Shown: in pieces, positions 1 through 64,000 of the stretch | Numbering within the stretch: the stretch's first letter is position 1 | Layout of the letters: each line of letters begins with the position of its first letter | DNA from: Corallococcus caeni | GTDB lineage: Bacteria; Myxococcota; Myxococcia; Myxococcales; Myxococcaceae | DNA: 64,000 nucleotides | Direction: 5' to 3' (one strand) | Assembly: GCF_036245885.1 (NCBI RefSeq) | Contig: NZ_BTTX01000008.1 | Program-made: the position numbers and the translations under genes | The notes under the pieces: model-generated | Database searches by the model: none | What the model was told of the DNA's origin: nothing | Seen by the model: the letters and a program-made list of their open reading frames with translations, nothing else

Positions 1-2099
1 TCCAGGAGGCTGGAGTCCACCTGCCGCAGCGTCGCGCGCAGGTGGTCGATGATGTCGTCCAGGTCCTCGTTGCGGAACTTCTCCGGCACCGTCTGCACCA
101 GCGACTTGTAGACGTCTCCCACGTAGCGCAGCAGCACGCCCTCGCTGCGCTGCAGGCCGTACTCGCGCACGTAGTCGTGGAAGGACATGAAGCGCTCGAA
201 CATGTCCCGGACGATGGACTTGGGCCGGATGTTCTCCTCGCCCACCCACGGGTGCTTCTTCGCGAAGGCGTTGAAGGTGCCATAGACGAACTCGCGGTTC
301 GGCTTGGGCCACTCCAGCTTCTCCAGCTCCTCCATGCGGTCGTCGTACTCCACGCCCCGCGCCTTCATCTCCTGGATCTTCTCCCCCTTCAGCTGGTGCA
401 GCTGCGCGTACAGCACCACGTCCGGGTTCTCCAGGATGGACTCCACCAGCGTGACGACGTCCAGCGCGTACGTCTCCAGCGTGGGGTCCAGCAGCTCCAG
501 CGTCTCGTGCAGGTACAGGGACAGCGTGTGGTTGAGGCTGAAGTCGCGCTGCAGGTCCTCGGACACCTCCACCGTGGCGGAGTGCTTCTCCCACTGGACG
601 ACCTTCACGATGCCCGCGTCGCGCAGCGTGCGGAAGTACATCGCCGCGTCCTTGAGCAGCTTCTTCTTCGTGTAGTCGGAGCTGTGCGAGCGCATCACCA
701 GCTGCACCAGCCGCTTGTAGCCGCCGCTGCCCTCCGTCTTGTCGCTCTGGAGCAGGTTGAGCAGCAGGCCGTGGCTCACGTCGAAGCGCGACTCCAGCGG
801 CTCCGGCAGCCCGTTCTGGAGCCGCTCGAAGGTGCTCTTGTCGTACTGCACGAAGCCCTTCTGCGGCGGCTTCGCCTTGGGAGACTTCTTCTTGCCCGCG
901 GCCTCCTTCGCCGCCTGGCGGATGTTCTCAATCATGTACTCCGGGGCCTGCGCCACCACGCTGCCCTCGGTGTCGAAGCCCTTGCGGCCCGCGCGGCCGG
1001 CGATCTGCTTGAAGTCGCGCACGCTCAAGGTCGCCAGCTTCTCGCCGTTGAACTTGAACAGCTGCGTGAAGAGCACCGTGCGGATGGGGATGTTCACGCC
1101 CACGCCCAGCGTATCCGTGCCGCTGATGACCTTGAGCAGGCCCTGCTGCGCCAGCTTCTCCACCAGCAGCCGGTACTTGGGCAAGAGGCCCGCGTGGTGC
1201 ATGCCGATGCCGTGGCGCAGGTAGCGCTGGAAGTCCTTGCCGTAGGGCGTGTCGAAGGGGGCGTCCAGGAGGGCCTGGCGGATCTCCTCCTTCTCCTCCT
1301 TGGTGTTGAAGTCCACGGACATGAGGTTTTGCGCCTGCTCGGCCGCGGCCCGCTGCGTGAAGTTCACCAGGTACACGGGGTACTTCCCGCGCGCGATGAG
1401 GTCCTGGATGGTCTCGTGCAGCGGCACCTCGCGGTAGTCGAAGTCCAGCGGCACGGGGCGCTCGGAGCTGCGCACCGTGGCCACCTCGCGGCCGGTGAGC
1501 TTCTCCAGGCTCTGCTCGATGACGTGCGTGTCGCCCAGCGTGGCGGACATCAGCAGGAACTGCGTCTTCGGCAGCGCCAGCAGCGGAATCTGCCAGGCCA
1601 CGCCGCGGTCCTTGTCGGAGTAGTAGTGGAACTCGTCCATCACCACCGCGTCCACGCGCGCGGAGGCGTCGCGCAGCGCGAGGTTCGACAAAATCTCCGC
1701 CGTGCAGCAGAGGATGGGCGCCTCGCGGTTGATGGACGCGTCACCCGTGAGCATGCCCACGTTCTCCGGGCCGAACGCCTTGGAGAGCGCGAAGAACTTC
1801 TCGTTCACCAGCGCCTTGATGGGGCACGTGTAGAACGACACCTTGCCCTCGGCCATGGCCTTGAAGTGGAGCGCCATGGCCACCAGCGACTTGCCGGAGC
1901 CCGTGGGCGTCTTGAGGAACAGGTGCTTGTCGCTCAAGAGCTCCAGGATGGCCTCCTCCTGGGCGGAGTACAGGCTCAGGCCGTTCGTGGCGACGTAGCT
2001 CACGAAGCGGTTGAGGATCTCGTCGGCATCGAGAGGGGGCTCGCCGGGCTTGGGCAGCAGGGCGGCGAGCGGGGCGCGGGTGTCGGCGGAGGCACTCAT
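1..2099 (-). CDS. DEAD/DEAH-box (Lhr/Ski2-like, DUF3516-type) ATP-dependent helicase, 5' part of window; C-terminus runs off the window start
   Basis: Minus-strand translation from the ATG at 2099 ([32 protein letters not shown]...) shows Walker A (PTGSGKS), a DEFH box (VVMDEFHYY), the SAT motif and helicase motif VI ([10 protein letters not shown]), then a long C-terminal extension. The plus-strand 690-aa ORF over the same DNA is Arg/Leu/Val-rich antisense junk. Confidence 0.85.
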
Positions 2100-2205
2100 C
2101 GGGCCCGACTCTAGGGGTTGGCGCTGGGGCCACCGTGAAAAATCGCGCGGCGGCGGCCTCAAGGTGTTCGGACGCGACCACCGTCCTGGCGTCCAGGGGC
2201 CGCGC

Positions 2206-2622
2206 TCACCGGGAGACGTAGAGTCCCACGGACATGCGGCCCTCCCGCAGGGGCCCGCCCGCCGCAGGGCGCTGCCAGCACACCCGTCCGGCCTGCTCCG
2301 GCGACAGGCAGGGCACGTCCGTCACCTCCAGCGAGGCGCCGGCCAGGCGCGCCCTGCGCACGGCGGCACTCCGCGTCAGTCCCAGCAACTCCGGCGCGAG
2401 AGGTGGCGCCGCCTCGGGGCCCGTCTGGACGAAGACGGCCCGCACCTCGCCGGAGCCCCCGGGCGTGAACCGCATGCCCGTCCCGCTCGCGGTGACCTGC
2501 CCGCGCAGCTCCAGCTCCACCGGCCCCAGCACGAAAGGGCCGGCCCCGAGCCGCGCGTGGACCCGCGCGAGCGACTCACGCAGATCCACCAGCAGGGCAT
2601 CCAGGTCGAGGGCGTCGCTCAT
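2206..2622 (-). CDS. small hypothetical protein, last gene of the paralog operon; possibly a degenerate member of the shared family
   Basis: ORF with GC3-rich codon usage. A GGAGGAG Shine-Dalgarno sits 8 nt upstream of the ATG at 2622, and the gene lies 37 nt downstream of the preceding gene. There is weak resemblance to the family N-region ([31 protein letters not shown]). Confidence 0.5.
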
Positions 2623-2659
2623 CGCGCCAGAGGACTCCTCCGCGGCGTGGGGCACCGGC

Positions 2660-3328
2660 TCACTTCAACGTCCCCGCCGTCGAGGGCTCCAGGACCGGCG
2701 AGCGGGTGGGCGTGCTGGTGGGCGGGAGCTTCCCTCCCCCGGTCGCTTGCACGGTGAGCACCAGCTCCGTGCCGCGCGGCAGCAGCGCCCCCGGCCCGAC
2801 CGAGGCCGAGGTGACCACTGCGGCGTCCGCCGCGCCGTTGGGGAACCGGTGCGGCACGCCGATGGCGGACAGCAGCGCCCGCGCGTCGGCCACCGTCCTG
2901 CCCACCACCGCCGGCACCACCACCAGCGCCTCCGCCTGGGGCGAGGGCGGCACCGGCACCACGCGGAACTTCAGCCGCGACTGCGCCGTCAGGCTGTAGG
3001 CGAAGCGGTTGGTGTAGCTGGCGTCCAGGGGCGCGCCGTACATCTTCAGCCGCGTCCTCCCCTCCGAGCGCTCCTCCGAGGTGATGGACAGCGCCACGGC
3101 GATCTCCGCCTCGGCCTCGGGGATGTGGTACCAGGTCGGCCGGTAGCCGATGCGCTGCAGCTCCACCGCCAGGTCCTCGTCCGAGGCGTAGAGCTCGCGG
3201 ATCCGCTCGAGGGTCTCCGCATCCAGCTCCCGCTGGGCCTCCGCCACGCCACGGCCCACCGCGGAGATCAACGCGCCCAGCGGTGCGCTCAGTGCCTCCA
3301 ACTGGGGGACGTCATTCGAATCCGCCAT
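2660..3328 (-). CDS. paralog-family domain protein with a C-terminal PASTA domain
   Basis: The N-terminal ~145 aa carry the family motifs (GVAEAQRELD; IGYRPTWYHIPEAEAEIAVALSI; DASYTNRFAYSLTAQSRLKFRVVPVPPSP). The C-terminus VPAVVGRTVADARALLSAIGV...GTELVLTV fits the PASTA consensus. A GGAGGG RBS precedes the start, 3 nt after the upstream gene's stop. Confidence 0.7.
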   Translation of the reverse strand: MADSNDVPQLEALSAPLGALISAVGRGVAEAQRELDAETLERIRELYASDEDLAVELQRIGYRPTWYHIPEAEAEIAVALSITSEERSEGRTRLKMYGAPLDASYTNRFAYSLTAQSRLKFRVVPVPPSPQAEALVVVPAVVGRTVADARALLSAIGVPHRFPNGAADAAVVTSASVGPGALLPRGTELVLTVQATGGGKLPPTSTPTRSPVLEPSTAGTLK

Positions 3329-3331
3329 GGT

Positions 3332-4066
3332 TCAGCCCTCCATTGCCTGGCCGATGAACAACTGCACGGAAGCCGAGGCCTGAATGGCGCCGGACTCCGG
3401 TACCTGCCGCAGCACGCGGCCGTACTGGCCGGCCTCCTTGACGAAGACGGGCGCCAGCCCCACCCGGACCCCCGCCTCCGCCGCGCGCCGGCGGGCCGCC
3501 GAGGCCGTCAGCCCCCGGAAGTCCGGCACCTCGCGAGCGGGCGCGTCGCCCGTCGCGGGCGCGGTGGGAGACTGCTCGACGAACTGCGCCTCCGCCTCCG
3601 TCACCCCCTCGGGCGTCGTCTCGGTCCACCGCACGCGGACGGTGCTCAGCCGCACCGTCGTCAGCGACGCGCGCACCGACTCGATCTGCTGCCCCGCCGT
3701 CTTCAGGCGATCGGAGAGCACGAGCGGCGTGGCCGTCTCCTGGGTGGGCTCCGTAACGGCGGACCGAACCGCCCCGGCGGACACGGCGCGGATGCCCTCG
3801 CGCGCGGGCTCCAGGAGCACCAGCGTCCCGTAGTCGATGAGGGTGCTGCTCATCTTCACCGGGAAGGTGGCCACCCCGGCGGAGTCCAGCCGCAGGTGTG
3901 AGCCGAAGGTGGCGCTGCTGACCTCCAGCTCCAGCACGCCCTCCGCGTTCGTCACCCCGGTGTCGCGCAGCTCGAACGTCCCCGCCTTCGCCGGGACCCA
4001 CCACGCCACCTTCATTCCGCCGGCGGGCACTCCGGTGGACTTGAGGAACACGGCCCGGACCTTCAC
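3332..4066 (-). CDS. PASTA-domain protein with an N-terminal Ig/carboxypeptidase-regulatory-like beta domain
   Basis: The C-terminus VPDFRGLTASAARRRAAEAGVRVGLAPVFVKEAGQYGRVLRQVPESGAIQASASVQLFIGQ is PASTA-like. The N-terminus is a beta-rich repeat (KVAWWVPAKAGTFELRDTGVTNAEGVLELEV). It shares an ATGA start/stop overlap with the upstream gene. Confidence 0.65.
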   Translation of the reverse strand: MKVRAVFLKSTGVPAGGMKVAWWVPAKAGTFELRDTGVTNAEGVLELEVSSATFGSHLRLDSAGVATFPVKMSSTLIDYGTLVLLEPAREGIRAVSAGAVRSAVTEPTQETATPLVLSDRLKTAGQQIESVRASLTTVRLSTVRVRWTETTPEGVTEAEAQFVEQSPTAPATGDAPAREVPDFRGLTASAARRRAAEAGVRVGLAPVFVKEAGQYGRVLRQVPESGAIQASASVQLFIGQAMEG

Positions 4067-4728
4067 GGGTTCACCTCGCAGGACAGCGCCAGCGTCCGCG
4101 ACGCGGCGTCCACCGTGATCGCCAGGAAGCGGGCCCGCTCACCGGCCGCCAGGCGCAGCGTCGTGCGCGCCTCGCCCGCGGCGTCCGTCCTCACCACCGC
4201 GAGCACCACGTCCGTGCCCGCCAGCGGCGCCACGCCGGACAGCGACTGCGTCGTCCGCCGGTCCAGGTTGAACTCCACCTCCACGCCCGGCAGGGCTTCC
4301 CCCGCCGCGTTGCGCACGCGCACGACCACGCCCGGCACGCCCCCGGCGCCGATGACGCAGCGGGCGTCGAGCACCACCGGAGGGAGGCCCTCGTTGGCCG
4401 GCACCGCGACGAAGCTGCCGCGAATCACGCTGACGATCTCCGTCTGCGTCTGCGACGAGGCCACGTCCGCCAGCCGCACGGGCCGCATCTTCAGGATCTT
4501 CGCGTTGACCGGCGCTCCGGAGGTGGTGCTGGACGTCTCCACCCGCAGGTCCATGCGCAGCTCGAACTCCAGCTTCGGCACGTAGTAGGTGAACTGGCGG
4601 CCGGGCGCGCCGGCCGCGGAGAGGCCCCCCAGCTCCTCCTGGGCCTTCGCCAGGCCGTCGGCCAGCTCCAGCAGGTACTCGTCCAGGGTGCCGAACAGCT
4701 CCTGCGCCTGTTGTGTCGTGTCACTCAT
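4063..4728 (-). CDS. paralog-family domain protein with a C-terminal Ig-like (CarboxypepD_reg-like) domain
   Basis: The N-terminus carries the family motifs (LADGLAKAQEELG; FTYYVPKLEFELRMDLRV; EIVSVIRGSFVAVPANEGLPPVV). The C-terminus VVRVRNAAGEALPGVEVEFNL...DAAGEARTTL is Ig/Cna-B-like. The ATG at 4728 overlaps the upstream gene's stop by 8 nt (ATGAGTGA). Confidence 0.65.
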   Translation of the reverse strand: MSDTTQQAQELFGTLDEYLLELADGLAKAQEELGGLSAAGAPGRQFTYYVPKLEFELRMDLRVETSSTTSGAPVNAKILKMRPVRLADVASSQTQTEIVSVIRGSFVAVPANEGLPPVVLDARCVIGAGGVPGVVVRVRNAAGEALPGVEVEFNLDRRTTQSLSGVAPLAGTDVVLAVVRTDAAGEARTTLRLAAGERARFLAITVDAASRTLALSCEVNP

Positions 4729-5674
4729 CCCGCGCTCCCTGGCGCCCGCGAGCCCGCTGCGCGTCACGTGCCGTGTCGCGCGCGTCCATGTCGTCCATGC
4801 CCATGCCGGCGCGCTCCATCTCCATGTCCATCCGCTGCTCCATGGACTCCATGTCCATGCCGGCCATCGCCAGCCCGCGCATCATCAGGGCCTCGGTGTC
4901 CAGCGAGCGGGGGCTCATGCCCCACAGCTCGCGCGCCACCGCCACCCCCTTCTCCACCTTCCCAACCTGGAGCCCGCCGCGCCGTCCCAGGTTTCCCAGG
5001 GAGGGCAGCGCCTGGCCCTTCACCAGCGACATCGGCTTGCGCGCCGCCGAGCGCGCCTCCTCCGCCGCGTGCGACAGCCGCCGGGCCGCGTCCCTCGTCG
5101 CGGAGCCCACGTCTCCGAGCTTCATGCGGCCCCTGCCCGGAGTCTCCAGGACGCGCTCCGCCAGCCGCGTCGCGAGCTTTGCGCGCTCGCGTGCCTTGGT
5201 CGCCCACTGCTGGCGCAGCGTCTGCTGCCGCTGCGCCTTGCGCCGGCCCGCCTTCCCCGCCTCCAGGCGCTCGCGGCGCAGCTGCTCCACCCGCTCGGCC
5301 TCCTCCGCCTCCGTCCGGCGCCGGGCGTACAGCTTCTGCTCCAGCAGCCGCCGCGCGGTGTCCCGCTCGTGCTGCTTGCGCTCCGCGATGCGCGACTCCG
5401 GCGTGTGCTGGACGACGGGGAACTGCTTCGCCAGCCGCTCGTCGACGGGCGCCTCCTGCACGCCGCTCAGCGCCTTCATCGTGTCTTCGAGCTGCCGGCG
5501 CTCCTTCAGCAGCTCCGCCAACGCCGGGTCGCTGGCGGCCACCTGCTCCAGGGAGGGCACCACGGACGCCGCGGCGGAGGCCCCCGCTCCCGGAACCGGA
5601 GCGGACGCGCCCGCGTCGCCGGCGGCCTCGGCGGCGTCCTCCTCCAGCAGGTCTTCCCAACGGACGTGTGACAT
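4721..5674 (-). CDS. charged coiled-coil protein with a Met/Asp-rich C-terminal tail
   Basis: 317-aa ORF in operon register, E/R/A/K-rich with heptad-like stretches. The C-terminus reads MMRGLAMAGMDMESMEQRMDMEMERAGMGMDDMDARD. Its stop is translationally coupled to the downstream gene. Confidence 0.6.
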   Translation of the reverse strand: MSHVRWEDLLEEDAAEAAGDAGASAPVPGAGASAAASVVPSLEQVAASDPALAELLKERRQLEDTMKALSGVQEAPVDERLAKQFPVVQHTPESRIAERKQHERDTARRLLEQKLYARRRTEAEEAERVEQLRRERLEAGKAGRRKAQRQQTLRQQWATKARERAKLATRLAERVLETPGRGRMKLGDVGSATRDAARRLSHAAEEARSAARKPMSLVKGQALPSLGNLGRRGGLQVGKVEKGVAVARELWGMSPRSLDTEALMMRGLAMAGMDMESMEQRMDMEMERAGMGMDDMDARDTARDAQRARGRQGARDE

Positions 5675-5693
5675 GCGCGGCGACCCTCTTCCG

Positions 5694-6284
5694 TCAGGTG
5701 ACGTTGCCCACGGCGGTGTCGATCTTCCCGCTGACGGCCTGGCCTTCCGCGGTGCCCTTGAGGCCCTTGGCGATCTCCGCGCAGATCTGCTGGAGCGCCG
5801 CCGGTGGAGGGATGGGCACCAGCTTGGTGCGGATGAGGCTGGAGCCCTCGGCGGAGTAACTGTACTTCTGCGAGTGCTTGGCCGTGACCGTGGTGACGTG
5901 GCTCTTGTGGCCCTTCACCAGCGTGGTGAGGATGCCCTTGTCGCGGTCCACCTTGCGGTCCCGCGTCTGGGTCGAGTCGTCGGTGGACTCGTGCATGGAG
6001 ATCTCCATCTTCACTTCGATGATGGTCTCCACGAACTGGTAGAACGTGGGCGTGAAGCCGAGCAGCAGCAGCGGGTACTCGGTGGTCCCCAGCTTCACGA
6101 AGCCGGCCCCGTCCCGCACGGCGTTGCCGCTGTCGTCGATGCGGTAGCCCGCCATGAGCTGGGCGATCTTCAGCGACGAGCTGTCCAGCGCGTACTGGGC
6201 ATCCGCGATGGCGTTGCCCAGGTTGCGGACCATCTCCCCGAAGGGGACGTTGAGCAGATCCTGACCAATGGAGTTGGTGGACAT
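5694..6284 (-). CDS. paralog-family protein (196 aa, core domain only)
   Basis: Carries the three family motifs: LLNVPFGEMVRNLGNAIADAQYALD; LGFTPTFYQFVETIIEVKMEISM; KYSYSAEGSSLIRTKLVPIPPPAAL. Confidence 0.75.
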   Translation of the reverse strand: MSTNSIGQDLLNVPFGEMVRNLGNAIADAQYALDSSSLKIAQLMAGYRIDDSGNAVRDGAGFVKLGTTEYPLLLLGFTPTFYQFVETIIEVKMEISMHESTDDSTQTRDRKVDRDKGILTTLVKGHKSHVTTVTAKHSQKYSYSAEGSSLIRTKLVPIPPPAALQQICAEIAKGLKGTAEGQAVSGKIDTAVGNVT

Positions 6285-6302
6285 GGTGCGCGCTTTCCGG
6301 AG

Positions 6303-6875
6303 CTACTTCGTGGGGGTGACGGTGCCGGCCCTGGCCGCGATGAGCGCGCGCACCCGCTCCTCGAAGAGGGCCGGAGGAGGCACGGGCACCAGCTTCGTGC
6401 GCAGCAGGCTGGAGCCCTCCACGCTGTAGTCGTACTTGCGCGTGTAGCTGGCATCCACCGTCGTCACCACGGCCTGGGGCGCGCCGCCGCGCTTGAAGAG
6501 GCGCAGCCCGCCGGCCGTCTGGCGCGTGGTCTGCGTCGCCACCTTGCTCTCCACGCTCTCCGTCATCTTGATGGCGATCTTCACCTCGATGATGGTGTCC
6601 ACGAACTGGTAGAAGTTCGGCGCGAAGCCCAGCTCCATCATGGACGAGGGCGTGCCCGCGAAGGACACCTTGGTGTCCACGCGGATGGGCTTGCCGGAGC
6701 CGTCCAGCTGGATGTTCCCGTCCGCGTCCCGCAGCAGCGCCTCGCCGCTCATCATCTCCGCGACGAGCATCCCGCTCTTGTCCAGCTCGAGCTGCGCCTC
6801 GGCGATGGCGGTCGCCATCTCACGAATCATGTCCCCCATGGGGACGTTCAGCAGTTCCTGACCGACGTTGGGCAT
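6303..6875 (-). CDS. paralog-family protein (190 aa, core domain only)
   Basis: Carries the three family motifs: LLNVPMGDMIREMATAIAEAQLELD; LGFAPNFYQFVDTIIEVKIAIKM; KYDYSVEGSSLLRTKLVPVPPPALF. Confidence 0.75.
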   Translation of the reverse strand: MPNVGQELLNVPMGDMIREMATAIAEAQLELDKSGMLVAEMMSGEALLRDADGNIQLDGSGKPIRVDTKVSFAGTPSSMMELGFAPNFYQFVDTIIEVKIAIKMTESVESKVATQTTRQTAGGLRLFKRGGAPQAVVTTVDASYTRKYDYSVEGSSLLRTKLVPVPPPALFEERVRALIAARAGTVTPTK

Positions 6876-6897
6876 GGTGTCTGGGTCCTTGCGCGCT

Positions 6898-7401
6898 TCA
6901 GGCGGAAGTGTTGGTGGAGGCCGCGGGGGCGGGCGGCTGGGCGGCGATCTCGTTGAGCAGCTGGTGCAGGCGGGCGGGCGGGGGCAGCGACACCAGCCGC
7001 GCGGCGATGGAGCTGGCGCCCTGCACCTCGAAGCCGTACTTGCGGCTGTACTCGGCGTTCACCGTCACGGAGAAGATGCCGGCCATGCCGCCCGTCGCGC
7101 CGCCGCCCACGGAGAACTCCGTGGACTCGCGGATGGTGAAGGTGAGCTTCGCCTCCAACGTGGCCTCTGCGAAGGCGTAGAACGTGGGCGTGAAGCCGAG
7201 CGCGAGCAGGCTCCACAGCTGCCCGTCGCCCAGGTCCACGGTGCGCTCGGACATGCGCTTCGCGATGTCGAGCGAGTTGACGTCCAGCGCGTGCTGCGCG
7301 TCCGCCACCGCGCGCCCGAGCCTCTCGATGAGCTCCGGCAGCGGCGCGTCCAGCACCGTCATCATCGCGCGCTGGCCCTGCGTGGTGTTGTTTCCGGGCA
7401 T
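6898..7401 (-). CDS. paralog-family protein (167 aa, core domain only)
   Basis: Carries the three family motifs: LPELIERLGRAVADAQHALD; LGFTPTFYAFAEATLEAKLTFTI; KYGFEVQGASSIAARLVSLPPPARL. The start could instead be the internal Met near 7365. Confidence 0.7.
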   Translation of the reverse strand: MPGNNTTQGQRAMMTVLDAPLPELIERLGRAVADAQHALDVNSLDIAKRMSERTVDLGDGQLWSLLALGFTPTFYAFAEATLEAKLTFTIRESTEFSVGGGATGGMAGIFSVTVNAEYSRKYGFEVQGASSIAARLVSLPPPARLHQLLNEIAAQPPAPAASTNTSA

Positions 7402-7410
7402 GGAGGCTCC

Positions 7411-9507
7411 TTACGGGTACCAGCGCTCGAGGTAGTCGCCGATGGCCTGGAGGAACTGGGGCGGCGCGGGCACGGCCACCAGGCGGGCCTTGATGGTGGA
7501 GCTGCCGGACACGCTCAGCTCGTACTTCACCGCCAGGTGCGCATCCACGTTGAGGGCGCGAAGCTCGCGCTCGGAGCTCTCCTCACGGTCTGCGGACGGC
7601 CTGCCGCCGATGCGCGTCCCCGACAGCAGGAAGGCGGCGGGGTTGCTGGTGCCCAGCATGGTGCCGGAGGGGCCGGAGACGGTGACGATGTTGCCCGCGG
7701 ACTGGGCCTGGAGGCCCGCGGCCAGCAGGCCGGAGCTGGAGCCCGCCGTGATGGCGGCGGCCAGGTTGCGGGCCGTGTCCGCGCCCGTCACCCCCAGCGT
7801 GAACTGCCCTGGCTGCGGGGCGACGCCGGCCTCCACGGCCACCAGCTGCACGTTGTCGATGACGATGGTGTCGCGCGGCTGGGGCGTGGCCGGTGGGCGG
7901 CCGTCGCCGAAGCGGCGGGCCACGCGGATGGAGCCCGCGGCGGACAGGGCCGGCGCGGTGGGCGTGCGCGCGAACAGGGTGAACAGGGCGTGGTCGCCGG
8001 TGCCGTACAGGTAGACGCGGTCCCCGCGCGCGAAGGCGCCGAAGGCGGTGTTGGCGTTGGCGTCGCGGATGGCGCGGGCCAGGTTGGCGGCGGTGGACTC
8101 GGCGGTGGCGCCCACCGCAAAGGTGGTGCCCTGGGCAGCGGTGCCTTGCGTGAAGTCCGTGCCGCGGAAGGTGACGACGGCCGTGGTGGGCGCGTTCGCC
8201 GGGGCGCGCGTGCGCGGGACGATGCGGGCCTCCCGGTCCGTCCCCGTGGGGTCGAAGGCGGCCGTGGCCGCGACGGTGCGGGCCACCAGCGCCGCGGGCA
8301 CCCCGGAGAATTGGAAGACGACGCGCCGGTTGGCCGCCAGGTCCGAGCTGCTGAAGCTGACCGTCGCGCCCATGCCCCGGGCCGTGAGCCTGCTGGCCGC
8401 CACGCCCCGCGACGTCAGCGCACGCAGGACGAAGTCCGCGCGCTTCTGGGACAGCCGCTGGTTGTAGCCGGGGGCCGGCGGGGAGCGCTGGTCCGCCCAG
8501 CCCTCCAGCGTCAGCGAGGCGGACGGGTGCTCCGCCAGGAGCGCCGCCACCGCGTCGAGCACGGCGGAGGGCTCGCGGTCCGTGCCGTAGGTGGTGGTGG
8601 GCACGTCGTGGATGTCGGTGTCGAAGTAGATGGCCCGGCTGCAGTCACCGCCCGACACGACGACGAAGGCCGCCGGGTCCACCTGCTGGCCGATGTCCGC
8701 CAGCGCCGCGCCCACCGTCGCCGCGGCGCTGGTGTAGCGCGTGCCGTTGGTGGCCGGCAGCAGCAGCGCGGGCGCGGGCGTCACGCTGCCCAGCCGCGCG
8801 ATCACCAGGTTGTCGCCGGGCGCCGCCTGCGGCGAGGTGCGCACGGTGATGACGGAGCGGTTGATGGCGTAGAGGTCGGGGCGGTTGGTGCTGGCGGTGA
8901 CGCCCGACTGCATCTCCCAGTCCATGAAGATGCCCTGCAGGTCCCCCGTGGCCTGGTTGGTCCAGACGGAGTTGTTGCGCAGGGCCACGAGCAGCTCCTG
9001 CGCCGTCTCCCACAGCGTGTCCTGGCGGGCGACGGGCAGGCCGGTGCTGTTGGGGCCCACGCCGCCGTCCAGCGCGTAGCTGGTGGTGCCCACCGTGAGG
9101 TGGCCCGGCGCGTTGGCGACCAACGCCAGACAGGCGTAGGGGGGAATGCCCTCGCCGTCCTGTACCGTGATGGTGGCGCTGCCGCTGGCGGAGGACGTCT
9201 CGAGGCTGTACTCGCTCGACTCGTTCTCGTTGTCGTAGTTGAAGTTGACGCCCACGTCGACGGTGGTCGAGTAGTAGACGTTGAGGTTCACCTCCAGGTC
9301 GGCGTACTGGAAGTGGTAGAAGGCCGGCCGCAGCCCCAGCGACAACAGGTTCTGCGTCATGCCCGGCAGGACGGTCTGCCCCATGCGCAGCGTCTGATCC
9401 ACGCTGTTGGTGTCCAGCTTGGCCTGGGCCTCGGCGATGGCGAGCCCCATGTCCCGGATGAAGTCGGAGATGTTGAGATCCGCGAGGATCTTCCCTGCTT
9501 TCGGCAT
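7411..9507 (-). CDS. paralog-family protein fused to a long beta-rich region and an OmpA/MotB-like peptidoglycan-binding domain (698 aa)
   Basis: The N-terminus carries the family motifs (ILADLNISDFIRDMGLAIAEAQAKLD; LGLRPAFYHFQYADLEVNLNVYY) and the C-terminus carries KYELSVSGSSTIKARLVAVPAPPQF. The middle contains an OmpA_C-like signature TLEGWADQRSPPAPGYNQRLSQKRADFVLRALTSRGVAASRLTARGMG. Confidence 0.75.
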   Translation of the reverse strand: MPKAGKILADLNISDFIRDMGLAIAEAQAKLDTNSVDQTLRMGQTVLPGMTQNLLSLGLRPAFYHFQYADLEVNLNVYYSTTVDVGVNFNYDNENESSEYSLETSSASGSATITVQDGEGIPPYACLALVANAPGHLTVGTTSYALDGGVGPNSTGLPVARQDTLWETAQELLVALRNNSVWTNQATGDLQGIFMDWEMQSGVTASTNRPDLYAINRSVITVRTSPQAAPGDNLVIARLGSVTPAPALLLPATNGTRYTSAAATVGAALADIGQQVDPAAFVVVSGGDCSRAIYFDTDIHDVPTTTYGTDREPSAVLDAVAALLAEHPSASLTLEGWADQRSPPAPGYNQRLSQKRADFVLRALTSRGVAASRLTARGMGATVSFSSSDLAANRRVVFQFSGVPAALVARTVAATAAFDPTGTDREARIVPRTRAPANAPTTAVVTFRGTDFTQGTAAQGTTFAVGATAESTAANLARAIRDANANTAFGAFARGDRVYLYGTGDHALFTLFARTPTAPALSAAGSIRVARRFGDGRPPATPQPRDTIVIDNVQLVAVEAGVAPQPGQFTLGVTGADTARNLAAAITAGSSSGLLAAGLQAQSAGNIVTVSGPSGTMLGTSNPAAFLLSGTRIGGRPSADREESSERELRALNVDAHLAVKYELSVSGSSTIKARLVAVPAPPQFLQAIGDYLERWYP

Positions 9508-9510
9508 GGT

Positions 9511-10059
9511 CTACCCCAGTGGTGAGGCAACGGGAGGAAGTGCGACAGCGACGTCGGGACGAACGGTGTCGGGCCGGACGACCCAGTAGGCGTGACGGTC
9601 CTGCTCCAGCGTGATGCGGCGCGCGTCCACGTGCAGCCCGGCGCGCGTCCACCCCAGCACCCGCTCCGACAGCGGGAGCCGCCCCGCGCCGGCCAGCGCC
9701 ACCGCGGACTCCAGCCGGGTGCGCGCCTCGGCCAGGCGCCCCAGCTTCGCCAGCGCCAGCCCGTGCCGCTCGTGGTGCGCGGCCAGGTCCTGAAGGGCCA
9801 GCTCGCTGGTGGGAGGCTGTTGCTGGTAGTGGGCCTCCACGCGCAGGCAGAAGGAGATGACGGCCTCGTGGGCCCCCGAGCGCTCCAGCGACTCGAGCAC
9901 GCACCACGCATAGTGACGCTGGCAGACGTCGGAGCCGCCCTGGAGCGCGGCCAGCCGCAGCGCTTCGCGGTAGTGGCGCAGCGCCTCGTCATGCCGGCCG
10001 GCCAGCGCGAACACCTTGCCCTGTTCAGCCACGCGGAAGTGCAGCGCCGGGACGCTCAA
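9511..10059 (-). CDS. TPR-like repeat protein (182 aa)
   Basis: Helical repeat pattern (ALRHYREALRLAA, LAKLGRLAEARTRLESAVALAG). Its start overlaps the upstream gene by ATGA, and the downstream gene starts 3 nt after its stop. Confidence 0.6.
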   Translation of the reverse strand: MSVPALHFRVAEQGKVFALAGRHDEALRHYREALRLAALQGGSDVCQRHYAWCVLESLERSGAHEAVISFCLRVEAHYQQQPPTSELALQDLAAHHERHGLALAKLGRLAEARTRLESAVALAGAGRLPLSERVLGWTRAGLHVDARRITLEQDRHAYWVVRPDTVRPDVAVALPPVASPLG

Positions 10060-11138
10060 TGCGACACCAGGGAGGTCCGCGTGCCACGCGCCCGCAGCTC
10101 CGCGACGAGCCAGCGTGCGCGCGTGTCCCCCACCGTGGGCTGGAAGGTGTGCGGCAGCCGGGAGAGCGCGGTGCGCGTCTCGTTGGCGGGCAGGCCCAGC
10201 GCCGTGGACAGCAGCTCCGCGGCCCCTGCAGGGTCCTTCGAGTCCTCCACCGTCAGGCGGAAGCTGCGGAAGTTGATGAGCTGCACGGCCAGCTTCGCGC
10301 CCGCGGCCTCCAGCGGGGCGGTGCGCGCCACCACGTCCGCGCGCGACAGTCCCGTGTGCAGCACCACCGGCAGCCGCTTGAGCACCTTGGGCACCAGCGC
10401 CAGCGGCATGCCCGTCTCACGCACCAGCAGCTCCGTGAAGCCAGCGTCCGCGGGGGCCTCGAGGAGGCTCACGTCGAACCGTTGGAAGGCATGGTCCAAC
10501 AGCCGCACCCCACCCCGCGGGCCCAGCTCCCTCCACACGCGCTCCGCCTGCTCGTGCGACAGATCCCTGGCCACCAGGGGGACCGCCGCCGGAGTCACGC
10601 CCTGCGACTCCAGCACCGGGCGGATCACCGAGAGGCTGGCCGTGTCCGTGGCGAAGACGTCATAGAGGGCCGTGGGCGGGTGGCTGGCGTCCACCTCCGC
10701 GCCCAGAGGAGAGAAGCGCGCCTGGAGCGCGTCCACGGTGGCCTGGGAGACGGAGCCGAGCACCGTGGGAGGCGTGGCGCAGAGCGCCGCGGCGGCGTCC
10801 GTCAGGGGACACCCCAGGACGGCGGCCAGCTCCGTGCAGACGTCGCGGAAGCGCCCGCCGTCCCGCAGGTACAGCGCTACGTCGTAGGTCCGCGCGGCGG
10901 GTGGAGGAAGGGGCGCGTCATCCGGCTCCACGACCACGCGCAGGCCCGCGTTGCCCAACACCTCCGACAGGCTGCTGGCGAGCTCCTCGGGCAGCCCTCC
11001 CGCCAGCACGGCGGGGGCGCGGAACAGCCGCGCGGCGAGCTCCGCCGGAGGCAGATCGAAGTGGGGCACGAGGGCGCGAACGATGCTCGCGGAACCCCGG
11101 TGCAGGGAGAGAACAGTGACGCGCCGTGAACCGTTCAT
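10056..11138 (-). CDS. protein with ~5 tandem ribosomal L7/L12 C-terminal-domain-like repeats; first gene of the operon
   Basis: From the ATG at 11138 (MNGSRRVTVLSL...) there are five ~45-aa repeats of the pattern LP..L...L....P.VL..GLS...A.......EAAGAKLAV.L, which resembles the L7/L12 CTD ([23 protein letters not shown]). The longer ORF extending to 11414 has an implausible Gly/Arg-rich N-terminus. Confidence 0.6.
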   Translation of the reverse strand: MNGSRRVTVLSLHRGSASIVRALVPHFDLPPAELAARLFRAPAVLAGGLPEELASSLSEVLGNAGLRVVVEPDDAPLPPPAARTYDVALYLRDGGRFRDVCTELAAVLGCPLTDAAAALCATPPTVLGSVSQATVDALQARFSPLGAEVDASHPPTALYDVFATDTASLSVIRPVLESQGVTPAAVPLVARDLSHEQAERVWRELGPRGGVRLLDHAFQRFDVSLLEAPADAGFTELLVRETGMPLALVPKVLKRLPVVLHTGLSRADVVARTAPLEAAGAKLAVQLINFRSFRLTVEDSKDPAGAAELLSTALGLPANETRTALSRLPHTFQPTVGDTRARWLVAELRARGTRTSLVSH

Positions 11139-11141
11139 CTT

Positions 11142-11168
11142 GAAACACGAAACACCATCGGGTGTTTC
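11142..11168. promoter_or_regulatory. candidate operator: direct repeat GAAACAC-GAAACACC and 8-bp inverted repeat (GAAACACC-N4-GGTGTTTC) immediately upstream of the operon start codon
   Basis: Read directly from the sequence: gaaacacgaaacaccatcgggtgtttc lies 4-30 nt upstream of the ATG at 11138, on the coding strand. Confidence 0.4.
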
Positions 11169-11424
11169 AATGTCAACGATGCGCGAGGGCGCAATGCCTT
11201 TGCCAATGTATGAGAAACATCCAGTCTCCACCCCCCACCCCACCTCCTGCGTCATGACGCGGAACGGTGAAACACGCCGTGAGTCATTCCGGAGCGTCAG
11301 GACTGGCGAGACCTGGCCTCCTGCCTGCCCGGCCTGTGCAGCCGGGCACAGTGGCAACGGCTGAGTCGCGCATGGCCGTGAACGGAGGTCCTCCCCATCC
11401 TGCCCCCGCGACATTCACGGGGGT

Positions 11425-12057
11425 TTGAACATGCGGACAGCGAAATTCTGGGTGGGGACGGGGCTGGCGGGCGCGCTGGCGCTTGGCTACGGGTGCGGGA
11501 GCAACTCGCAGAACCCCACCCCGCAGGAGGCAACGCAGCAGAACCCGGACGCGGGGACCGACGCGGGCGTGCTGCTCACGCTCACCGACGCGCAGATCGC
11601 CCGCGTCCTGCAGGTGGCGAACGCCGGTGAGGTGATGCTCGGCCAGTACGCCGCGCCGCTCTCCACGGACCCGGCCATCCAGGCCTTCAACCAGAAGATG
11701 GAGACGGAGCACACCGCCGTCAAACAACGGCTGGATGCGCTGCTCGCGACCGAGGGCATCGTGCCCGAGGACTCCGCGCTGAGCCTCCAGTTGCAGCAGG
11801 AGGTCCAGCAGATGATGGCGGTGCTCAGCGGCCCGAACGCGCCGCCCGCGGGCACCGCGCGCGACCTGGCGCTGATCAGCGCGCAGGTCGCCGCGCACGC
11901 GCGCGTCGCCTTCATCGGCGACAGCCTGCTGACGACGCAGGTCACCAACCCGGCCCTCCAGCAGGAGCTGCTCACCGAGCGGCAGACGGTGCAGACGCAC
12001 CTCGACGAGGCGACGAACCTCCAGTCCGGACTGGTGCTGCCACCCACGACGCCGTAG
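11425..12057 (+). CDS. DUF4142-family secreted lipoprotein
   Basis: Signal peptide with a Cys lipobox (LALGYGCGS). Motifs VANAGEVMLGQYAA...AIQAFNQKMETEHTAV match the DUF4142 pattern (N..E....A...S....FA..M..DH). Confidence 0.7.
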   Translation: MNMRTAKFWVGTGLAGALALGYGCGSNSQNPTPQEATQQNPDAGTDAGVLLTLTDAQIARVLQVANAGEVMLGQYAAPLSTDPAIQAFNQKMETEHTAVKQRLDALLATEGIVPEDSALSLQLQQEVQQMMAVLSGPNAPPAGTARDLALISAQVAAHARVAFIGDSLLTTQVTNPALQQELLTERQTVQTHLDEATNLQSGLVLPPTTP

Positions 12058-12082
12058 CGCGCTCCACCGCTGACTGGAAATC

Positions 12083-12115
12083 GGCTCGGGCTCTCAAAAC
12101 ATGAGAGCCCGAGCC
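12083..12115 (+). terminator. perfect 14-bp stem / 5-nt loop hairpin downstream of the DUF4142 gene
   Basis: ggctcgggctctca-aaaca-tgagagcccgagcc. No U-tract follows, which is common in high-GC genomes. Confidence 0.5.
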
Positions 12116-12198
12116 CCTGCGCATGACCCGTGGGGAGGGATTCGACCCAGGTGCTTTCCAATCGTGTCGGCCCGGTTTAGTAGGAAATCGGACCGCTG

Positions 12199-13854
12199 AT
12201 GCAAAAGCCCACCGAACCGACCTCCGCGCAGTCCGAGCCGTTGACGACGGGACGGATCCTGCGCGCCACGTATGAGATTGGCACCGTGCTGGGCAAGGGC
12301 GGCATGGGGGCGGTGTTCCTGGCCCGCCACCTGCGTCTGCCGGGCAAGCAGGTCGCCATCAAGGTGCTGCACGGCGCGGAGGCGCTGTCGGAAGAGGTGG
12401 CGGTGCGCTTCCGGCGCGAGGCGGAGATCGCCTCCCGGCTGGGGCACCCGAACATCGTGGAGGTGCTGGACTTCGACACCCTGGAGGACGGCACGCCCTT
12501 CATGGTGATGGAGTACCTGCGCGGCGAGGGCCTGTCGCGCCGGCTGCGCAAGCAGAAGCAGCTGCCGCTGGAGGAGGTCCTCTCCATCGCGCGGCAGATG
12601 GGCGCGGCGTTGCAGGCGGCGCACCGCGCGGGCGTGGTGCACCGCGACCTGAAGCCGGGCAACGTGTTCCTCGTGCCCACGGAGGCCGGCGGCGTCGTGG
12701 GCGAGCGCGTGAAGCTGCTCGACTTCGGCATCTCCAAGCTCGTGGACTCTCGCACCGTGCAGACGCTGGACTCGGTGCTGATGGGGACGCCGCAGTACAT
12801 GGCCCCTGAGCAGGCCATGGGCCAGAACAGCAACGTGGACGCGCGCACGGACCTGTTCGCGTTCGGCTGCATCGTCTACGAGATGCTCGCCGGACGGCCG
12901 CCCTACTCCGGCGACAACATCGCGGAGCTGATCTATCAAATCGTCCACCTGGAGCCGCCGCCGCTCCTTTCGCTGGCACCGGGCACGCCGCCGCACGTGG
13001 TGGCGGCCATCACCCGCGCGATGGCGAAGAAGCCGGAGGACCGCTACCCGGACGTGGGCAGCTTCATCCTGGAGCTGACGGGCAGCCCGCTCCAGACGCT
13101 CGCGGAGGCGAAGCACGAGCGCACGCGCCCCTCCGCCCCCACGTCCCCGCCGCCCGCGTCGCGCCCGCCGGATCAGGAGGAGCACATCCCCACGGTGGGC
13201 ATGCGCCCCCACGCCGGCCGCGAGGCCTCCCCCACCGGGCCACAGACCGCCTCCCTGCCCGCGCAGCCCCTGTCCCGCCCCCGCCCGAAGTGGCCGGTGG
13301 CCGTGGCCGTGGGCCTGGCGGTCATCATCGCGTTCGCCGTCGCCTTCTTCTGGAAGGGCGCGGCCACGCCCCCGCCCACCGTCGTCGCGGCGAATCCGCC
13401 GGCGCCCACGGCCCCCGTCGCGGCGGCGCCCGTCGCGGCCGTGACGCCGCCCGTGGAGCAGAAGCCGCCCGTGGTGGAGCCGGCTGCCCAGCCGCCGCGG
13501 CCGACGGCTCCCGAGGAGAAGCGGCCGTCCGTGGAGCCCACGGACCCGCCCGCCGTCACGACCCGGCCGAAGGCGCCGCGCGGTGGCGGCGTCCCGGAGT
13601 CGATGCCGGACAGCGTGCGCGAGGACCTGGCGTCCGCGCAGAAGGCGCTGGACGCGTCGAACTCGTCGGAAGCGTTGCGTCACATCCGGCGCAGCCAGCG
13701 CACGAAGATTACCGGCCTGTCGTTCTCGCTGCTCACCCGCGTGTACTGCCATCAGCACGACCTGGCGAATGCGCGGGCGCAATGGACCCGGGTCCCGGCA
13801 ACGGAACGTCCAAGGGTCCGACAATACTGTTCGCAGTACGATATCGACCTCTAG
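12199..13854 (+). CDS. Hanks-type Ser/Thr protein kinase with a TM segment and a Pro-rich extracytoplasmic tail
   Basis: Gly loop LGKGGMGAVF, VAIK, HRDLKPGN, DFG, APE and DLFAFGCIVYEMLAG are all present, followed by a TM helix (WPVAVAVGLAVIIAFAVAFFW) and a P/A/T-rich region. Confidence 0.9.
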   Translation: MQKPTEPTSAQSEPLTTGRILRATYEIGTVLGKGGMGAVFLARHLRLPGKQVAIKVLHGAEALSEEVAVRFRREAEIASRLGHPNIVEVLDFDTLEDGTPFMVMEYLRGEGLSRRLRKQKQLPLEEVLSIARQMGAALQAAHRAGVVHRDLKPGNVFLVPTEAGGVVGERVKLLDFGISKLVDSRTVQTLDSVLMGTPQYMAPEQAMGQNSNVDARTDLFAFGCIVYEMLAGRPPYSGDNIAELIYQIVHLEPPPLLSLAPGTPPHVVAAITRAMAKKPEDRYPDVGSFILELTGSPLQTLAEAKHERTRPSAPTSPPPASRPPDQEEHIPTVGMRPHAGREASPTGPQTASLPAQPLSRPRPKWPVAVAVGLAVIIAFAVAFFWKGAATPPPTVVAANPPAPTAPVAAAPVAAVTPPVEQKPPVVEPAAQPPRPTAPEEKRPSVEPTDPPAVTTRPKAPRGGGVPESMPDSVREDLASAQKALDASNSSEALRHIRRSQRTKITGLSFSLLTRVYCHQHDLANARAQWTRVPATERPRVRQYCSQYDIDL

Positions 13855-13914
13855 GGTCGTCCGGGCGCGCGGAAGCTTGAGAGCGGGGGCGCGCCCTCAA
13901 TTCAAGGAGTCGTC

Positions 13915-14745
13915 GTGAGAGTCCTACTGGCAGTGGGGGTCGTGGCGCTGTCCCTGGGGTGTTCCCGGGGCGTGCGGCCCGACAGCGCCGTGGCGGGCAC
14001 GAAGCCCGTCACCGGCAAGGTGTATTCCAACGAGGCCGGCGAGAAGATCACCCTCATCGGGCTGGAGCCCGGAGACGCGCACAAAGCGCTGGTGATGTTC
14101 GAAGGCACGAAGAGCGAGCTGGACGGCCAGGTGCTGGTCGCGTCGGTGGGCGAGGAGCGGCGCCGGACGGAGTACTGGACGAAGTGGCGTGGCCACAGCC
14201 AGCGCTTCGTCTCCGTGGAGGACCGGGGCGGCTACGAGGACCTCGTCTTCAGCGACGTGAACCACACGGGCTACACGCACCTGAAGCCGGACACGGGGAA
14301 GACGGGCGCGCTCAAGGTGGAGAAGGTCTTCGAGCGCTACCAGGACCTGGAGGGCGACAAGAAGTACCAGGCGCTGCTCGCGTTCGACCGCAAGTTCTGG
14401 ACGAACCAGGCGGAGGCGCAGCTGGGTGAGGCGCTCGCCGAGACGAACAAGGCGTGCGGATCCAAGCTGACGTCCACCGTGGCCTGGGACTCCGTCACGG
14501 ACAAGCAGCTCAATGACATCTCCTACGGCAGCTACTGTGCGCGCCCGCTGGAGACGCTCCAGAAGCTGTGCGAGCGCTCCGACGAGGCCAAGCGCGCCGT
14601 CCAGGAGAAGGTCCAGACGGTGGAGTGCCGCATGGACGCGCAAGCCGCGCTGAAGCTGGAAGCGCGCAAGGTCATCTGGGCCGTGACGGACGGCGACCAG
14701 GTCCAGCCCGACGCGGCCACCACATACTTCACCGACACCCTCTAG
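13915..14745 (+). CDS. hypothetical lipoprotein
   Basis: Signal peptide plus lipobox (VALSLGCS); coding-like composition. No recognisable catalytic motif. Confidence 0.65.
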   Translation: MRVLLAVGVVALSLGCSRGVRPDSAVAGTKPVTGKVYSNEAGEKITLIGLEPGDAHKALVMFEGTKSELDGQVLVASVGEERRRTEYWTKWRGHSQRFVSVEDRGGYEDLVFSDVNHTGYTHLKPDTGKTGALKVEKVFERYQDLEGDKKYQALLAFDRKFWTNQAEAQLGEALAETNKACGSKLTSTVAWDSVTDKQLNDISYGSYCARPLETLQKLCERSDEAKRAVQEKVQTVECRMDAQAALKLEARKVIWAVTDGDQVQPDAATTYFTDTL

Positions 14746-14762
14746 AACGAAAGCCCACCGAC

Positions 14763-15581
14763 ATGACGCTTCGACACATGGTCATCGCCCTGGGGCTCGT
14801 CCTGGCCCCGCAAGCCGCGCTCGCGCTGGATCCCCCCTGGGGGAAGGAACAGAAGCTGCGGGACCGCATGGTGCTGGAGTCCGCGAAGGTCTGCGCGGAC
14901 GGCAAGGGCCACTACACGGTCCTCATCCCCCACTCGCCGGAGCACGACGGCGGAGACCTGTACTACGGGGACGGCAAGACGTTCACGCAGGTGCGGCCCG
15001 TGGGCTATCCCTCCGCCACGGACGGTGCCTTCTTCGAGCCCCGCTTCTTCAACCCCAAGGCCAACGACAACTTCCGCGGCATGGACTACCGGGTCGTCTC
15101 GGACGTGAAGCTGAGCGACGACTTCAAGACGTGCGCGCTGCGCTGCGGTGAGAAGAGCCTGCCGCAGCAGCCGGTGCCGGCGGATCAGGCGAAGGAGCTC
15201 CTGCGCAAGGCCGCCTACCAGCCCAGCCCGACGAAGTTCCAGCCGTACGCGCTGCTGCGCGACGACAAGGGCACGTACTACCTGGTGGAGCGCGGCATCG
15301 GCGCGGACAACAAGAGCTTCCGCATCTTCACGGGCCAGCGCGGCCAGGTGAAGCAGCAGAAGATGCTCAACGTCGTCACCGACTCGCAGGGGGAGATCTT
15401 CTCCACGCAGGGCGGCGACCTGCGCCTCGTGGTGGACCGCGAGGAGCCGTCGTTCTGGGTGGTGAAGAGCAAGCGCCAGAAGCTGCGCGCGGTGCCGGTG
15501 GGGGAGAACCTGCCGTTCATCTACAACGAGCTGGGCGTCTACACGGGCGCGCGGCTGGGCACGCCCTGCGACGACGTGTAG
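14763..15581 (+). CDS. hypothetical secreted protein
   Basis: The ATG at 14763 gives MTLRHMVIALGLVLAPQAALALDPP (signal peptidase I type). The longer ORF starting at 14568 is Arg/Gly-rich junk. Confidence 0.65.
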   Translation: MTLRHMVIALGLVLAPQAALALDPPWGKEQKLRDRMVLESAKVCADGKGHYTVLIPHSPEHDGGDLYYGDGKTFTQVRPVGYPSATDGAFFEPRFFNPKANDNFRGMDYRVVSDVKLSDDFKTCALRCGEKSLPQQPVPADQAKELLRKAAYQPSPTKFQPYALLRDDKGTYYLVERGIGADNKSFRIFTGQRGQVKQQKMLNVVTDSQGEIFSTQGGDLRLVVDREEPSFWVVKSKRQKLRAVPVGENLPFIYNELGVYTGARLGTPCDDV

Positions 15582-15611
15582 TGCCGTGAGGCGGTAGGGC
15601 CCCGGGCACGG

Positions 15612-18380
15612 TCAGCCGTTGAGCACCTTCACGGCCTTCACCATGTCCGGGGCCAGCTCCTCGTGCTCCACGAGGGTGAACCCCAGCTTCTTGCTGACGG
15701 CCTGCATGCCGCGGTTGCGAGTGAGGATGTCCGCGACGATGCGGCGCAGGCCCCAGTCCCGGCCGATGTCCACCAGCCGCCGGAGCAGCTCCGTGCCCAG
15801 GCCCAGCCGCTGCGCCTTGTCGCTGACGGTGATGGCGAACTCCGCGTCCTTCGTGCCGCGCAGGCGCGTGAGCCGGCCCACCGCCAATATCTCGCCCCCA
15901 CCCTTCCCGTCCGGTGACGGCCGCTCCGCGACGAGCGCCATCTCCCGTGCGTAGTCGTTGAAGCAGATGCGCGCCAGGCGCTCGTGGGCCACGCGCTGGC
16001 TGAGCTTCATCAGGCCCGCGTAGCGCATGAACACCGTCTGTTCGGACAGGGCCTGGTGGAAGCGGCCCATGGCGGGCTCGTCTTCTGGGCGGATGGGGCG
16101 CACGAGCAGCTGCTCGCCGTTCTTCAGCGTGAGCAGCTGCGCGTACTGGTGCGGGTACGGTTCGATGGCGAGCTTCGGCAGCGACGCGGCGGTGACGTCC
16201 GGCGGATGCAGCACCACTCGCGCGTCCAGCGCGATGATGCGCTCCGCGGAGACGAGCAGCGGGTTGATGTCCAGCTCGCGGATGAAGGGCTGCTCCACCA
16301 CCAGCTGGCTGAAGCGCACCATCAGCCGCTCCAGCGCGCCCAGGTCCACGGGCGCCCGGCCGCGCACGCCCTTGAGCGCGTGGTGGATGCGCGTGCGCTC
16401 CATCATCCGGCGCGCCAGCGTGGTGTTGAGGGGCGGCAGGCCCAGGGCCCGGTCCTGCATCACCTCCACCAGCGTGCCGCCCGCGCCAAAGAGCAGCACC
16501 GGGCCGAACTGCGCGTCCAGGCTGCTGCCCAGAATCAGCTCGTAGCCGTCCAGCTTCGCCATGGGCTGCACGGTGACGCCGTCGAACGCGTCCCCCAGCC
16601 CCCGCTCCGTGAGCGCGTCGCGGATGGCGCGGAAGGCCTCCCGCACCTGCGCCTCGTCGCGCAGGTCCAGCCGCACGCCGCCCACGTCCGTCTTGTGCGT
16701 CACCGTGAGCGAGTGCAGCTTGAGCACCACGGGGAAGCCCAGCGCGCGGGCCTTCTCCACCGCCTCGTCCTCGCTCGTTGCCAGCCACGTCTCCACGGTG
16801 GGGATGCCGTAGGCGGCCAGCAGGCGCTTGGATTCGTACTCGGACAGGAGGACGCGGCCGGCGGCCCGGGCCTCGTCCACCAGCGCGCGCGCCACGTCAC
16901 GGCCACCGCCGGTGGGCTCCTCCGCCAGCGTGGGCGTTTCGTAGAGCCCGGCGATGTTGTCCGAGTAGCGCCACATGTAGTTGAAGACGCGGGCCGCGGT
17001 GTCCGGGTAGCCGAAGGTCGGGATGCCCGCGTCGTTGAGGATGCGCTCGCCGGCGGCCACTTCGGAGCCGCCCATCCAGCTCGCGAGCACGGGCTTGCCG
17101 GGCAGCTTCGCGTAGCCCTTGAGGCGGTCCGCCGTCTGGGTGGGCTCCGTCATGTCCTGCGGGGTGAGGATGACGAGCAGGCCGTCGCTGTTGGGGTCCG
17201 CGCCGGTGGTCTCCAGCGCCTTCGCGTAGCGCTCCGCGTCCGCGTCTCCCAGGATGTCCACCGGGTTGGCGTGGCTCCACGGCGGCGGCAGGAAGGCATC
17301 CAGCCGCGCGCGCGTGGCGTCGGACAGCACGGCCAGCTCTCCGCCGCCGGACACCAGCGCGTCCGTGGCGAGCACCGCGGGGCCGCCCGCGTTGGTCAGC
17401 AGCGTGAGCCTGCGGCCGGAGGGCCGGGGCTGGCGGGCCAGCACCTCCGCCATGTGGAAGAGGTCCTCGATGGAGTCCACGCGCAGCACGCCCGCGCGGC
17501 GGAAGGCGGCGGAGAGCACCTCGTCGCTGCCGGCCAGCGTGCCGGTGTGCGACGCGGCGGCCTGCGCGGCCTGCGCGGTGCGGCCGGCCTTGATGACGAT
17601 GATGGGCTTGGTGAGCGCCACCTCGCGCGCGGCGGACAGGAAGGCGCGCGCGTCGCCGATGGACTCCATGTAGAGCAGGATGGAGCGCGTCATCGGATCA
17701 TCCGCGAGGAAGTCGATGAGGTCTCCCCAGCCCACGTCCAGCATGGAGCCCACGGAGACGAAGGCGCTGAAGCCCACGGCCTCGCGCAGGCTCCAGTCCA
17801 GGATGGAGGTGAGCAGCGCGCCGGACTGGCTGATGAAGGCCACGTTGCCGGGGCGGGCCATGCCCTTGGCGAAGGTGGCGTTGAAGCCGCCCGTGGGGCG
17901 CATCACGCCCAGGCAGTTGGGCCCGATGATGCGTAGGTTCGCGGCCTGCGCGATGCGCAGCACCTCCTGCTCCAGCTTCACGCCCTCCGGGCCCGTCTCC
18001 TTGAAGCCCGCGGAGATGATGATGGCGCCCTTGACGCCGACCTCCGCGCACTCGCGGATGACGGCTGGCACGGACCTCGCCGGGGTGACGATGACGGCCA
18101 GGTCCACGGCCTCCGGCAGCGCGCGCAGGGACGGCCACGCCTTGATGCCCAGCACGTTGGGGCGCTGCGGGTTGACGGGATAGACGGTGCCGCCGAACGG
18201 GCTGCTGATGAGGTTCCAGAGGACGGTGCGGCCCACGCTGCCGGGGCGCTCGCTCGCCCCCACCACCGCGACGCTGCGGGGAGAGAAGAGGACCTCCAGC
18301 GGCTGGCGCGTGCGCTGGTGAAGCAGGTCGATGGAGGGGTCCGTCCGGGCCGGGGGCGTGGCGGGGCGTTGCTCGTCCAT
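15612..18380 (-). CDS. bifunctional acyl-CoA synthetase (NDP-forming) / GNAT acetyltransferase, Pat/PatZ-like protein lysine acetyltransferase family
   Basis: CoA-binding fold ([15 protein letters not shown]), succinyl-CoA-synthetase-like and ATP-grasp regions, and a C-terminal GNAT motif ([44 protein letters not shown]). The ATG at 18380 (MDEQRPA) was chosen. Confidence 0.85.
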
Positions 18381-18527
18381 GGTGCGCTCGTGTTCGGTGG
18401 GGTGGCCGTACCGGGTGAATCTCCGGTCGGCCCCCATCGTGCACCAGTCGGGAGGAAGAGGACGGGGTGGCGGACGTTCCCCCGTCCGTTTCCGCGGGCG
18501 GACGGCCAGGCGGACGCGGGGTTCCCC

Positions 18528-19421
18528 TTACGACGCGCGCGCCTGCTCCAACACCGGCTTGAGCACGGTGCTGGCGAACTCCGCCAGCGTGGTGGGCGTG
18601 GTGGTCTCCTTCGAGCGCGGCTCGGCCGGATCCATGCGCCCGTCCTGGATGGCGCCGTACATCTCCACGAAGCTGTCCGCCATCCACGAGGGCATGCCCG
18701 CGCCCGTCATGCTGTTGCGCGCGTCCTCCAGCCCCACCCGCACGTACTTCACGGGCAGGCCCAGCACCTGGGTGAGGATGCTCGCGACCTCCGGATAGGT
18801 CAGGTCCTGCGGGCCGTGCACGCCCACGTAGCGGTGGCCCGTCCACGACGCGTCCGTGAGGAACCCGGCGGCCTTGGCCGCGATGTCCGCCGTGGCGACC
18901 ATCGGGAAGCGCTTCGTCTCCGGGTTCGGGCTGAAGATGGCGCCCGTCTTCGCCAGGCCCTGCACGTCGCGCAGCAGGTTCTCCATGAAGAAGCCCGCGC
19001 GCAGGCTGACGACGTTGGGCGCCGCCGCCTGGAAGGCCTCTTCAATGGCCTTCAGCGAGGACACCGGCCCCGACCCCGGCCCGTTCTGCGCACCGACGCT
19101 GGAGATGAGCACCACTCGCTTCACGCCGTGCGCCTTCACGCGCTCCGCGGCCATCCGCCCGGTGGCCGTGGCCCACTCCACGAAGTCCGGACGGGGCGCG
19201 GATGGCGTGAGCCAGAACAGCGCCTCCGCGCCCGGGAGTGCCGCGTCCAGCGTGGCCTGCGCGTCGATGGAGCCCTGCACCCACTTCGCGCCCTGCTTCA
19301 CCAGGTCCGCCACCTTCTCCGGCGTGCGGGAGATGACCGTGACCTTGTGGCCGGCCTTCAGCAGCTTCTGGACGAGGGAACGGCCGATGTTGCCATTCGG
19401 GGTGTTGATGACGATGGACAT
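18528..19421 (-). CDS. NmrA-like / NAD(P)H-binding Rossmann-fold protein
   Basis: The ATG at 19421 gives MSIVINTPNGNIGRSLVQKLLKAGHKVTVISR (GxxGxxG). It is divergent from a LysR regulator gene. Confidence 0.8.
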   Translation of the reverse strand: MSIVINTPNGNIGRSLVQKLLKAGHKVTVISRTPEKVADLVKQGAKWVQGSIDAQATLDAALPGAEALFWLTPSAPRPDFVEWATATGRMAAERVKAHGVKRVVLISSVGAQNGPGSGPVSSLKAIEEAFQAAAPNVVSLRAGFFMENLLRDVQGLAKTGAIFSPNPETKRFPMVATADIAAKAAGFLTDASWTGHRYVGVHGPQDLTYPEVASILTQVLGLPVKYVRVGLEDARNSMTGAGMPSWMADSFVEMYGAIQDGRMDPAEPRSKETTTPTTLAEFASTVLKPVLEQARAS

Positions 19422-19502
19422 GGGGTGCCTCCGGCGACAGCGAGATGGCGCAACAGTGCCCCCGCGCCCTGCATGAGGCCACTGCATGCTATTCATGTCC
19501 CC

Positions 19503-20504
19503 ATGCGCCGCGCTCATGAAACCCCGGCCCCGCTTCCGGCCGAGGTCGACCTCTCCGGCATCAACCTGAACCTGATGGTGGCGCTGGACGCGCTGCTCCA
19601 GGAGGCGCACGTCACCCGCGCCGCCGCCCGCGTGGGCCTCACCCAGTCCGCCATGAGCCATGCGCTCGCCCAGCTGCGGGAGCTATTGGGTGACGCGCTC
19701 CTCATCCGGGGCCGGGGCGGCATGGTGCTGACGCCGCGCGCGCAGCAGCTGGCCGCGCCGCTGCAACGGGGGCTGGCGGAGCTGCGGCGGGCCCTGCGCC
19801 ACGAGCCCCCCTTCGAACCCGCCACTGCGTCGCGCCGCTTCACCGTGGCCACGCGCGACTACTTCGGGACCGTGCTGCTGCCGGGCGCACTGGAGCTGCT
19901 GGGCCGCGAGGCCCCCGGCGTGGACCTGTCCGTGCTGCACGTGGACGGCCACACCTACCCCGCGCTCCTGGAGACGGGCGCCGTGGACCTGACCGTCGTC
20001 TCGCCGCCGGTGGAGGCCGGGCCGGGGCTTCGCCAGAAGAAGCTGCTCACCGAGGACTTCGTCTGCGTGGTGCGCAAGGACCACCCCACCGTGCGCCGCA
20101 CGCTGGACCTGGACACCTACCTGAAGCTGTCCCACATCCTCATCAGCCCGCGCGGCGACGGCGTGGGCGCGGTGGACATGGCCCTGGCCAGGCGCGGCCT
20201 GCCCCCGCGCCGCATCGCCCTGCGGGTGCCCTACTTCCTCATCGCCCCGCTGGCGGTGTCGCGCTCGGATTACGTCCTCACCGCGCCCCGCCGCCTCATC
20301 GCCGCGTTCTGCGAGGCGTACGCGCTCCAGGTGTTCCCCCCGCCCATCCCGGTGCCGACCTTCGACATCCTCCAGGTCTGGCACGAGCGCTTCGACGGCG
20401 ACCCCGCCCACCAGTGGCTGCGCGGACTCGTGGCGCGCGCCGTCAGCGCGGGGTCTGAAAACACCCGGAGTTCACGAAGGGTGCGGCGCGCGCCAGCTTC
20501 CTGA
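19503..20504 (+). CDS. LysR-family transcriptional regulator
   Basis: N-terminal HTH (LNLMVALDALLQEAHVTRAAARVGLTQSAMSHALAQLRELLGDALLIR) plus a substrate-binding domain. Classic divergent arrangement with the NmrA-like gene. Confidence 0.85.
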   Translation: MRRAHETPAPLPAEVDLSGINLNLMVALDALLQEAHVTRAAARVGLTQSAMSHALAQLRELLGDALLIRGRGGMVLTPRAQQLAAPLQRGLAELRRALRHEPPFEPATASRRFTVATRDYFGTVLLPGALELLGREAPGVDLSVLHVDGHTYPALLETGAVDLTVVSPPVEAGPGLRQKKLLTEDFVCVVRKDHPTVRRTLDLDTYLKLSHILISPRGDGVGAVDMALARRGLPPRRIALRVPYFLIAPLAVSRSDYVLTAPRRLIAAFCEAYALQVFPPPIPVPTFDILQVWHERFDGDPAHQWLRGLVARAVSAGSENTRSSRRVRRAPAS

Positions 20505-20574
20505 CACTCGGGGGGCGCGGCACTGAACGTCAGTACACAGGTGGGGGAGCATCGCATGGGGGGCTTCGTGTAGG

Positions 20575-21201
20575 GTGCTTCGCATGAATCCTGAGAAGCT
20601 TGTCTTCGCCCAGACCGTCGACGCGCTCTTCGTCCGAGCGCTGGAGAACCGCCTGACGCCCGCGTGCCGCGAGCACCTGAAGCGGGCGGGGCTGGACCTC
20701 GACCGCAAGCTGGAACGCACGTATTCGCTGGAACAGTGGCGGGAGTTCCTGCGCATCGCGGCCGGCCACGTCTATGGCGGCGTGCCCGCGGAGGCCGCGT
20801 ACTACTCCCTGGGCGAGCGCTTCATGGACGCCTACTTCGGCACCTTCTTTGGCCGCGCCCTCCTGGGCGTGGGCCGGCTGGCCGGTCCCCGGCGGATGCT
20901 GCTGCGGGCGGACGTGGGCTTTCGCGCCGGCAACAACTTCAGTGAAGTCAAAATCGTGGAGCGCGGCGCGACGTCGCTGGAGCTGTGGATGAACGACGTG
21001 CTGGCGGATCAGCCGACGTTCGCGGCGGGGTTGCTGGCGCGCGCGGTGCAGCTGTGCGGGGGCTGGCGGGTGGTGGCGCTGCCGGAGGAGTTCGACGGCA
21101 CGGCGGCGACGTTCCACCTGCGCTGGAGCGAGGCCCCCGTCGAGACGGCGCTCAGCGCCACTGAGGATGGGTCCGCAGGCGACGCTCGACCTCAGGCGTG
21201 A
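20575..21201 (+). CDS. hypothetical protein (possibly a Myxococcales-specific DUF2378/TIGR02265-like family member)
   Basis: Coding-like ORF with no catalytic motif. The family assignment is from memory and is only an inference. Confidence 0.5.
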   Translation: MLRMNPEKLVFAQTVDALFVRALENRLTPACREHLKRAGLDLDRKLERTYSLEQWREFLRIAAGHVYGGVPAEAAYYSLGERFMDAYFGTFFGRALLGVGRLAGPRRMLLRADVGFRAGNNFSEVKIVERGATSLELWMNDVLADQPTFAAGLLARAVQLCGGWRVVALPEEFDGTAATFHLRWSEAPVETALSATEDGSAGDARPQA

Positions 21202-21997
21202 GGGTGGCCCCATGCGGGGCCCGGGAGGACGAGCGCTCCCAGCGCTCCAGCCACCGGGTCCCCAGCGGGGCGGCCAGGGTTTCGTAGCGGGTCGAGGCCA
21301 CGGTGGTCTCCCCCTTGGCGCCGGTGGACACGCCGGCGCCCACGTAGAACCCCGCGAGCAGCAGCGTGACGCGGGTGGGCGTGGCCGCGCTGTAGGTCAT
21401 CAGCAGGGCACCCTCCCCGTCCTCCCGGCAGTGCCGGCGCACCCGGGCGAGCACCGCTTCGGTCCACATGTCCGGGTTGGACGCGGGTGAGAACGGGTCG
21501 AAGAAGACGAGGTCGGCGGTGGGCAGCACCGCATCCAGGAAGGGCACCGCGTCCCCCAGCTTGAGCTCCCACCGGATGCCGGGCTCGCTCCAGGTGCCGT
21601 GCTTCATGAGGCCCTCACAGGCCTCGCGGAACGGCTGGAGGAACGGGAAGCCCTCCGCGTCCGCGAGCGCCAGGCGCAGCGGGGCCAGGTCCACCTCGAA
21701 GCTGACGACGTGCAGGTCGCGGGCGCGCTGGGGGCCCAGCTCGCGGGCGCGGGTGAGCGCGGCGACGGCGTTGGTGGCGGCGCCCAGGCCCACGTCGTGG
21801 ATGACGAGCGGCGGTCCGGGCTTGCGCAGGCGGTCCGCGAGGCCGGGTTGGTCCACGTAGAGGCGCAGGGCCTCCTGCCACGGCCCCACCGCGGGGTGCA
21901 TGACCTCGCCATGGCCCAGGTGGCGCACGGCGCGGTGGCCGTTGCGCAGGGTGACGAGCTCGAAGTCGCCGTCGCGCGGATGGGAGGGCTCGGACAT
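21152..21997 (-). CDS. MnmC-like SAM-dependent methyltransferase domain protein (tRNA mnm5s2U-type, DUF752)
   Basis: The ATG at 21997 (MSEPSHP...) gives motifs VIHDVGLGAATN and VFFDPFSPASNPDMWTEAVLARV, which match the MnmC methyltransferase signature (DGFSPAKNPELW). The longer ORF to 22861 is Arg/Pro-rich junk. It overlaps the convergent gene 20575..21201 by 50 nt. Confidence 0.7.
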   Translation of the reverse strand: MSEPSHPRDGDFELVTLRNGHRAVRHLGHGEVMHPAVGPWQEALRLYVDQPGLADRLRKPGPPLVIHDVGLGAATNAVAALTRARELGPQRARDLHVVSFEVDLAPLRLALADAEGFPFLQPFREACEGLMKHGTWSEPGIRWELKLGDAVPFLDAVLPTADLVFFDPFSPASNPDMWTEAVLARVRRHCREDGEGALLMTYSAATPTRVTLLLAGFYVGAGVSTGAKGETTVASTRYETLAAPLGTRWLERWERSSSRAPHGATLTPEVERRLRTHPQWR

Positions 21998-22045
21998 GGG
22001 GCTCCTGGCCTGGAGGGGACGTGTGGGAAAGGATGGGTGCCTAGC

Positions 22046-23035
22046 ATGAGGACCCCAGGGCAGGAACATCGCGGCGCGCTTCACGGAGAGGACGTGCGGC
22101 ACGGGGAGGCGCCCTCTCCGGGGGGCCGGGTGCGGCTGTCGCTCCGGGTGGAGGCCGGGACGCGGCTCATCCAGGAGGCCGCGTGGGAGGCCCCTGTCTC
22201 GGTGGACGCGGGGCATCCGCTGGCGGCGTGCCTGGAGTCGCTGTGTCAGAACGCGGTGGGCATCGGGGTGGACGTGTTCCTGCGCTTCGACGACTTCCAC
22301 CTGCGGGCGGGCTGTCCGGAGGGGCTGGAGGCGACGGAGGAGGCGGGGCTGGCGGTGCGGGTGTTCCGCCTCGCGTTCAGCCAGTTCCATTCCCGGGCCA
22401 CCGGGCCGGCGTACCTGTCGAGCGGGCTGGTGCTGGCGAAGCTGCCCCGGGGCGTGCGGCCGGAGTGGGAGGAGCCGGGGTTCTACTTCGCGCACTACTA
22501 CCGCGAGGAGCTGTGGCCCGCGGCGGTGGAGGAGGCGCGCCGGGGCGGCGTGCTGGGGCCGCGCGCGGCGTGTGCGTACATCGACGCGCTGCTGGCGAAG
22601 GCGGACGACACGGTGGAGCTGGACTGGCCCGTGGAGCAGGGCACGGCGACCTGGGAGTGGCTGACGCGCGTCTGTCTGCCGGCGGTGACGGGGGGCGAGG
22701 AGCGGACGCGGCAGCTCCTGGAGGGCGGGTACGGGGGCGCGAGCGGCACGGGGAGCTTTCCCTTCGGCCACCTGGACGGAGGGCAGTGGCATCCACCGGA
22801 AGGCCTGGTGGAGCCCGAGGACGTGGGGCACGCGGAGTTCATCCTCGGGGACCTGGAGCACCTCTTGCCGGAGCTACCGAAGAACGGCGTGCTCCTGGCC
22901 GCGCCCCGCTGGATGGCGGTGGGACAGACCCAGGACTCACCCGCGCTGCGCCGGGCGGACATTTCGAGCGAGGAAGCGGGAGGCTTCGGCCTGTTCAACG
23001 CGGCGGCGCATGACGTGGGCGAGGACGATGATTGA
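22046..23035 (+). CDS. hypothetical protein
   Basis: The ATG at 22046 gives a plausible, non-repetitive 329-aa ORF. The alternative minus ORF over the same DNA is Ser/Arg-rich junk. Confidence 0.45.
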   Translation: MRTPGQEHRGALHGEDVRHGEAPSPGGRVRLSLRVEAGTRLIQEAAWEAPVSVDAGHPLAACLESLCQNAVGIGVDVFLRFDDFHLRAGCPEGLEATEEAGLAVRVFRLAFSQFHSRATGPAYLSSGLVLAKLPRGVRPEWEEPGFYFAHYYREELWPAAVEEARRGGVLGPRAACAYIDALLAKADDTVELDWPVEQGTATWEWLTRVCLPAVTGGEERTRQLLEGGYGGASGTGSFPFGHLDGGQWHPPEGLVEPEDVGHAEFILGDLEHLLPELPKNGVLLAAPRWMAVGQTQDSPALRRADISSEEAGGFGLFNAAAHDVGEDDD

Positions 23036-23533
23036 GATGCGACTGCTGGGCGGGGTGATGGCCCTGCTGAGCCTGTCGTGCGCGTCAGGGCCGGCGCGCT
23101 ATGCGCAGACGGACTCCGCGACCCATGGATGCTTTCGCCATTGAAACATCCGGAGACCACCGTCCAGGAGCTCACCGGGGGCCGTGCCCTGATCCGCCTG
23201 GGCCCCGCGCCACTGGCCGGAGACACGAAGCTGGGCGAAACGCTGCCGGCGTACCGCGAGCTGGCCCGGCTCCTGGAACCCTGGCTCCTGCCCTTCACCC
23301 GCTCCGACACCTGGGACGGCTACACCGAAGAGGAGACCCGCCACTGGTGGCGCCGCTTCCTGGAGCCGCCCCCGGCGCCCATCTCCGATCCACGCGATGG
23401 ATGACCGCACCGGATTTTTTCACGCATTGCCCCACCACCCGGCCCGCTGATAATCCGCCATCCGGAGTGTTCACGTCGAGCGGCGGGCCAACGGTCACGT
23501 TCGCGCCAGCCCTCGCGGATCGGGGTTTCATCG

Positions 23534-26500
23534 ATGCGATCACAACGCGCTGTCTGGAGCGGGCTCCTGGTGTTCTGCGCGAGCCTGGGCCTTCTGTCGT
23601 GCGGCGGCAACGAGCGCCCGGCACCGGAGGGCGCCCGCGCCGCGACCTCCCGTCTCGCGACGGCGCCGGCCTGGTACGCCACCGCGTCCATGGCGGGGCC
23701 CCGCGGGCAACACGCGGCCGTCCTGCTCCCGGACGGGAAGCTGCTGATCATCAACGGCGTCAACCGGACCGGGTTCGTGACCACGGCGGACCTGTATGAC
23801 CCGGCCACCGGCGCCTGGACCTCCGCGGGCGCCACCGGGATCCAGGGCAACATCACGCAGGCCGTGCTGCTGCCCACCGGCAAGGTGCTGGTGTTGACCG
23901 ACGGCTCCTCCGCGGGACGTCTCTACGACCCCGCGACGGGCGCCTGGACCGCCACGGGCAACATGTCCACCACCCGCAGCATCCCCACGCTCACGTTGCT
24001 GGCCACGGGGCAGGCGCTGGTCGCGGGCGGCACCGGCGCTGGCGGCGTCCGGCTCACGTCGGCGGAGCTGTATGACCCGGCCAGCAACGCCTTCGTTCCC
24101 ACCGGCGCCATGACCCTGGGCCGCAACGCGCACACCGCCACGCGGCTGCGCGACGGGCAGGTGCTCGCGGTGAGCGGCTTCAGCGGGGCCGGCGAGGTGC
24201 CCGGCGCGGACCGCTACAACCCCGCGACCGGCACCTGGACCGCCGCCGCGGCCCCGCTGGTCGCCCGCCACTACTTCACCAGCACCCTGCTCCCCGACGG
24301 CCGCGTGCTCGTCGCGGGCGGCTTCGCGCAGGGCGGCGTGACGACCCAGTCGGAGATCTACGACCCGGTGGCCAACACCTGGACCGCGACGGGCAGCCTC
24401 GCGTTCCCGCGCGCCGGCCACGCGGCCACGCTGCTTCCCGACGGCCGCGTCCTCGTCACCGGCGGCTCCGTCTCCAACGCCGCGCCGCAGATCCAGTCGG
24501 AAATCTATGATCCCGCCACCGGCACCTGGGCCCCCGCGGGCACGATGAACGTCGCCCGCGAGAACCACACCGCGACGCTGCTGCCGAACGGCAAGGTGTT
24601 CGTCGCGGGCGGATTCGCCTCGGCCCCGTCGCTGACCTTCTACGCGGAGACGGAGGTCTACGACCCCGCCGTGAGCCGGTGGTCGCCCGCGGGCGCCCTG
24701 CTCACCCCCCGGACGGATCCCGTGGTGGCGCTGCTGCCCTCGGGGCAGGTGCTCGTCGCGGGAGGCCTCGATGCAGCGGGCTCCTCGACGGCGGTGGAGC
24801 TGTATGACCGCGGGAGCAACGGCTGGACCGCCGCCCCCCCGCTCGCCACGCCTCGCGAGCGCGCCACCGCGACCGTCCTGCCTTCGGGCCAGGTGCTCGT
24901 CGTGGGGGGGCGGACCGACGCCTCCTCGACGAACGCCTGCGAGCGCTACGACGCCAGCGCCAACACCTGGACGCCCACCGCGCCGATGAACGGCAATCGC
25001 CACCTCCACACCGCGACGCTGCTTCCGGATGGCCGGGTGTTCGTCGCGGGCGGCCAGCTGGACGCGGCGGTGATTGGCACGTCGGAGCTGTACTCGCCCG
25101 ACACCAACACCTGGGCCCCTGCCGCGAACCTGCTGCTTGCCCGAGGCCGACACTCCGCCGCGCTGCTCCCCAACGGCCGGGTGCTCGTGGTCGGCGGGCA
25201 CGACGTCAGCGGCACCGCGACGCGCACCGCGGAGCTGTACAACAGCGCCAACAACACCTGGGCGTCGGCGGCGAACCTTGCCCAGGCCCGCGATGACCTG
25301 ACGCTGACGGTGCTGCCCTCGGGCCAGGTGCTCGCGGTGGCGGGCGTCGCGGGCGGCACGCCGCTCACGTCCGTGGAGCTCTACAGCCCGGACACGAACA
25401 CCTGGGTGACCGTGGGGCCGCTGTCGCAGCCGCGCTCGCGCCACACCGCCACGCTGATGCCCTCCGGGAAGGTCCTGGTCGCGGGAGGCCTGACCACCGG
25501 CGGCGCGTTCGCCGACACGGTGGAGATCTATGATCCCCAGCTGAGGACCTGGACCACCGCCGCCACGCCCACCACGCGCGGAGGCGTGGTGGCCGCCGCC
25601 CTGCCCTCGGGCGAGGTCCTCCTGGTGGGTGGCGAGACCGCCCCCACCGCCGAACTCTACGACGACACCGGCGCCCTCCCCGCGTGGCGGCCCACCGTGA
25701 CGAACCCTCCGACCTTCGTCGCCGGCTGCCCCACCGTCCTGGAGGGCCTGTTGTTCCGGGGCATCTCCGGTGCGAGCGCTGGCAACAGCGCCGACTCCCC
25801 CACCGACTTCCCCCTGGTGCGGCTGCGGGCCGCCGAGGGCGGACGCCTCTGGACGCTCCCCAGCAGCAACACCTCGGCCACGCGCGCGACGGTGACGGTG
25901 CCCACCGGCACGCCGCAGGGCACCTACGGCCTCTCCGTCTTCGCCAACGCCATCCCCGGCGGACGCACGGTGACTGTCGTCGCCAACAGTGCTCCGACGG
26001 CGGCGGACCAGACGGTCACCGTCCCGAAGGACACGGCGGTGGAGCTCGGCCTGAACGGCACGGATCCGGACCCCGGCCAGGTGTTGACCTGGACGATCGT
26101 CACCCAGCCGCAGCACGGCACGCTCGGCACCAGCGCGCAGGGGCACCTCGCGTATACGCCCGCGCCCGGCTACGTGGGCCCCGACAGCTTCACCTACCGG
26201 GTTCGGGACTGCGTCGACGACAGCAACCTCGCGACCGTGACCCTCAACGTGGTGGATGCCGTCCCGACCCTCACCTGTCCCGCGAACGTCACCGCGGAGG
26301 CGACCGGGGCGGACGGCGCCGACGTGACCTACGACCCCGCGGTCCTGGAGCCGGCGGGGCTCCCGGTGATCTACACGCAGGCGTCGGGTTCGCGCTTCCC
26401 GCTGGGCACCACGACGGTCACCGCGACCTCCAGCGGCCTCACCTGTTCGTTCCAGGTGACGGTGCAGGACACCACGGCTCCCGCGCTCACCTGCCCCGCC

Positions 26501-26824
26501 GACATCCTGGTGGGTCCGGGCGAGCCGGTGACGTTCAACCCCACGGCCACGGACGCGGTGACGGCCTCGCCGACGGTGACGTCGTCGCCCGCGTCGGGCA
26601 GCACCTTCGCGCCGGGCGCCACGCAGGTCACCGTCACCGCGACGGACGCCGCGGGCAACACCGCGCAGTGCACGTTCCAGGTCCGGGTCCAGGCGGAGGT
26701 CGTGGAGATCGCCGGCGGTGGCTGTGACAGCACCGGCGGCACCACGTCCGCGCTGGCGCTCCTCGCCGCGCTGGCGGCCTGGAGTCATTCGCGCCGCCGT
26801 CAGAACCCGGCTGGGGAGAACTGA
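23534..26824 (+). CDS. large cell-surface protein: lipoprotein signal, ~13 Kelch-type beta-propeller repeats, Ig-like/HYR domains, and a C-terminal MYXO-CTERM sorting signal
   Basis: Lipobox LLSCGG. Repeated motifs of the form LLPDGRVLVAGG...ELYDPATGTWT. HYR-like segments (TLTCPANVTAEATGADGADVTYDP; TCPADILVGPGEPVTFNPTATD). The C-terminus GGCDSTGGTTSALALLAALAAWSHSRRRQ is a MYXO-CTERM tail. Confidence 0.9.
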   Translation: MRSQRAVWSGLLVFCASLGLLSCGGNERPAPEGARAATSRLATAPAWYATASMAGPRGQHAAVLLPDGKLLIINGVNRTGFVTTADLYDPATGAWTSAGATGIQGNITQAVLLPTGKVLVLTDGSSAGRLYDPATGAWTATGNMSTTRSIPTLTLLATGQALVAGGTGAGGVRLTSAELYDPASNAFVPTGAMTLGRNAHTATRLRDGQVLAVSGFSGAGEVPGADRYNPATGTWTAAAAPLVARHYFTSTLLPDGRVLVAGGFAQGGVTTQSEIYDPVANTWTATGSLAFPRAGHAATLLPDGRVLVTGGSVSNAAPQIQSEIYDPATGTWAPAGTMNVARENHTATLLPNGKVFVAGGFASAPSLTFYAETEVYDPAVSRWSPAGALLTPRTDPVVALLPSGQVLVAGGLDAAGSSTAVELYDRGSNGWTAAPPLATPRERATATVLPSGQVLVVGGRTDASSTNACERYDASANTWTPTAPMNGNRHLHTATLLPDGRVFVAGGQLDAAVIGTSELYSPDTNTWAPAANLLLARGRHSAALLPNGRVLVVGGHDVSGTATRTAELYNSANNTWASAANLAQARDDLTLTVLPSGQVLAVAGVAGGTPLTSVELYSPDTNTWVTVGPLSQPRSRHTATLMPSGKVLVAGGLTTGGAFADTVEIYDPQLRTWTTAATPTTRGGVVAAALPSGEVLLVGGETAPTAELYDDTGALPAWRPTVTNPPTFVAGCPTVLEGLLFRGISGASAGNSADSPTDFPLVRLRAAEGGRLWTLPSSNTSATRATVTVPTGTPQGTYGLSVFANAIPGGRTVTVVANSAPTAADQTVTVPKDTAVELGLNGTDPDPGQVLTWTIVTQPQHGTLGTSAQGHLAYTPAPGYVGPDSFTYRVRDCVDDSNLATVTLNVVDAVPTLTCPANVTAEATGADGADVTYDPAVLEPAGLPVIYTQASGSRFPLGTTTVTATSSGLTCSFQVTVQDTTAPALTCPADILVGPGEPVTFNPTATDAVTASPTVTSSPASGSTFAPGATQVTVTATDAAGNTAQCTFQVRVQAEVVEIAGGGCDSTGGTTSALALLAALAAWSHSRRRQNPAGEN

Positions 26825-26827
26825 GAC

Positions 26828-28579
26828 ATGCGCTCCTTCTTTTCTCGAATGGACCTTCCCTTGCGTACAAAGGCTCAGAGCTGGGCGCTGGCCGCGCTGC
26901 TGGCCACCGCCGTCTCCCCCGCCGCGTTCGGACAGACCACCACGAGCCCGCTCAGGCCGCTGGACCTGGAGCGCCTGCGCTTCCAGCCGGCGGCGACGGA
27001 CTCGATGCTGGTGGACACCGGCCGCGTGCTCCCCGAGGGCGGCTACCGCATGCTCCTCATGGTCAACTACGAGCGCGGCATCCTCCTGCTCCAGGGCAGT
27101 GACGGGCTGGAGCGCTCCATCCTCCACTACCGCACCGCGGGCTGGCTGGCGGGCGCGTGGTCGCCGGTGGACCGGTTGGAGTTCTCCGCGAAGCTGCCCG
27201 TCATCATCGCGCAGGGCGGCCACGGCGCGGAGCAGCTGGTCGGCGTGAGCGAGCCGGACTCGTTCGGCCTGGGCACGCCGGAGCTGGGCGTGCGCTACGA
27301 GCTGCTGCGGCGGGAGGAAGGCGCGCCGGTGTTCCTGGGCCTGGGCCTGGACATCGGGCTGCCGGGCGGCACGGCGGACGCGTTCGGCCGTCAGGCGGGC
27401 TGGGCGGGGTTCCAGGTGGCGCCCCGCGTGTCGGTGAGCCGTGAGTTGGGGCCCGTGGTGCTGGGCGCCAACGCGGGCGTGCGGATCCGCTCCAAGGAAG
27501 TGGAGCCGGGCCGCGACGTCGGCACGGAGCTGGAGCAGGGCGTGGTGGTGGCCACGCGCGGCAAGGGGCTGCGCGGCGAAATCGCGCTGCAGGCCGCCGA
27601 GTCGCTCGTGGAGTCGGACTTCGCGCTGGAGCTGCTGGGCGGCGTGCGGCTGCCGGTGGGCGCGGGCTTCGAGGCGTTCGCGATTGGCGGGCACGGCTTC
27701 ACGGACATCCCGGGCACGCCGTCGTTCCGCCTGGGCGCGGGCATCGCGTACGCGAACGAGCCCGAGCCCGTGGACCGCTGCCGCACCGGCCGCAGCCACA
27801 CGCCGGAGCAGTGCCCCAACGAGGACGACGACGGCGACGGCGTGGCGAACAAGGACGACCGCTGCCCGCTGGAGTCCGGCTCCGTGGAGAACAACGGCTG
27901 CCCGGACAAGGACTCGGACGGCGACGGCGTGGTGGACCGCGAGGACCAGTGCCCGAACGAGGCCGGTCCGTCGTCCGAGCGCGGCTGCCCCGTGAAGGAC
28001 ACCGACAAGGACGGCGTGCCAGACAAGGACGATGCCTGCCCGAACGAGGCCGGTCCCGCGTCCGAGCGCGGCTGCCCCGTGAAGGACACGGACAAGGACG
28101 GCGTGCCGGACAAGGACGACGCCTGCCCGAACGAGGCCGGTCCCGCGTCCGAGCGTGGCTGCCCCGCCAAGCCGCAGAAGCCGCCCGAGGAGCCCAAGCC
28201 CCAGCCGCAGGAGGAGAAGCCCGCGGAGGAGACGACGTCGCCGCTGGAGCACATCGTCCAGTTCCCGGTGAACCAGTCGGAGTTCCAGGAGAACGAGCAG
28301 CAGCAGCTGGATGCCATCGCGGCGTACCTGAAGGCGAATCCGCAGCTGAGCATCCGGATTGAAGGCCACACGGACAACAGCGGTCCGGAGGAAGCCAACC
28401 GCACGCTGAGCCAGCAGCGCGCGAACCGCGTGCGCGCGTACCTCATCCAGAAGGGCATCGCGGGCTCGCGCATGGAGGCGAAGGGCTTCGGCCCCGACCG
28501 TCCGCGCGTGTCCAACGAGACGCCGGAAGGCCGCAGCGCGAACCGCCGCGTGGAGTTCGTGCCCGTGTCGGAGCGCTGA
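26828..28579 (+). CDS. OmpA-family outer-membrane protein with thrombospondin type-3 (TSP3) calcium-binding repeats
   Basis: Signal peptide (ALAALLATAVSPAAFGQ) and a beta-barrel-like N-terminal half. Repeated D-x-D-x-D-G-V-x-D-x-x-D-x-C-P motifs. The C-terminus IRIEGHTDNSGPEEANRTLSQQRANRVRAYL is a canonical OmpA_C domain. The gene starts 4 nt after the Kelch gene. Confidence 0.9.
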   Translation: MRSFFSRMDLPLRTKAQSWALAALLATAVSPAAFGQTTTSPLRPLDLERLRFQPAATDSMLVDTGRVLPEGGYRMLLMVNYERGILLLQGSDGLERSILHYRTAGWLAGAWSPVDRLEFSAKLPVIIAQGGHGAEQLVGVSEPDSFGLGTPELGVRYELLRREEGAPVFLGLGLDIGLPGGTADAFGRQAGWAGFQVAPRVSVSRELGPVVLGANAGVRIRSKEVEPGRDVGTELEQGVVVATRGKGLRGEIALQAAESLVESDFALELLGGVRLPVGAGFEAFAIGGHGFTDIPGTPSFRLGAGIAYANEPEPVDRCRTGRSHTPEQCPNEDDDGDGVANKDDRCPLESGSVENNGCPDKDSDGDGVVDREDQCPNEAGPSSERGCPVKDTDKDGVPDKDDACPNEAGPASERGCPVKDTDKDGVPDKDDACPNEAGPASERGCPAKPQKPPEEPKPQPQEEKPAEETTSPLEHIVQFPVNQSEFQENEQQQLDAIAAYLKANPQLSIRIEGHTDNSGPEEANRTLSQQRANRVRAYLIQKGIAGSRMEAKGFGPDRPRVSNETPEGRSANRRVEFVPVSER

Positions 28580-28722
28580 CCTCCGCCCGCATCAACGTGA
28601 CGCCGCTTCGTGTTCACCCACGAAGCGGCGCGCGGGAGTTCGTCCCCGTCTCCGGACGCTGACACTCCCGCACGCAGCAACGTGCGCCGCTTCGTGTTCA
28701 CCCACGAAGCGGCGCACAGCCG
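28566..28722. repeat. tandem ~85-bp duplication of the OmpA gene 3' end plus its terminator hairpin (two copies of an 11-bp-stem hairpin gccgcttcgtg-ttcacc-cacgaagcggc)
   Basis: Read directly: ...gagttcgtgcccgtgtcggagcgctgacctcc...caacgtgacgccgcttcgtgttcacccacgaagcggcgc is followed by gagttcgtccccgtctccggacgctgacactcc...caacgtgcgccgcttcgtgttcacccacgaagcggcgc. Confidence 0.7.
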
Positions 28723-28724
28723 TT

Positions 28725-29507
28725 TCAGGCCTCTTCGGGATGCAGCTGCACCAGCGCCGGCAGCTCCGCCGCGCGGTCCCGCAGCCGGACCTTGGGGCGG
28801 ATGGCCACCGGAACGCGGGCCGCCGCGAGCAGGTCCAGGTCGAACACGTTGTCGCCGAAGGCGGCGTAGAGCGGCCGGTCCGTGCGCTGCCTCAGGCAGG
28901 ACACCTTGCCGGGGCCGTAGGGCACGGGCTCGAAGACGGACGTCTGCAACCGTCCGCCCTCCTCTTTCGGCGTGCACGCCAGCACGAACTCGGACGTGAG
29001 CCCCACCTCGCGCACGGCCGCCTCCACCACCGCGCGCGGCGACGCGCTGACCACGTAGCAGTCCACGCCCTGCCCGCGGGCCCACTCCACCACGCGGCGG
29101 GCTTCCGGGTGGATGCGGCGGGCCACGTCCTTGCGGGTCACCACCTCCTGGGCGAAGCCGCGCATCTCCTCCGCGTGCCAGCCCGCGAAGATCCACGCCA
29201 TCATCTCGTAGGTGTCCTTCTCCGGCAGCCGCCCGGCCTCGAACGCCTTGAACAGCGCGTGCGCCAGCGTCACCGCGTCCGGATGCACCTCCACGCCGTG
29301 GCGGGCGCCCAGCCGCTCCAGCGCCACGCGGGCCTCGGGCCGCACGCCGCCGTGCTCCAGCAGGGCCATGAACAGGTCATCCCCCACGTCCCCGCTCCAC
29401 AACGTGCCGTCCCCGTCGAAGGCCAGCACGCCGTCCGGCGTCCGCTCCACCTCGCGACGGATGCGCTCCAGCGTCTCCTCGACCCGCTCAGTCCTCATGG
29501 GCGCCAT
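28725..29507 (-). CDS. HAD-superfamily (HAD-IB-like) hydrolase
   Basis: Motif I LAFDGDGTLW, a Ser/Thr motif (YVVSASP) and a C-terminal GDNVFDLDLL region. The start could be 29507 or 29498. Confidence 0.8.
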   Translation of the reverse strand: MAPMRTERVEETLERIRREVERTPDGVLAFDGDGTLWSGDVGDDLFMALLEHGGVRPEARVALERLGARHGVEVHPDAVTLAHALFKAFEAGRLPEKDTYEMMAWIFAGWHAEEMRGFAQEVVTRKDVARRIHPEARRVVEWARGQGVDCYVVSASPRAVVEAAVREVGLTSEFVLACTPKEEGGRLQTSVFEPVPYGPGKVSCLRQRTDRPLYAAFGDNVFDLDLLAAARVPVAIRPKVRLRDRAAELPALVQLHPEEA

Positions 29508-29584
29508 CCTCGCTGGCCTGACTGTCCAGTGTCATCCGGGTCCGCGAAGCCGGGCCACGGGCTGTTCACCAGCGACGTGGAGGT

Positions 29585-30163
29585 GTGACTACCCTCCAGG
29601 GCATGGCACGGACAGAGAAGGAGAAGATGCTCGCGGGGGAGCTGTACCTCGCCACCGATCCACAGCTGATGGCCGAGCGGGCCCGCGCCCGCAAGCTCCT
29701 GCGCCGCTACAACCAGTCCACCGAGGACGAGCTGCCCGAGCGTGAGAGCCTGCTCACCGAGCTGCTGGGCAAGGTGGGCGCGGGGACGTGGATCGAACCG
29801 CCCTTCTATTGCGACTACGGCGAGCACATCCGGCTGGGCGAGCGCGTCTTCATGAACTTCCAGTGCGTCATCCTGGATTGCAACACGGTGACGATTGGCG
29901 ACGACGTGTCCTTCGGCCCGGGCGTGCAGGTGTACGCGGCCACGCATCCCCTGGACCCGGATGAGCGCATCAAGGGCCCGGAGCTGGGCCGCGCCATCAC
30001 CATCGGCTCGAAGGTGTGGATTGGCGGCGGCTCCATCATCTGCCCGGGCGTGACCATCGGGGAGGGCTCCACCATCGGCGCGGGCAGCGTGGTGACCCGG
30101 GACATCCCGCCGTATGTCTTCGCCGCCGGCAACCCCTGCCGCGTCATCCGGAACCTCCGGTAA
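29585..30163 (+). CDS. maltose/galactoside O-acetyltransferase-like left-handed beta-helix (hexapeptide) acetyltransferase
   Basis: Maa N-terminal region (LAGELYLATDPQLMAERARARKLLRRYN) followed by hexapeptide repeats (IGDDVSFGPGVQV, IGSKVWIGGGSIICPGVTIGEGSTIGAGSVV). Confidence 0.85.
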   Translation: MTTLQGMARTEKEKMLAGELYLATDPQLMAERARARKLLRRYNQSTEDELPERESLLTELLGKVGAGTWIEPPFYCDYGEHIRLGERVFMNFQCVILDCNTVTIGDDVSFGPGVQVYAATHPLDPDERIKGPELGRAITIGSKVWIGGGSIICPGVTIGEGSTIGAGSVVTRDIPPYVFAAGNPCRVIRNLR

Positions 30164-30169
30164 CGGCGC

Positions 30170-31738
30170 TCAGCCCATGCGCGTCGCGGAAGCGCACTTC
30201 GCCAGGGACTCGCGGAGCGCATCGAGCGGCGAGTCCGGAAGGTCGACCGAGCGCCAGGCCACGTAGCCATCCGGGCGGATCAGCGACGCGCCTCCCGCCT
30301 TCAGCCCGAACGCGCTCCGGAACGCCTCCGCCTCCACCGGCCGCACGTCCCCGCCGATGCGCACGCACTCCAGCGCGAGGCCTGACGCCCTGGCGACGCG
30401 CGCCACGGCCGACTCCCACCGCGAGTCCTCGGTGAGGAGCACCCACGTCCGCTGGAGCAGGTCGAGCGTCGACACCCGCTCACCGCCCTTCTCCACCCAG
30501 AGATGGGGCGCGCGCGTACCGGGCTGACCAGCCCACTGGTCGGGCCGGGCCGCGGGCGGCAGCGTCGCGTCCGTGCCCAGCACCGCATCCGAGCGGTAGA
30601 GCTGACCAAACTCCATGGCCGCGTCATCGAGGATGGGCGCGTCGCTGCCCGGCGCCGCCATGGGCTTGAAGTCGTCGCGCGCGAAGATCTGCTGGTGCCT
30701 CAGCCACGCGATGGGCCGCCGTTCAGCGTCATACGTGTCGAGCAGCCGGGGTGACGCCGTACCGGAGTGCACCGCGGCCAGCTTCCACGCGAGGTTGTGC
30801 GCATCGTCGATGCCCGTGTTCGCCCCGTAGCCGCCGCGGTTGGGCGGCAGCGTGTGCGCGGCGTCTCCAGCGAGGAACACCCGGCCGGAGGCGAAGCGGT
30901 CCGCGATCAGCGCGCTGATCTCCCAGCGCCCCGTGGTGAGCACCTCGACCGGCAGGTCGTCCCGGCCAATCGCCCGGGCGATGATGGCGCGGAGCTCGGC
31001 GTCATCCAGCTCGCGGTCCTCCCCGTGGATCAGCAGCCAGCGGCCGTCGCCGTACGTGGTGAGGAACGCCTCGAAGCCCGGCTGCACGATGTTGAACTGC
31101 GAGACGCCCGCCTTCAGGTACTCCTGCAACGGCGCTCGGAAGATGGCGCTGCGCGCGGTGCGCATGAGGCCCCGCCCGCTCCGGCCAATGCCGAGCGCCT
31201 CGCGGACCGGGCTTCGATGTCCGTCCGCCGCGACCAGGTAGTCGGCTCGCAGCAGCTCCTCCTGGCCGTCGCGGCCGCGCAACCACGCGACGACGCCGTC
31301 GGCGCTCTGTTCGAACCGGACCAACTCCGTCCCCAGCCGCAGGTCCGCGCCCAGCGCGAGCGCCTGCTCCCGGAGGATGGGCTCCAGGCGATCCTGCGCC
31401 ATCGCCGCACCCCGGCACGGCGAGAACTCCAGGTCGGGCACGTTCCGGTCCTCCGGCGTCCAGGCGGACTCCTCGAACCACTGTCCGCTCAGGCTCTCCG
31501 CCCGGACCCGCCGCAGCCGCATTCCTGGAGGCGCCTGGGGGATGCGCGCGCCCAGGCCCACGGCGCGGAGCAGCTCCAGGGTCCGGGGCGTGAAGCCGAT
31601 GGCGCGGGGATGCGGATGGCTCCCCGGATGTCGCTCGACCACCACTGTCGGAACGCCTCGCCACGCGAGGAACACCGCGGCTGACAACCCCACCAGACTG
31701 CCACCCACCACGAGCACCGCCGTCGACTTCGTCTCCAT
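30170..31738 (-). CDS. FAD-dependent aromatic-ring monooxygenase (PHBH/FAD_binding_3 family)
   Basis: The ATG at 31738 gives METKSTAVLVVGGSLVGLSAAVFLAWRG (GxGxxG), a DG motif (LVAADGHRSPVR) and GD (FLAGDAAHTLPPNRGGYGANTGIDDAHNLAWKL). The longer ORF extending to 32170 is junk. Confidence 0.85.
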   Translation of the reverse strand: METKSTAVLVVGGSLVGLSAAVFLAWRGVPTVVVERHPGSHPHPRAIGFTPRTLELLRAVGLGARIPQAPPGMRLRRVRAESLSGQWFEESAWTPEDRNVPDLEFSPCRGAAMAQDRLEPILREQALALGADLRLGTELVRFEQSADGVVAWLRGRDGQEELLRADYLVAADGHRSPVREALGIGRSGRGLMRTARSAIFRAPLQEYLKAGVSQFNIVQPGFEAFLTTYGDGRWLLIHGEDRELDDAELRAIIARAIGRDDLPVEVLTTGRWEISALIADRFASGRVFLAGDAAHTLPPNRGGYGANTGIDDAHNLAWKLAAVHSGTASPRLLDTYDAERRPIAWLRHQQIFARDDFKPMAAPGSDAPILDDAAMEFGQLYRSDAVLGTDATLPPAARPDQWAGQPGTRAPHLWVEKGGERVSTLDLLQRTWVLLTEDSRWESAVARVARASGLALECVRIGGDVRPVEAEAFRSAFGLKAGGASLIRPDGYVAWRSVDLPDSPLDALRESLAKCASATRMG

Positions 31739-31754
31739 CGCACCCTCCGATTCG

Positions 31755-31789
31755 CCGTATCCGTCGATACAGTGTATCGACGAATACGG
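31755..31789. promoter_or_regulatory. 17-bp inverted repeat (one mismatch) in the TetR/monooxygenase divergent intergenic region; likely the TetR operator
   Basis: ccgtatccgtcgataca-g-tgtatcgacgaatacgg lies 17 nt from the monooxygenase ATG and 38 nt from the TetR ATG. Confidence 0.65.
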
Positions 31790-31827
31790 GTTGTCAATGT
31801 GGACGGAAATGGGCAAGACGGAGAGCG

Positions 31828-32565
31828 ATGAGCCCTGGACGCAAACCGAGTGCGAAGAAGGCCCCCGTGGTCTGGGAGCGCCCCGAGCCCGCCCAAAGGC
31901 CCCCGCCCGTCCCGCTGAGCCGGGAGGCCATCGTGCAGGCGGCCATGGGGCTCGCCGACAAGGAGGGGCTCGACGCCGTGTCGCTGCGCAACGTGGCGGC
32001 CGCGCTGGAGGCCGGCCCCATGCGGCTCTACGGCTACGTGGCCACGAAGGAGGAGCTGCTCGAGCTGATGGTGGACGAGGTCTACGGGGAGATGGCCGCG
32101 GACGGCCGTCTGCGCGGGGACTGGCGCAAGGCCCTGCGCGCCGTCGCCCACCGCATGCGGCGGGCGTCACGCAAGCACCCGTGGTTCACCGCCCTGCTGG
32201 GCGGCCGTCCCCACCTGGGTCCCCACGCGCTCGCGCACCTCGAGGCGTCACTGGCCGCGCTGGGGGACGCGCCGGGGTTCGAGGACATCGACACCGTCAT
32301 GCACGCCCTGCGGACGGTCAACGCCTACGTCATCGGCGCCATCCAGTCCGAGGCCAGCGAGCTGCGCTCCGAAGTCCAGAGCGGCAAGACCAAGACGGAG
32401 TGGCAGAACGCCACGGGGCCCTACCTCCAGCGGATGCTCGCCACCGGCCAGTTCCCGATGCTCGCGAGGGTGATGCAGGACGCGACGCACCCGCCCCTGG
32501 ACGCGCTGTTCGACCAGGGACTGGAGTGCGTGCTCGACGGGCTCGCGGCGCGGCGCTCACGCTGA
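31828..32565 (+). CDS. TetR/AcrR-family transcriptional regulator
   Basis: HTH region REAIVQAAMGLADKEGLDAVSLRNVAAALEAGPMRLYGYVATKEEL followed by an all-helical ligand-binding domain. It is divergent from the monooxygenase gene. Confidence 0.85.
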   Translation: MSPGRKPSAKKAPVVWERPEPAQRPPPVPLSREAIVQAAMGLADKEGLDAVSLRNVAAALEAGPMRLYGYVATKEELLELMVDEVYGEMAADGRLRGDWRKALRAVAHRMRRASRKHPWFTALLGGRPHLGPHALAHLEASLAALGDAPGFEDIDTVMHALRTVNAYVIGAIQSEASELRSEVQSGKTKTEWQNATGPYLQRMLATGQFPMLARVMQDATHPPLDALFDQGLECVLDGLAARRSR

Positions 32566-32579
32566 CCCGGCGGGAGACG

Positions 32580-33284
32580 TCAGCCCACGGCCTGGTGGGT
32601 CTCGGTGACGCCCTGGTACTTGTAGGCGCCGCCGTCGTACGGGGTGATGGCGTCGTCGGCCTTCTTGGTGCAGGCCGCGGCGGTGGGGTCGAAGGCCTGG
32701 AACTGGCCCTTGTCGTCCTTGAACTCCACCCACGCGTGAAGGCCCTGGTCCGTGTTGCCGAAGGCGACGCGCGCCTCCACGCCAGCCTGCTCGAAGCGCT
32801 GCTCGGCCTCGATGGCCATGTCCACGCAGACGCCAGACTTGGACGCGTCGAAGTTACCGGCGTTCTTCATGGCGGCATCCCACGTCTTGCCGCCCGAGTA
32901 GTCGTACTTCCAGGACGTGGCCTCCTTCGCGATGTCCTGGGCCACCTGATCCGCGCTCTTGCCGGAGGACGGGCCCTTCGCGCCCTGCGGCTTGGACGGC
33001 TCGAAGCTGTCGCGGTTCCGGTCCTGCTGGAAGCTCTGTGAGAGGGTGGGCTTCGGGTCCGGGCCCTTCGCGCCCTCGCCCTTCAGCAGGGCCTCCTTGG
33101 TCAGGCCCAGCTCCTTCAGCAGCTTCGCGAACTCCTGGGGCTGCTTCGCGGAGTCCACCGTCTTCACCGGCTTGCCATCGGGGGTGACGACCTTCACCAC
33201 GACATTCCGAGGGGCCTGCGCGGCTTCGGAAGGACGCATCGCGCACGGGTTTGAGGACGGACGCGGCAGGGAGGAGATCGCCAT
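32580..33284 (-). CDS. hypothetical secreted/Pro-rich protein with a possible transglutaminase/papain-like Cys-His core
   Basis: Coding-like ORF. A C-terminal GVCVDMAIEAEQRF...HAWVEF region hints at a Cys/His fold, but this is weak. The start at 33284 is uncertain. Confidence 0.5.
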   Translation of the reverse strand: MAISSLPRPSSNPCAMRPSEAAQAPRNVVVKVVTPDGKPVKTVDSAKQPQEFAKLLKELGLTKEALLKGEGAKGPDPKPTLSQSFQQDRNRDSFEPSKPQGAKGPSSGKSADQVAQDIAKEATSWKYDYSGGKTWDAAMKNAGNFDASKSGVCVDMAIEAEQRFEQAGVEARVAFGNTDQGLHAWVEFKDDKGQFQAFDPTAAACTKKADDAITPYDGGAYKYQGVTETHQAVG

Positions 33285-33468
33285 GGGACAGGGCCTCGAT
33301 GGAACAGCGGGGATGCCTGTCCCATGAGCACGGCGTGTGCCAGCGCTCGTGCGCCCTGGAGTGAGCGCCAAACCCCTGTGTTTCCAGGCCCCGTGGGCCG
33401 GTCCCCGTCAGCGAAGGCCCGCGCCGCTGATGACTGTCGTTGGAGGGGTGATGGCCGGCGTCATCACC

Positions 33469-34662
33469 CTACCCTGCCGGCTCGGAGACGCCGTCGGGCT
33501 CCGCGTCCTCCGGTTCCTCCGGCCCCTCCACGGTGCGCTCCAGCGTGCGAGCGAGCGCGGCCCGGGCCTCCGCCGCCTCCTCGAAGGGCTCATCGCTCCC
33601 AGCCCGCGCCGGGGCAGGCACCGTCGCGTCCAGCTCCTCCGGGTGCAGGCGGAACCACTTCGCGACGAGCATCAGCTCCTGGGCCTCCTGCGCGCGGAGG
33701 CCCATCGCCTCCGGCTCCGGCATGGCGAAGATGTCCCGCACCCGCGCGTCCAGCGCCGAGTGCTCCTCCGGCGTCCGGGGCGCGGGGACCTCCGCGCGGA
33801 TCCGTCCCCGCCGGAGCACGTACGTGCGGTCGTCGCCGCCGTGCCCGCGCACCGTGTAGACCAGCGACAGCCGCCGCAGCGTGCGCCCCAGCTCGACGAT
33901 CCACGCCTGGACGTTCTCCAGCCGCTCCGCGCGGTCGCGCAGCTCCGCCGCGTACTCGAACTGGAGCCGCCGCGCCGCCATCGCCATGCGCTCGCGCAGG
34001 ATGACCAGCGGCCGGTCCGACTCGCCGTTGAGGAACGCCCGCGCCAGCGCGACCTGCGCATGGTACTCCGCCGTCGTGCACCCGGCCGCGCACGGCGAGA
34101 GGCACCGCGCCGTCTGCCCGCGCATGCACCGCGGGTCGTCCTTCATGGGGAAGAGTTGAATCTGATCCGCCAGCCGCATGGGCGTCTCGGACGGGCAGTC
34201 GCGCAGCTCCAGCAGGTCGTTCACCGCGCGCACCACGTCCGCCATCGTGTGCCGGCCGTGGAAGGGCCCGAAGTACTCCGCGGTCCCGCCGCCGCCGGGC
34301 TGCCCCACCACGCGCAGCCGGGGCACGGCCTCGCGCGTGAGCTGGAGGAAGCAGTGCGCGCGGTCGCGCTTGTGCTCCACGTTGTAGAGGGGCCGGTGGC
34401 TCTTGATGAGCCGGAACTCGTGCAGGAGCGCCGCGAACTCGCTGGCCGTGTACTCCCACTCCACCTGGTGCGACTGGGAGACGATCTCCCACGCCTTCTC
34501 GCCCTCGTCCGCGCGGAAGTACGACAGGAGCCGCGTGCGCACCCGCACGGACTTGCCCACGTAGAGCAGCTCACCGGCGGGACCGAAGAACCGGTACACG
34601 CCGGGCCGGTTCTCCGCGCTCGCGCGGACGTGACTCAGGAGGGTGGCGGTGCGCGGGTCCAT
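33469..34662 (-). CDS. UvrC-homologue (Cho-like) GIY-YIG excinuclease: the N-terminal half of UvrC only
   Basis: GIY-YIG motif (GVYRFFGPAGELLYVGKSVRVRTRLLSYF) and a UvrC Cys-rich homology region (CMRGQTARCLSPCAAGCTTAEYHAQVALARAFLNG). No UvrC C-terminal RNaseH/HhH part is present. Confidence 0.8.
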   Translation of the reverse strand: MDPRTATLLSHVRASAENRPGVYRFFGPAGELLYVGKSVRVRTRLLSYFRADEGEKAWEIVSQSHQVEWEYTASEFAALLHEFRLIKSHRPLYNVEHKRDRAHCFLQLTREAVPRLRVVGQPGGGGTAEYFGPFHGRHTMADVVRAVNDLLELRDCPSETPMRLADQIQLFPMKDDPRCMRGQTARCLSPCAAGCTTAEYHAQVALARAFLNGESDRPLVILRERMAMAARRLQFEYAAELRDRAERLENVQAWIVELGRTLRRLSLVYTVRGHGGDDRTYVLRRGRIRAEVPAPRTPEEHSALDARVRDIFAMPEPEAMGLRAQEAQELMLVAKWFRLHPEELDATVPAPARAGSDEPFEEAAEARAALARTLERTVEGPEEPEDAEPDGVSEPAG

Positions 34663-34791
34663 GCGGCGAGAGCGCCGGGCCTACGCGCCCGGGCACCGCA
34701 GGCTAACCCGCCACGTCCCGCCATACCGCCGTCCGCGTCAGGCCTTCTTCAACCCGGCCGGGGGGCGGCCAGCGGAACGCGCGCCCGAGGC

Positions 34792-35970
<1,179 letters not shown>

Positions 35971-36195
35971 TTATACCCAGCCCGCCCGTCCGGAGGCACC
36001 CGCTTCCTGGGGGACGCCTGCCTGGTCCCCGGGAGGCCGTTCCCCCGGGGAAGGCTCCGGTTTCCCTACCCGGCCCCCGGGGGCGGGGTCGGAAGCCGGC
36101 ATTTCCGGGGCGTGGCGGCGGTTACATTGGGTCCTCCGGTACACGATTCACCGCGCGTCTTGGGTCGCCGCGCCATTTCCGTTACAAGCCGCCGC

Positions 36196-37795
36196 CATGT
36201 TCAACGTCATCAACGTCTCCAAGGCCTACGGGCCCAAGAAACTTTTCGAGGAGGTCAACGTCGCCTTCTCGCCGGGCCGTCGCTACGGCCTGACCGGTCC
36301 GAACGGGGCCGGCAAGTCCACGTTCATGAAGATCCTCGCGGGTGACGAGGAGCAGGACATGGGCGAGATCATCCGCCCGCGGAAGCTGGGCATCCTGCGC
36401 CAGGACCACTTCCGCTACGAGAACGACCGCGTCATCGACGTGGTGCTGATGGGCAACCGCCACCTGTGGGCGGCCATGGACGAGAAGAACAAGCTCCTGG
36501 CCAAGGCCGACATCACGGAAGAGGACGGCAACCGGCTGGGTGAGCTGGAAGGCGTCATCGCGGAGGAGGACGGCTATTCAGCGGAGAGCGACGCGGCCAC
36601 GCTGCTGGCGGGCCTGGGCATCGAGGAGTCCTTCCACGAAGAGCCCATGCGCCAGCTCACCGGCGGCCTGAAGCTGCGCGTGTTGCTCGCGCAGGCGCTG
36701 TTCGGCAAGCCGGAAGGACTGCTGCTGGACGAGCCCACGAACAACCTGGACATCGACTCCATCCGCTGGCTGGAGAACTTCCTCCATGCGTACGAGGGCG
36801 TGCTGATCACCATCAGCCACGACCGGCACTTCCTGAACTCCATCTGCACGCACATCGCGGACATCGATTACGAGACCATCATCCAGTACACGGGTGGTTA
36901 CGACGACATGGTCCGGCAGAAGTCGCAGCTGCGGACCCGGGTCGAGTCCGAGACGGCGGAGAAGAAGAAGAAGATCGCCCAGCTGCAGGACTTCGTGGCG
37001 CGCTTCCACGCGGGCACGCGCGCGTCGCAGGTGCAGAGCCGCATCAAGCAGATCGACAAGCTGAAGACGGAGGACCTGAAGCGCTCGAACATCGCGCGGC
37101 CGTTCATCCGGTTCGACCAGAAGGTGGTCAGCGGCCGTCAGACGCTGATGTTCGAGGGCCTGAAGAAGTCCTTCGACGGGGTGCCGGTCATCAAGCCGTT
37201 CAAGGGGCTGGTCTGCAAGGGCGAGCGCATCTGCGTCATCGGCCGCAACGCGGTGGGCAAGTCCACGCTGGTGAAGATGCTGGCGGGGCAGCTGGAGCCG
37301 GACGCGGGCACCATCACCTGGGGTCACCAGGCGACGGTGGGCTACCTGCCGCAGGACCACCACGGCGTCATCCACAAGGGCACGACGTGCTTCGGCTACC
37401 TCCGGGAGATCAGCGAGAAGCTGACCAACGAGGAGATTTCCGGCGTGCTGGGCCGGATGCTCTTCTCCGGTGAGGAGCGGATGAAGCCCACGGACACGCT
37501 GTCCGGTGGTGAGACGGTGCGCGTGCTGTTGTCCAAGCTGATGATCATGCAGGACAACGTGCTCATCCTGGACGAGCCGACGAACCACCTGGACCTGGAG
37601 TCCATCGCGGCGCTGGCGGAAGGCCTGTCGAAGTTCGAAGGCACGGTCATCTGCGTGACGCACGACCAGGAGCTCATCTCCGAGGTCGCGACCCGCATCT
37701 GGAGCCTGGAGCAGGGCAAGGAAGTGCTCGACTTCAACGGCCCGTATTCGGAGTTCATGGAGAAGCACGCGGACGCGGCGCAGAAGCGCCGGTAG
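36196..37795 (+). CDS. ABC-F family ATPase (EttA/YbiT-like translation factor), two ABC cassettes
   Basis: The ATG at 36196 gives two Walker A sites (GPNGAGKST; GRNAVGKST), two LSGG signatures, and a linker with a charged helix. No TM domain. Confidence 0.9.
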
Positions 37796-37824
37796 TCAGC
37801 ACAGGCTCACAGCAAGGCAGTGCC

Positions 37825-37869
37825 AAACGCCGCCCGTTTCCGGTCCTCCGGAAGCGAGGCGGCGTTTTC
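37825..37869 (+). terminator. intrinsic terminator (10-bp GC stem aaacgccgcc/ggcggcgttt followed by TTTTCG) after the ABC-F gene; also copy 1 of a ~60-nt repeat
   Basis: aaacgccgcccgtttccggtcctccggaagcgaggcggcgttttcg. A related copy lies at ~47262-47330. Confidence 0.6.
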
Positions 37870-37978
37870 GTGGGCTGTCCATCCCTCTTCCGGGTGATGT
37901 CCCTTTCGTGGGGAATGGGCCAGAACCTGGGGTGCCAGGTCGTCCCACCCATGACGACCCGGGGGGGCGAAGACATTC

Positions 37979-40900
37979 ATGACTCCGCACGACTCGGTCC
38001 TGCTGAAAGAGCTTCAGCGGCAACGCACCCGGTTGCTGGATTTGAGCGCAACCAACCGGCTCCTCCACTTCAAGCACACGGCCAGGACGTCGCTGCGAAT
38101 CGTGGATGAACTTCCAGGTGTCGTCTTCGAGCGGCTGAGCAACCACCGCGCGCTCACGTTCCTCCCGGTGACGCCACCGGAGCAGGACTCCGAGGAACAG
38201 GAGGACTTCGACCCCGCCGCCGCGACCGTGGTGTTCTCGATGACCGAGGAGGTCCCCAGCAAGGACGCCCGGCAGAAGCTGCTGCTTCAACAGGCGAAGC
38301 GGCTGGGCATCGACACCCGGTATGAGCTGCCCAAGGCGGCCCCCACGGAGAGCGGCACCCCTCCTCGCAAGCATCAGGACCGCCACCTGCAGACGTTGTA
38401 CTTCCCGGAGGATCTGGAGGGCCACCTGCACCGCCTCCAGGGGCTCGCGCAGACAGCCATCCAGGAGACCGGAGCCAACCTGCTCCACTTCGTCTTCGGG
38501 TTCCTGCGCTGGTACGAGTCTGGTGATACCCGGCAGGAGAAGCCGCGCAGCGCACCGCTCGTGCTCATGCCGGTGAGTCTCAAGCGCGGCCAGGCCCACC
38601 CTGACACCCAGGTACACGCTTACGAGGTCGACTACAACGAAGGCGAGTCCATCGAACTGAACCTCACGCTCCAGGAGAAGCTGAGGCAGGAGTTCGGCAT
38701 CACGCTGCCGACCTTCTCCGCCGAGGAAGGCCTGGAGGCGTACTTCGACAAGGTGACGGCGCTGCTCAAGGGCCTGCGCCCCGGGTGGGGGCTGGAGCGG
38801 CAGGTCACGCTGACACTGCTGTCCTTCGGGCGGCTCCTGATGTGGCGGGACCTGGAGCCCACCCGATGGCCGCAGAACAGTTCCCCGCTGGCCAACCCGC
38901 TCGTTCGCACGCTGATGGGAGGACAGGCGCAGGCGAATGAACCGGGAGGAGGCGCAGGAGGCGGAGGCGGCCTCAGGGAACGCCGAAGCGAGGTCTACGA
39001 CCTGGACTCGCCGGAGCTGAATCCTCCACCCCTCATCACGGACGCGGACAGCAGTCAGCACAGCGTGCTGGTGGACGTGCTCCGGGGTGAGAACCTGGTG
39101 GTGCAGGGACCGCCCGGCACCGGGAAGTCACAGACCATCACCAACCTCATCGGAGCGGCGCTGGCGGCGGGCAAGACCGTGCTGTTCGTCACGCAGAAGC
39201 TGGCGGCGCTGGAGGTCGTCTCACGCCGCCTCCAGCAGGCGGGGCTGGGTGAGTTCTGCCTGGAGCTGCACAGCCACAAGACCCAGAAGCAGCAGTTCAT
39301 GGAGGACCTGCGGCGAAGGCTCAACCTGGACGCAGGCGCGAGCGCTCCCCGGCCGCTCACCGAACAGGTCTCGAGCGCCGCAGGCATCCTGCGCGCGCAT
39401 ACCGAGCGGATGCACAAGCCATTCGGGGCGCTCGGCATGTCACCGCACGACGTGTTCTGGAAGGTCAGTCGCGCGGAGGCGGAGCTGGGAGAAGCAGTCG
39501 TCGAGTTGGAGGGCCTGCGCTTCGAGGGTGCGGAGACCATGTCCTCCACGGCGCTGGCGGAGGTCCGCGACACGGTTCGGGGCCTCGCTGCGCAGTTGGG
39601 GGACGTTCGCCGCGTCGCTCCCCTCCTCTGTGCCCACCCCTGGGCGGGGGTGACGAACGACGCGCTGACGGACAAGGACCGCCAGACACTCGTTCAACGG
39701 ATCTCGGCCTGGGAAGAGTCCACGCTGCTCCTGGAGAAGGCGCTGGCTGCGTTCACAGCCCGAACTGGCGTCACCCCCAGATCGAGCGTGCTTGCGGCGG
39801 ATACCCTGGTTTCCAACGTCCGGGTCCTTCCGCCCCTCCCGGAGGGGGCTCCTCCAGAGCTGATCCCTACCCTGCTTGATGCCACGCAGCGCGAGGGATT
39901 GCGCGCCCTGCTCGATGCCATCGAGTCGGTCCAGGCGCGGTGGGCGGGGCTGGAGGCGGGCTGGCGTGCCCGGGAGGATCTGACCGTACCCGCCGTGCGT
40001 GACGCGCAAGCCATCCTCGACACGGCCCTGCGCCTGCTTTCGCCAGACACCACGCTCGTCACGCTGACACGCGCGCATGAAGCGGTGGATGCAGCAGCCC
40101 GGGCCCTGGCACAGGGACGCCGGTTCATCGCCGCCGTGGCCTCATGCCTGGAGGTGGACGTCACGCCCTGGACGCCCCAGCAGCTCCAGACGTTTGTCCG
40201 CGTCGTCGAAGCGATGGCGGTCCTGGATGACGCCGCCCTGGAGTGGCGGGACGCGCGTTGGGTCGAGCGCGAGGCCGAGGAGTTGCTTCGGAAGGCCGGC
40301 AGCACCTGCTCGGAGCTGAAGGACCAGGCGCGAGCGCTCGCGGTGCGCTTCATGCCCGAACTCGTTCCTCCGCTCACGACGCTCAAGGCACATGCCGTCG
40401 CGGTTTCGACCGCGCCCTTCATCCCCTGGCTCTCGGGTGCATGGCGTGCGGCGAGGCGGGACTTCCAGGCCATGTCCCACGGCGTCCGTCCGACGCGGCC
40501 CGTGTTGCTCCAGGGTTACACCGACCTGCTGGCGCACCACGCGGCGCGGGAGCGATTCCACGAGGACGCGACCTTGAAAGCGACCCTGGGCGCTCGCTTC
40601 CAGGGAGTCGATACGCGTTTCGACCGGATTCTTTCGTGGTTGGACGCCTACCGGAACGTCGATGCATTGCTCCTTTCGCTGGGAGAGCGAGGGGCGGAAC
40701 TCCGCCGCGCGGTGTTGGAGCGGCCGGCGAGCCATTGGCAGGAGGCCCTGGCGAAGACCCGCGTGTGGAGTGACGAGTTGCTCCAGGCCCGCGACGTGAG
40801 CACTACCGTGCAGGAAGCCGCGACGCGCATGGGTCTGCCGCACGCACCCTGGAATACCGAACCCTGCGGCAAGGCCCAGGACAGCCTCGACGCCTTGCTG

Positions 40901-43183
40901 AAGCACCTGGGTGAGGTCCTGAGCTGGGCACGGAAGGGAGATGCCCCGCCGTCCTTGACCCTTTCCCAGCTCCAGGGACAGCTGCGCCGGGTGCGCGACG
41001 CCTGCGAAGCCGAGGACCGGCTGGAAGCGCATGCCCCGGCGGCGGGATTACCAGGGATTGAATACCGGGGTCGGAAGACGTCCCTCGCGGGCCCTCGAAG
41101 CGCCCTGCGCCATGTCGACGTCCTCTTCGCGGCGCCACTGCCCGAGGGGCTGGTGGAGTGGCTGCTGAGGAAGGACACGCCACGGAGGCACGCGGACCTG
41201 CTCACCGCCACGCATGACGTGGAGGTAGCTCTCACCGCCTATAGCCAGTCCGCCAGTCAGGCCTGGGAGCTGGGAAGGATGGCACCCGGCACCTGGGAGG
41301 AACCCGCCGCCGAGAAGCCACTCCAGGCGACGGTCATGCGCCTGCGCCAGGCTCGAAGCCAGTCCGCGACGCTCGCGGCCTGGTGCGCGTACCAACGGCA
41401 GAGGCGCGCCGTCGCGCGAGCGCGGAGCACCCTGGGGTTCCTGGAGCGCGTCGACACCCGTCCTGGCCTGAAGCCTGAGAGGTTGGTCACGGCCTTTGAC
41501 GCCGTCTTCTTCCGCTCCCTGGCGGAAGCCATCCTGCGAGACCAGCCGGAGCTCGATCAATTCACGGGCGCGGTTCACGCCTCCCAGCGTGAGGAGTTCG
41601 CCCGCCTGGACACGCATTGCATCGCAAAGCAGGGCCGATACCTGGCGCGTCAACTCAGTCAGCGTCCGGTTCCTCCCGGCGTGTCGTCGGCAAAGGTTGC
41701 GGGCATGACGGAGACGCATCTCCTGCGGCACGAGCTGGGCAAGAAGCAGCGGCACCTCCCAATTCGCGAGCTGGTGGCACGCGCCGGCAGTGCACTCCAG
41801 ACGTTGATGCCCTGCTTCATGATGGGGCCGCAGTCCGTCGCCCAATACCTGCCCGCCGGGCAGCTGACCTTCGACCTGGTCGTGATGGACGAGGCCAGCC
41901 AGATGCGTCCCGAGGACGCGCTGGGAGCCATTGCCCGAGGTCGGCAATTGGTGGTGGTGGGCGACCCGGAGCAGCTTCCTCCCACCAGCTTCTTCGCGCA
42001 GGTGGAGCAGGAGGACGTCGAAACCGAGGGCGAAGCGGGAGACGAGGTCCAGGGTCCATCCTTCCTGGAGGACTCGGAGAGCATCCTCACGGCGGCGGCG
42101 GAACGGTTTCCCATGCGCATGTTGCGTTGGCATTACCGGTCCCGCCACCCCTCGCTCATCGCCTTCAGCAACCGCGAGTTCTACAACGGCGACCTCATCA
42201 CCTTCCCCGCGCCCGGCGAGCAGTTGGACGGGCTGGGCCTCCACTTCCACCGCGTGGAGCAGGGATTGTACGAGTCCAACCGGAACGTTCCCGAGGCCCG
42301 CGAGGTGCTGGCGGCGGTGAAGGCGCATGCGCGTACGCGCCCGGAGCAGAGCCTGCTGGTCGTCACGTTGAACTCGAAGCAGCGAGAGCTCATCGACGAC
42401 CTGGTGACCGCCGAGGAGAAGAACGACGCGGCCCTCCGGGCCTTCCTGGCGAAGTGGGAGAAGTCCCCCATGCCCTTCGACGTGAAGAACCTGGAGAACG
42501 TCCAGGGCGACGAGCGCGACGCCATCTTCGTGTCGGTCACGTTCGGTCCCGACAAGAACGAGCGCTTCCGGATGAACTTCGGGCCCATCAATCAAGCGGA
42601 CGGGTACCGCCGGCTGAACGTCCTCTTCACGCGGGCGCGGTGCGCGCTGACGGTGTTCGCGTCCTTCGACCCGTCGGAGCTCAAGGTCCAGGAAAGCAGT
42701 CCCCGCGGGATGCGCGTCCTGCAGCGATACCTGTCCGAAGCCAAGGGAGAGAAGGTGGCGCACGGCGTGGGCAGCGGTCGGCCACCCGACTCCGACTTCG
42801 AGATTGCCGTCGCGAAGGCGCTCGTCGCGCGGGGATTCGAAGTGGTCCCGCAGGTGGGCGTCGCGGGTTATTTCATCGACATGGCCCTGCGGCATCCTCG
42901 GCAACCGGGCCGTTACGTCCTTGGCGTCGAGTGTGACGGAGAGAGGTATCACTCGTCACGTTCCGCCCGGGACCGGGACCGCCTCCGGGATCAGGTGCTG
43001 AAGGGCCTGGGATGGAGGCTGCACCGCATCTGGTCCACGGACTGGTTCCGCTCGCCATCGGAAGAGGTCGCCCGGATCGTCGCGCACGTTGAAGAGGTGC
43101 TTCGGGAAGAGGCGGCGGAGCTGCCGGCCGTGGTGCGCGAGGAGCCCGCGGCGGAGAACCAGATGCGCGCCGTCAGCGCCTGA
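37979..43183 (+). CDS. 1734-aa DNA helicase-related protein: DUF4011-like N-terminus, Upf1-like SF1 helicase core (AAA_11/AAA_12), DUF3320, and a C-terminal DUF559 (Vsr/restriction-endonuclease-like) nuclease
   Basis: Motif I VVQGPPGTGKSQTITNLIGAALAAGKTVLFVTQ, motif II LVVMDEASQ, VVVGDPEQLPPT, YRSRHPSLIAFSNREFYNGDL, and a C-terminal VPQVGVAGYFIDMALRHPRQPGRYVLGVECDGERYHSSRSARDRDRLRDQVLKGLGWRLHRIW (PD-(D/E)xK Vsr-like). GC is lower than the core by eye. Confidence 0.85.
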   Translation: MTPHDSVLLKELQRQRTRLLDLSATNRLLHFKHTARTSLRIVDELPGVVFERLSNHRALTFLPVTPPEQDSEEQEDFDPAAATVVFSMTEEVPSKDARQKLLLQQAKRLGIDTRYELPKAAPTESGTPPRKHQDRHLQTLYFPEDLEGHLHRLQGLAQTAIQETGANLLHFVFGFLRWYESGDTRQEKPRSAPLVLMPVSLKRGQAHPDTQVHAYEVDYNEGESIELNLTLQEKLRQEFGITLPTFSAEEGLEAYFDKVTALLKGLRPGWGLERQVTLTLLSFGRLLMWRDLEPTRWPQNSSPLANPLVRTLMGGQAQANEPGGGAGGGGGLRERRSEVYDLDSPELNPPPLITDADSSQHSVLVDVLRGENLVVQGPPGTGKSQTITNLIGAALAAGKTVLFVTQKLAALEVVSRRLQQAGLGEFCLELHSHKTQKQQFMEDLRRRLNLDAGASAPRPLTEQVSSAAGILRAHTERMHKPFGALGMSPHDVFWKVSRAEAELGEAVVELEGLRFEGAETMSSTALAEVRDTVRGLAAQLGDVRRVAPLLCAHPWAGVTNDALTDKDRQTLVQRISAWEESTLLLEKALAAFTARTGVTPRSSVLAADTLVSNVRVLPPLPEGAPPELIPTLLDATQREGLRALLDAIESVQARWAGLEAGWRAREDLTVPAVRDAQAILDTALRLLSPDTTLVTLTRAHEAVDAAARALAQGRRFIAAVASCLEVDVTPWTPQQLQTFVRVVEAMAVLDDAALEWRDARWVEREAEELLRKAGSTCSELKDQARALAVRFMPELVPPLTTLKAHAVAVSTAPFIPWLSGAWRAARRDFQAMSHGVRPTRPVLLQGYTDLLAHHAARERFHEDATLKATLGARFQGVDTRFDRILSWLDAYRNVDALLLSLGERGAELRRAVLERPASHWQEALAKTRVWSDELLQARDVSTTVQEAATRMGLPHAPWNTEPCGKAQDSLDALLKHLGEVLSWARKGDAPPSLTLSQLQGQLRRVRDACEAEDRLEAHAPAAGLPGIEYRGRKTSLAGPRSALRHVDVLFAAPLPEGLVEWLLRKDTPRRHADLLTATHDVEVALTAYSQSASQAWELGRMAPGTWEEPAAEKPLQATVMRLRQARSQSATLAAWCAYQRQRRAVARARSTLGFLERVDTRPGLKPERLVTAFDAVFFRSLAEAILRDQPELDQFTGAVHASQREEFARLDTHCIAKQGRYLARQLSQRPVPPGVSSAKVAGMTETHLLRHELGKKQRHLPIRELVARAGSALQTLMPCFMMGPQSVAQYLPAGQLTFDLVVMDEASQMRPEDALGAIARGRQLVVVGDPEQLPPTSFFAQVEQEDVETEGEAGDEVQGPSFLEDSESILTAAAERFPMRMLRWHYRSRHPSLIAFSNREFYNGDLITFPAPGEQLDGLGLHFHRVEQGLYESNRNVPEAREVLAAVKAHARTRPEQSLLVVTLNSKQRELIDDLVTAEEKNDAALRAFLAKWEKSPMPFDVKNLENVQGDERDAIFVSVTFGPDKNERFRMNFGPINQADGYRRLNVLFTRARCALTVFASFDPSELKVQESSPRGMRVLQRYLSEAKGEKVAHGVGSGRPPDSDFEIAVAKALVARGFEVVPQVGVAGYFIDMALRHPRQPGRYVLGVECDGERYHSSRSARDRDRLRDQVLKGLGWRLHRIWSTDWFRSPSEEVARIVAHVEEVLREEAAELPAVVREEPAAENQMRAVSA

Positions 43184-43196
43184 ACAGGAGACAACC

Positions 43197-44762
43197 ATGA
43201 CCACGATGATTGCCGTTGGACTGGGCGTATTGAGTCTGTTGCTCCTCGGGTTGTGGTTCCAGACACGAAGTCGGCTCAAGGCCGTCCAGGAGCGCTTCAA
43301 GCCCATCCTGGACCTGGAGGCCGAACGGCGGCGGGTGGCCGAGGAGTTGACGCGGGCGCGCACGGACGCGGACGCTGCGCTGGCCGCGGAGCAGAAGCGG
43401 GTCCGCGAAGAGTTGGCGAAAGCCAGGAGCGAGGCGGACAACGCGCTGGCGGCGGAGCAGAAGCGGGTGGAAACCCAGCTGGCCCGGGCCAAGGCGGACG
43501 TGGAGCAAGCCATCACGGCCGAACAGGGCCGGGCGAAGGCGGAGCTGAGCCGGATCCGTGAAGAGACGGCGAAGACAACCCAGAGCGCGACACGCGCCAT
43601 GGAAGAGGCGGAAGCGCGGCGAAAGCAGGCGAACACCGAGCGAACCAGCCTGGAGTCAGGCCTCGCCCGGTTGAAGGCCGAGCTGAAGGCCCTTGAGGAA
43701 GAGGAGGTCCTGCTCTCCTTTGGCTTCTACAAGCCGGTGTACGCCCTCTCGTCCGTGAAGGAATACGAGGACCGCCTGGAGAGGCTCCGCGATTCTCAGA
43801 AACAGATGCTGAAGAACAAGGAAGCCGCCACGTGCTCTCTCCAGTGGGAGGTCAATGGCAGCAAGGCGGAGGGCAAGAAGCAGACGGACCGTACCTTGAA
43901 GCTGATGCTCCGGGCCTTCAATGGCGAAGCGGATGCGTGTGTCGCGAAGGTTTCGTACAAGAACGTGAAGGCAATGGAGACGCGCATCGAGAAGGCAGCT
44001 GCCGCCATAAATGGCCTTGTGGAGATACAGCGGTGTGTCATCGACAGGCGCTACGTCAAGCTCAAGGTCGAGGAGCTGATGCTCGCATATGAGCACTCGG
44101 AGAAGGTGCAACAGGAGCGGGACGAACAGCGCCGCATCCGGGAGCAGATGCGAGAGGAGGAGGCCGCCCAGCGCGAGCTGGAGAAGGCGAAGCTGGAGGC
44201 GGAGCGCGAGTCGAAGCGTGACGCCGAGGCCCTGGCGAAGGCGAAGGCGGACTACGATCGGGCAAAGGGCTCCGAGCAGCAGAAGTTGCTGGAACGCATC
44301 GCCGAGCTGGAGCGCCGCGTGGCCGAAGACCTGGAGAAGCAGCGAGCCATCTCCCAGGCACAGCTCACGCGGACAGGGCACGTCTACGTCATCTCCAACA
44401 TCGGCTCCTTCGGGGAGGGCGTCTACAAGCTGGGGATGACGAGGAGGCTCGTGCCCCAGGACCGCATCGACGAGCTGGGGGATGCATCCGTGCCCTTCGA
44501 GTTCGACGTCCACGCCATCATCCGGACCTCGGATGCCCCGGCCCTGGAGAACGCACTCCACAAGACGTTCGCGAACAGGCGCGTCAACCGCATCAATGAG
44601 CGCAAGGAGTTCTTCCGCGTCAGCCTGGATGAGATCGCCCAGGCCGTGCGAAAGCACCACGGGGAGTTCGAGCTGACCCAGCTTGCTGAGGCCGCGGAGT
44701 ACCGTAAGACCTTGGCGCTCCAAGAGGAGGAGCAGGGCGGTCGACGCGAGCGGGCCGCTTGA
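43197..44762 (+). CDS. membrane-anchored DUF4041-like coiled-coil protein with a C-terminal T5orf172 (Mug113/GIY-YIG-like) nuclease domain
   Basis: An AGGAG RBS precedes the ATG at 43197. N-terminal TM helix (MTTMIAVGLGVLSLLLLGLWF), a long E/R/A/K coiled-coil, and a C-terminus GHVYVISNIGSFGEGVYKLGMTRRLVPQDRIDELGD...FEFDVHAIIRTSDAPALENALHKTFANRRVN typical of T5orf172. It starts 14 nt after the helicase stop. Confidence 0.8.
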   Translation: MTTMIAVGLGVLSLLLLGLWFQTRSRLKAVQERFKPILDLEAERRRVAEELTRARTDADAALAAEQKRVREELAKARSEADNALAAEQKRVETQLARAKADVEQAITAEQGRAKAELSRIREETAKTTQSATRAMEEAEARRKQANTERTSLESGLARLKAELKALEEEEVLLSFGFYKPVYALSSVKEYEDRLERLRDSQKQMLKNKEAATCSLQWEVNGSKAEGKKQTDRTLKLMLRAFNGEADACVAKVSYKNVKAMETRIEKAAAAINGLVEIQRCVIDRRYVKLKVEELMLAYEHSEKVQQERDEQRRIREQMREEEAAQRELEKAKLEAERESKRDAEALAKAKADYDRAKGSEQQKLLERIAELERRVAEDLEKQRAISQAQLTRTGHVYVISNIGSFGEGVYKLGMTRRLVPQDRIDELGDASVPFEFDVHAIIRTSDAPALENALHKTFANRRVNRINERKEFFRVSLDEIAQAVRKHHGEFELTQLAEAAEYRKTLALQEEEQGGRRERAA

Positions 44763-44802
44763 ACTCGAACCTGCCTGCGCTTCTGATAGCGTTCGCCTCC
44801 CG

Positions 44803-46560
44803 ATGAGTTCCTACCCGTTCCTGCATCCGAAGGATGCGCTCCCAAATGCTGTCATTGCTGCCTCTAAAAACCGGAAAATCGCGTTTCTAGTGGGCTCTCC
44901 CTTGTCGACGCAGGAACGAGCCGACGCCCCTCAGGTTCCTGGGGTGGATGCGATGTTGGATCTCATCCGCGAGTACGTTCCGGCCGGATTCCAAGCGAAA
45001 TTCGACACGGAGCGCGAGTACACCAAAGAAAACAAATACCAATGGGCCATGCGCTTCGTGCAAGGCCTTGGTGACAAGGATGTCTCCGAGAAGGTTGTTC
45101 GGGAGGCGGTGCTTCGCGCACGGGTGGACCGCCAACGCGATGGAGCGGCGACCGACGACCAGCTGGATCTGGACCATGGCGGATGGGCCTTGCCGCCCGC
45201 GACGGAGCACCTCGGTAGATTGCTGGTGGAAAGAGCTGAGACGTTTGGTCCTGTCTTGACCACGAACTTTGATCCTCTCATCTCGGCATCGGTGAAGGTG
45301 GCTGGCGGCGATTTCCATCGCACCATCGTGGCCAGCGACATCCCGTTCGGGCAGACAGTCCCCGCCTCATCCAAATCCACACACATCATCCATCTTCACG
45401 GCTACTGGCACCGTTCGCCTACGTTACACACGGGTATCCAGCTTGGTCGCGAGCGCAGACACGTCTCCGCAGAGCTGATCCAGATTCTTCAAGACCACAC
45501 GCTGGTCGTGATCGGGTACGGCGGGTGGGATGACGTCTTCACCCAGACCCTCGCAACCATTGACATCGACCGACACAAGGACGTCGACATCCTCTGGGGG
45601 TTCTACGGAGAAGAAGACGCCGTGATTGAGGCCCGCAATCCAAATCTCTTCAGCAGAGTCGCCAATCTGAGAGGTAGCAAAGGGCTTCGCTGCTATGGCG
45701 GAATCGACTGCCATAAGTTCTTCCCCGACCTGCGGAAACAATTTGGCGCGGCCAGCGCCCAGCTCTCGAACCCTCGAACCGCGGGCCAACCGACACCGCC
45801 ACCCTCCACGCGATCCGACACAAGCGCCAAAGCCACGGTGCAGACTGCGCCGACGTCGCACAGCCCCCCGAAACCTCCTGAGCCCGCGCCACCCGTGCCG
45901 GCTGGCTCAACGCCAGCGCCGAGCACCGCGACTGTCACGGTCTCCCCAGTCATCACGGTCTCTCCTGTCATCCAAGTCCCAGCACCGCCTGTTACACCGA
46001 GTCGTTCGGGCTCCAGTCGGCTCGCGGTCGTCATCGCGGGAGGGGTGATCGCAGGGGGGATTGCCGTGGTCTCGCAGCGACCTGAAAGCGGCAAGGGATC
46101 ACCACCGCTGACGGATGTGCGTCCCATCGAGCAGCCACCTTCCGCCTTCGTGCCCATCGCTCCAGGTGCACAGATCAGGTCTGTGCGCCAGCAGCACCAG
46201 GTCGTGCCTGCGTCAGAATCCGAGCGTGGATCGCGGATCGCTCAGCTTCCGAGAGGTCGCTACGCCTTCCTTCGGCTGGATTCGATTCCGACCTACAACG
46301 CCAACACTCCGACCTACGGGAACCTGCCAGACGGAATCGAGGTTCACCGTGTACGAGCCACTGGCGAACTCTTCCTCGTTGGCTATGCCGAACCTCAAAC
46401 CGTTACGGCGCTCGCATCTACAACCCCCGCGCCCATCGTTCTCGCGGCCACGCCAGGAGGACGGCGCACCCAGGTTGCGAGCGTTCCTGTGATCAGGATG
46501 TCAACGGCCGAAGTGCGGATGGACAAAAGCACCCGCGTTCTCGTGCTTCAACTCAACTAA
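44803..46560 (+). CDS. SIR2_2-type (Sir2-like NADase fold) domain protein with a TM segment and a Pro-rich C-terminal region
   Basis: SIR2_2 hallmarks IAFLVGSPLS, VLTTNFDPLIS, IIHLHGYW and LVVIGYGGWDD. A TM helix (LAVVIAGGVIAGGIAVV) follows. GC is markedly lower (~58% by eye) with atypical codons (aaa, gat, ttg). Confidence 0.75.
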   Translation: MSSYPFLHPKDALPNAVIAASKNRKIAFLVGSPLSTQERADAPQVPGVDAMLDLIREYVPAGFQAKFDTEREYTKENKYQWAMRFVQGLGDKDVSEKVVREAVLRARVDRQRDGAATDDQLDLDHGGWALPPATEHLGRLLVERAETFGPVLTTNFDPLISASVKVAGGDFHRTIVASDIPFGQTVPASSKSTHIIHLHGYWHRSPTLHTGIQLGRERRHVSAELIQILQDHTLVVIGYGGWDDVFTQTLATIDIDRHKDVDILWGFYGEEDAVIEARNPNLFSRVANLRGSKGLRCYGGIDCHKFFPDLRKQFGAASAQLSNPRTAGQPTPPPSTRSDTSAKATVQTAPTSHSPPKPPEPAPPVPAGSTPAPSTATVTVSPVITVSPVIQVPAPPVTPSRSGSSRLAVVIAGGVIAGGIAVVSQRPESGKGSPPLTDVRPIEQPPSAFVPIAPGAQIRSVRQQHQVVPASESERGSRIAQLPRGRYAFLRLDSIPTYNANTPTYGNLPDGIEVHRVRATGELFLVGYAEPQTVTALASTTPAPIVLAATPGGRRTQVASVPVIRMSTAEVRMDKSTRVLVLQLN

Positions 46561-46566
46561 AAGACA

Positions 46567-47247
46567 ATGAAACTCACCCATCGAATCCTTACTTGCCTTG
46601 GCTTGGCGTCCTTCTTGTTGCTTGCCGCATGTGGGCCCGAGGACCTCAGCCCCGGCGGCCCCGACCCCATCACGGATGACCCGCCTCCGCTCACCGAGCT
46701 TTGTACCGCGGAGAGCTGTGAAGGCTGCTGCGACCCAACCACCAACAAGTGCGTCATGACTCGCACCGCCGACGCATGCGGTCCGAACGGCAGCACCTGT
46801 TCCAAGTGCACAACCGGGATGATGTGCCACCCTTCCAAGCAGCAGTGCTACACCCCCACCATCCGCACGAAGATCCAGCCCCTTCGTGCGCAGATCGCGC
46901 CGCTGGATCCCTCTGACAACAGCGACTGGGACGTTGATGGCTCGCCGCCGGATGTCGTGATTCAGCTGTCGTGCCCCAACACGCCAGCCGCCGTACCCCC
47001 TTCGGAGGAAGTTGAGAGCTTCACCCCCACCTGGACGAAGGGCTCATGCGACGTCCTCAGTACCGATCTGCTTTCGGCCCCCATCCAGTTCACCGTCATT
47101 GATGTTGACGCCATCTTCGACGACCCGATTGCGTCGGCGCAGTACCAGATGACCCGCGCCGACATCGACCGTGGCGTCGTGGAGCTCACGGGTTCGAGTG
47201 CATTGCTCTCCGTGGCCTTCCAGGTCACCACCTACTACGCCGAATAG
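46567..47247 (+). CDS. Cys-rich lipoprotein (paralogue of the gene at 51768..52388)
   Basis: Lipobox LLLAACG. An N-terminal Cys-rich module (CTAESCEGCCDPTTNKCV...CSKCTTGMMC). The C-terminal domain has DWDVDGSPPDV. It starts 7 nt after the SIR2-like stop. Confidence 0.7.
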   Translation: MKLTHRILTCLGLASFLLLAACGPEDLSPGGPDPITDDPPPLTELCTAESCEGCCDPTTNKCVMTRTADACGPNGSTCSKCTTGMMCHPSKQQCYTPTIRTKIQPLRAQIAPLDPSDNSDWDVDGSPPDVVIQLSCPNTPAAVPPSEEVESFTPTWTKGSCDVLSTDLLSAPIQFTVIDVDAIFDDPIASAQYQMTRADIDRGVVELTGSSALLSVAFQVTTYYAE

Positions 47248-47261
47248 CCCGTCACCGCACT

Positions 47262-47330
47262 GCGCTCCCAAGCAGTGTCACCGCCGCCCGCTTCCAGTCC
47301 GTCCGGAAGTGAGGCGGCGGGTTCGTCTCG
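47262..47330 (+). repeat. copy 2 of the ~60-nt terminator-like repeat (about 80% identical to 37808-37875)
   Basis: caagcagtgtcaccgccgcccgcttccagtccgtccggaagtgaggcggcgggttcg compared with caaggcagtgccaaacgccgcccgtttccggtcctccggaagcgaggcggcgttttcg. Both copies lie immediately 3' of a plus-strand stop codon. Confidence 0.55.
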
Positions 47331-47518
47331 AGCCGCTACTCCTCACGAGGGATGCACAGGAGGAGTGAAACCGGTCAGAACCCTCTCCTCTACTTGGAGA
47401 TGAGGACTCACCCCTCCTCCTCCCTGCGGTTGAATCTTCCCATCATCTCCACGTCCGGAAGGGACGGGAGTCGTTGGCACCGCGGGCCAGTCCACGCGAG
47501 CCATTTCTGGGGGAGCGC

Positions 47519-48886
47519 ATGTCCAATCAGAGCTTCGAGGTCATCTCGGTCCCACCTCAGCCACGGCGGGTCATTCTGGTCTCGATTGATTGGACGCGCG
47601 ACAAGGATCCTCGCCTTCCGCTGGGACATGCTTCCATCGTCGCGGCACTGCGACATGCAAACGTCGACGTGCGAGCGTTCTCCTTTGCCGTCAATCGCTC
47701 TGACTTCAGTGAGGAGCACATCCTGTGGAGCGTGCTTGAAAGTGCACGGGGACTTGAGGCTCGGGACGTGGACCTGGGCCTTGGCGTCTACGTGTGGAAC
47801 GACCGGGTGGTGAAGAGGCTTCTGGGGGCGGTCCGCCGGAGCGGATTCGCGGGACGTATCATCCTCGGAGGGCCACAGGTCTCCTACGCGGGACCGGGCC
47901 TTGAGCAGCTCTATCCCGAGGCGGATGGATTCGTCCGGGGTTATGGCGAAGAGGCCATGGTGGCGATTGCCGCTACGTCCGAGCGGGTCCGGTTTCCAGG
48001 AGTCCATTGGGCTGGCCAGTTGGATGCTGGCGTCCAAGCACAGGCGAAGCTGGAGACGCTTGCTTCTCCCTTCCTCGAAGACGTGATTGAACTTTCAGGG
48101 GAGCAACGGTTCATCCGGTGGGAAACCCAGCGAGGGTGTCCCTTCCGCTGCTCGTTCTGCCAGCATCGGGAGGCTGGCAGCCGGTTGCGTCGCCGCGATC
48201 TCCCCATGGCACGACTTGAGGAAGAGATTGAGCTGTTCGTGTACTCGGGAGTGAACGACATCGCCGTGCTGGATCCGCTCTTCAATCTCGGGGATCACGC
48301 GCTGGCGGTGCTGCGGACTTTCCAGCGGCTTGACTATCGCGGACGGCTATCTTTGCAGTGCCACTTCTCGACGTTGGATGATGAGTTCCTCGACGCCTGC
48401 GAAGGGCTCGCGGTCCGGCTTGAGTTTGGCCTGCAGACCATCCACGAGAAGGAGGCACGCGCCGTGGAGCGCGTGAATCATCTCGAGAAGGTGGTGGAAG
48501 GAGTCCGCAAGCTCCACGCGCGCGGCATCCCTTTCGAGGTTTCCATCATCTTCGGGCTGCCCGAGCAGACGTTGGAGTCCTTTCGACAAACGGTCGACTT
48601 CTGCCTCCGTCGGCAAGTGCCCGTGCTCAAGGCGTTTCCCCTCATGTTGCTACGGGGAACCCAACTGGAACGTGAGCGGGCACGATGGGGGCTGGAGGAG
48701 AATGACGCCCCCATCCCAAGCGTCATCCGCAGCCACACGTTCAATGAACAGGAGTGGAGTCGGATGGAGGCGCTCGCGGAAGCACTCCGCCAGACTGAAG
48801 GCAGGCATCCGGATTGTGTCGAAGCCTTGGAGGTGCGGGTGGTCTCCCTTCCGGACACTTCCGGCTGGTGGTCACCAGCGGCATAG
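47519..48886 (+). CDS. B12-binding-domain radical SAM enzyme
   Basis: An N-terminal Rossmann-like B12-binding region, the CxxxCxxC motif (QRGCPFRCSFCQH), and a TIM-barrel-like remainder. The ATG at 47519 follows GGGGGAGCGC. Confidence 0.85.
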   Translation: MSNQSFEVISVPPQPRRVILVSIDWTRDKDPRLPLGHASIVAALRHANVDVRAFSFAVNRSDFSEEHILWSVLESARGLEARDVDLGLGVYVWNDRVVKRLLGAVRRSGFAGRIILGGPQVSYAGPGLEQLYPEADGFVRGYGEEAMVAIAATSERVRFPGVHWAGQLDAGVQAQAKLETLASPFLEDVIELSGEQRFIRWETQRGCPFRCSFCQHREAGSRLRRRDLPMARLEEEIELFVYSGVNDIAVLDPLFNLGDHALAVLRTFQRLDYRGRLSLQCHFSTLDDEFLDACEGLAVRLEFGLQTIHEKEARAVERVNHLEKVVEGVRKLHARGIPFEVSIIFGLPEQTLESFRQTVDFCLRRQVPVLKAFPLMLLRGTQLERERARWGLEENDAPIPSVIRSHTFNEQEWSRMEALAEALRQTEGRHPDCVEALEVRVVSLPDTSGWWSPAA

Positions 48887-49005
48887 GGACCTGACGGCAG
48901 CTACGCCTCGACAGGCGGCTTGGTGCGGGTCATGTAGCTTCATGCGGTCAGTGTCCCCTTATGATGCCGGAGGGGGACGGGCATCAGTGGGTATGATGCA
49001 GGGCC

Positions 49006-50457
49006 ATGTACCCGAGACGCCGTCTCCTGGCCCGAGGACCGTGGTTGTTTGATCTCAGACCGCAGCGGCTCATCGTCTTCCACGGAGCCGACGGCGTGCG
49101 CCGGGAGGCCAGTGGAGACGTGCCGGATCATCCGTCCGCGCCCGTGGTGCTCGCCGCGCTCAATGAGGGACAGGACGTCTGGGTGGGAAGCGGGGATCGG
49201 CGTGTCTTCTCCGTGGGGGCCGGCGCGAGCGCTCCCGTCCAGGCCTTTCCGAAGGAGTGCTTCGATCTCACCTGCGATGGAGACCGGCTCATCGGAACGG
49301 TGGTGGACAGCGCCCACAAGCTGACCACCCTCTTCACGACCGATGGGTCCGGGCAGCGATGGGAGCCCATGACCTTGCCCAAGCCCGTGCTCGCCACGCA
49401 CGGGTACGGATACTCCGAGGGGCGCCCCCTCAGTCAGTCCCCCGATGGGGCGTTCCTCGACACGAGCCCTTTTGGAATCACCGTCCTGGAGAAGGGGCGG
49501 GGCCGCGTCTACGTGCTCCGCGCGGGGGCTGCTCAGCCGGAGGGCGCGCTCCAGGTGGAGCCGGGTGGTGAGGAGGACAACTGGCGGGCCGTGGCCACTC
49601 CCCACGGCGTGCTCCTCCTGCTCGTCGTCAACTACCGGCAGACGGCGCTCCTCCATTTCGCGCTCGATGGCACCCTGCTCGGCTCCATCCCGGAGAGCGA
49701 GGATGAGGATGATGCTGCGGATGACCTGACCTGGAGCGGTGCCGGGGTGTGCGTCCTCGACGCGGCCCGGGCGCTCCTCTTCGTCCAGGACAAGGCCCTC
49801 CTGGTGTCCCTGCCCGGGCTCCAGGTGCTCGAAACGCTCGTCGGGGAGTGGCCCCGCTTCGTTACCGTGACTCCCGCGGGGCCTGACCGGTGGTGGGTGG
49901 GCGCCGAGGACAGTGACGCGCTCTTCCTGCTCACCGCCGAGCCCGGACACCCCTTGCGCCTCCACGCCTCGAACCGCCTGGTGAACCCAGGCGCGCCGCT
50001 CATGCACGTGGGCTACAAGACGCCCGCGTTCCACTGGACCGAGCACTCCTCGGGGCCACTGACCGTGTCCGCGCCCGTGACCGAGACGTGGCGGGCGGTG
50101 GTGCGCAATGACGGGACCTCGTGTGAGGCCGTGCGGATCCGGGTGTCCGGGGCGCTCGTCGGCGCTCGCGTGGTGGACGTGAGCGTGCGGTATCGCGGTC
50201 AGCCACTCCCGATGGTGAATGAGAACCGCGTGAACCTCGTGGGGGTCTCCGCCGGATTGGAGGCAGGCGCTGTCGCGGAGCTGGAGGTGACCTTCAAGCC
50301 CCGGAGCGAGGGCTCGGGACCGCTGACCATCACCGTCGAGCCGTGCTCCTGGCAATCGCAGGCCAAATACTGGCAGTGGCAGGACAAGGAGGAGCCTCGC
50401 GTCCTCACGGTGACGGGCCATCCGGCATCCGCCTTGTTCCCGCTCACGGTGGAGTAG
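49006..50457 (+). CDS. hypothetical protein (483 aa), beta-rich
   Basis: Coding-like ORF with no recognisable catalytic motif. Its 3' end overlaps the convergent pseudokinase gene by 14 nt. Confidence 0.5.
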   Translation: MYPRRRLLARGPWLFDLRPQRLIVFHGADGVRREASGDVPDHPSAPVVLAALNEGQDVWVGSGDRRVFSVGAGASAPVQAFPKECFDLTCDGDRLIGTVVDSAHKLTTLFTTDGSGQRWEPMTLPKPVLATHGYGYSEGRPLSQSPDGAFLDTSPFGITVLEKGRGRVYVLRAGAAQPEGALQVEPGGEEDNWRAVATPHGVLLLLVVNYRQTALLHFALDGTLLGSIPESEDEDDAADDLTWSGAGVCVLDAARALLFVQDKALLVSLPGLQVLETLVGEWPRFVTVTPAGPDRWWVGAEDSDALFLLTAEPGHPLRLHASNRLVNPGAPLMHVGYKTPAFHWTEHSSGPLTVSAPVTETWRAVVRNDGTSCEAVRIRVSGALVGARVVDVSVRYRGQPLPMVNENRVNLVGVSAGLEAGAVAELEVTFKPRSEGSGPLTITVEPCSWQSQAKYWQWQDKEEPRVLTVTGHPASALFPLTVE

Positions 50458-51769
50458 CGCGGACCTTCTCGGGCTCGGGCGCAGCGCTCATCTTCCAGAG
50501 CAGCGCGCCGCCTCCGAGCAGGCTCCCCAGACCCACTGCCGCCGCGAGGATCCAGCCTCGTCTCAAGCAGGGCCGTGCCTGGGTCTCCGGATCGTCGCTC
50601 GCGGTGATCTGCTGGAGGAGCTGGGCCACCTGCCGCGGTGTCACCGGCTCACCCTCCGAGCGGATGAACTGCTCCAGTTCCTCCCGGAACACGTGGCAGT
50701 CCGGGTAGCGCTGGTCCCGATCCTTCGCGAGCGCCCGGGCGAGGATGGCTCGCAGGACTCCGGGCAGGTCCGGGCGGTGCTGCTCGGCGGGCACCATGGG
50801 CTCGGACATGACGGCCCGAGGCAAGTCCCATTCGGACGTGGACGAAAAGGGCCTGCGCGTGGTGAGCAACTCGTAGAGCACCACCCCGAGCGCGTAGACG
50901 TCGACCCGCCGGTCCACCCGCTCGCCCCTTATCTCCTCGGGCGCCATGTACACGTAGCTGCTCATGACGGGGAGCGGGTGTTCGGGGGTCCACCGGGACC
51001 GGAGATGGTCGATGCCGAAGTCCACCACCTTGGTCGTCCCCTGACGCGACAGGAGGACGTTGTACGGCCGGAGGCAGCGGTGGATGAGCCTCAGCGGCTC
51101 GTGCGTCTCGGGGTGGGTCAGGTCGTGGGCATAGGCGAGCCCCTCGCAGGCTTGCGAGATGATGCGCGCGCACAGCGTCGCCGGCAGGGTCATCCGCTGG
51201 ACCGCCAGGTGCTGGATCAACCTGCTCAGGCTGATCCCATCGACGTGCTCCCTGGCGAGGAAGTACGTGCCGTCCGCCTCACCGAAATCAAAGACCTTCA
51301 CGAGGTGCGGGTGCGTGAGCCGGGCGGCGGTCCTCGCCGTGTCGAGGAACAGCTCCGGGAACTCCATCTGCTCGGCCATGTCCGGCCGGAGGCACTGGAG
51401 CACCAGCGTCTTCTCGATGCCCAGCGGGCCAGCGGCCTTGGCCAGATGGTCCTCGATGATGCCTTCGGCGAGCAGGCGGATGCGCTGGTATTGGCCGACG
51501 TGGGATGTCACGAGACAGATGAATAGCAGATCGCCGATCTCATCGAGCGCTGGCAGGGAACGGGGCGTGCCACGCGACGATGGAGCCTGGACGGACCCAT
51601 GGCTACACGGGGTGGCGCCATGAAGCTCGACCTCGTCGTGCTGTTCACCGCAGGCAACGACAACCACGTCGCCATCTGGCGGAAGTTCCGTGAGGATCTG
51701 CTGCCCCGATACATCCTGGCCGCGGTCACCGCGAAGTGAACCCCCTCTGATAGCCTTCCCGGCCGTCAT
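50444..51769 (-). CDS. Ser/Thr-kinase-fold protein with degenerate catalytic motifs (predicted pseudokinase), a C-terminal TM segment and a short tail
   Basis: The kinase fold is recognisable (YQRIRLLAEG...; HPHLVKVFDFGE; VVDFG; YMAPEEI; DVYALGVVLYELLT). However, the Gly loop is A-E-G-I-I-E, the beta3 Lys is Leu (TLVLQ), and HRD is H-R-C (LIHRCLRPYN). The ATG at 51769 overlaps the divergent lipoprotein ATG (CATG); an internal GTG start is possible. Confidence 0.6.
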   Translation of the reverse strand: MTAGKAIRGGSLRGDRGQDVSGQQILTELPPDGDVVVVACGEQHDEVELHGATPCSHGSVQAPSSRGTPRSLPALDEIGDLLFICLVTSHVGQYQRIRLLAEGIIEDHLAKAAGPLGIEKTLVLQCLRPDMAEQMEFPELFLDTARTAARLTHPHLVKVFDFGEADGTYFLAREHVDGISLSRLIQHLAVQRMTLPATLCARIISQACEGLAYAHDLTHPETHEPLRLIHRCLRPYNVLLSRQGTTKVVDFGIDHLRSRWTPEHPLPVMSSYVYMAPEEIRGERVDRRVDVYALGVVLYELLTTRRPFSSTSEWDLPRAVMSEPMVPAEQHRPDLPGVLRAILARALAKDRDQRYPDCHVFREELEQFIRSEGEPVTPRQVAQLLQQITASDDPETQARPCLRRGWILAAAVGLGSLLGGGALLWKMSAAPEPEKVRATPP

Positions 51770-52388
51770 GAAAACGCCCTGCCTGCTCCTGATGGCCCTG
51801 TCGTGCGCCCTCTTCCTCCCGGCCTGCGGTGAGCCCGAGTGCACTCCGGAGAGCTGCGCGAATGGCTGCTGCTCCGTGAGCAACGTGTGCGTTCTCGACC
51901 TCGGCGACGCCCTCTGCGGCTCCAACGGCGCCCGCTGTGAGAGCTGTCCCGACGGCAATGTCTGTCGGCTCGATACCCGGGCCTGTTACGCGGGCGTGAT
52001 GCGGACGCGGGTGCAGCCCCGCCGGGCCTTCATCGCGGACGTCGATCCGGACAACGGCGAGGACTGGGATTCCGACGGCTCCCCGCCCGACGTCGTCGTG
52101 GAGATGCGCTGCCCCTCCGCTCCGGAGCGCACCCGCACCGCCGAGGACGAGAGCTGGGAGCCCGAATGGCGCTCGGGCAGCTGTGAGGTCATCACGTCCA
52201 ACCTCCTCCAGCACCCCATCGAAATCTCCATCTTCGACAACGATGACTTCACCTTCGATGACGAGTTCGGCGGAACCTCCTACCAGGTCACCCGCGCGGA
52301 TCTGAACAGGGGCCACATCGAGCTCGCGTTTCCTCCCATCGTGGAGTCCCTGGTCATCGACCTGACCCACACCTATTCGCCCCAATGA
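51768..52388 (+). CDS. Cys-rich lipoprotein (paralogue of the gene at 46567..47247)
   Basis: MKTPCLLLMALSCALFLPACG lipobox. The same Cys-rich N-module and a C-domain with DWDSDGSPPDV and YQVTRADLNRGHIEL, matching YQMTRADIDRGVVEL in the paralogue. Confidence 0.7.
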   Translation: MKTPCLLLMALSCALFLPACGEPECTPESCANGCCSVSNVCVLDLGDALCGSNGARCESCPDGNVCRLDTRACYAGVMRTRVQPRRAFIADVDPDNGEDWDSDGSPPDVVVEMRCPSAPERTRTAEDESWEPEWRSGSCEVITSNLLQHPIEISIFDNDDFTFDDEFGGTSYQVTRADLNRGHIELAFPPIVESLVIDLTHTYSPQ

Positions 52389-52436
52389 GCAGTCCGCCGC
52401 TGTAACCGTCCCGGCGCCCGGGGCGTAGCCCAGTGC

Positions 52437-52922
52437 ATGCGCCCCCATGCCCTGCTCCTGCCGCTCCTGTTCGCCAGCGCCTGCGGTCCCTCCTCCTCCG
52501 TGGACGAGGGGCTCGGCGTCATCCAGCAGCTCGACACGTCCGAACAGGGCATCACCGCCTTCGTGCGCTCCGGCCAGTACAGCTCCTGGCTCGCGGAGCC
52601 CTCCGTCCACGACACGCGCGCCCCTCACGGCAGCAAGGTCCGCGTCTTCTTCAACGACGTCGTCGCGAGCTCGCTCCGGGAAGGCAATGCCACCCATCCC
52701 GTGGGCAGCATCCTCGTGAAGGAGCTCTTCGAGGACGACGGGAAGACGCTCCGGGGCCACGCGCTGGACGTGAAGGTCGCCGAGGGCCCCGGCAAGAACA
52801 CCTGGGTCTTCTACGAGGGCTTCGGCCCGACCTACTCCGACAACTATTACGGCCGCGCCCACTCCAGCTGTCACGGCTGCCATTCCGACGGGAAGGACTA
52901 CGTCACCTCTCCGCTCCCCTGA
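52437..52922 (+). CDS. small lipoprotein with a C-terminal CXXCH motif (possible cytochrome P460-like haem protein)
   Basis: Lipobox LLFASACG. ~160 aa with a C-H-G-C-H motif near the C-terminus (SSCHGCHSDGKDY). Size and motif position resemble the cytochrome P460 family; this is an inference. Confidence 0.55.
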   Translation: MRPHALLLPLLFASACGPSSSVDEGLGVIQQLDTSEQGITAFVRSGQYSSWLAEPSVHDTRAPHGSKVRVFFNDVVASSLREGNATHPVGSILVKELFEDDGKTLRGHALDVKVAEGPGKNTWVFYEGFGPTYSDNYYGRAHSSCHGCHSDGKDYVTSPLP

Positions 52923-52979
52923 AAAGACAACGGGCGGCCCCCTCGCGAGGACCGCCCGCCGTGCAAGGCCTTGCCGTGC

Positions 52980-54020
52980 CTACCGCGCCGCGGACTTGCG
53001 GCGCATCAGGAACACGCCCAGGCCCACCCCCGCGGCCCACTTCGCCGCCGCGGCCAGGGGCGTCTTGCTCAGGGGCACCGGCTGGCTCTGGTAGCTCGGC
53101 TGCGGCGGGATGGGCCGGAAGTCGGTGGCGCCGGGCAGGTTCGCGCCCTGCTCCTCCGCCTCCGTCTTCGTCACGTTCGGTCCCGGCGCGTCCGGATCCC
53201 GCTGGCCCGGCGACTTCCCATCCGGTGACTTGTGCTCGAGGACGCCGTTGATCTCCGCGCCCAGCAGCACGACCATGCAGGAGATCTGCATCCACAGCAG
53301 CATCACGATGACACCGCCGATGGCGCCGTAGTTCACGTCATACGAGCCGAAGTTCGACACGTACTTCGAGAAGCCCCACGACGCGATCACCCAGATGATC
53401 ACGCTCACCACCGAACCCGGGGTGATGAACTTGAACTTCTGCTTCACGTCCGGCAGCACGTAATAGAGCACCGCCAGCAGCAGCATCATCAGGATGCCGG
53501 CCACCGGCATGCGCAGCCACAGCATGAGGCCCGCCAGCGGTTCACCCAGCTTGTCCGCCACCGCCGGGGTGACGATCGCGACGATGGCCGCCAGCACCAC
53601 CGTCACCGCCGTGCCCAGCGTCGTCAGCAGCGCGATGCCACGCTTCTTCCAGAAGGGGCGCTTCTCCTCCACGCCGTACACGGTGTTGAGCGCCTCCATC
53701 AGCGCCACCACGCCGCCTGACGCCGCCCAGATGGCGCCCACGCCACCGATGGTCAGGAGTCCCACCGGGTTGCTGGTCGCCAGCGCCTCCAGCCGCTCGC
53801 CCAGGATCTTCGTCACCTCCTGGGGCGCCACCTTGGACAGCTCCTGGATGAGCTGCTGCGCCTGATGCGGATCAATCAGCACGCCGGCCAGCGACACGAG
53901 GAACAGCAGGAACGGGAACAGCGCGAGGATGCTCTGGAACGTCAGCGCCCCCGCGACGTTGCCCACGTTGTCGCGCCCCCACTCGTCCTTGAGGGATTTG
54001 AAGAACTCCTTCCAACTCAT
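52980..54020 (-). CDS. YihY/BrkB (ribonuclease BN-like) family inner-membrane protein
   Basis: The ATG at 54020 gives MSWKEFFKSLKDEWGRDNVGNVAGALTFQSILALFPFLLF plus six or more TM segments typical of YihY. Confidence 0.85.
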   Translation of the reverse strand: MSWKEFFKSLKDEWGRDNVGNVAGALTFQSILALFPFLLFLVSLAGVLIDPHQAQQLIQELSKVAPQEVTKILGERLEALATSNPVGLLTIGGVGAIWAASGGVVALMEALNTVYGVEEKRPFWKKRGIALLTTLGTAVTVVLAAIVAIVTPAVADKLGEPLAGLMLWLRMPVAGILMMLLLAVLYYVLPDVKQKFKFITPGSVVSVIIWVIASWGFSKYVSNFGSYDVNYGAIGGVIVMLLWMQISCMVVLLGAEINGVLEHKSPDGKSPGQRDPDAPGPNVTKTEAEEQGANLPGATDFRPIPPQPSYQSQPVPLSKTPLAAAAKWAAGVGLGVFLMRRKSAAR

Positions 54021-54186
54021 TCCCCTGCCGGGCAGGACCATGCCTTCTCCTCCTCGGAGGAGATTGGGCATTCCATCCCCCGGTCGGCTTCCTCCCCTGG
54101 GACGTTGCCTGCCCCCCTGCCTGCTCACCGCGCAGGGCGCATGGAATGACAAGCCCCCGTCCCAAGCCTGCCCGGCCGCCCGAAAC

Positions 54187-54732
54187 TCAGTAGACGGGCA
54201 GCACCTGGGCGTCCTTCAGCCGGGGCGCGCGCTGATCCTTCACCGACAGCAGCGGCTCCTTCACGGGCCAGGGAATCGCCAGGTCCGGATCGTCCCAGGC
54301 CACGCTCCGCTCGGACTCCGGGGCGTATTGCGCGGTGCACTTGTAGAAGAAGTCCGCCGAGTCGCTCAGCACGCAGAACCCGTGCGCGAAGCCCGGGGGG
54401 ATCCACAGCTGCCACTTGTTGCCGGAGGACAGCTCCGCCCCCATCCACCGGCCGAACGTGGGCGAGCCCTTGCGCACGTCCACCACCACGTCCCAGACCG
54501 CGCCCGCCAGCACCTGCACCAGCTTCCCCTGCCCGTTCGGCTCCTGGAAGTGCAGGCCCCGGAGCGTGCCCCGCACCGACCGCGACAGGTTGTCCTGCAC
54601 GAAGGCGCTCGGGATGCCCGCGTCCTGGTAGCGCTGGGCGTGGAACGTCTCCACGAAGAAGCCACGCGAGTCCCCGAACACGCGGGGCTCCAGCAGCAGG
54701 ACCCCGGGAAGCTCCGTCGTCTGCACCTTCAT
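54187..54732 (-). CDS. rfbC: dTDP-4-dehydrorhamnose 3,5-epimerase
   Basis: The ATG at 54732 gives [30 protein letters not shown]...RGLHFQ...[18 protein letters not shown], which is RmlC. Confidence 0.9.
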
Positions 54733-55610
54733 GGCGTCGTCCCCCGGGTCCCCAGGAGCGCCTTCAGGTACTGGCCGTAGTCGTTCTTCAACATGGGCTC
54801 CGCGAGCGCCTCCAGCCGCGCCTCGTCGATGTAGCCCATGCGGTAGGCGATCTCCTCCGGACAGGCGATCTTCAGCCCCTGCCGGCGCTCGATGATCTCG
54901 ATGAACGACGAGGCCTGCATCAGCGACTCGTGCGTCCCGGTGTCCAGCCACGCGTAGCCGCGGCCCATCAACTCCACCGTGAGCTGGTCGCGGCGCATGT
55001 ACTCCGCGTTGACGTCGGTGATCTCCAGCTCGCCCCGCTTGCTGGGCTTCAGCGCGGCGGCGATGTCCAGCACCTGGTTGTCGTAGAAGTACAGCCCCGT
55101 GACGGCGTAGTGGGACTTCGGCTTCGCGGGCTTCTCCTCGATGCTGATGGCCCGGTTGCCCGGCGCCAGCTCCACCACGCCGTAGCGCTGCGGATCCTTC
55201 ACCTGGTAGCCGAACACCGTCGCCCCGGACGCGCGCCGCACCGCCCGGCGCACCAGCTCGCTCAGGCCATCCCCGTAGAAGATGTTGTCCCCCAGGATGA
55301 GCGACACGGCGTCGCTCCCCACGAAGTCCCGGCCAATGACAAACGCCTGCGCCAAGCCCTCCGGCCGGGGCTGCTCCGCGTACTGGAAGGACATGCCCCA
55401 CTGCTCGCCGTCGCCCAGGAGGTCGCGGAAGCGCGGCAGGTCGTGCGGCGTGGAGATGATCAACACCTCCCGGATGCCCGCCAGCATCAGCGTGGTCAGC
55501 GGGTAGTAGATCATCGGCTTGTCGTAGACGGGCAGGAGCTGCTTGCTCACCACGAGCGTCAGCGGATACAGGCGCGTCCCCGAGCCTCCCGCCAGGATGA
55601 TTCCCTTCAT
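54729..55610 (-). CDS. rfbA: glucose-1-phosphate thymidylyltransferase
   Basis: The ATG at 55610 gives [18 protein letters not shown]...[11 protein letters not shown]...[20 protein letters not shown], which is RmlA. It overlaps rfbC by ATGA. Confidence 0.92.
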
Positions 55611-56521
55611 CCCGCCTCCCCGGCCCGGGCCTCGAGCCAGCTCGCATGGAAGCGCCGCAGGGACTCCGCCAGCGCCAGCGGCTTCTCCGACAGCTGCTCC
55701 CGCGCCTTGTCCGTCAAGAGCCCGCTCTTCAGCGGCCGGGGCGCGGACAACTTCAGGTCCGCCATCCGCGTGGGGACCACCAGGCCCCCGTCGAAGCCGA
55801 ACACGTCGCACAGCGCCCGCCCGAAGGCCACGCGGTCCAGCACCGTGCCGCCGCAGGTGTTCCACGTCCCGCCCAGCCGCCGCTCGCCCAGCTCCACCAG
55901 CATCGCGGCCACGTTGTCCGCGAAGCTCGGGGACACGACCTGATCCTCGAAGAGCTTCACCGGCTGCCCCGCGGACAGCGTCTTCACCAGCCACGCGCCG
56001 AAGTTGAGCCGGCCCTCCACTGGAGGCCAGCCATACACCACCGCGGTCCGGGCAATCGCGCACCCGGGCGAGAGCACGCGCGCGGCCTGTTCGCCCATGT
56101 GCTTCGTCACCGCGTAGACGCCGCGCGGGTTCGGCACCGCGTCCTCGCCGTAGGGCCCCGCGTCGCCGTCGAAGACGTAGTCGGTGGACACGTGCACCAG
56201 GTGCGCGCCGGCCTCGCGCGTCCAGCGGGCCACCGCCGCCGTGGCGGTGACGTTCGCGGCGTACGCGGCCTCGGGCGCCTTCTCGCAGGCGTCCACCTCC
56301 GTCATGGACGCGCAGTGCAGGACGACCTCCGGGGACAGCCGCCCCAACGCGGGCGCCACGTCCGCCTCGCGCGTGAGGTCCAGCGCCTCGTAGTCGAACG
56401 GCCCCAAGGCGCGGCGCGCGCCCTTCCCCACTCCGACCACCGAGTGCCCTCGCGCGGCCAGCAGCGCGCACGCCCGGCGCCCCACCAGCCCGTTCGCTCC
56501 CGTCACGACGAACCGGCTCAT
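55607..56521 (-). CDS. rfbD: dTDP-4-dehydrorhamnose reductase
   Basis: The ATG at 56521 gives [16 protein letters not shown]...[10 protein letters not shown]...[10 protein letters not shown], which is RmlD. It overlaps rfbA by ATGA. Confidence 0.88.
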
Positions 56522-57540
56522 GCTCCGTTCCCCCGGCGTCCCAGCGTCACGGTGCTCCGGTACGCACCGCTCAGCACGCGCTCCCACCACTCCGGATGTT
56601 CCACGTACCAGCGCACCGTGTCCGCCAGCCCTGCTTCGAAGGAATGCGTGGGCGTCCAGCCCAGCTCGCGCCGGCTCTTCGCGGGGTCGATGGCGTAGCG
56701 GCGGTCGTGCCCCAGCCGGTCCGTGACGAACTCGATGAGCGACTCCGGCTTGCCCAGCGCCGCGAGGATGCCCTTCACCAGGTCCAGGTTCTTGCGCTCC
56801 GCGCCGCCGCCCAGGTTGTAGACCTGCCCCGCCCGTCCCCGCTCCAGCGCCTGGAGCAGCCCCTGGCAGTGGTCCTCCACGTGCAACCAGTCACGCACGT
56901 GCTGGCCGTCGCCGTAGACGGGCAGCCGCTGGTTCCTCAGCGCGTTCACCACCATGCGGGGGATGAGCTTCTCCGGGAACTGGTAGCGGCCGTAGTTGTT
57001 CGAGCAGCGGGTCACCACCACGTCCAGACCGTAGGTGTGGTGGTACGCCAGGGCCAGCAGGTCCGCGCCCGTCTTGGACGCCGAATAGGGGCTGGAGGGC
57101 TGGAGGGGCGACGCTTCCGTGAACGCCCCGGAGGGCCCCAGCGAGCCGTACACCTCGTCCGTGGAGACCTGCACGAACCGCCGGACGCCGTGCACGCGGC
57201 AGGCCTCCAGCAGGTGCTGCGTGCCCAGGACGTTGGTGGTGACGAAGACGGCCGGGCCTTCGATGGAGCGGTCCACGTGGCTCTCCGCGGCCAGGTGGAG
57301 GACGCTGTCGATGCCGTGCTCCTGGAGCACCCGGTCCACGGATGCCCGGTCGCCCACGTCGCCGTGCACGAAGACGTGGCGGGTGTCGTCCTCCAGGCCG
57401 GCGAGGTTCTCCAGGTTGCCGGCGTAGGTGAGCCGGTCCAGGTTGACGACCTTCCAGTCCGGCCGCTCGCGGAGCAGGTAACGGACCAGGTTGGACCCGA
57501 TGAAGCCGCACCCTCCCGTGACCAGGACGTTCGTTGACAT
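56518..57540 (-). CDS. rfbB: dTDP-glucose 4,6-dehydratase
   Basis: [17 protein letters not shown]...[11 protein letters not shown]...[14 protein letters not shown] matches RmlB. It overlaps rfbD by 4 nt. Confidence 0.92.
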
Positions 57541-57656
57541 GGACCCAACCTTGGGGGACGCGTGGGCCGCCCTGGCTACTGTGCGGAAGTCCCCCCGTCA
57601 AGGCACGTGCGGCGCCCTTGTAAGGGCGGGCTGGACGGTTGTAAGGGAACGCGCGC

Positions 57657-59306
57657 GTGTCACCGCGACCACCTCACGGCCCGGGCGGCCCCTTGCACAT
57701 CCATCAGCTGGTCACCCGCCTGGCGTGGGGTGACGCGATTGGCAACCAGGTGCGCTACCTCCAGAGCCTGCTGCGCTCCTGGGGCCACACCTCCGAAATC
57801 TACGCGGACTCCTGGGACGACGCGTGCCGCGACCAGGTGCGCGCCGCCAGGAGCTACCCGCGCGAGGCCACCCGCGACTCCGTGCTGCTCGTGCACCACA
57901 GCTTCGAATCGAGGCAGGTGCCGCTCATCGCGCGGTCGCGCGGACGCAAGCTGCTCGTCTACCACAACATCACCCCCGCCCGGCTCTTCGAGGGCTACGA
58001 CCGGGGCGCGGTGCTCGCGTGCGACGCCGCCCGCCTGGAGCTGCTCGCGCTGCGCCCGCACGTGGACGGCGCCTTCGCCTACTCGCGCTTCAGCGCGGAG
58101 GAGCTGGTCGCCGCGGGCTACCCGCGCGTGGACGTGCTGCCCTTCGCCATCGACTGGAACGCGTTCGACACGCCGCCGGACCCCGCGCTGATGGCGGAGC
58201 TGGACGACGGCTGCTCCAACATCCTCTTCGTGGGCCGCGCGGTGCCCAGCAAGTACGTGGACGACGTGCTGCGCGTCTTCACCGCGTACCAGCGCCTGTA
58301 CCAGCCCAAGAGCCGCCTGCTCATCGCGGGCAACATCCACCGCGACGCGCCGTATGGCGGCTTCCTGCACGGCCTCAAGGACCTGCTCGGCCCGGACCGC
58401 ATCCAGTTCCTGGGCCGCGTCAACGCCGCGCAGCTGTCCGCCTGCTTCGCGTCCGCCACGGCCTACCTCTCCATGAGCCGACACGAGGGCTTCGGCGTGC
58501 CGCTGCTGGAGGCCATGTACCGCGACGTCCCCGTCGTCGCGTACGGCGCCGCGGCCGTCCCGGAGACGATGGGCGGCGCGGGCCTCACCACGTTCTCGCG
58601 CGAGCCCATGGACGTGGCGCAGCTGCTCGCGGTGCTGGAGCGCGAACCCGCGCTGCGCCAGCAGGTGCTCACCGCGCAGCGCGCCCGCGTGGCCGCGCTG
58701 TCCCAGAAGGCCGTGGCCGCGCAGGTGCGCACCGCGCTGCAGGGCTGGCTGGGAGGAAGCGGGCCCGGTCCGGCGGTGGCCCCCTCGCAGGCGCCCGCCA
58801 TCGAGCTCGTCTGCCCCGGCTTCTCCGCGCGGCCGGAGGCGCCCATGTCGCGGCTCGCCCGCGAGCTGCACCGCCGCCTGCCTGACTCCCGCATCCTCGC
58901 CCTCCGGGGGCGCGGTGAGGAGCCCGCCCTCGCGCTCGGACCCCAGACGGCCGGGGGAGCGCCCGTCTGGCACTTCACCCCCGACCAGCCCGTCGGCCCC
59001 GCGCCCGAGCCGCTGCCGAGCTCGTCGTCGCTGGAGACGGCGGTGCGGGCTTCATCCGGGAAGGTGGTGCTCCTGGGCGTGGACACCGCCGCGGCGCAGG
59101 CGCTGATGGCCAGCGTGGGGCGCCGGAGCTGGGGCGTGCGCGACGCGGCCGGCGCGTCCGACGAGGCGTCGACGGAGGCGGCCCGGCACCACCTGGGGCC
59201 GCGCCTGGTGGAGCTGGACCGCACGGACCTGGACGCGGTGGCCAACGTCCTGGTCCAGGCCCTGTCATCGAAGAAGAAACGAGGAGCCCGCGATGCACGC
59301 CGCTGA
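57657..59306 (+). CDS. family-1 (GT4-type) glycosyltransferase
   Basis: C-terminal Glycos_transf_1 motifs (ILFVGRAVPSKYVDD...LLIAGN...SRHEGFGVPLLEAMYRDVPVVAY). The start is uncertain and a GTG start is possible. Confidence 0.75.
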   Translation: MSPRPPHGPGGPLHIHQLVTRLAWGDAIGNQVRYLQSLLRSWGHTSEIYADSWDDACRDQVRAARSYPREATRDSVLLVHHSFESRQVPLIARSRGRKLLVYHNITPARLFEGYDRGAVLACDAARLELLALRPHVDGAFAYSRFSAEELVAAGYPRVDVLPFAIDWNAFDTPPDPALMAELDDGCSNILFVGRAVPSKYVDDVLRVFTAYQRLYQPKSRLLIAGNIHRDAPYGGFLHGLKDLLGPDRIQFLGRVNAAQLSACFASATAYLSMSRHEGFGVPLLEAMYRDVPVVAYGAAAVPETMGGAGLTTFSREPMDVAQLLAVLEREPALRQQVLTAQRARVAALSQKAVAAQVRTALQGWLGGSGPGPAVAPSQAPAIELVCPGFSARPEAPMSRLARELHRRLPDSRILALRGRGEEPALALGPQTAGGAPVWHFTPDQPVGPAPEPLPSSSSLETAVRASSGKVVLLGVDTAAAQALMASVGRRSWGVRDAAGASDEASTEAARHHLGPRLVELDRTDLDAVANVLVQALSSKKKRGARDARR

Positions 59307-59748
59307 CCTGCTCACGGCCGAGCCCACGGCCCAGGCCGTGGCCGCCGCCACCGAGCGGCTCCCCGAGCCGTCCGCCGCCGCGCGCGACCACCTGCGCCGC
59401 ACGATGGCCGCGTCGCTGCGCGCCCCCGTCGCGGGCCAGTGGCCGGCGCTGCTGCTGGAGGCCCGGGCCAAGGCGGACGTGCGCTACGTGGAGCCCGCGA
59501 CGTCGCACCGCCCCGTCCTGGGGCCCGTGCTCGTGTTCGCCAAGCGGACCTTCCGCGGCGCGTTCCAGCCGTTCATCAACGAGGTGCTGCGCCGCCAGGT
59601 GCACTTCAACGAGGCCATCCTGGACGCGCTCACCGTCGTCATCGAGAACCAGCGCGAACACGCGCGGACGCAGGCGCTGTGGCGGCGCGAACTGGAGGCA
59701 CGGCTGAAGCAGTTGGAGAAGGAGCCGCCGGGGCCTTCCTCGCCCTGA
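59293..59748 (+). CDS. small hypothetical protein (151 aa)
   Basis: ORF overlapping the upstream GT stop by 14 nt; coding-like but unconfirmed. Confidence 0.4.
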   Translation: MHAADLLTAEPTAQAVAAATERLPEPSAAARDHLRRTMAASLRAPVAGQWPALLLEARAKADVRYVEPATSHRPVLGPVLVFAKRTFRGAFQPFINEVLRRQVHFNEAILDALTVVIENQREHARTQALWRRELEARLKQLEKEPPGPSSP

Positions 59749-59937
59749 GCGAATGGCTGCCTGCTCGACGGACAGCGGCCCTGGCGGGCGTTGACGCAGC
59801 AACCATCTCCGCGCTACATCGGCCCCTCGCTTCGCCTGCCTCGTCAATCCTGAGGGGGATGCCACGGGGAGAATCAACGGCGGCGGCGAATCGTTTCCTC
59901 CGGGCCGCATCCAGCCCACGACGCGAGTTGCCAAGGC

Positions 59938-61215
59938 ATGAAGATCGGGTTCCTCGTTGGGGACATCGCCAATATCTCCGGTGGGTCCAACGTCATCCTG
60001 GAGTACGCCTCACGGCTCCAGGACCTCGGCCATGAGGCCGTCCTCATCACCCCGGGCCCCGTCAAGCTGACGTATCCCCTGTGGCACCCGCGGCTGGCGG
60101 ACCTGCCGCGCCGGTCCCTCGCGGAGGCCGAGGGCGAGTCCTTCGACTTCGCGCTGGCCACCTGGTGGATCACCTTCTACGACCTGTGGCGCGTCAACGC
60201 CCGGGTGTACGGCTACCTGAACCAGAGCCTGGAGTCGCGCTTCCACGCGGAGCGCCACTACAAGCTGCTCAACCGGCAGACGTATTCGCTGCCGCTGCTG
60301 TTCGTCACCGAGGCGAAGTGGCTGGTGGAGTTCATCCAGACGCTGCAGCCCGAGGGGCGCACGCTCTACGTGCAGAACGGCCTGTCCCGCGACCACTTCC
60401 CCTGCGTGCAGGCCCCGCCCCAGCGCGGCGGCAAGCTGCGCGTGCTGGTGGAGGGCCCGTGGGGCGTGGGCTTCAAGGGCGTGCCGGAGACGTTCGAGGT
60501 GCTGGAGCTGGCGGCGCAGGCGGGCGTCCAGTTCGAGACGGGGTGGCTGGCGTCGTCCTCCGGCGGGCAGAAGCCCACCGTGGGCGGGCAGCCGGTGCAG
60601 GTGCACGAGCGCATCCCCATCAACCAGGTGCACCAGGTCTACGGCCAGTACGACGTGCTGCTGAAGCTCTCTCGCGTGGAGGGCATGTTCGGCCCGCCGC
60701 TGGAGATGTTCTCCCAGGGCGGCACCGCCATCACGTACACCGTCACCGGCACCGACGAGTACATGGTGCACGGGCAGAACTCGCTGATGGTGGAGCCGTA
60801 CAACCACCGGCAGATCGTCCAGTTCCTGCGGCTGTTGAGCACGCAGCCGGCGTACCTCGCGCACCTGCGCACGAACGCGCTCGCCACCGCGAAGGCGTTC
60901 ACGGACTGGGAGTCCAGCACGCGCCAGGTGGCCTCCGGGCTGGAAGCGCTGCACGCGGAGGGCTGGACGAACACGCACCTGCGCCCCGCGCTGGCCGCGA
61001 TGTCCACCATGCACGGCCACTGGCTGGACGACGTCTGGCGCGCGGAGCGCGGAGGCCACTCGCCGCTGCACCCGTACGTGGGGCCCGGCGAGCAGGTGCT
61101 GCTGGAGCGCTACCGCCAGTTCAAGAAGTCCCGCCCCGTCCGCGCGCTGCAGAAGCTGGTGGGCGACGACTTGAAGAAGTCCCTCCGCGCGCGTCTGACG
61201 CGAGTCCTGTCATGA
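59938..61215 (+). CDS. glycosyltransferase-like protein (GT-B fold, GT1/GT4-related)
   Basis: N-terminus MKIGFLVGDIANISGGSNVILEYASRLQDLGHEAVLI (GT4 N-domain-like) and a C-terminal EGMFGPPLEMFSQGGTAITYTVTG region. Confidence 0.65.
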   Translation: MKIGFLVGDIANISGGSNVILEYASRLQDLGHEAVLITPGPVKLTYPLWHPRLADLPRRSLAEAEGESFDFALATWWITFYDLWRVNARVYGYLNQSLESRFHAERHYKLLNRQTYSLPLLFVTEAKWLVEFIQTLQPEGRTLYVQNGLSRDHFPCVQAPPQRGGKLRVLVEGPWGVGFKGVPETFEVLELAAQAGVQFETGWLASSSGGQKPTVGGQPVQVHERIPINQVHQVYGQYDVLLKLSRVEGMFGPPLEMFSQGGTAITYTVTGTDEYMVHGQNSLMVEPYNHRQIVQFLRLLSTQPAYLAHLRTNALATAKAFTDWESSTRQVASGLEALHAEGWTNTHLRPALAAMSTMHGHWLDDVWRAERGGHSPLHPYVGPGEQVLLERYRQFKKSRPVRALQKLVGDDLKKSLRARLTRVLS

Positions 61216-62255
61216 GAGTCCATCCGCCCTCCCCCTCCCTCCAGCGCGTCGCCTTCGTGGGCGAGCCGACCTTCGAGCCGCACGTGCCCGTCCAGGCGGC
61301 GTGGGCCGAGGTCCGCTTCTTCCCCGTGACGGCCGGCCAGTGGGAGCCCGCGCTCGACGCGGCCCAGGTCTGGGGCGCGAACGCGACGCTCGTGTTCCGG
61401 CCGCAGGACCTCACGCCGGAGCAGGTGGCGCGGGTGCCCGGGAGCATGCGCATCGGCGTCATCCCCGCGCCGCTGTTCAGCGCGGAGGAGATTGAGCGGC
61501 TCTCGCGCACCAGCGGTCCGGACGCGCAGGGCTTCCGCTGGCTCACCTACCTGGAGACGCCCACGTCGCCGGAGCTGGCGCGGCTGCCGCTGCTGCAGAC
61601 GCTGCCCCTGCCGGTGGACACCGCGCGGTGCCCGACGGGCCCGCGGCTGGAGGTCCGGAGGATGCTGGTGGCGGACTGGGCCAGCCCCTCGCCGGAGGCC
61701 CTGGACGACCTGCGCAAGCTGGGGCCGGTGGACGTGCTGTCCTCGCACGCCACGCCGCAAGAGGTGTCCCAGGCGCTGGAGAAGGCCGGGACGCTCGTCT
61801 ACGCGTCGCGCGACCTGATGGGCCGCTTTGATCCGCTGCCGCTGCTGGCCATGGCGCACGGGCTGCTCGTCATCGCCGACACGGTCTTCGCCGGGGAGTG
61901 GAACATCGAGCCGGAGGACGAGTTCCTCTACCGGCCGGACGGCCAGTGGGCGCGCTCGCTGGACGAAGTCTTCCGCATGCCGGTGTCCTTCCGCGCGGTG
62001 CGCATCCGCGCGTGGCAGAAGATGCGCGAGGCCTTCGACGCGTCCGCGTGCTTCCAGCGCGTGCTGCATGACGCCCACCTGTTCGCGGACCCCGTGGCGC
62101 ACCTGGCGTCGCTGACGCCCACGCGGCCCCCGGTGGCCGTGCCCGTCGCCGTCGAGTCCACCGGCGCGCGCGCTCCGGAGGCCTCCGCCCCGGAGGCCCT
62201 GGGCGCGGAGAAGCTCACGCGTCCCAGCCGCACCCTCGCGGCCGTCCCCAACTAG
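61212..62255 (+). CDS. hypothetical protein, likely a glycosyltransferase-associated component (347 aa)
   Basis: The ATG at 61212 overlaps the upstream stop (ATGA). Coding-like, with no catalytic motif recognised. Confidence 0.5.
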   Translation: MRVHPPSPSLQRVAFVGEPTFEPHVPVQAAWAEVRFFPVTAGQWEPALDAAQVWGANATLVFRPQDLTPEQVARVPGSMRIGVIPAPLFSAEEIERLSRTSGPDAQGFRWLTYLETPTSPELARLPLLQTLPLPVDTARCPTGPRLEVRRMLVADWASPSPEALDDLRKLGPVDVLSSHATPQEVSQALEKAGTLVYASRDLMGRFDPLPLLAMAHGLLVIADTVFAGEWNIEPEDEFLYRPDGQWARSLDEVFRMPVSFRAVRIRAWQKMREAFDASACFQRVLHDAHLFADPVAHLASLTPTRPPVAVPVAVESTGARAPEASAPEALGAEKLTRPSRTLAAVPN

Positions 62256-62276
62256 AGCCAAGGACACCGGAAGCAG

Positions 62277-64000
62277 ATGACAGCCCGCCGTGAACCCGCA
62301 GCGGCCGCGCTGCTTCCCGCCCTCCAGCGCTGGGCGGTGGAGACCGCGCGCGACCTGTACCTGACGCAGAAGGGCGCTCCCGTCGCCACGAAGCACCCGC
62401 GCGCGACGCCCGGCGAGCGCATGTCGGTGATTGCCTCGGAGGCCCTGCCGCCCAACGTGGTGGACGGACTGGCCCAGGCCTCGCGCCTCTTCCGCGCGGG
62501 CGACGCGCCTCCCATTGAATCCTCTCCCTTCGCCACGCTGCGCGAGCGGCTGCTCACGGCGACGGCGGGCTACGACGTGGTGGGCTTCGACGTCTTCAAC
62601 ACGCTGGTGGTGCGCAGCGTGGAGGGCGAGTGGCTCAAGACGGCCGTGGCGCGCGGCTTCCACGCGCGGCTGAAGGAGCTGGTGCACCCCAAGGCCCTGC
62701 CCACGGTGGCCCAGGTGCGTCAGCGCCGCTTCGCCCTGGAGATGGAGATCGCCGGGGAGCAGGTGGCCCAGGGCCGCGACAACGAGGTGGACTTCGAGGC
62801 GCTCCTGCAGCGCTGGGCGGGCAGCTGGGTGCCTCGGGAGCCGATGCGCTCGCGCATGGCCGCGGAGCTGCGCGCGCTGGAGCTGGAGCTGGAGAAGCTG
62901 GCGCTGCGTCCCGCGCCGGGCATCCCGGAGGTGCTCTCCGCGCTGAAGGCCCAGGGCAAGCGGCTCATCTTCGTGAGCGACATGTACCTGTCGCAGCCGC
63001 TCTTGCGTGAGCTGCTGCGGCACTGCGGGCTGGAGCAGTACTTCGACGCGGGCTACGTCTCCATCGACGAGGGGCTGCGCAAGGCGTCCGGCCGGCTCTT
63101 CCCGCGCGTGCTGGAGCGCGAGGGGCTCAAGCCCGAGCAGCTCTTCTTCGTCGGCGACGACGAGAACGCCGACAACGTGCAGCCGCGCCGGCTGGGCATC
63201 TCCACCCTGCGCGTGGAGGACCCGGACGAGAAGGTGCGCCGCCGCCGGCTGGAGATTGCCCAGAAGGCCGTGGAGCAGAACCCGTACTGGGCCGCGCACT
63301 ACGTGGACGTCGTGCTGGGCAACGAGGCCCGCCACGTCCGCCCGTCGGACGACGACGCCAGCTACCAGCTGGGCCGCACACTGGCGCCGGGCATCGTGGC
63401 CTTCGTGGTGGACGTCATCGAGCGCTCGGAGAAGCTGGGCATCGACCACGTCTACTTCCTGGCGCGCGAGGGCCTGACGCTGCTCAAGGTGTTCGCGCTC
63501 CTGAAGGACTCCGGGCTGTTCCGCCGGGTGCCGAAGGCGCACTACCTGTTCGTCAGCCGGGCCTCCACCATCCTCGCGTCCATGCGCGAGCTGAGCTGGG
63601 AGGAGGTGCACCGCTTCTGGCGCCAGTACAGCCGCCAGTCGCTGCGCGGCCTGCTCAAGAACCTGTCGCTGCCCCAGGACGAGTTCATCCGGCTGGCCGC
63701 CGAGTGCGGCCTCACGGACCCGGACCGGCCCATCGTGGAGCCCACGAAGGACGCCGCCTTCCAACGCTTCCTCGCGTCGCGCCGCGTGCGCGTGGCCTTC
63801 CACCAGCGCCGCGACGAGGCGAAGGCGAATCTGTCCCGCTACCTGGAGTACCGCGGGCTGATGGGCCTGGAGCGCACGGCACTCGTGGACATCGGGTGGA
63901 AGGGCAGCATGCAGGACAACCTGATGCGCGCCTTCGAGCACGACGCGCGCTTCCCGGAGCTGCACGGCTTCTACCTGGCCTACGTGCCGGACGGTCAGCC
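62277..64000 (+). CDS. HAD-like domain fusion protein; C-terminus runs off the window end
   Basis: The ATG at 62277 gives an open frame to the window end. It has HAD-like motifs (VVGFDVFNTLVV; GKRLIFVSDMY; FFVGDDENAD) with the second motif-I Asp replaced (DVFNT). Confidence 0.55.
   Translation, partial: MTARREPAAAALLPALQRWAVETARDLYLTQKGAPVATKHPRATPGERMSVIASEALPPNVVDGLAQASRLFRAGDAPPIESSPFATLRERLLTATAGYDVVGFDVFNTLVVRSVEGEWLKTAVARGFHARLKELVHPKALPTVAQVRQRRFALEMEIAGEQVAQGRDNEVDFEALLQRWAGSWVPREPMRSRMAAELRALELELEKLALRPAPGIPEVLSALKAQGKRLIFVSDMYLSQPLLRELLRHCGLEQYFDAGYVSIDEGLRKASGRLFPRVLEREGLKPEQLFFVGDDENADNVQPRRLGISTLRVEDPDEKVRRRRLEIAQKAVEQNPYWAAHYVDVVLGNEARHVRPSDDDASYQLGRTLAPGIVAFVVDVIERSEKLGIDHVYFLAREGLTLLKVFALLKDSGLFRRVPKAHYLFVSRASTILASMRELSWEEVHRFWRQYSRQSLRGLLKNLSLPQDEFIRLAAECGLTDPDRPIVEPTKDAAFQRFLASRRVRVAFHQRRDEAKANLSRYLEYRGLMGLERTALVDIGWKGSMQDNLMRAFEHDARFPELHGFYLAYVPDGQ

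What the first reader, a model, noticed from the sequence alone, without database searches (positions are those of the whole stretch)
43197..46560. Translationally linked pair: membrane-anchored DUF4041/T5orf172 nuclease-like protein and a SIR2_2 NADase-fold protein
The T5orf172 gene starts 14 nt after the helicase stop and has a strong AGGAG RBS. The SIR2-like gene follows 40 nt later, and the lipoprotein gene starts 7 nt after SIR2. Both T5orf172 (GIY-YIG-like) and SIR2 domains are recurrent effector domains of abortive-infection-type systems (established for Thoeris ThsA, DSR and SIR2-HerA). The T5orf172 protein has an N-terminal TM helix and a ~300-aa coiled coil, and the SIR2 protein has a TM segment plus a Pro-rich tail. 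This suggests a membrane-located sensor/effector pair, and the combination may constitute an undescribed system.
Basis: partly seen in the sequence, partly recalled or inferred. Interest (0 to 1): 0.65.

Follow-up and report, generated by a model that had tools for sequence, protein, structure and literature searches.

The report
SNIPE nuclease beside SIR2–lipoprotein module
The two genes are real but probably not partners: the first is a copy of the known phage-DNA-cutting defence protein SNIPE, and the second belongs with the lipoprotein gene after it, in a two-gene membrane module of myxobacteria for which I found no published description.

Summary
The coordinates, gene spacings, ribosome-binding site and domain calls are correct. 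The window comes from Corallococcus caeni.

The T5orf172/DUF4041 gene (43197-44762) is a full-length homologue of PD-Lambda-1, now called SNIPE. SNIPE is a characterised single-gene defence: a membrane-anchored GIY-YIG nuclease that cuts phage DNA during injection. The window protein keeps its catalytic glutamate.

The T5orf172–SIR2 pairing recurs only in the matching chromosomal locus of four other Corallococcus species. SIR2 relatives outside that genus lack it. SNIPE homologues in E. coli, Hymenobacter, Leptospira and Bacillus have no SIR2 neighbour.

The conserved partner of the SIR2 gene (44803-46560) is the downstream lipoprotein (46567-47247). This lipoprotein has a cysteine-rich segment and a C2-fold domain. 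The SIR2 protein reads: SIR2 domain, proline-rich linker, one transmembrane helix, then a folded 130-residue C-terminal domain that is probably periplasmic.

In other myxobacteria the same helix-plus-domain unit is fused to TIR, PNP or FAD/NAD-Rossmann domains instead of SIR2. In every fused-effector case examined, a lipoprotein homologue follows directly.

This effector swapping points to a two-gene, envelope-spanning conflict module. I infer that it senses something outside the cytoplasm and depletes NAD+; this is not shown. I found no published description of it.

The parts
37979..43183 (+). Context gene: Hhe-like DUF4011 superfamily-1 helicase fused to an MTES_1575 nuclease domain (1734 aa). 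Probably a separate single-gene defence.
   Evidence: Pfam DUF4011, AAA_11, AAA_12 and MTES_1575. PADLOC PDC-S37 E=0 and Hhe E=3e-279. NCBIfam Hhe_antiphage scores 1402 bits, below its 2000-bit cut-off.
43186..43190 (+). AGGAG ribosome-binding site, 6 nt before the ATG of the SNIPE homologue.
   Evidence: Read directly from the sequence.
43197..44762 (+). SNIPE / PD-Lambda-1 homologue (521 aa): N-terminal transmembrane helix, long helical region, DUF4041, C-terminal GIY-YIG (T5orf172) nuclease.
   Evidence: PADLOC PD-Lambda-1 E=1e-153, covering profile positions 51-477 of 496. 43% identical over full length to E. coli SNIPE.
43203..43259 (+). Transmembrane anchor of the SNIPE homologue (residues about 3-21).
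   Evidence: Kyte-Doolittle maximum of 2.2 over 19 residues. Same position as in SNIPE (PMC13190303).
43899..44066 (+). DUF4041 core (residues 235-290). In SNIPE this is the DNA- and tape-measure-protein-binding domain.
   Evidence: Pfam PF13250 E=1e-20. Function taken from PMC13190303.
44376..44654 (+). GIY-YIG / T5orf172 nuclease domain (residues 394-486). The catalytic Glu451 codon is at 44547-44549.
   Evidence: Pfam PF10544 E=4e-18. E451 aligns with SNIPE E414 in an invariant column.
44803..46560 (+). SIR2-linker-TM-CTD protein (585 aa). First gene of the conserved two-gene module.
44803..45765 (+). Cytoplasmic SIR2 (SIR2_2) domain, residues 1-321. Invariant Asn155 (codon 45265-45267, motif TTNFD) and His199 (codon 45397-45399, motif LHG).
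   Evidence: Pfam SIR2_2, 32 bits. Invariant columns. Best Foldseek PDB matches are defence NADases: SPARSA SIR2, SIR2/HerA, KomC, DSR2 and ThsA.
45766..46014 (+). Proline-rich linker predicted to be disordered (residues about 322-404).
   Evidence: pLDDT below 50 across residues 322-452. Variable in length and sequence among homologues.
46015..46077 (+). Single transmembrane helix (residues about 405-425).
   Evidence: Kyte-Doolittle maximum of 2.08. A helix at this position is conserved in all family members.
46159..46557 (+). Conserved C-terminal domain (CTD), residues 453-585. Alpha+beta fold, inferred to be periplasmic. No Pfam family.
   Evidence: pLDDT 84-95. No Pfam match at E<=5 and no PDB sequence match. 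Found behind SIR2, TIR, PNP or FAD/NAD-Rossmann domains in other proteins.
46567..47247 (+). Cysteine-rich C2-domain lipoprotein (226 aa). Second gene of the module. Lipobox LAAC with Cys22 (codon 46630-46632), ten invariant Cys in residues 46-94, C2 domain in residues 98-226.
51768..52388 (+). Second C2-lipoprotein paralogue (41% identical). It sits in tandem with the first in C. sicarius and C. praedator, and is separated here by a roughly 4.5-kb insertion.

Best explanation
The interval holds two neighbouring but separate defence units inside a Corallococcus defence island, which reads Hhe-like helicase, SNIPE, SIR2 module.

(1) Gene 43197-44762 is a SNIPE (PD-Lambda-1) homologue. By homology it is an inner-membrane-anchored GIY-YIG nuclease that acts alone and cuts phage DNA as it is injected.

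(2) Gene 44803-46560 works with the lipoprotein gene 46567-47247, not with SNIPE. Its product has a cytoplasmic SIR2 NADase-type domain, a flexible proline-rich linker, one transmembrane helix and a folded extracytoplasmic domain (CTD). The partner is a disulfide-rich lipoprotein with a C2 (Ca2+/lipid-binding type) domain.

Shown here:
- The helix-plus-CTD unit and the lipoprotein are a conserved gene pair.
- The cytoplasmic domain is swapped among SIR2, TIR, PNP and FAD/NAD-Rossmann domains.

Inferred:
- The CTD and the lipoprotein form a periplasmic sensor of an envelope event, such as phage adsorption or DNA injection, or envelope damage.
- That event switches on the cytoplasmic effector. 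Here the effector would hydrolyse NAD+ through Asn155 and His199, stopping growth or killing the infected cell.
For: SNIPE identity:
- PADLOC PD-Lambda-1 E=1e-153.
- The architecture (TM, DUF4041, T5orf172) matches the published one (PMC13190303; PMC9519451).
- The E. coli homologue L108 carries all nine residues named in the SNIPE paper. The window protein is 43% identical to it, and catalytic E414 aligns with window E451 in an invariant column.
- SNIPE homologues in four phyla have no SIR2 neighbour.

SIR2-lipoprotein pairing. A lipoprotein homologue (E=1e-26 to 1e-41) follows directly in each of these settings:
- Corallococcus, four species.
- Myxococcus faecalis and two related metagenome contigs.
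- An unrelated context, L084/L085.

Effector swapping:
- A search with the CTD alone against 1.8 billion representative proteins gave 17 genuine hits.
- These carry SIR2_2, PNP_UDP_1 (one also with EAD5), TIR_2, an FAD/NAD Rossmann domain, or no extra domain.
- The TIR, the two PNP and the FAD versions are each followed by a lipoprotein homologue.
- Junctions are tight: 6 nt here, 0 nt in L093, and 4-nt overlaps in L084 and L094.

Effector type:
- The SIR2 fold is closest to defence NADases.
- Asn155 and His199 are invariant.
- The nearest SIR2 sequences outside the family are fused to NB-ARC/TPR STAND proteins.

Compartment:
- The SIR2 protein has no signal peptide.

Context:
- Defence or conflict genes lie next to every instance: Hhe, SNIPE and PDC-M51A here; Imm11, Imm52, AHH and PemK elsewhere.
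- Sequence identity is discordant along the island: SNIPE 86-91% against SIR2 48-68%. That argues for separate units.
Against: - No functional data exist for the SIR2 module. NADase activity, topology, CTD-lipoprotein contact and any anti-phage effect are all inferred.
- The family is rare (17 representatives). Every taxonomically labelled instance but one is a myxobacterium, so the number of independent contexts is small, about eight. The exception is a truncated sequence labelled as a Hymenobacter MAG.
- The lipoprotein family also has stand-alone members with no CTD gene upstream: the window paralogue at 51768-52388 and loci L096, L097 and L101. Two CTD-only proteins have no lipoprotein nearby.
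- In two lineages a nuclease-type gene sits just upstream: SNIPE in Corallococcus and an HSDR_N protein in Myxococcus. Some cooperation with an upstream nuclease therefore cannot be excluded.
- Helicase, SNIPE, SIR2 and lipoprotein are close-packed on one strand with no predicted terminator, so co-transcription is possible.
- The CTD-versus-lipoprotein distance correlation is only r=0.35 between lineages.
Confidence: 0.6

Rival explanations
1. One reading: the T5orf172 protein and the SIR2 protein form one membrane-located sensor/effector pair, a new two-gene system.
For: - The genes are adjacent, co-oriented and 40 nt apart.
- Both proteins are membrane-anchored.
- The adjacency is kept in four other Corallococcus species.
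Against: - The T5orf172 protein is a SNIPE homologue, and SNIPE is sufficient alone in E. coli (PMC13190303).
- The adjacency is found only in one syntenic locus of one genus.
- No T5orf172 gene lies within the available flanks of five full-length SIR2 relatives outside the genus (three in one syntenic Myxococcus-like lineage), or within about 10 kb of 76 distant SIR2 domains.
- Four distant SNIPE loci have no SIR2.
- The two genes diverge at very different rates: 86-91% against 48-68% identity.
Confidence: 0.07
2. The SIR2-TM-CTD plus C2-lipoprotein pair is real but is not anti-phage. It could be an envelope-stress or cell-cell conflict module, for example responding to toxins from neighbouring myxobacteria, to predation or to outer-membrane exchange. 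It could also be a regulatory NAD-dependent enzyme controlled from the periplasm.
For: - Other instances lie among polymorphic-toxin and immunity genes (Imm11, Imm52, AHH, PemK) and myxobacterial paralogous families.
- One version carries EAD5, a domain described from conflict systems of multicellular bacteria (PMC7159879).
- Every taxonomically labelled instance except one truncated sequence is from social myxobacteria.
- The lipoprotein family has stand-alone members.
Against: - In this window the neighbours are phage-defence genes: Hhe-like helicase, SNIPE and PDC-M51A.
- SIR2_2, TIR and PNP domains are best known as anti-phage effectors.
- The SIR2 fold matches defence NADases rather than deacetylases.
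- A CTD-only homologue sits in a phage-type lysis cassette, which links the domain to phage biology.
Confidence: 0.25
3. The helicase, SNIPE, SIR2 protein and lipoprotein act together as one multi-gene system specific to Corallococcus.
For: - The four co-oriented genes have spacers of 13, 40 and 6 nt and no predicted terminator.
- The order is conserved in C. coralloides, C. sicarius and C. praedator, and in part in C. interemptor.
Against: - Hhe and SNIPE are each recognised single-gene systems (PMC13190303; PMC12278908).
- The SIR2-lipoprotein pair occurs without either of them elsewhere.
- Divergence rates along the locus are discordant.
Confidence: 0.05
4. The SIR2 protein is a toxin and the lipoprotein is its immunity protein, a toxin-antitoxin or polymorphic-toxin pair.
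For: - The two-gene arrangement is tight.
- Toxin and immunity genes lie nearby in some loci.
Against: - The lipoprotein stays about 40% identical whatever the effector is: SIR2, TIR, PNP or FAD-type. An immunity protein should change with its toxin.
- It is exported and disulfide-rich, while the effector has no signal peptide. The two would be in different compartments.
- The variable domain is N-terminal, unlike delivered polymorphic toxins.
Confidence: 0.03

Closest known systems
SNIPE / PD-Lambda-1 (Vassallo et al. 2022, PMC9519451; Saxton et al. 2026, PMC13190303)
   Same: Gene 43197-44762 has the same architecture: an N-terminal transmembrane helix, DUF4041 and a C-terminal GIY-YIG nuclease. 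It is 43% identical to E. coli SNIPE and the catalytic Glu is conserved. It matches the PADLOC family profile at E=1e-153.
   Different: It has a longer helical region after the transmembrane helix, about 40 extra residues. It is chromosomal, in a 65-70% GC myxobacterium, and sits directly after an Hhe-like helicase. Host factors such as ManYZ and the phage targets are unknown here.
SIR2-effector defence systems (Thoeris ThsA, DSR1/DSR2, SIR2-HerA, SPARSA SIR2-APAZ, KomC/HAM-SIR2, Avs5 SIR2-STAND)
   Same: The fold is of the SIR2_2 type and these are its best structural matches. The Asn and His positions are conserved. The closest SIR2 sequences outside the family are SIR2-NB-ARC/TPR fusions.
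   Different: None of their sensor or partner parts is present: no SLOG domain, ThsB, HerA, pAgo/APAZ, STAND NTPase or DSR2-type repeat domain. Instead there is a transmembrane helix, an extracytoplasmic domain and a lipoprotein partner.
Membrane-associated phage sensors (Zorya ZorAB, Kiwa KwaA; also SNIPE itself)
   Same: The proposed logic is the same: detect infection at the cell envelope rather than in the cytoplasm.
   Different: There is no sequence or domain similarity. Those systems use ion-channel-like or multi-pass proteins and DNA-targeting effectors. This one has a single-pass protein with an NAD+- or nucleotide-degrading domain and a C2 lipoprotein.
Effector-swapping conflict systems of multicellular bacteria (Kaur et al. 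[quoted passage not shown]
   Same: It shares the effector repertoire (TIR, PNP, SIR2), and one family member carries EAD5. It occurs in a multicellular bacterial lineage. The organisation is a constant module plus a variable effector.
   Different: System 4 is an EACC1 transmembrane protein plus a caspase-type protein. Neither the CTD nor a C2 lipoprotein is mentioned in that paper or in its sequel.
Two-component phage spanins (inner-membrane i-spanin plus outer-membrane lipoprotein o-spanin). This resemblance comes from my own knowledge and was not tested as homology.
   Same: The topology pairs an N-in/C-out single-pass inner-membrane protein with a lipoprotein. A CTD-only homologue sits just after an endolysin and a holin-like gene in a Corallococcus chromosome.
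   Different: The CTD is an alpha+beta domain, not a coiled coil. The lipoprotein is large and has a C2 fold. No sequence similarity to known spanins was found (PHROGs: no hit).

Membership tests
SNIPE / PD-Lambda-1 | Family-level sequence match over most of the protein | tested here: met
   PADLOC PDLC03977 E=1e-153, residues 91-514 against profile positions 51-477 of 496. 43% identical to E. coli SNIPE over the full length.
SNIPE / PD-Lambda-1 | N-terminal single transmembrane anchor | tested here: met
   Hydrophobic segment at residues 3-21, Kyte-Doolittle 2.2. 59% of published homologues have one TM within the first 70 residues (PMC13190303).
SNIPE / PD-Lambda-1 | Central DUF4041 domain | tested here: met
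   PF13250 E=1e-20, residues 235-290.
SNIPE / PD-Lambda-1 | C-terminal GIY-YIG nuclease with the catalytic Glu (E414 in E. coli) | tested here: met
   PF10544 E=4e-18. E414 aligns with window E451 in an invariant column.
SNIPE / PD-Lambda-1 | Acts alone and cleaves phage DNA during injection | not testable with these tools
   Experimental property, reported in PMC13190303. Indirect support: the homologues in L108-L111 have no conserved partner gene.
Thoeris (ThsA/ThsB) | SIR2 fused to a SLOG domain, with an adjacent TIR protein ThsB | tested here: not met
   SIR2_2 is the only Pfam hit in the protein. The neighbours are SNIPE and a C2 lipoprotein. No TIR gene lies in 36-52 kb.
DSR1/DSR2 | N-terminal SIR2 followed by a large cytoplasmic repeat sensor domain, about 1000 aa in total | tested here: not met
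   The protein is 585 aa. After the SIR2 domain come a disordered linker, a transmembrane helix and a 130-residue domain.
SIR2-HerA | Adjacent HerA-type ATPase | tested here: not met
   No HerA gene is present. The DUF87 hit in the SNIPE homologue (21.6 bits, below the 23.2-bit cut-off) falls in its helical region.
SPARSA (SIR2-APAZ plus short pAgo) | APAZ domain and an adjacent short Argonaute | tested here: not met
   The PADLOC pAgo and Aga_SIR2 matches (E=1e-8 to 5e-5) cover only the SIR2 core, residues 143-271. No Argonaute gene is nearby.
Avs5 / SIR2-STAND | SIR2 fused to a STAND NTPase (NB-ARC/NACHT) and repeats | tested here: not met
   There is no NTPase domain. However, the closest SIR2 domains outside the family carry PF00931, PF25199 and TPR.
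Hhe (neighbouring helicase) | Full-length match above the curated family threshold | tested here: inconclusive
   PADLOC Hhe E=3e-279, but PDC-S37 scores better. NCBIfam Hhe_antiphage scores 1402 bits against a 2000-bit cut-off, and ProA scores 1123 against 1500.
Proposed effector-TM-CTD plus C2-lipoprotein module (defined here) | C-terminal transmembrane helix plus conserved CTD | tested here: met
   My CTD HMM scores E=1.6e-48 in the window. Family alignment.
Proposed effector-TM-CTD plus C2-lipoprotein module (defined here) | Cys-rich C2 lipoprotein gene immediately downstream on the same strand | tested here: met
   Window spacer of 6 nt. True in all eight contexts with a fused effector or a partial CTD that were examined. 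Not true of two CTD-only proteins.
Proposed effector-TM-CTD plus C2-lipoprotein module (defined here) | Physical CTD-lipoprotein interaction and signal-dependent effector activation | not testable with these tools
   No complex prediction or experiment was available. The mirror-tree correlation is weak between lineages, r=0.35.

The most novel reading that the evidence does not exclude
The SIR2-TM-CTD protein and the C2 lipoprotein may form an immune sensor that spans the cell envelope. A periplasmic domain, held by or guarding an outer-membrane C2 lipoprotein, would detect phage attack at the envelope. The signal would pass through one transmembrane helix to an interchangeable cytoplasmic effector that degrades NAD+ or nucleotides (SIR2, TIR or PNP). 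Phage-encoded CTD-only proteins, such as the one in a Corallococcus lysis cassette, would then be either the evolutionary source of the sensor domain or decoys that disarm it.
Probability: 0.3. Interest if true: 0.8.

Novelty: new variant of a known kind. Interest (0 to 1): 0.6.

Why it matters
The SNIPE call is ordinary, though it extends a newly characterised defence to myxobacteria.

The SIR2 module would matter if it is real. Known SIR2, TIR and PNP defence effectors are triggered by cytoplasmic sensors: STAND NTPases, Argonautes, helicases or signalling nucleotides. An effector wired through one helix to an extracytoplasmic domain and a C2 lipoprotein would be a different route. It would sense at the envelope and cause metabolic shutdown inside the cell.

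It would also give a function to a bacterial C2-domain lipoprotein. And it would be a tractable example of effector swapping in social bacteria, where altruistic cell death has clear population-level logic.

Tried and rejected
- Searching for T5orf172 next to SIR2 relatives. tblastn of all window island proteins against 80 genome loci gave PD-Lambda-1 hits only in the four syntenic Corallococcus loci.
- Identifying the CTD fold. It has no Pfam match at E<=5 and no PDB sequence-profile hit at E<=10. The full-length model searched against PDB returns only SIR2-domain matches. Against viral structures (BFVD) nothing is significant.
- Widening the CTD family with a word-indexed profile search. This returned only four short extra proteins.
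- Looking for the CTD in phages. There was no tblastn hit in 50,697 phage genomes.
- Extending the prophage-like locus L114 upstream. The upstream 481-aa protein has no phage match, and PHROGs recognises only the endolysin.
- Metagenome scan with the lipoprotein alignment. It returned only 13 loci, mostly short contigs. One has a CTD upstream, and three longer ones show stand-alone lipoproteins.
- Two hits of the CTD search, P0130 and P0145, were rejected as repeat or composition artefacts.
- Promoter and terminator scan of 37.5-49.2 kb. It was uninformative: no promoter-like sites, and fewer terminator-like sites than in shuffled sequence.
- Mirror-tree co-evolution of CTD and lipoprotein. 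The overall r=0.92 is confounded by phylogeny, and r is 0.35 between lineages. I did not use it as evidence.
- Literature. Ten full-text searches found no description of a SIR2/TIR/PNP-TM-domain plus C2-lipoprotein module. 'System 4' of Kaur et al. was read and is different. A search for 'ProA' with DUF4011 found nothing.

Full report
**Observation**

The window is high-GC (about 70%), dipping to 61-65% across 43-49 kb. The lipoprotein encoded at 46567-47247 is 100% identical to Corallococcus caeni ASNO1_67160, so the window comes from that myxobacterium.

On the + strand, in order, lie these genes:
- an ABC-F ATPase gene, ending at 37795;
- a 1734-aa helicase gene (37979-43183);
- the T5orf172 gene (43197-44762);
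- the SIR2 gene (44803-46560);
- a lipoprotein gene (46567-47247);
- a B12/radical-SAM gene (47474-48886).

The spacers are 13, 40 and 6 nt. AGGAG lies 6 nt before the T5orf172 ATG. Both proteins have one strongly hydrophobic helix.

Two details need correcting.
- The 40-nt gap before the SIR2 gene is not translational coupling.
- The SIR2 protein does not end in a proline-rich tail. The proline-rich stretch is a disordered linker before the helix, and a well-folded 130-residue domain follows the helix.

**The T5orf172 gene is a SNIPE homologue**

It matches the PADLOC PD-Lambda-1 profile at E=1e-153 over nearly the whole profile. PD-Lambda-1 was found as a single-gene system in an E. coli selection. 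[quoted passage not shown]

It has since been characterised as SNIPE. A transmembrane helix holds it at the inner membrane, DUF4041 binds DNA and phage tape-measure protein, and the GIY-YIG domain cuts phage DNA during injection. The E414A mutation abolishes defence (PMC13190303).

A tblastn search of plasmids found homologues at 47-59% identity in Hymenobacter, Leptospira, E. coli, Salmonella, Bacillus and Klebsiella. The E. coli one (L108) carries all nine residues named in the SNIPE paper at the stated positions, so it serves as the reference sequence. The window protein is 43% identical to it over the full length. E414 aligns with window E451 in an invariant column.

All sequence-testable features of the family are met. 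In four distant hosts the gene has no SIR2 neighbour.

**The helicase**

It matches PADLOC PDC-S37 (E=0) and Hhe (E=3e-279). It matches NCBIfam Hhe_antiphage at 1402 bits, below the 2000-bit cut-off. Hhe (HheA) is listed as a DUF4011 helicase defence in PADLOC and DefenseFinder (PMC11232893, PMC12278908). I treat the window gene as an Hhe-like neighbour and not part of the finding.

**Is the T5orf172-SIR2 pairing conserved?**

Full-length relatives of the SIR2 protein occur in many Corallococcus species (47-70% identity), in Myxococcus faecalis (35%) and on a few metagenome contigs. Beyond these, only the SIR2 domain is shared, mostly fused to NB-ARC/TPR STAND proteins.

I fetched 80 genome loci and searched them with all the island proteins. 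The order ABC-F, helicase, SNIPE, SIR2, lipoprotein is kept in C. coralloides and C. praedator. In C. sicarius the order from the helicase onwards is kept. In C. interemptor it is kept in part, because the contig is short. All lie at the same chromosomal position. None of the other 76 loci has a SNIPE homologue.

Identity to the window differs sharply along the locus:

| Gene | Identity to window |
|---|---|
| ABC-F | 96-98% |
| SNIPE | 86-91% |
| Helicase | 69-89% |
| Lipoprotein | 54-76% |
| SIR2 | 48-68% |

Outside Corallococcus, the M. faecalis gene and two related contigs have an HSDR_N-domain gene upstream instead of SNIPE. A further contig has no co-oriented upstream gene. So the pairing is a feature of one syntenic locus in one genus.

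**The conserved partner is the lipoprotein**

In each of those loci the gene directly after SIR2 is a homologue of the window lipoprotein, at 38-43% identity and E=1e-26 to 1e-41.

The lipoprotein has these features:
- a lipobox (LAAC, Cys22);
- ten invariant cysteines in residues 46-94, plus two more in the C-terminal domain;
- an invariant set of aspartates.

The SIR2 protein has no signal peptide. Its SIR2 domain therefore stays in the cytoplasm, and the domain after the helix (the CTD) should face the periplasm. This topology is inferred, not shown.

**Effector swapping**

I searched the CTD alone against 1.8 billion representative proteins. Nineteen hits came back, two of which are repeat artefacts.

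The 17 genuine hits all have a hydrophobic helix followed by the CTD at the C-terminus, but their N-terminal parts differ:

| N-terminal part | Number | Proteins |
|---|---|---|
| SIR2_2 | 5 | P0003, P0011, P0133, P0135, P0143 |
| PNP_UDP_1 | 3 | one also carries EAD5 |
| TIR_2 | 1 | P0138 |
| FAD/NAD(P)-type Rossmann | 2 | P0140, P0141 |
| No extra domain, or a fragment | 6 | includes P0131, P0142 |

I looked up the contigs for the TIR version, two PNP versions and one FAD-type version. In every case the next gene is a homologue of the Cys-rich C2 lipoprotein, at E=1e-29 to 1e-40. For the TIR version the contig ends inside that gene, and its cysteine-rich N-terminus matches. The junctions are 0 nt, a 4-nt overlap, or up to about 120 nt.

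Together with the SIR2 lineages and one partial metagenome locus, that makes eight separate contexts. All eight have the lipoprotein, and none outside Corallococcus has SNIPE.

A constant module with interchangeable NAD+- or nucleotide-targeting domains is the usual signature of immune or conflict systems. The neighbours elsewhere fit that reading: Imm11, Imm52, AHH, PemK.

**The effector**

The SIR2 model's best solved-structure matches are defence NADases: SPARSA SIR2, SIR2/HerA, KomC, DSR2 and ThsA. The Asn of TTNFD (N155) and the His of LHG (H199) are invariant in the family. From my own knowledge, these correspond to the residues needed for NAD+ hydrolysis in ThsA and DSR2.

None of the partner or sensor parts that define Thoeris, DSR, SIR2-HerA, SPARSA or Avs5 is present. 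The protein therefore works like those effectors but belongs to none of those systems.

**Mechanism proposed**

Shown:
- the gene pair is conserved;
- the effector domain is swapped;
- the fold assignments hold;
- the catalytic-type residues are conserved.

Inferred:
- The CTD and the C2 lipoprotein form an extracytoplasmic sensor.
- An envelope event changes their interaction or the clustering of the single-pass protein. Candidates are phage adsorption or DNA injection, or damage.
- That change activates the cytoplasmic domain, which here consumes NAD+ and causes growth arrest or death.

I put about 0.8 on 'SNIPE stands alone and SIR2 pairs with the lipoprotein', and about 0.45 on the anti-phage NAD+-depletion mechanism.

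**Caveats**

- The lipoprotein family is wider than the module. A second paralogue lies at 51768-52388. It is in tandem with the first in C. sicarius and C. praedator. Here the two are separated by an insertion carrying the radical-SAM gene, an unknown ORF and a kinase gene.
- Three metagenome lipoproteins have no CTD gene upstream.
- The family is rare and, with one exception, every taxonomically labelled instance is a myxobacterium. The exception is the truncated P0010, labelled as a Hymenobacter MAG.
- In two lineages a nuclease-type gene precedes SIR2 (SNIPE, HSDR_N). This may be coincidence within defence islands, but it is unexplained.

**An unexplained lead**

The best CTD hit outside the effector-fused proteins is P0131, 190 aa, made of a helix plus the CTD only and 44% identical to the window CTD. 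It lies in a Corallococcus chromosome two genes after a GH19 endolysin and directly after a multi-helix holin-like gene. The endolysin is 63.5% identical to that of Myxococcus phage Mx1.

That is the position of a spanin or a lysis-cassette accessory gene. No C2 lipoprotein is nearby. No CTD homologue was found in sequenced phages or in IMG/VR. It may be a phage decoy of the sensor domain, or a hint that the CTD came from a phage envelope-spanning protein.

**Novelty**

- PADLOC (2023) has no model for the lipoprotein, and only SIR2-core matches for the SIR2 protein.
- NCBIfam and Pfam have nothing for the CTD or the lipoprotein.
- Ten full-text literature searches found no description. The nearest concept, 'System 4' of Kaur et al., has different components.
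- The searched library is incomplete, so prior description cannot be excluded.

I rate the finding as a new variant of a known kind: an NAD+- or nucleotide-degrading effector coupled to a sensor, where the sensor is new.

Noticed in passing
window 47474-50457 (and 50444-51958 on the minus strand): The B12-binding radical-SAM gene matches the PADLOC candidate PDC-M51A at E=2e-152, but the following 483-aa ORF matches nothing. Together with a membrane-anchored Ser/Thr kinase gene, these form an insertion between the two C2-lipoprotein paralogues. The radical-SAM gene is present in C. interemptor and absent in C. sicarius and C. praedator.
   Followed up: partly
L114 6570-8573 (Corallococcus chromosome CP114039.1): A helix-plus-CTD-only protein (P0131, 44% identical to the window CTD) sits just after a phage-type GH19 endolysin (63.5% identical to phage Mx1) and a holin-like gene, in the position of a spanin or lysis-cassette accessory gene. 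No C2 lipoprotein is nearby.
   Followed up: partly
L081 8768-9976; L086 3902-5134; L087 282-1517: In the Myxococcus-like lineage, a 402-411-aa HSDR_N (restriction-enzyme N-terminal, nuclease-like) gene directly precedes the SIR2 gene. SNIPE holds that position in Corallococcus. The HSDR_N protein has only a weak PADLOC hit (PDC-M02B, E=6e-4).
   Followed up: partly
window 37979-47247 compared with L001, L003 and L004: Adjacent genes differ greatly in divergence between Corallococcus species: ABC-F 96-98%, SNIPE 86-91%, helicase 69-89%, lipoprotein 54-76%, SIR2 48-68%. This suggests fast evolution or exchange of the SIR2-lipoprotein unit. No dN/dS analysis was done.
   Followed up: no
L088 4005-5654 (proteins P0016 and P0033): A related SIR2 protein has the same proline-rich linker and transmembrane helix but a different C-terminal extracytoplasmic domain. 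It has no lipoprotein gene after it and lies next to a phage-type integrase. This suggests that the sensor domain can be swapped as well.
   Followed up: no
L109 4054-4539; L110 4423-4671: SNIPE homologues on Hymenobacter and Leptospira plasmids are each preceded by a small gene annotated 'NINE protein'. This may be a recurrent partner in those lineages.
   Followed up: no
window 37979-43183: The helicase scores below the curated cut-offs of both NCBIfam Hhe_antiphage (1402 of 2000 bits) and antiphage_ProA (1123 of 1500 bits). It matches PADLOC PDC-S37 best. It may belong to a sister family of Hhe rather than to Hhe proper.
   Followed up: no

What the first reader, a model, noticed from the sequence alone, without database searches (positions are those of the whole stretch)
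50444..51769. Kinase-fold protein with all three catalytic hallmarks degenerate: predicted pseudokinase
The Hanks fold is clear (DFG, APE, the subdomain IX helix DVYALGVVLYELLT), but the Gly loop is AEGIIE, the VAIK lysine is Leu, and HRD is HRC. Loss of the beta3 Lys and the catalytic Asp together predicts no phosphotransfer. Pseudokinases in bacteria act as scaffolds or sensors. This one has a C-terminal TM segment and sits between the rSAM pair and duplicated lipoproteins.
Basis: seen in the sequence. Interest (0 to 1): 0.5.

Follow-up and report, generated by a model that had tools for sequence, protein, structure and literature searches.

The report
Membrane-anchored dead kinase in Corallococcus
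This gene encodes a well-folded protein kinase look-alike that has lost nearly every residue needed to transfer phosphate; relatives in several soil myxobacteria share the same losses, making it a fairly ordinary new example of a bacterial pseudokinase.

Summary
The core observation holds, with two corrections. The gene is 50444..51511 (-), 355 aa, starting at a GTG that all orthologues share, not at 51769. The beta3 lysine is replaced by Gln (LVLQCL), not Leu.

Against PknB and 85 intact Pkn6-like paralogues:
- The Gly loop is shortened (AEGIIED).
- The alphaC Glu is Thr.
- HRD is HRC.
- The adenine-capping Val is Asp.
- The gatekeeper Met is Arg.
- DFG, the catalytic-loop Asn and APE are kept.

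The same changes occur in all 36 members of a monophyletic clade from Corallococcus, Myxococcus, Pyxidicoccus and Hyalangium, so this is not a frameshift or sequencing error.

AlphaFold gives a confident kinase fold. dN/dS is about 0.2-0.45, so selection is purifying but relaxed. Constraint is lost mainly in the Gly loop, alphaC and the activation segment.

The only neighbour conserved across genera is a convergent beta-propeller/Ig protein (49006..50457). The rSAM gene and the lipoproteins are not conserved neighbours.

Verdict: a real, maintained pseudokinase and a new member of a known kind. Its non-catalytic role is inferred, not shown. Interest is modest.

The parts
50444..51511 (-). Pseudokinase CDS, 355 aa, GTG start (MTSHVGQYQRIRLL...)
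   Evidence: The 99%-identical annotated orthologue P0001 is 355 aa. The GTG and the first codons are conserved in six loci. Pfam Pkinase scores 98 bits.
50642..51502 (-). Hanks-type kinase domain (residues 4-290)
   Evidence: The PknB alignment covers it. The AF2 model has pLDDT 86.8, with Foldseek TMt up to 0.91 to PknB.
51449..51472 (-). Degenerate Gly-rich loop LAEGIIED, one residue shorter than in active kinases. Asp21 replaces the beta2 Val that caps adenine.
   Evidence: D21 is found in 97% of the clade; Val is found in 100% of the active paralogues.
51389..51406 (-). Beta3 strand LVLQCL: Gln39 replaces the VAIK Lys
   Evidence: The clade has Q 28, E 4, H 1 and K 0; the active paralogues have K in 85/85.
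51332..51349 (-). AlphaC FLDTAR: Thr58 replaces the salt-bridge Glu
   Evidence: The clade has T 24, M 6, K 1 and E 4; the active paralogues have E in 85/85.
51239..51262 (-). Gatekeeper and hinge FLAREHVD: Arg87 replaces the gatekeeper Met (PknB M92)
   Evidence: Position mapped with the PknB alignment. R is found in 92% of the clade; M is found in 100% of the active paralogues.
51059..51082 (-). Catalytic loop HRCLRPYN: Cys146 replaces the HRD Asp, and Asn151 is kept
   Evidence: Cys is found in 35/36 of the clade.
50936..51022 (-). Activation segment from DFG to APE (DFGIDHLRSRWTPEH...YMAPE). The DFG Asp is kept. The loop is remodelled, with a clade-specific RxRW.
   Evidence: This is the most relaxed region: entropy 1.4-1.5 against 0.37-0.54 in the active paralogues.
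50498..50554 (-). C-terminal TM helix WILAAAVGLGSLLGGGALL, followed by a 17-residue tail (50447..50497)
   Evidence: Hydropathy is 1.84 over 19 residues. The helix is present in 26 of 36 clade members.
49006..50457 (+). Convergent partner gene: 483-aa ORF (annotated as 470 aa) encoding a cytoplasmic beta-propeller plus a C-terminal Ig-like (CARDB/PKD-like) domain. Its 3' end overlaps the pseudokinase 3' end by 14 bp.
   Evidence: It lies next to the pseudokinase in all 10 orthologous loci, whatever the surrounding genes. There is no Pfam, NCBIfam or PADLOC hit and no TM segment or signal peptide.
48962..51550 (.). The roughly 2.6-kb DNA block shared with other genera: the two convergent genes plus 20-45 bp on each side
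   Evidence: blastn against L001-L007 and L053-L055 gives the same edges in every locus, at 77-91% identity.

Best explanation
**Shown**
- 50444..51511 (-) encodes a 355-aa protein with an intact, confidently modelled Hanks-type kinase fold, a juxtamembrane helix, one C-terminal TM helix and a 17-residue tail.
- It belongs to a small monophyletic clade of 36 sequence clusters from Corallococcus, Myxococcus, Pyxidicoccus and Hyalangium.
- The closest relatives of that clade are intact Pkn6-like receptor kinases with a C-terminal PEGA ectodomain.
- The clade has lost that ectodomain and has replaced the beta3 Lys (Gln), the alphaC Glu (Thr), the catalytic Asp (Cys), the Gly-loop geometry, the adenine-capping Val (Asp) and the gatekeeper Met (Arg).
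- The ORF is kept open, and dN/dS is about 0.2-0.45. Constraint is lost specifically in the Gly loop, alphaC, the activation segment and the P+1 region. The core helices stay conserved.

**Inferred**
- The protein cannot transfer phosphate and probably cannot bind ATP, because a charged Arg87/Asp21 pair sits where adenine would bind.
- It therefore most likely works as a non-catalytic adaptor tethered to the cytoplasmic face of the inner membrane. It would bind partners through its preserved C-lobe and its remodelled, Arg-rich activation loop.
- One candidate partner is the co-inherited cytoplasmic beta-propeller/Ig protein encoded tail-to-tail with it. Another is the active Pkn6-like paralogues, through kinase-domain heterodimerisation.
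For: - **Kinase fold.** Pfam Pkinase 98 bits, PknB E 4e-33, AF2 pLDDT 86.8 and pTM 0.82, Foldseek TMt 0.76-0.91 to PknB.
- **Motif losses, and their clean split between 36 clade members and 85 intact paralogues.**
- **Pocket substitutions D21, R87 and H89.**, positions mapped.
- **Monophyly.** 50/50 bootstraps, also with the discriminating columns removed.
- **Selection on the reading frame.** The gene has 95 one-step paths to a stop codon, so P(no stop) is below 0.01 at neutral divergence of 0.15 or more.
- **Selection on the protein.** GY94/YN00 omega is 0.22-0.44 against 0.02-0.12 for flanking genes. Per-site conservation correlates with that of the active paralogues (Spearman 0.31, p 7e-8), and relaxation is concentrated in catalytic and substrate-binding elements.
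- **Partner gene.** It is adjacent and convergent in 10 of 10 loci from four genera, with otherwise different neighbours, and the homology block has sharp edges. The partner is predicted to be a cytoplasmic beta-propeller/Ig protein.
- **Literature.** M. xanthus has 11 pseudokinases among 99 STPKs, and 7 of them are developmentally regulated (PMC6791715). Bacterial pseudokinases with C-terminal TM anchors and occluded pockets are described in PMC12599244.
Against: - No activity, nucleotide-binding or interaction data exist.
- Model coordinates could not be inspected, so pocket occlusion by Arg87/Asp21 is inferred from sequence.
- Omega is 3-8 times higher than in flanking genes.
- 10 of 36 clade members lack the TM anchor. 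Several partner genes are truncated or frameshifted. One Pyxidicoccus copy is N-terminally truncated. All of this is compatible with partial decay.
- In this genome a deletion ends about 30-50 bp upstream of the start codon, and no sigma70-like promoter was detected, so expression is uncertain.
- More distant relatives of the partner protein are not next to kinases in two of three loci examined. The pairing may therefore only reflect co-inheritance of one block.
- The two genes are convergent, not co-transcribed.
Confidence: 0.6

Rival explanations
1. Evolutionary relic. The gene is a duplicated Pkn6-like kinase that lost its function and is slowly decaying. The protein, if it is made at all, does nothing.
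For: - It has the highest dN of its neighbourhood, and omega is 0.22-0.44 against 0.02-0.12. NG86 even gives 0.6-1.2.
- The ectodomain is lost, the TM is lost in 10 of 36 members, and a truncated extra copy exists in Pyxidicoccus.
- There is a deletion close to the start codon in this genome, and no promoter-like site was detected.
Against: - The kinase-domain ORF is intact in 36 clusters across four genera, despite 95 one-step stop paths.
- Omega is clearly below 1 with codon-frequency-aware methods.
- Substitutions are non-uniform: the core helices are conserved and the catalytic elements are relaxed.
- Replacement residues are nearly fixed in the clade (R171 100%; C146, D21 and R173 97%; R87 92%; Q39 85%), which neutral drift would not maintain.
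- GC3 is 0.90, typical of host genes.
Confidence: 0.2
2. Non-canonical enzyme. The protein keeps the metal ligands (the DFG Asp and Asn151) and uses them, perhaps with the invariant Cys146, for atypical phosphotransfer or other chemistry. Known precedents are WNK (displaced Lys), SelO (AMPylation) and SidJ (glutamylation).
For: - DFG Asp is kept in 33/36, Asn151 in 35/36 and His144 in 36/36. Cys146 is nearly invariant and Arg148 sits at the canonical catalytic-loop Lys position.
- Precedents for active 'pseudokinases' are reviewed in PMC12599244 and PMC9403797 (listed).
Against: - No clade-specific Lys appears anywhere that could substitute for the beta3 Lys.
- The third Gly-loop position, which WNK uses, is Ile19.
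- The adenine-contacting Val and the gatekeeper are replaced by charged Asp and Arg.
- The Gly loop is shortened.
- The activation and P+1 segments evolve freely.
Confidence: 0.07
3. Mobile conflict or defence module. The 2.6-kb pseudokinase plus propeller cassette is an accessory two-gene system that moves between myxobacteria and functions in phage defence or inter-bacterial conflict.
For: - The block has sharp edges and the same content in four genera with unrelated flanks.
- Identity to Hyalangium (83-87% nt) is close to that among Corallococcus species (88-91%).
- The cross-genus dS of the pair (0.24-0.45 to Hyalangium and Pyxidicoccus, 0.6-0.9 to Myxococcus MISCRS1) is mostly in the within-genus range (0.22-0.42).
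- In this window it abuts PD-Lambda-1, SIR2-like, PDC-M51A rSAM and DUF4011 helicase-nuclease genes.
- Other loci carry T6SS immunity, Apyc1-like and caspase-like genes.
Against: - No terminal repeats or mobility genes were found.
- The PADLOC hit to PD-T4-6 is generic: active housekeeping-type kinases score higher. That system is, to my knowledge, described as needing an active kinase.
- The partner has no PADLOC hit.
- The defence genes to the left are absent from the other loci.
- No housekeeping comparator across genera was available to calibrate the HGT inference.
Confidence: 0.1

Closest known systems
Pkn6-like myxobacterial receptor Ser/Thr kinases with a C-terminal PEGA domain (P0036-P0120; some sources name them 'Pkn6')
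   Same: They are the closest sequence relatives, at 47-57% identity over the kinase domain. They share the same juxtamembrane helix and single TM helix, and many core residues.
   Different: They are 530-750 aa long, with a Pro-rich linker and often a PEGA ectodomain. All 85 examined keep the Gly-loop glycines where that stretch is present (75/75), the beta3 Lys, the alphaC Glu and the HRD Asp. The window protein has none of these and only a 17-residue extracytoplasmic tail.
M. tuberculosis MviN (Rv3910) pseudokinase domain, ActPs3 family
   Same: It is a membrane-associated bacterial Hanks-fold pseudokinase. ATP binding is abolished by bulky residues projecting into the pocket (PMC12599244). 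The mechanism proposed here, with Arg87 and Asp21 in the adenine pocket, is analogous.
   Different: ActPs3 is actinobacterial, lacks the DFG Asp, has a large activation-loop deletion and is fused to a MurJ-type flippase. Here the DFG is kept, the activation loop is full length and the protein stands alone.
EssB/YukC, the T7SSb membrane pseudokinase of Firmicutes
   Same: It is a single-pass membrane protein with a cytoplasmic degenerate kinase fold that acts as a scaffold (PMC12599244).
   Different: EssB has all three motifs degraded and a reduced activation loop, is part of a secretion-system operon, and has no detectable close sequence relationship here. No secretion genes flank this gene.
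The 11 annotated pseudokinases among the 99 STPKs of Myxococcus xanthus (Perez et al. 2008, as cited in PMC6791715)
   Same: Same kind of object in the same bacterial family: Hanks-type kinases lacking at least one catalytic residue, several of them developmentally regulated.
   Different: No M. xanthus protein appears among the 35 close homologues. This clade is therefore probably not one of those 11, but that was not tested directly.
PknB of M. tuberculosis (1MRU, 1O6Y)
   Same: It is the best solved-structure match: 28-30% identity and TMt up to 0.91.
   Different: PknB is an active kinase with G18-x-G20-G21, K40, E59, M92, D138 and D156. The window protein has E, G, Q, T, R, C and D at the corresponding positions.

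Membership tests
Hanks-type (eukaryotic-like) protein kinase fold, Pfam PF00069 | Profile match above the curated threshold | tested here: met
   98 bits against a cut-off of 31.7, E 7.9e-28.
Hanks-type (eukaryotic-like) protein kinase fold, Pfam PF00069 | Bilobal fold with an N-lobe beta-sheet plus alphaC and a helical C-lobe | tested here: met
   AF2 pLDDT 86.8. Foldseek to PknB gives E 3e-20 and TMt up to 0.91.
Catalytically competent Hanks kinase | Beta3 (VAIK) Lys | tested here: not met
   Gln39. None of 33 clade members has Lys.
Catalytically competent Hanks kinase | AlphaC Glu that pairs with the beta3 Lys | tested here: not met
   Thr58.
Catalytically competent Hanks kinase | HRD catalytic Asp | tested here: not met
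   Cys146. Cys is found in 35/36 clade members.
Catalytically competent Hanks kinase | Gly-rich loop (GxGxxG/S) | tested here: not met
   A-EGIIED, with a one-residue deletion and only one Gly.
Catalytically competent Hanks kinase | DFG Asp and catalytic-loop Asn (metal ligands) | tested here: met
   D164 and N151 are present.
Pseudokinase (sequence definition: at least one of VAIK-Lys, HRD-Asp or DFG-Asp missing) | At least one catalytic-triad residue is absent, and the loss is conserved in orthologues | tested here: met
   Two of three are absent, in 36 clusters from four genera. The definition is as used in bioRxiv 2025.01.12.632604.
Pseudokinase (functional definition) | No phosphotransfer activity in vitro | not testable with these tools
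   Needs purified protein and labelled ATP.
Pkn6-like PEGA receptor kinases | Extracytoplasmic PEGA domain after the TM helix | tested here: not met
   The protein ends 17 residues after the TM. PF08308 is absent.
Named bacterial pseudokinase families (ActPs1-3, GLW, CP1, DYD, DLHK) | Family motif patterns. ActPs1-3 and GLW lack the DFG Asp. GLW has LLLL/W at beta3. DLHK keeps the HRD Asp. CP1 is fused to COG3899 and lacks a TM. | tested here: not met
   Compared with the published descriptions only. Here the DFG Asp is kept, beta3 is LVLQCL, the HRD Asp is lost and a TM is present. The family profiles themselves were not available.
PD-T4-6 anti-phage Ser/Thr kinase (PADLOC) | A specific match to the PD-T4-6 models, beyond generic kinase similarity | tested here: not met
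   The query scores E 3.8e-57. The canonical STK at 12199..13854 scores 1e-91 and the Pkn6-like P0038 scores 5e-74 against the same models.

The most novel reading that the evidence does not exclude
The roughly 2.6-kb cassette could be a self-contained two-gene module that spreads horizontally among myxobacteria. It consists of a tail-anchored pseudokinase with a charged, occluded ATP pocket and a near-invariant Cys in place of the catalytic Asp, plus a convergent beta-propeller/Ig protein from a very rare family. In this reading the dead kinase acts as a switch or receptor for the propeller protein, possibly in inter-bacterial or phage conflict, or with Cys146 as a redox or covalent sensor. 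That would be a new functional class of bacterial pseudokinase system.
Probability: 0.12. Interest if true: 0.6.

Novelty: new member of a known kind. Interest (0 to 1): 0.3.

Why it matters
Bacterial pseudokinases are catalogued, but almost none has a known function. Myxobacteria have the largest bacterial kinomes, and about a tenth of their kinases are predicted to be dead.

This clade is a compact and tractable example:
- Its active ancestor type is identifiable.
- Its set of pocket-closing substitutions is well defined (K->Q, E->T, D->C, V->D, M->R).
- It has a single co-inherited candidate partner.

It could therefore be used to test how a receptor kinase is converted into a non-catalytic signalling protein. 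On present evidence it adds one more family to a known category and does not challenge any current view.

Tried and rejected
Rejected. The extension has no homologue. It runs antisense through a hydrolase remnant, and the GTG at 51511 is conserved.
2. **A frameshift or sequencing error as the cause of the lost motifs.** Rejected. The same residues occur in 36 clusters.
3. **A functional link to the B12-rSAM gene and lipoprotein A.** Rejected. Both are absent from all orthologous loci. Lipoprotein B and the P460-like gene are syntenic only within Corallococcus, and there a serine-hydrolase gene separates them from the pseudokinase.
4. **Membership of the PD-T4-6, MADS6, PglW or MkoA defence kinases.** Rejected as generic kinase hits, using active kinases as controls.
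5. **Nei-Gojobori dN/dS of 0.6-1.2, which suggested near-neutrality.** Superseded. With GC3 at 0.9 this method compresses dS. GY94-ML and YN00 give 0.22-0.44.
6. **Terminal inverted repeats at the cassette edges.** Only chance-level matches were found.
7. **Promoter and terminator scan of 50300..51850.** Nothing was found. The scan covers only sigma70-type consensus sites, so this is uninformative.
8. **Distant relatives of the partner protein as a test of linkage.** Two of three loci have no kinase nearby, and the third has an active-looking kinase 2.7 kb away. This gives no support beyond the close clade.
9. **WNK-like compensating Lys.** None was found among the clade-specific residues.
10. 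**Direct inspection of the ATP pocket.** Not possible, because the tools return no coordinates.
Full report
**1. What is at the coordinates**

The minus strand carries an open frame, 50444..51958, of 504 codons.

The closest database protein, from Corallococcus exercitus, is 99% identical and 355 aa long. That corresponds to a GTG at 51511 (MTSHVGQYQ...). This GTG and the codons after it are conserved in six aligned loci, and similarity stops about 45-50 nt upstream of it.

They read antisense through the remnant of a neighbouring gene and reach the divergent lipoprotein start at 51768.

The gene is therefore 50444..51511 (-), 355 aa. The neighbouring protein at 49006..50457 is 100% identical to a Corallococcus caeni protein. 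The window therefore most likely comes from Corallococcus caeni or a very close relative.

**2. Is it a kinase fold with degenerate motifs?**

Yes. Pfam Pkinase scores 98 bits against a threshold of 31.7. The best solved-structure relative is M. tuberculosis PknB, at E 4e-33.

Reading the PknB alignment together with the family alignments gives the following.

| Element | PknB | Window protein |
|---|---|---|
| Gly loop | GFGGMSEV | A-EGIIED (one residue shorter, one Gly left) |
| Beta3 | K40 (VAVKVL) | Gln39 (LVLQCL) |
| AlphaC | E59 | Thr58 |
| Catalytic loop | HRD | HRC (Cys146) |
| Catalytic-loop Asn | present | kept |
| DFG | present | kept |
| APE | SPE | APE (kept) |
| AlphaF | present | DVYALGVVLYELLT (kept) |

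The canonical kinase at 12199..13854 has every motif intact and is 29% identical.

**3. Is this an error, a private mutation or a family trait?**

It is a family trait. Among the 120 best homologues, the first 35 plus the window protein form a group with these residues:

| Position | Clade (36 clusters) | Next 85 homologues |
|---|---|---|
| Beta3 | Lys 0/33 (Q 28, E 4, H 1) | Lys 85/85 |
| HRD Asp | Cys 35/36 | Asp 85/85 |
| AlphaC Glu | lost in 31/35 | Glu 85/85 |
| DFG Asp | kept in 33/36 | Asp 85/85 |

The next 85 homologues are 530-750 aa, many have a C-terminal PEGA domain, and some sources name them Pkn6.

The group is one bipartition in 50 of 50 bootstrap NJ trees. That holds even after removing the motif columns.

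Other residues that separate the two groups line the nucleotide pocket (positions mapped through):
- Ile18 for the Gly-loop Met.
- Asp21 for the beta2 Val that caps adenine.
- Arg87 for the gatekeeper Met (PknB M92).
- His89 for the hinge Tyr.

No clade-specific Lys appears that could rescue catalysis in the way WNK kinases do.

I infer from established kinase structure knowledge that ATP binding, and not only catalysis, is lost. I could not inspect model coordinates to confirm this.

**4. Is the protein still a real, selected product?**

- *Fold.* AlphaFold2 with a 121-sequence alignment gives pLDDT 86.8 and pTM 0.82. Only the activation loop and the C-terminal tail are uncertain. Foldseek places the model on PknB with TMt up to 0.91.
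- *Reading frame.* The gene has 95 single-step paths to a stop codon. An unselected copy would have less than 1% chance of staying open at a neutral divergence of 0.15 or more. Yet the kinase domain is open in all 36 clusters.
- *dN/dS.* A first Nei-Gojobori estimate gave 0.6-1.2. With GC3 at 0.90 that method underestimates dS. Codon-frequency-aware estimates (GY94-ML with F3x4, and YN00) give 0.22-0.44 for the pseudokinase, 0.21-0.42 for its convergent neighbour and 0.02-0.12 for the flanking genes.
- *Where constraint is lost.* Per-site entropy is far above that of the active paralogues in the Gly loop (0.69 against 0.18), alphaC (1.02 against 0.58), and the activation and P+1 segments (1.4-1.5 against 0.37-0.54). 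AlphaE and the alphaH region are tightly conserved. Overall, site conservation correlates with that of active kinases (rho 0.31, p 7e-8).

This is the pattern expected when the fold is kept and catalysis and substrate binding are abandoned.

Signs of erosion also exist:
- 10 of 36 members lack the TM helix.
- Pyxidicoccus has an extra N-terminally truncated copy.
- Several partner genes are truncated or frameshifted.

**5. Architecture**

The kinase domain (residues 4-290) is followed by a helix and a basic stretch. Next come one TM helix (residues 320-338) and a conserved 17-residue tail, KMSAAPEPEKVRATPP.

The topology is the one usual for bacterial receptor kinases: cytoplasmic kinase domain, C-terminal TM helix. 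Here it carries essentially no ectodomain, whereas the Pkn6-like relatives continue into a Pro-rich linker and a PEGA domain.

**6. Genomic context**

- The B12-binding rSAM gene (47474..48886) and lipoprotein A (46567..47247) are absent from all orthologous loci.
- Lipoprotein B and the P460-like gene are syntenic only within Corallococcus.
- In the other Corallococcus species a divergent gene of about 580 aa lies between lipoprotein B and the pseudokinase. It looks like a secreted beta-lactamase-type serine hydrolase, an assignment made by eye and not tested with a family search.
- In this window that hydrolase gene is deleted except for about 95 C-terminal codons in two frames, at 51538..51730 (+).

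The one neighbour that is always present is 49006..50457 (+). It is convergent with the pseudokinase, and the two 3' ends overlap by 14 bp.
- It is adjacent in seven Corallococcus and Myxococcus loci, and in Hyalangium rubrum, Myxococcus sp. MISCRS1 and Pyxidicoccus xibeiensis. In those last three every other neighbour differs.
- DNA similarity in all ten loci covers window ~48962..51550, meaning the two genes plus 20-45 bp on each side.
- No terminal repeats mark the edges.
- The partner has no Pfam, NCBIfam or PADLOC match.
- Its family is very small: 35 clusters, and only four representatives at E<=1e-30 among 1.84 billion proteins.
- It is modelled at moderate confidence (pLDDT 69) as a beta-propeller plus a C-terminal Ig-like domain. 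The best solved match is the YVTN propeller-PKD protein 1L0Q.
- It has no TM segment or signal peptide, so it would sit in the same compartment as the pseudokinase domain.

Three more distant relatives of the partner were examined. Two have no kinase nearby and one has a kinase 2.7 kb away. The pairing is therefore demonstrated only within this closely related set. It could reflect inheritance or transfer of one block rather than functional coupling.

**7. How it most likely works**

*Shown.* The fold is intact and the protein is tail-anchored. Phosphotransfer and adenine-pocket residues are replaced consistently across the clade. Selection maintains the ORF and the core but not the catalytic or substrate elements.

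*Inferred.* The protein does not phosphorylate anything and probably does not bind ATP. It acts as a non-catalytic, membrane-tethered adaptor. Its binding surface would be the conserved C-lobe together with a remodelled activation loop carrying the clade-specific RxRW.

The candidate partners are the co-inherited propeller/Ig protein or the active Pkn6-like kinases of the same genome, by analogy with kinase-pseudokinase dimers. I put this composite explanation at about 0.6.

| Rival explanation | Probability |
|---|---|
| Decaying relic | 0.2 |
| Mobile conflict module | 0.1 |
| Non-canonical enzyme using the retained DFG Asp, Asn and the invariant Cys | 0.07 |

**8. Comparison with what is known**

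Myxobacterial pseudokinases are already recognised. M. xanthus has 99 STPKs, of which 11 are predicted pseudokinases, and seven of those are developmentally regulated (PMC6791715).

A 2025 atlas and review define seven bacterial pseudokinase families: ActPs1-3, GLW, CP1, DYD and DLHK. They also discuss EssB/YukC and MviN. None of these is myxobacterial, and the two Myxococcota families described there are canonical kinases.

By the published motif descriptions this clade fits none of the seven. The DFG Asp is retained, beta3 is LVLQCL, the HRD Asp is lost and a TM is present.

Functionally it most resembles membrane-anchored pseudokinases with occluded pockets, such as the MviN domain. It is not a member of that family.

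The strong PADLOC hits to PD-T4-6 are generic, because active kinases score higher against the same models.

**9. Verdict**

The pseudokinase interpretation is supported and strengthened. The proposed neighbourhood link is not supported.

It is a new, small, lineage-restricted member of a known kind. Interest is modest (0.3). The conserved two-gene cassette and the invariant Cys are the only features that might lead somewhere new.

Noticed in passing
window 37979-48886: A lower-GC stretch (62-68% against about 72% elsewhere) looks like a defence island. It holds a 1734-aa DUF4011 / Upf1-like helicase / REase_MTES_1575 protein (37979-43183), PD-Lambda-1 (43089-44762, E 9e-154), a SIR2_2-domain protein (44683-46560) and a B12-binding rSAM gene matching the PADLOC candidate PDC-M51A (47474-48886, E 2e-152). 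The SIR2, lipoprotein A and rSAM genes are missing from the orthologous locus L007.
   Followed up: partly
window 51538-51730 (+): This is the remnant of a gene of about 580 aa that looks like a secreted beta-lactamase-type serine hydrolase. The gene is intact and divergent from the pseudokinase in other Corallococcus species. Here only about 95 C-terminal codons survive, in two frames. The deletion ends about 30-50 bp upstream of the pseudokinase start and may affect its promoter.
   Followed up: yes
window 46567-47247 (+) and 51768-52388 (+): These are two paralogous Cys-rich lipoproteins, 35-41% identical. They have a lipobox (LAAC/LPAC) and a weak C2-domain match (PF00168, E 5.8e-5 for the second). 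Only the second is syntenic in other Corallococcus species. Their function is unknown.
   Followed up: partly
window 49006-50457 (+); P0121-P0155: The convergent partner belongs to a very rare family, with four representatives at E<=1e-30 among 1.84 billion proteins. It is predicted to be a beta-propeller plus an Ig-like domain. Many orthologues are C-terminally truncated (315-364 aa) and one is frameshifted (L006).
   Followed up: partly
alignment A2 (P0036-P0120): All 85 intact Pkn6-like paralogues have HRDISPDN, with Ser at the catalytic-loop position where canonical Ser/Thr kinases have Lys (HRDLKPxN). The pseudokinase clade has Arg or Lys there. The reason is unexplained.
   Followed up: no
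L055 2624-3742 (Pyxidicoccus xibeiensis): This is a second copy of the pseudokinase (P0035) that lacks the N-lobe strands beta1-beta3 and alphaC and has no propeller partner. It sits next to a T6SS Tdi1-like immunity gene.
   Followed up: partly
L004, L005, L053, L054 at the 3' junction of the two genes: Deletions at the convergent 3' junction remove the TM tail of the pseudokinase, the Ig-like domain of the partner, or both, in several species. The two C-termini therefore appear to be dispensable.
   Followed up: partly
window 52437-52922 (+) and 54187-57540 (-): There is a small secreted cytochrome P460-like protein with a weak Pfam match below threshold (23.6 against 27 bits). Downstream are four genes that I labelled rmlC, rmlA, rmlD and rmlB (dTDP-rhamnose pathway) by eye, without running a family search. 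In L002 these four are only 66-77% identical, with very high dS, so they may be a replaced (xenologous) copy.
   Followed up: no
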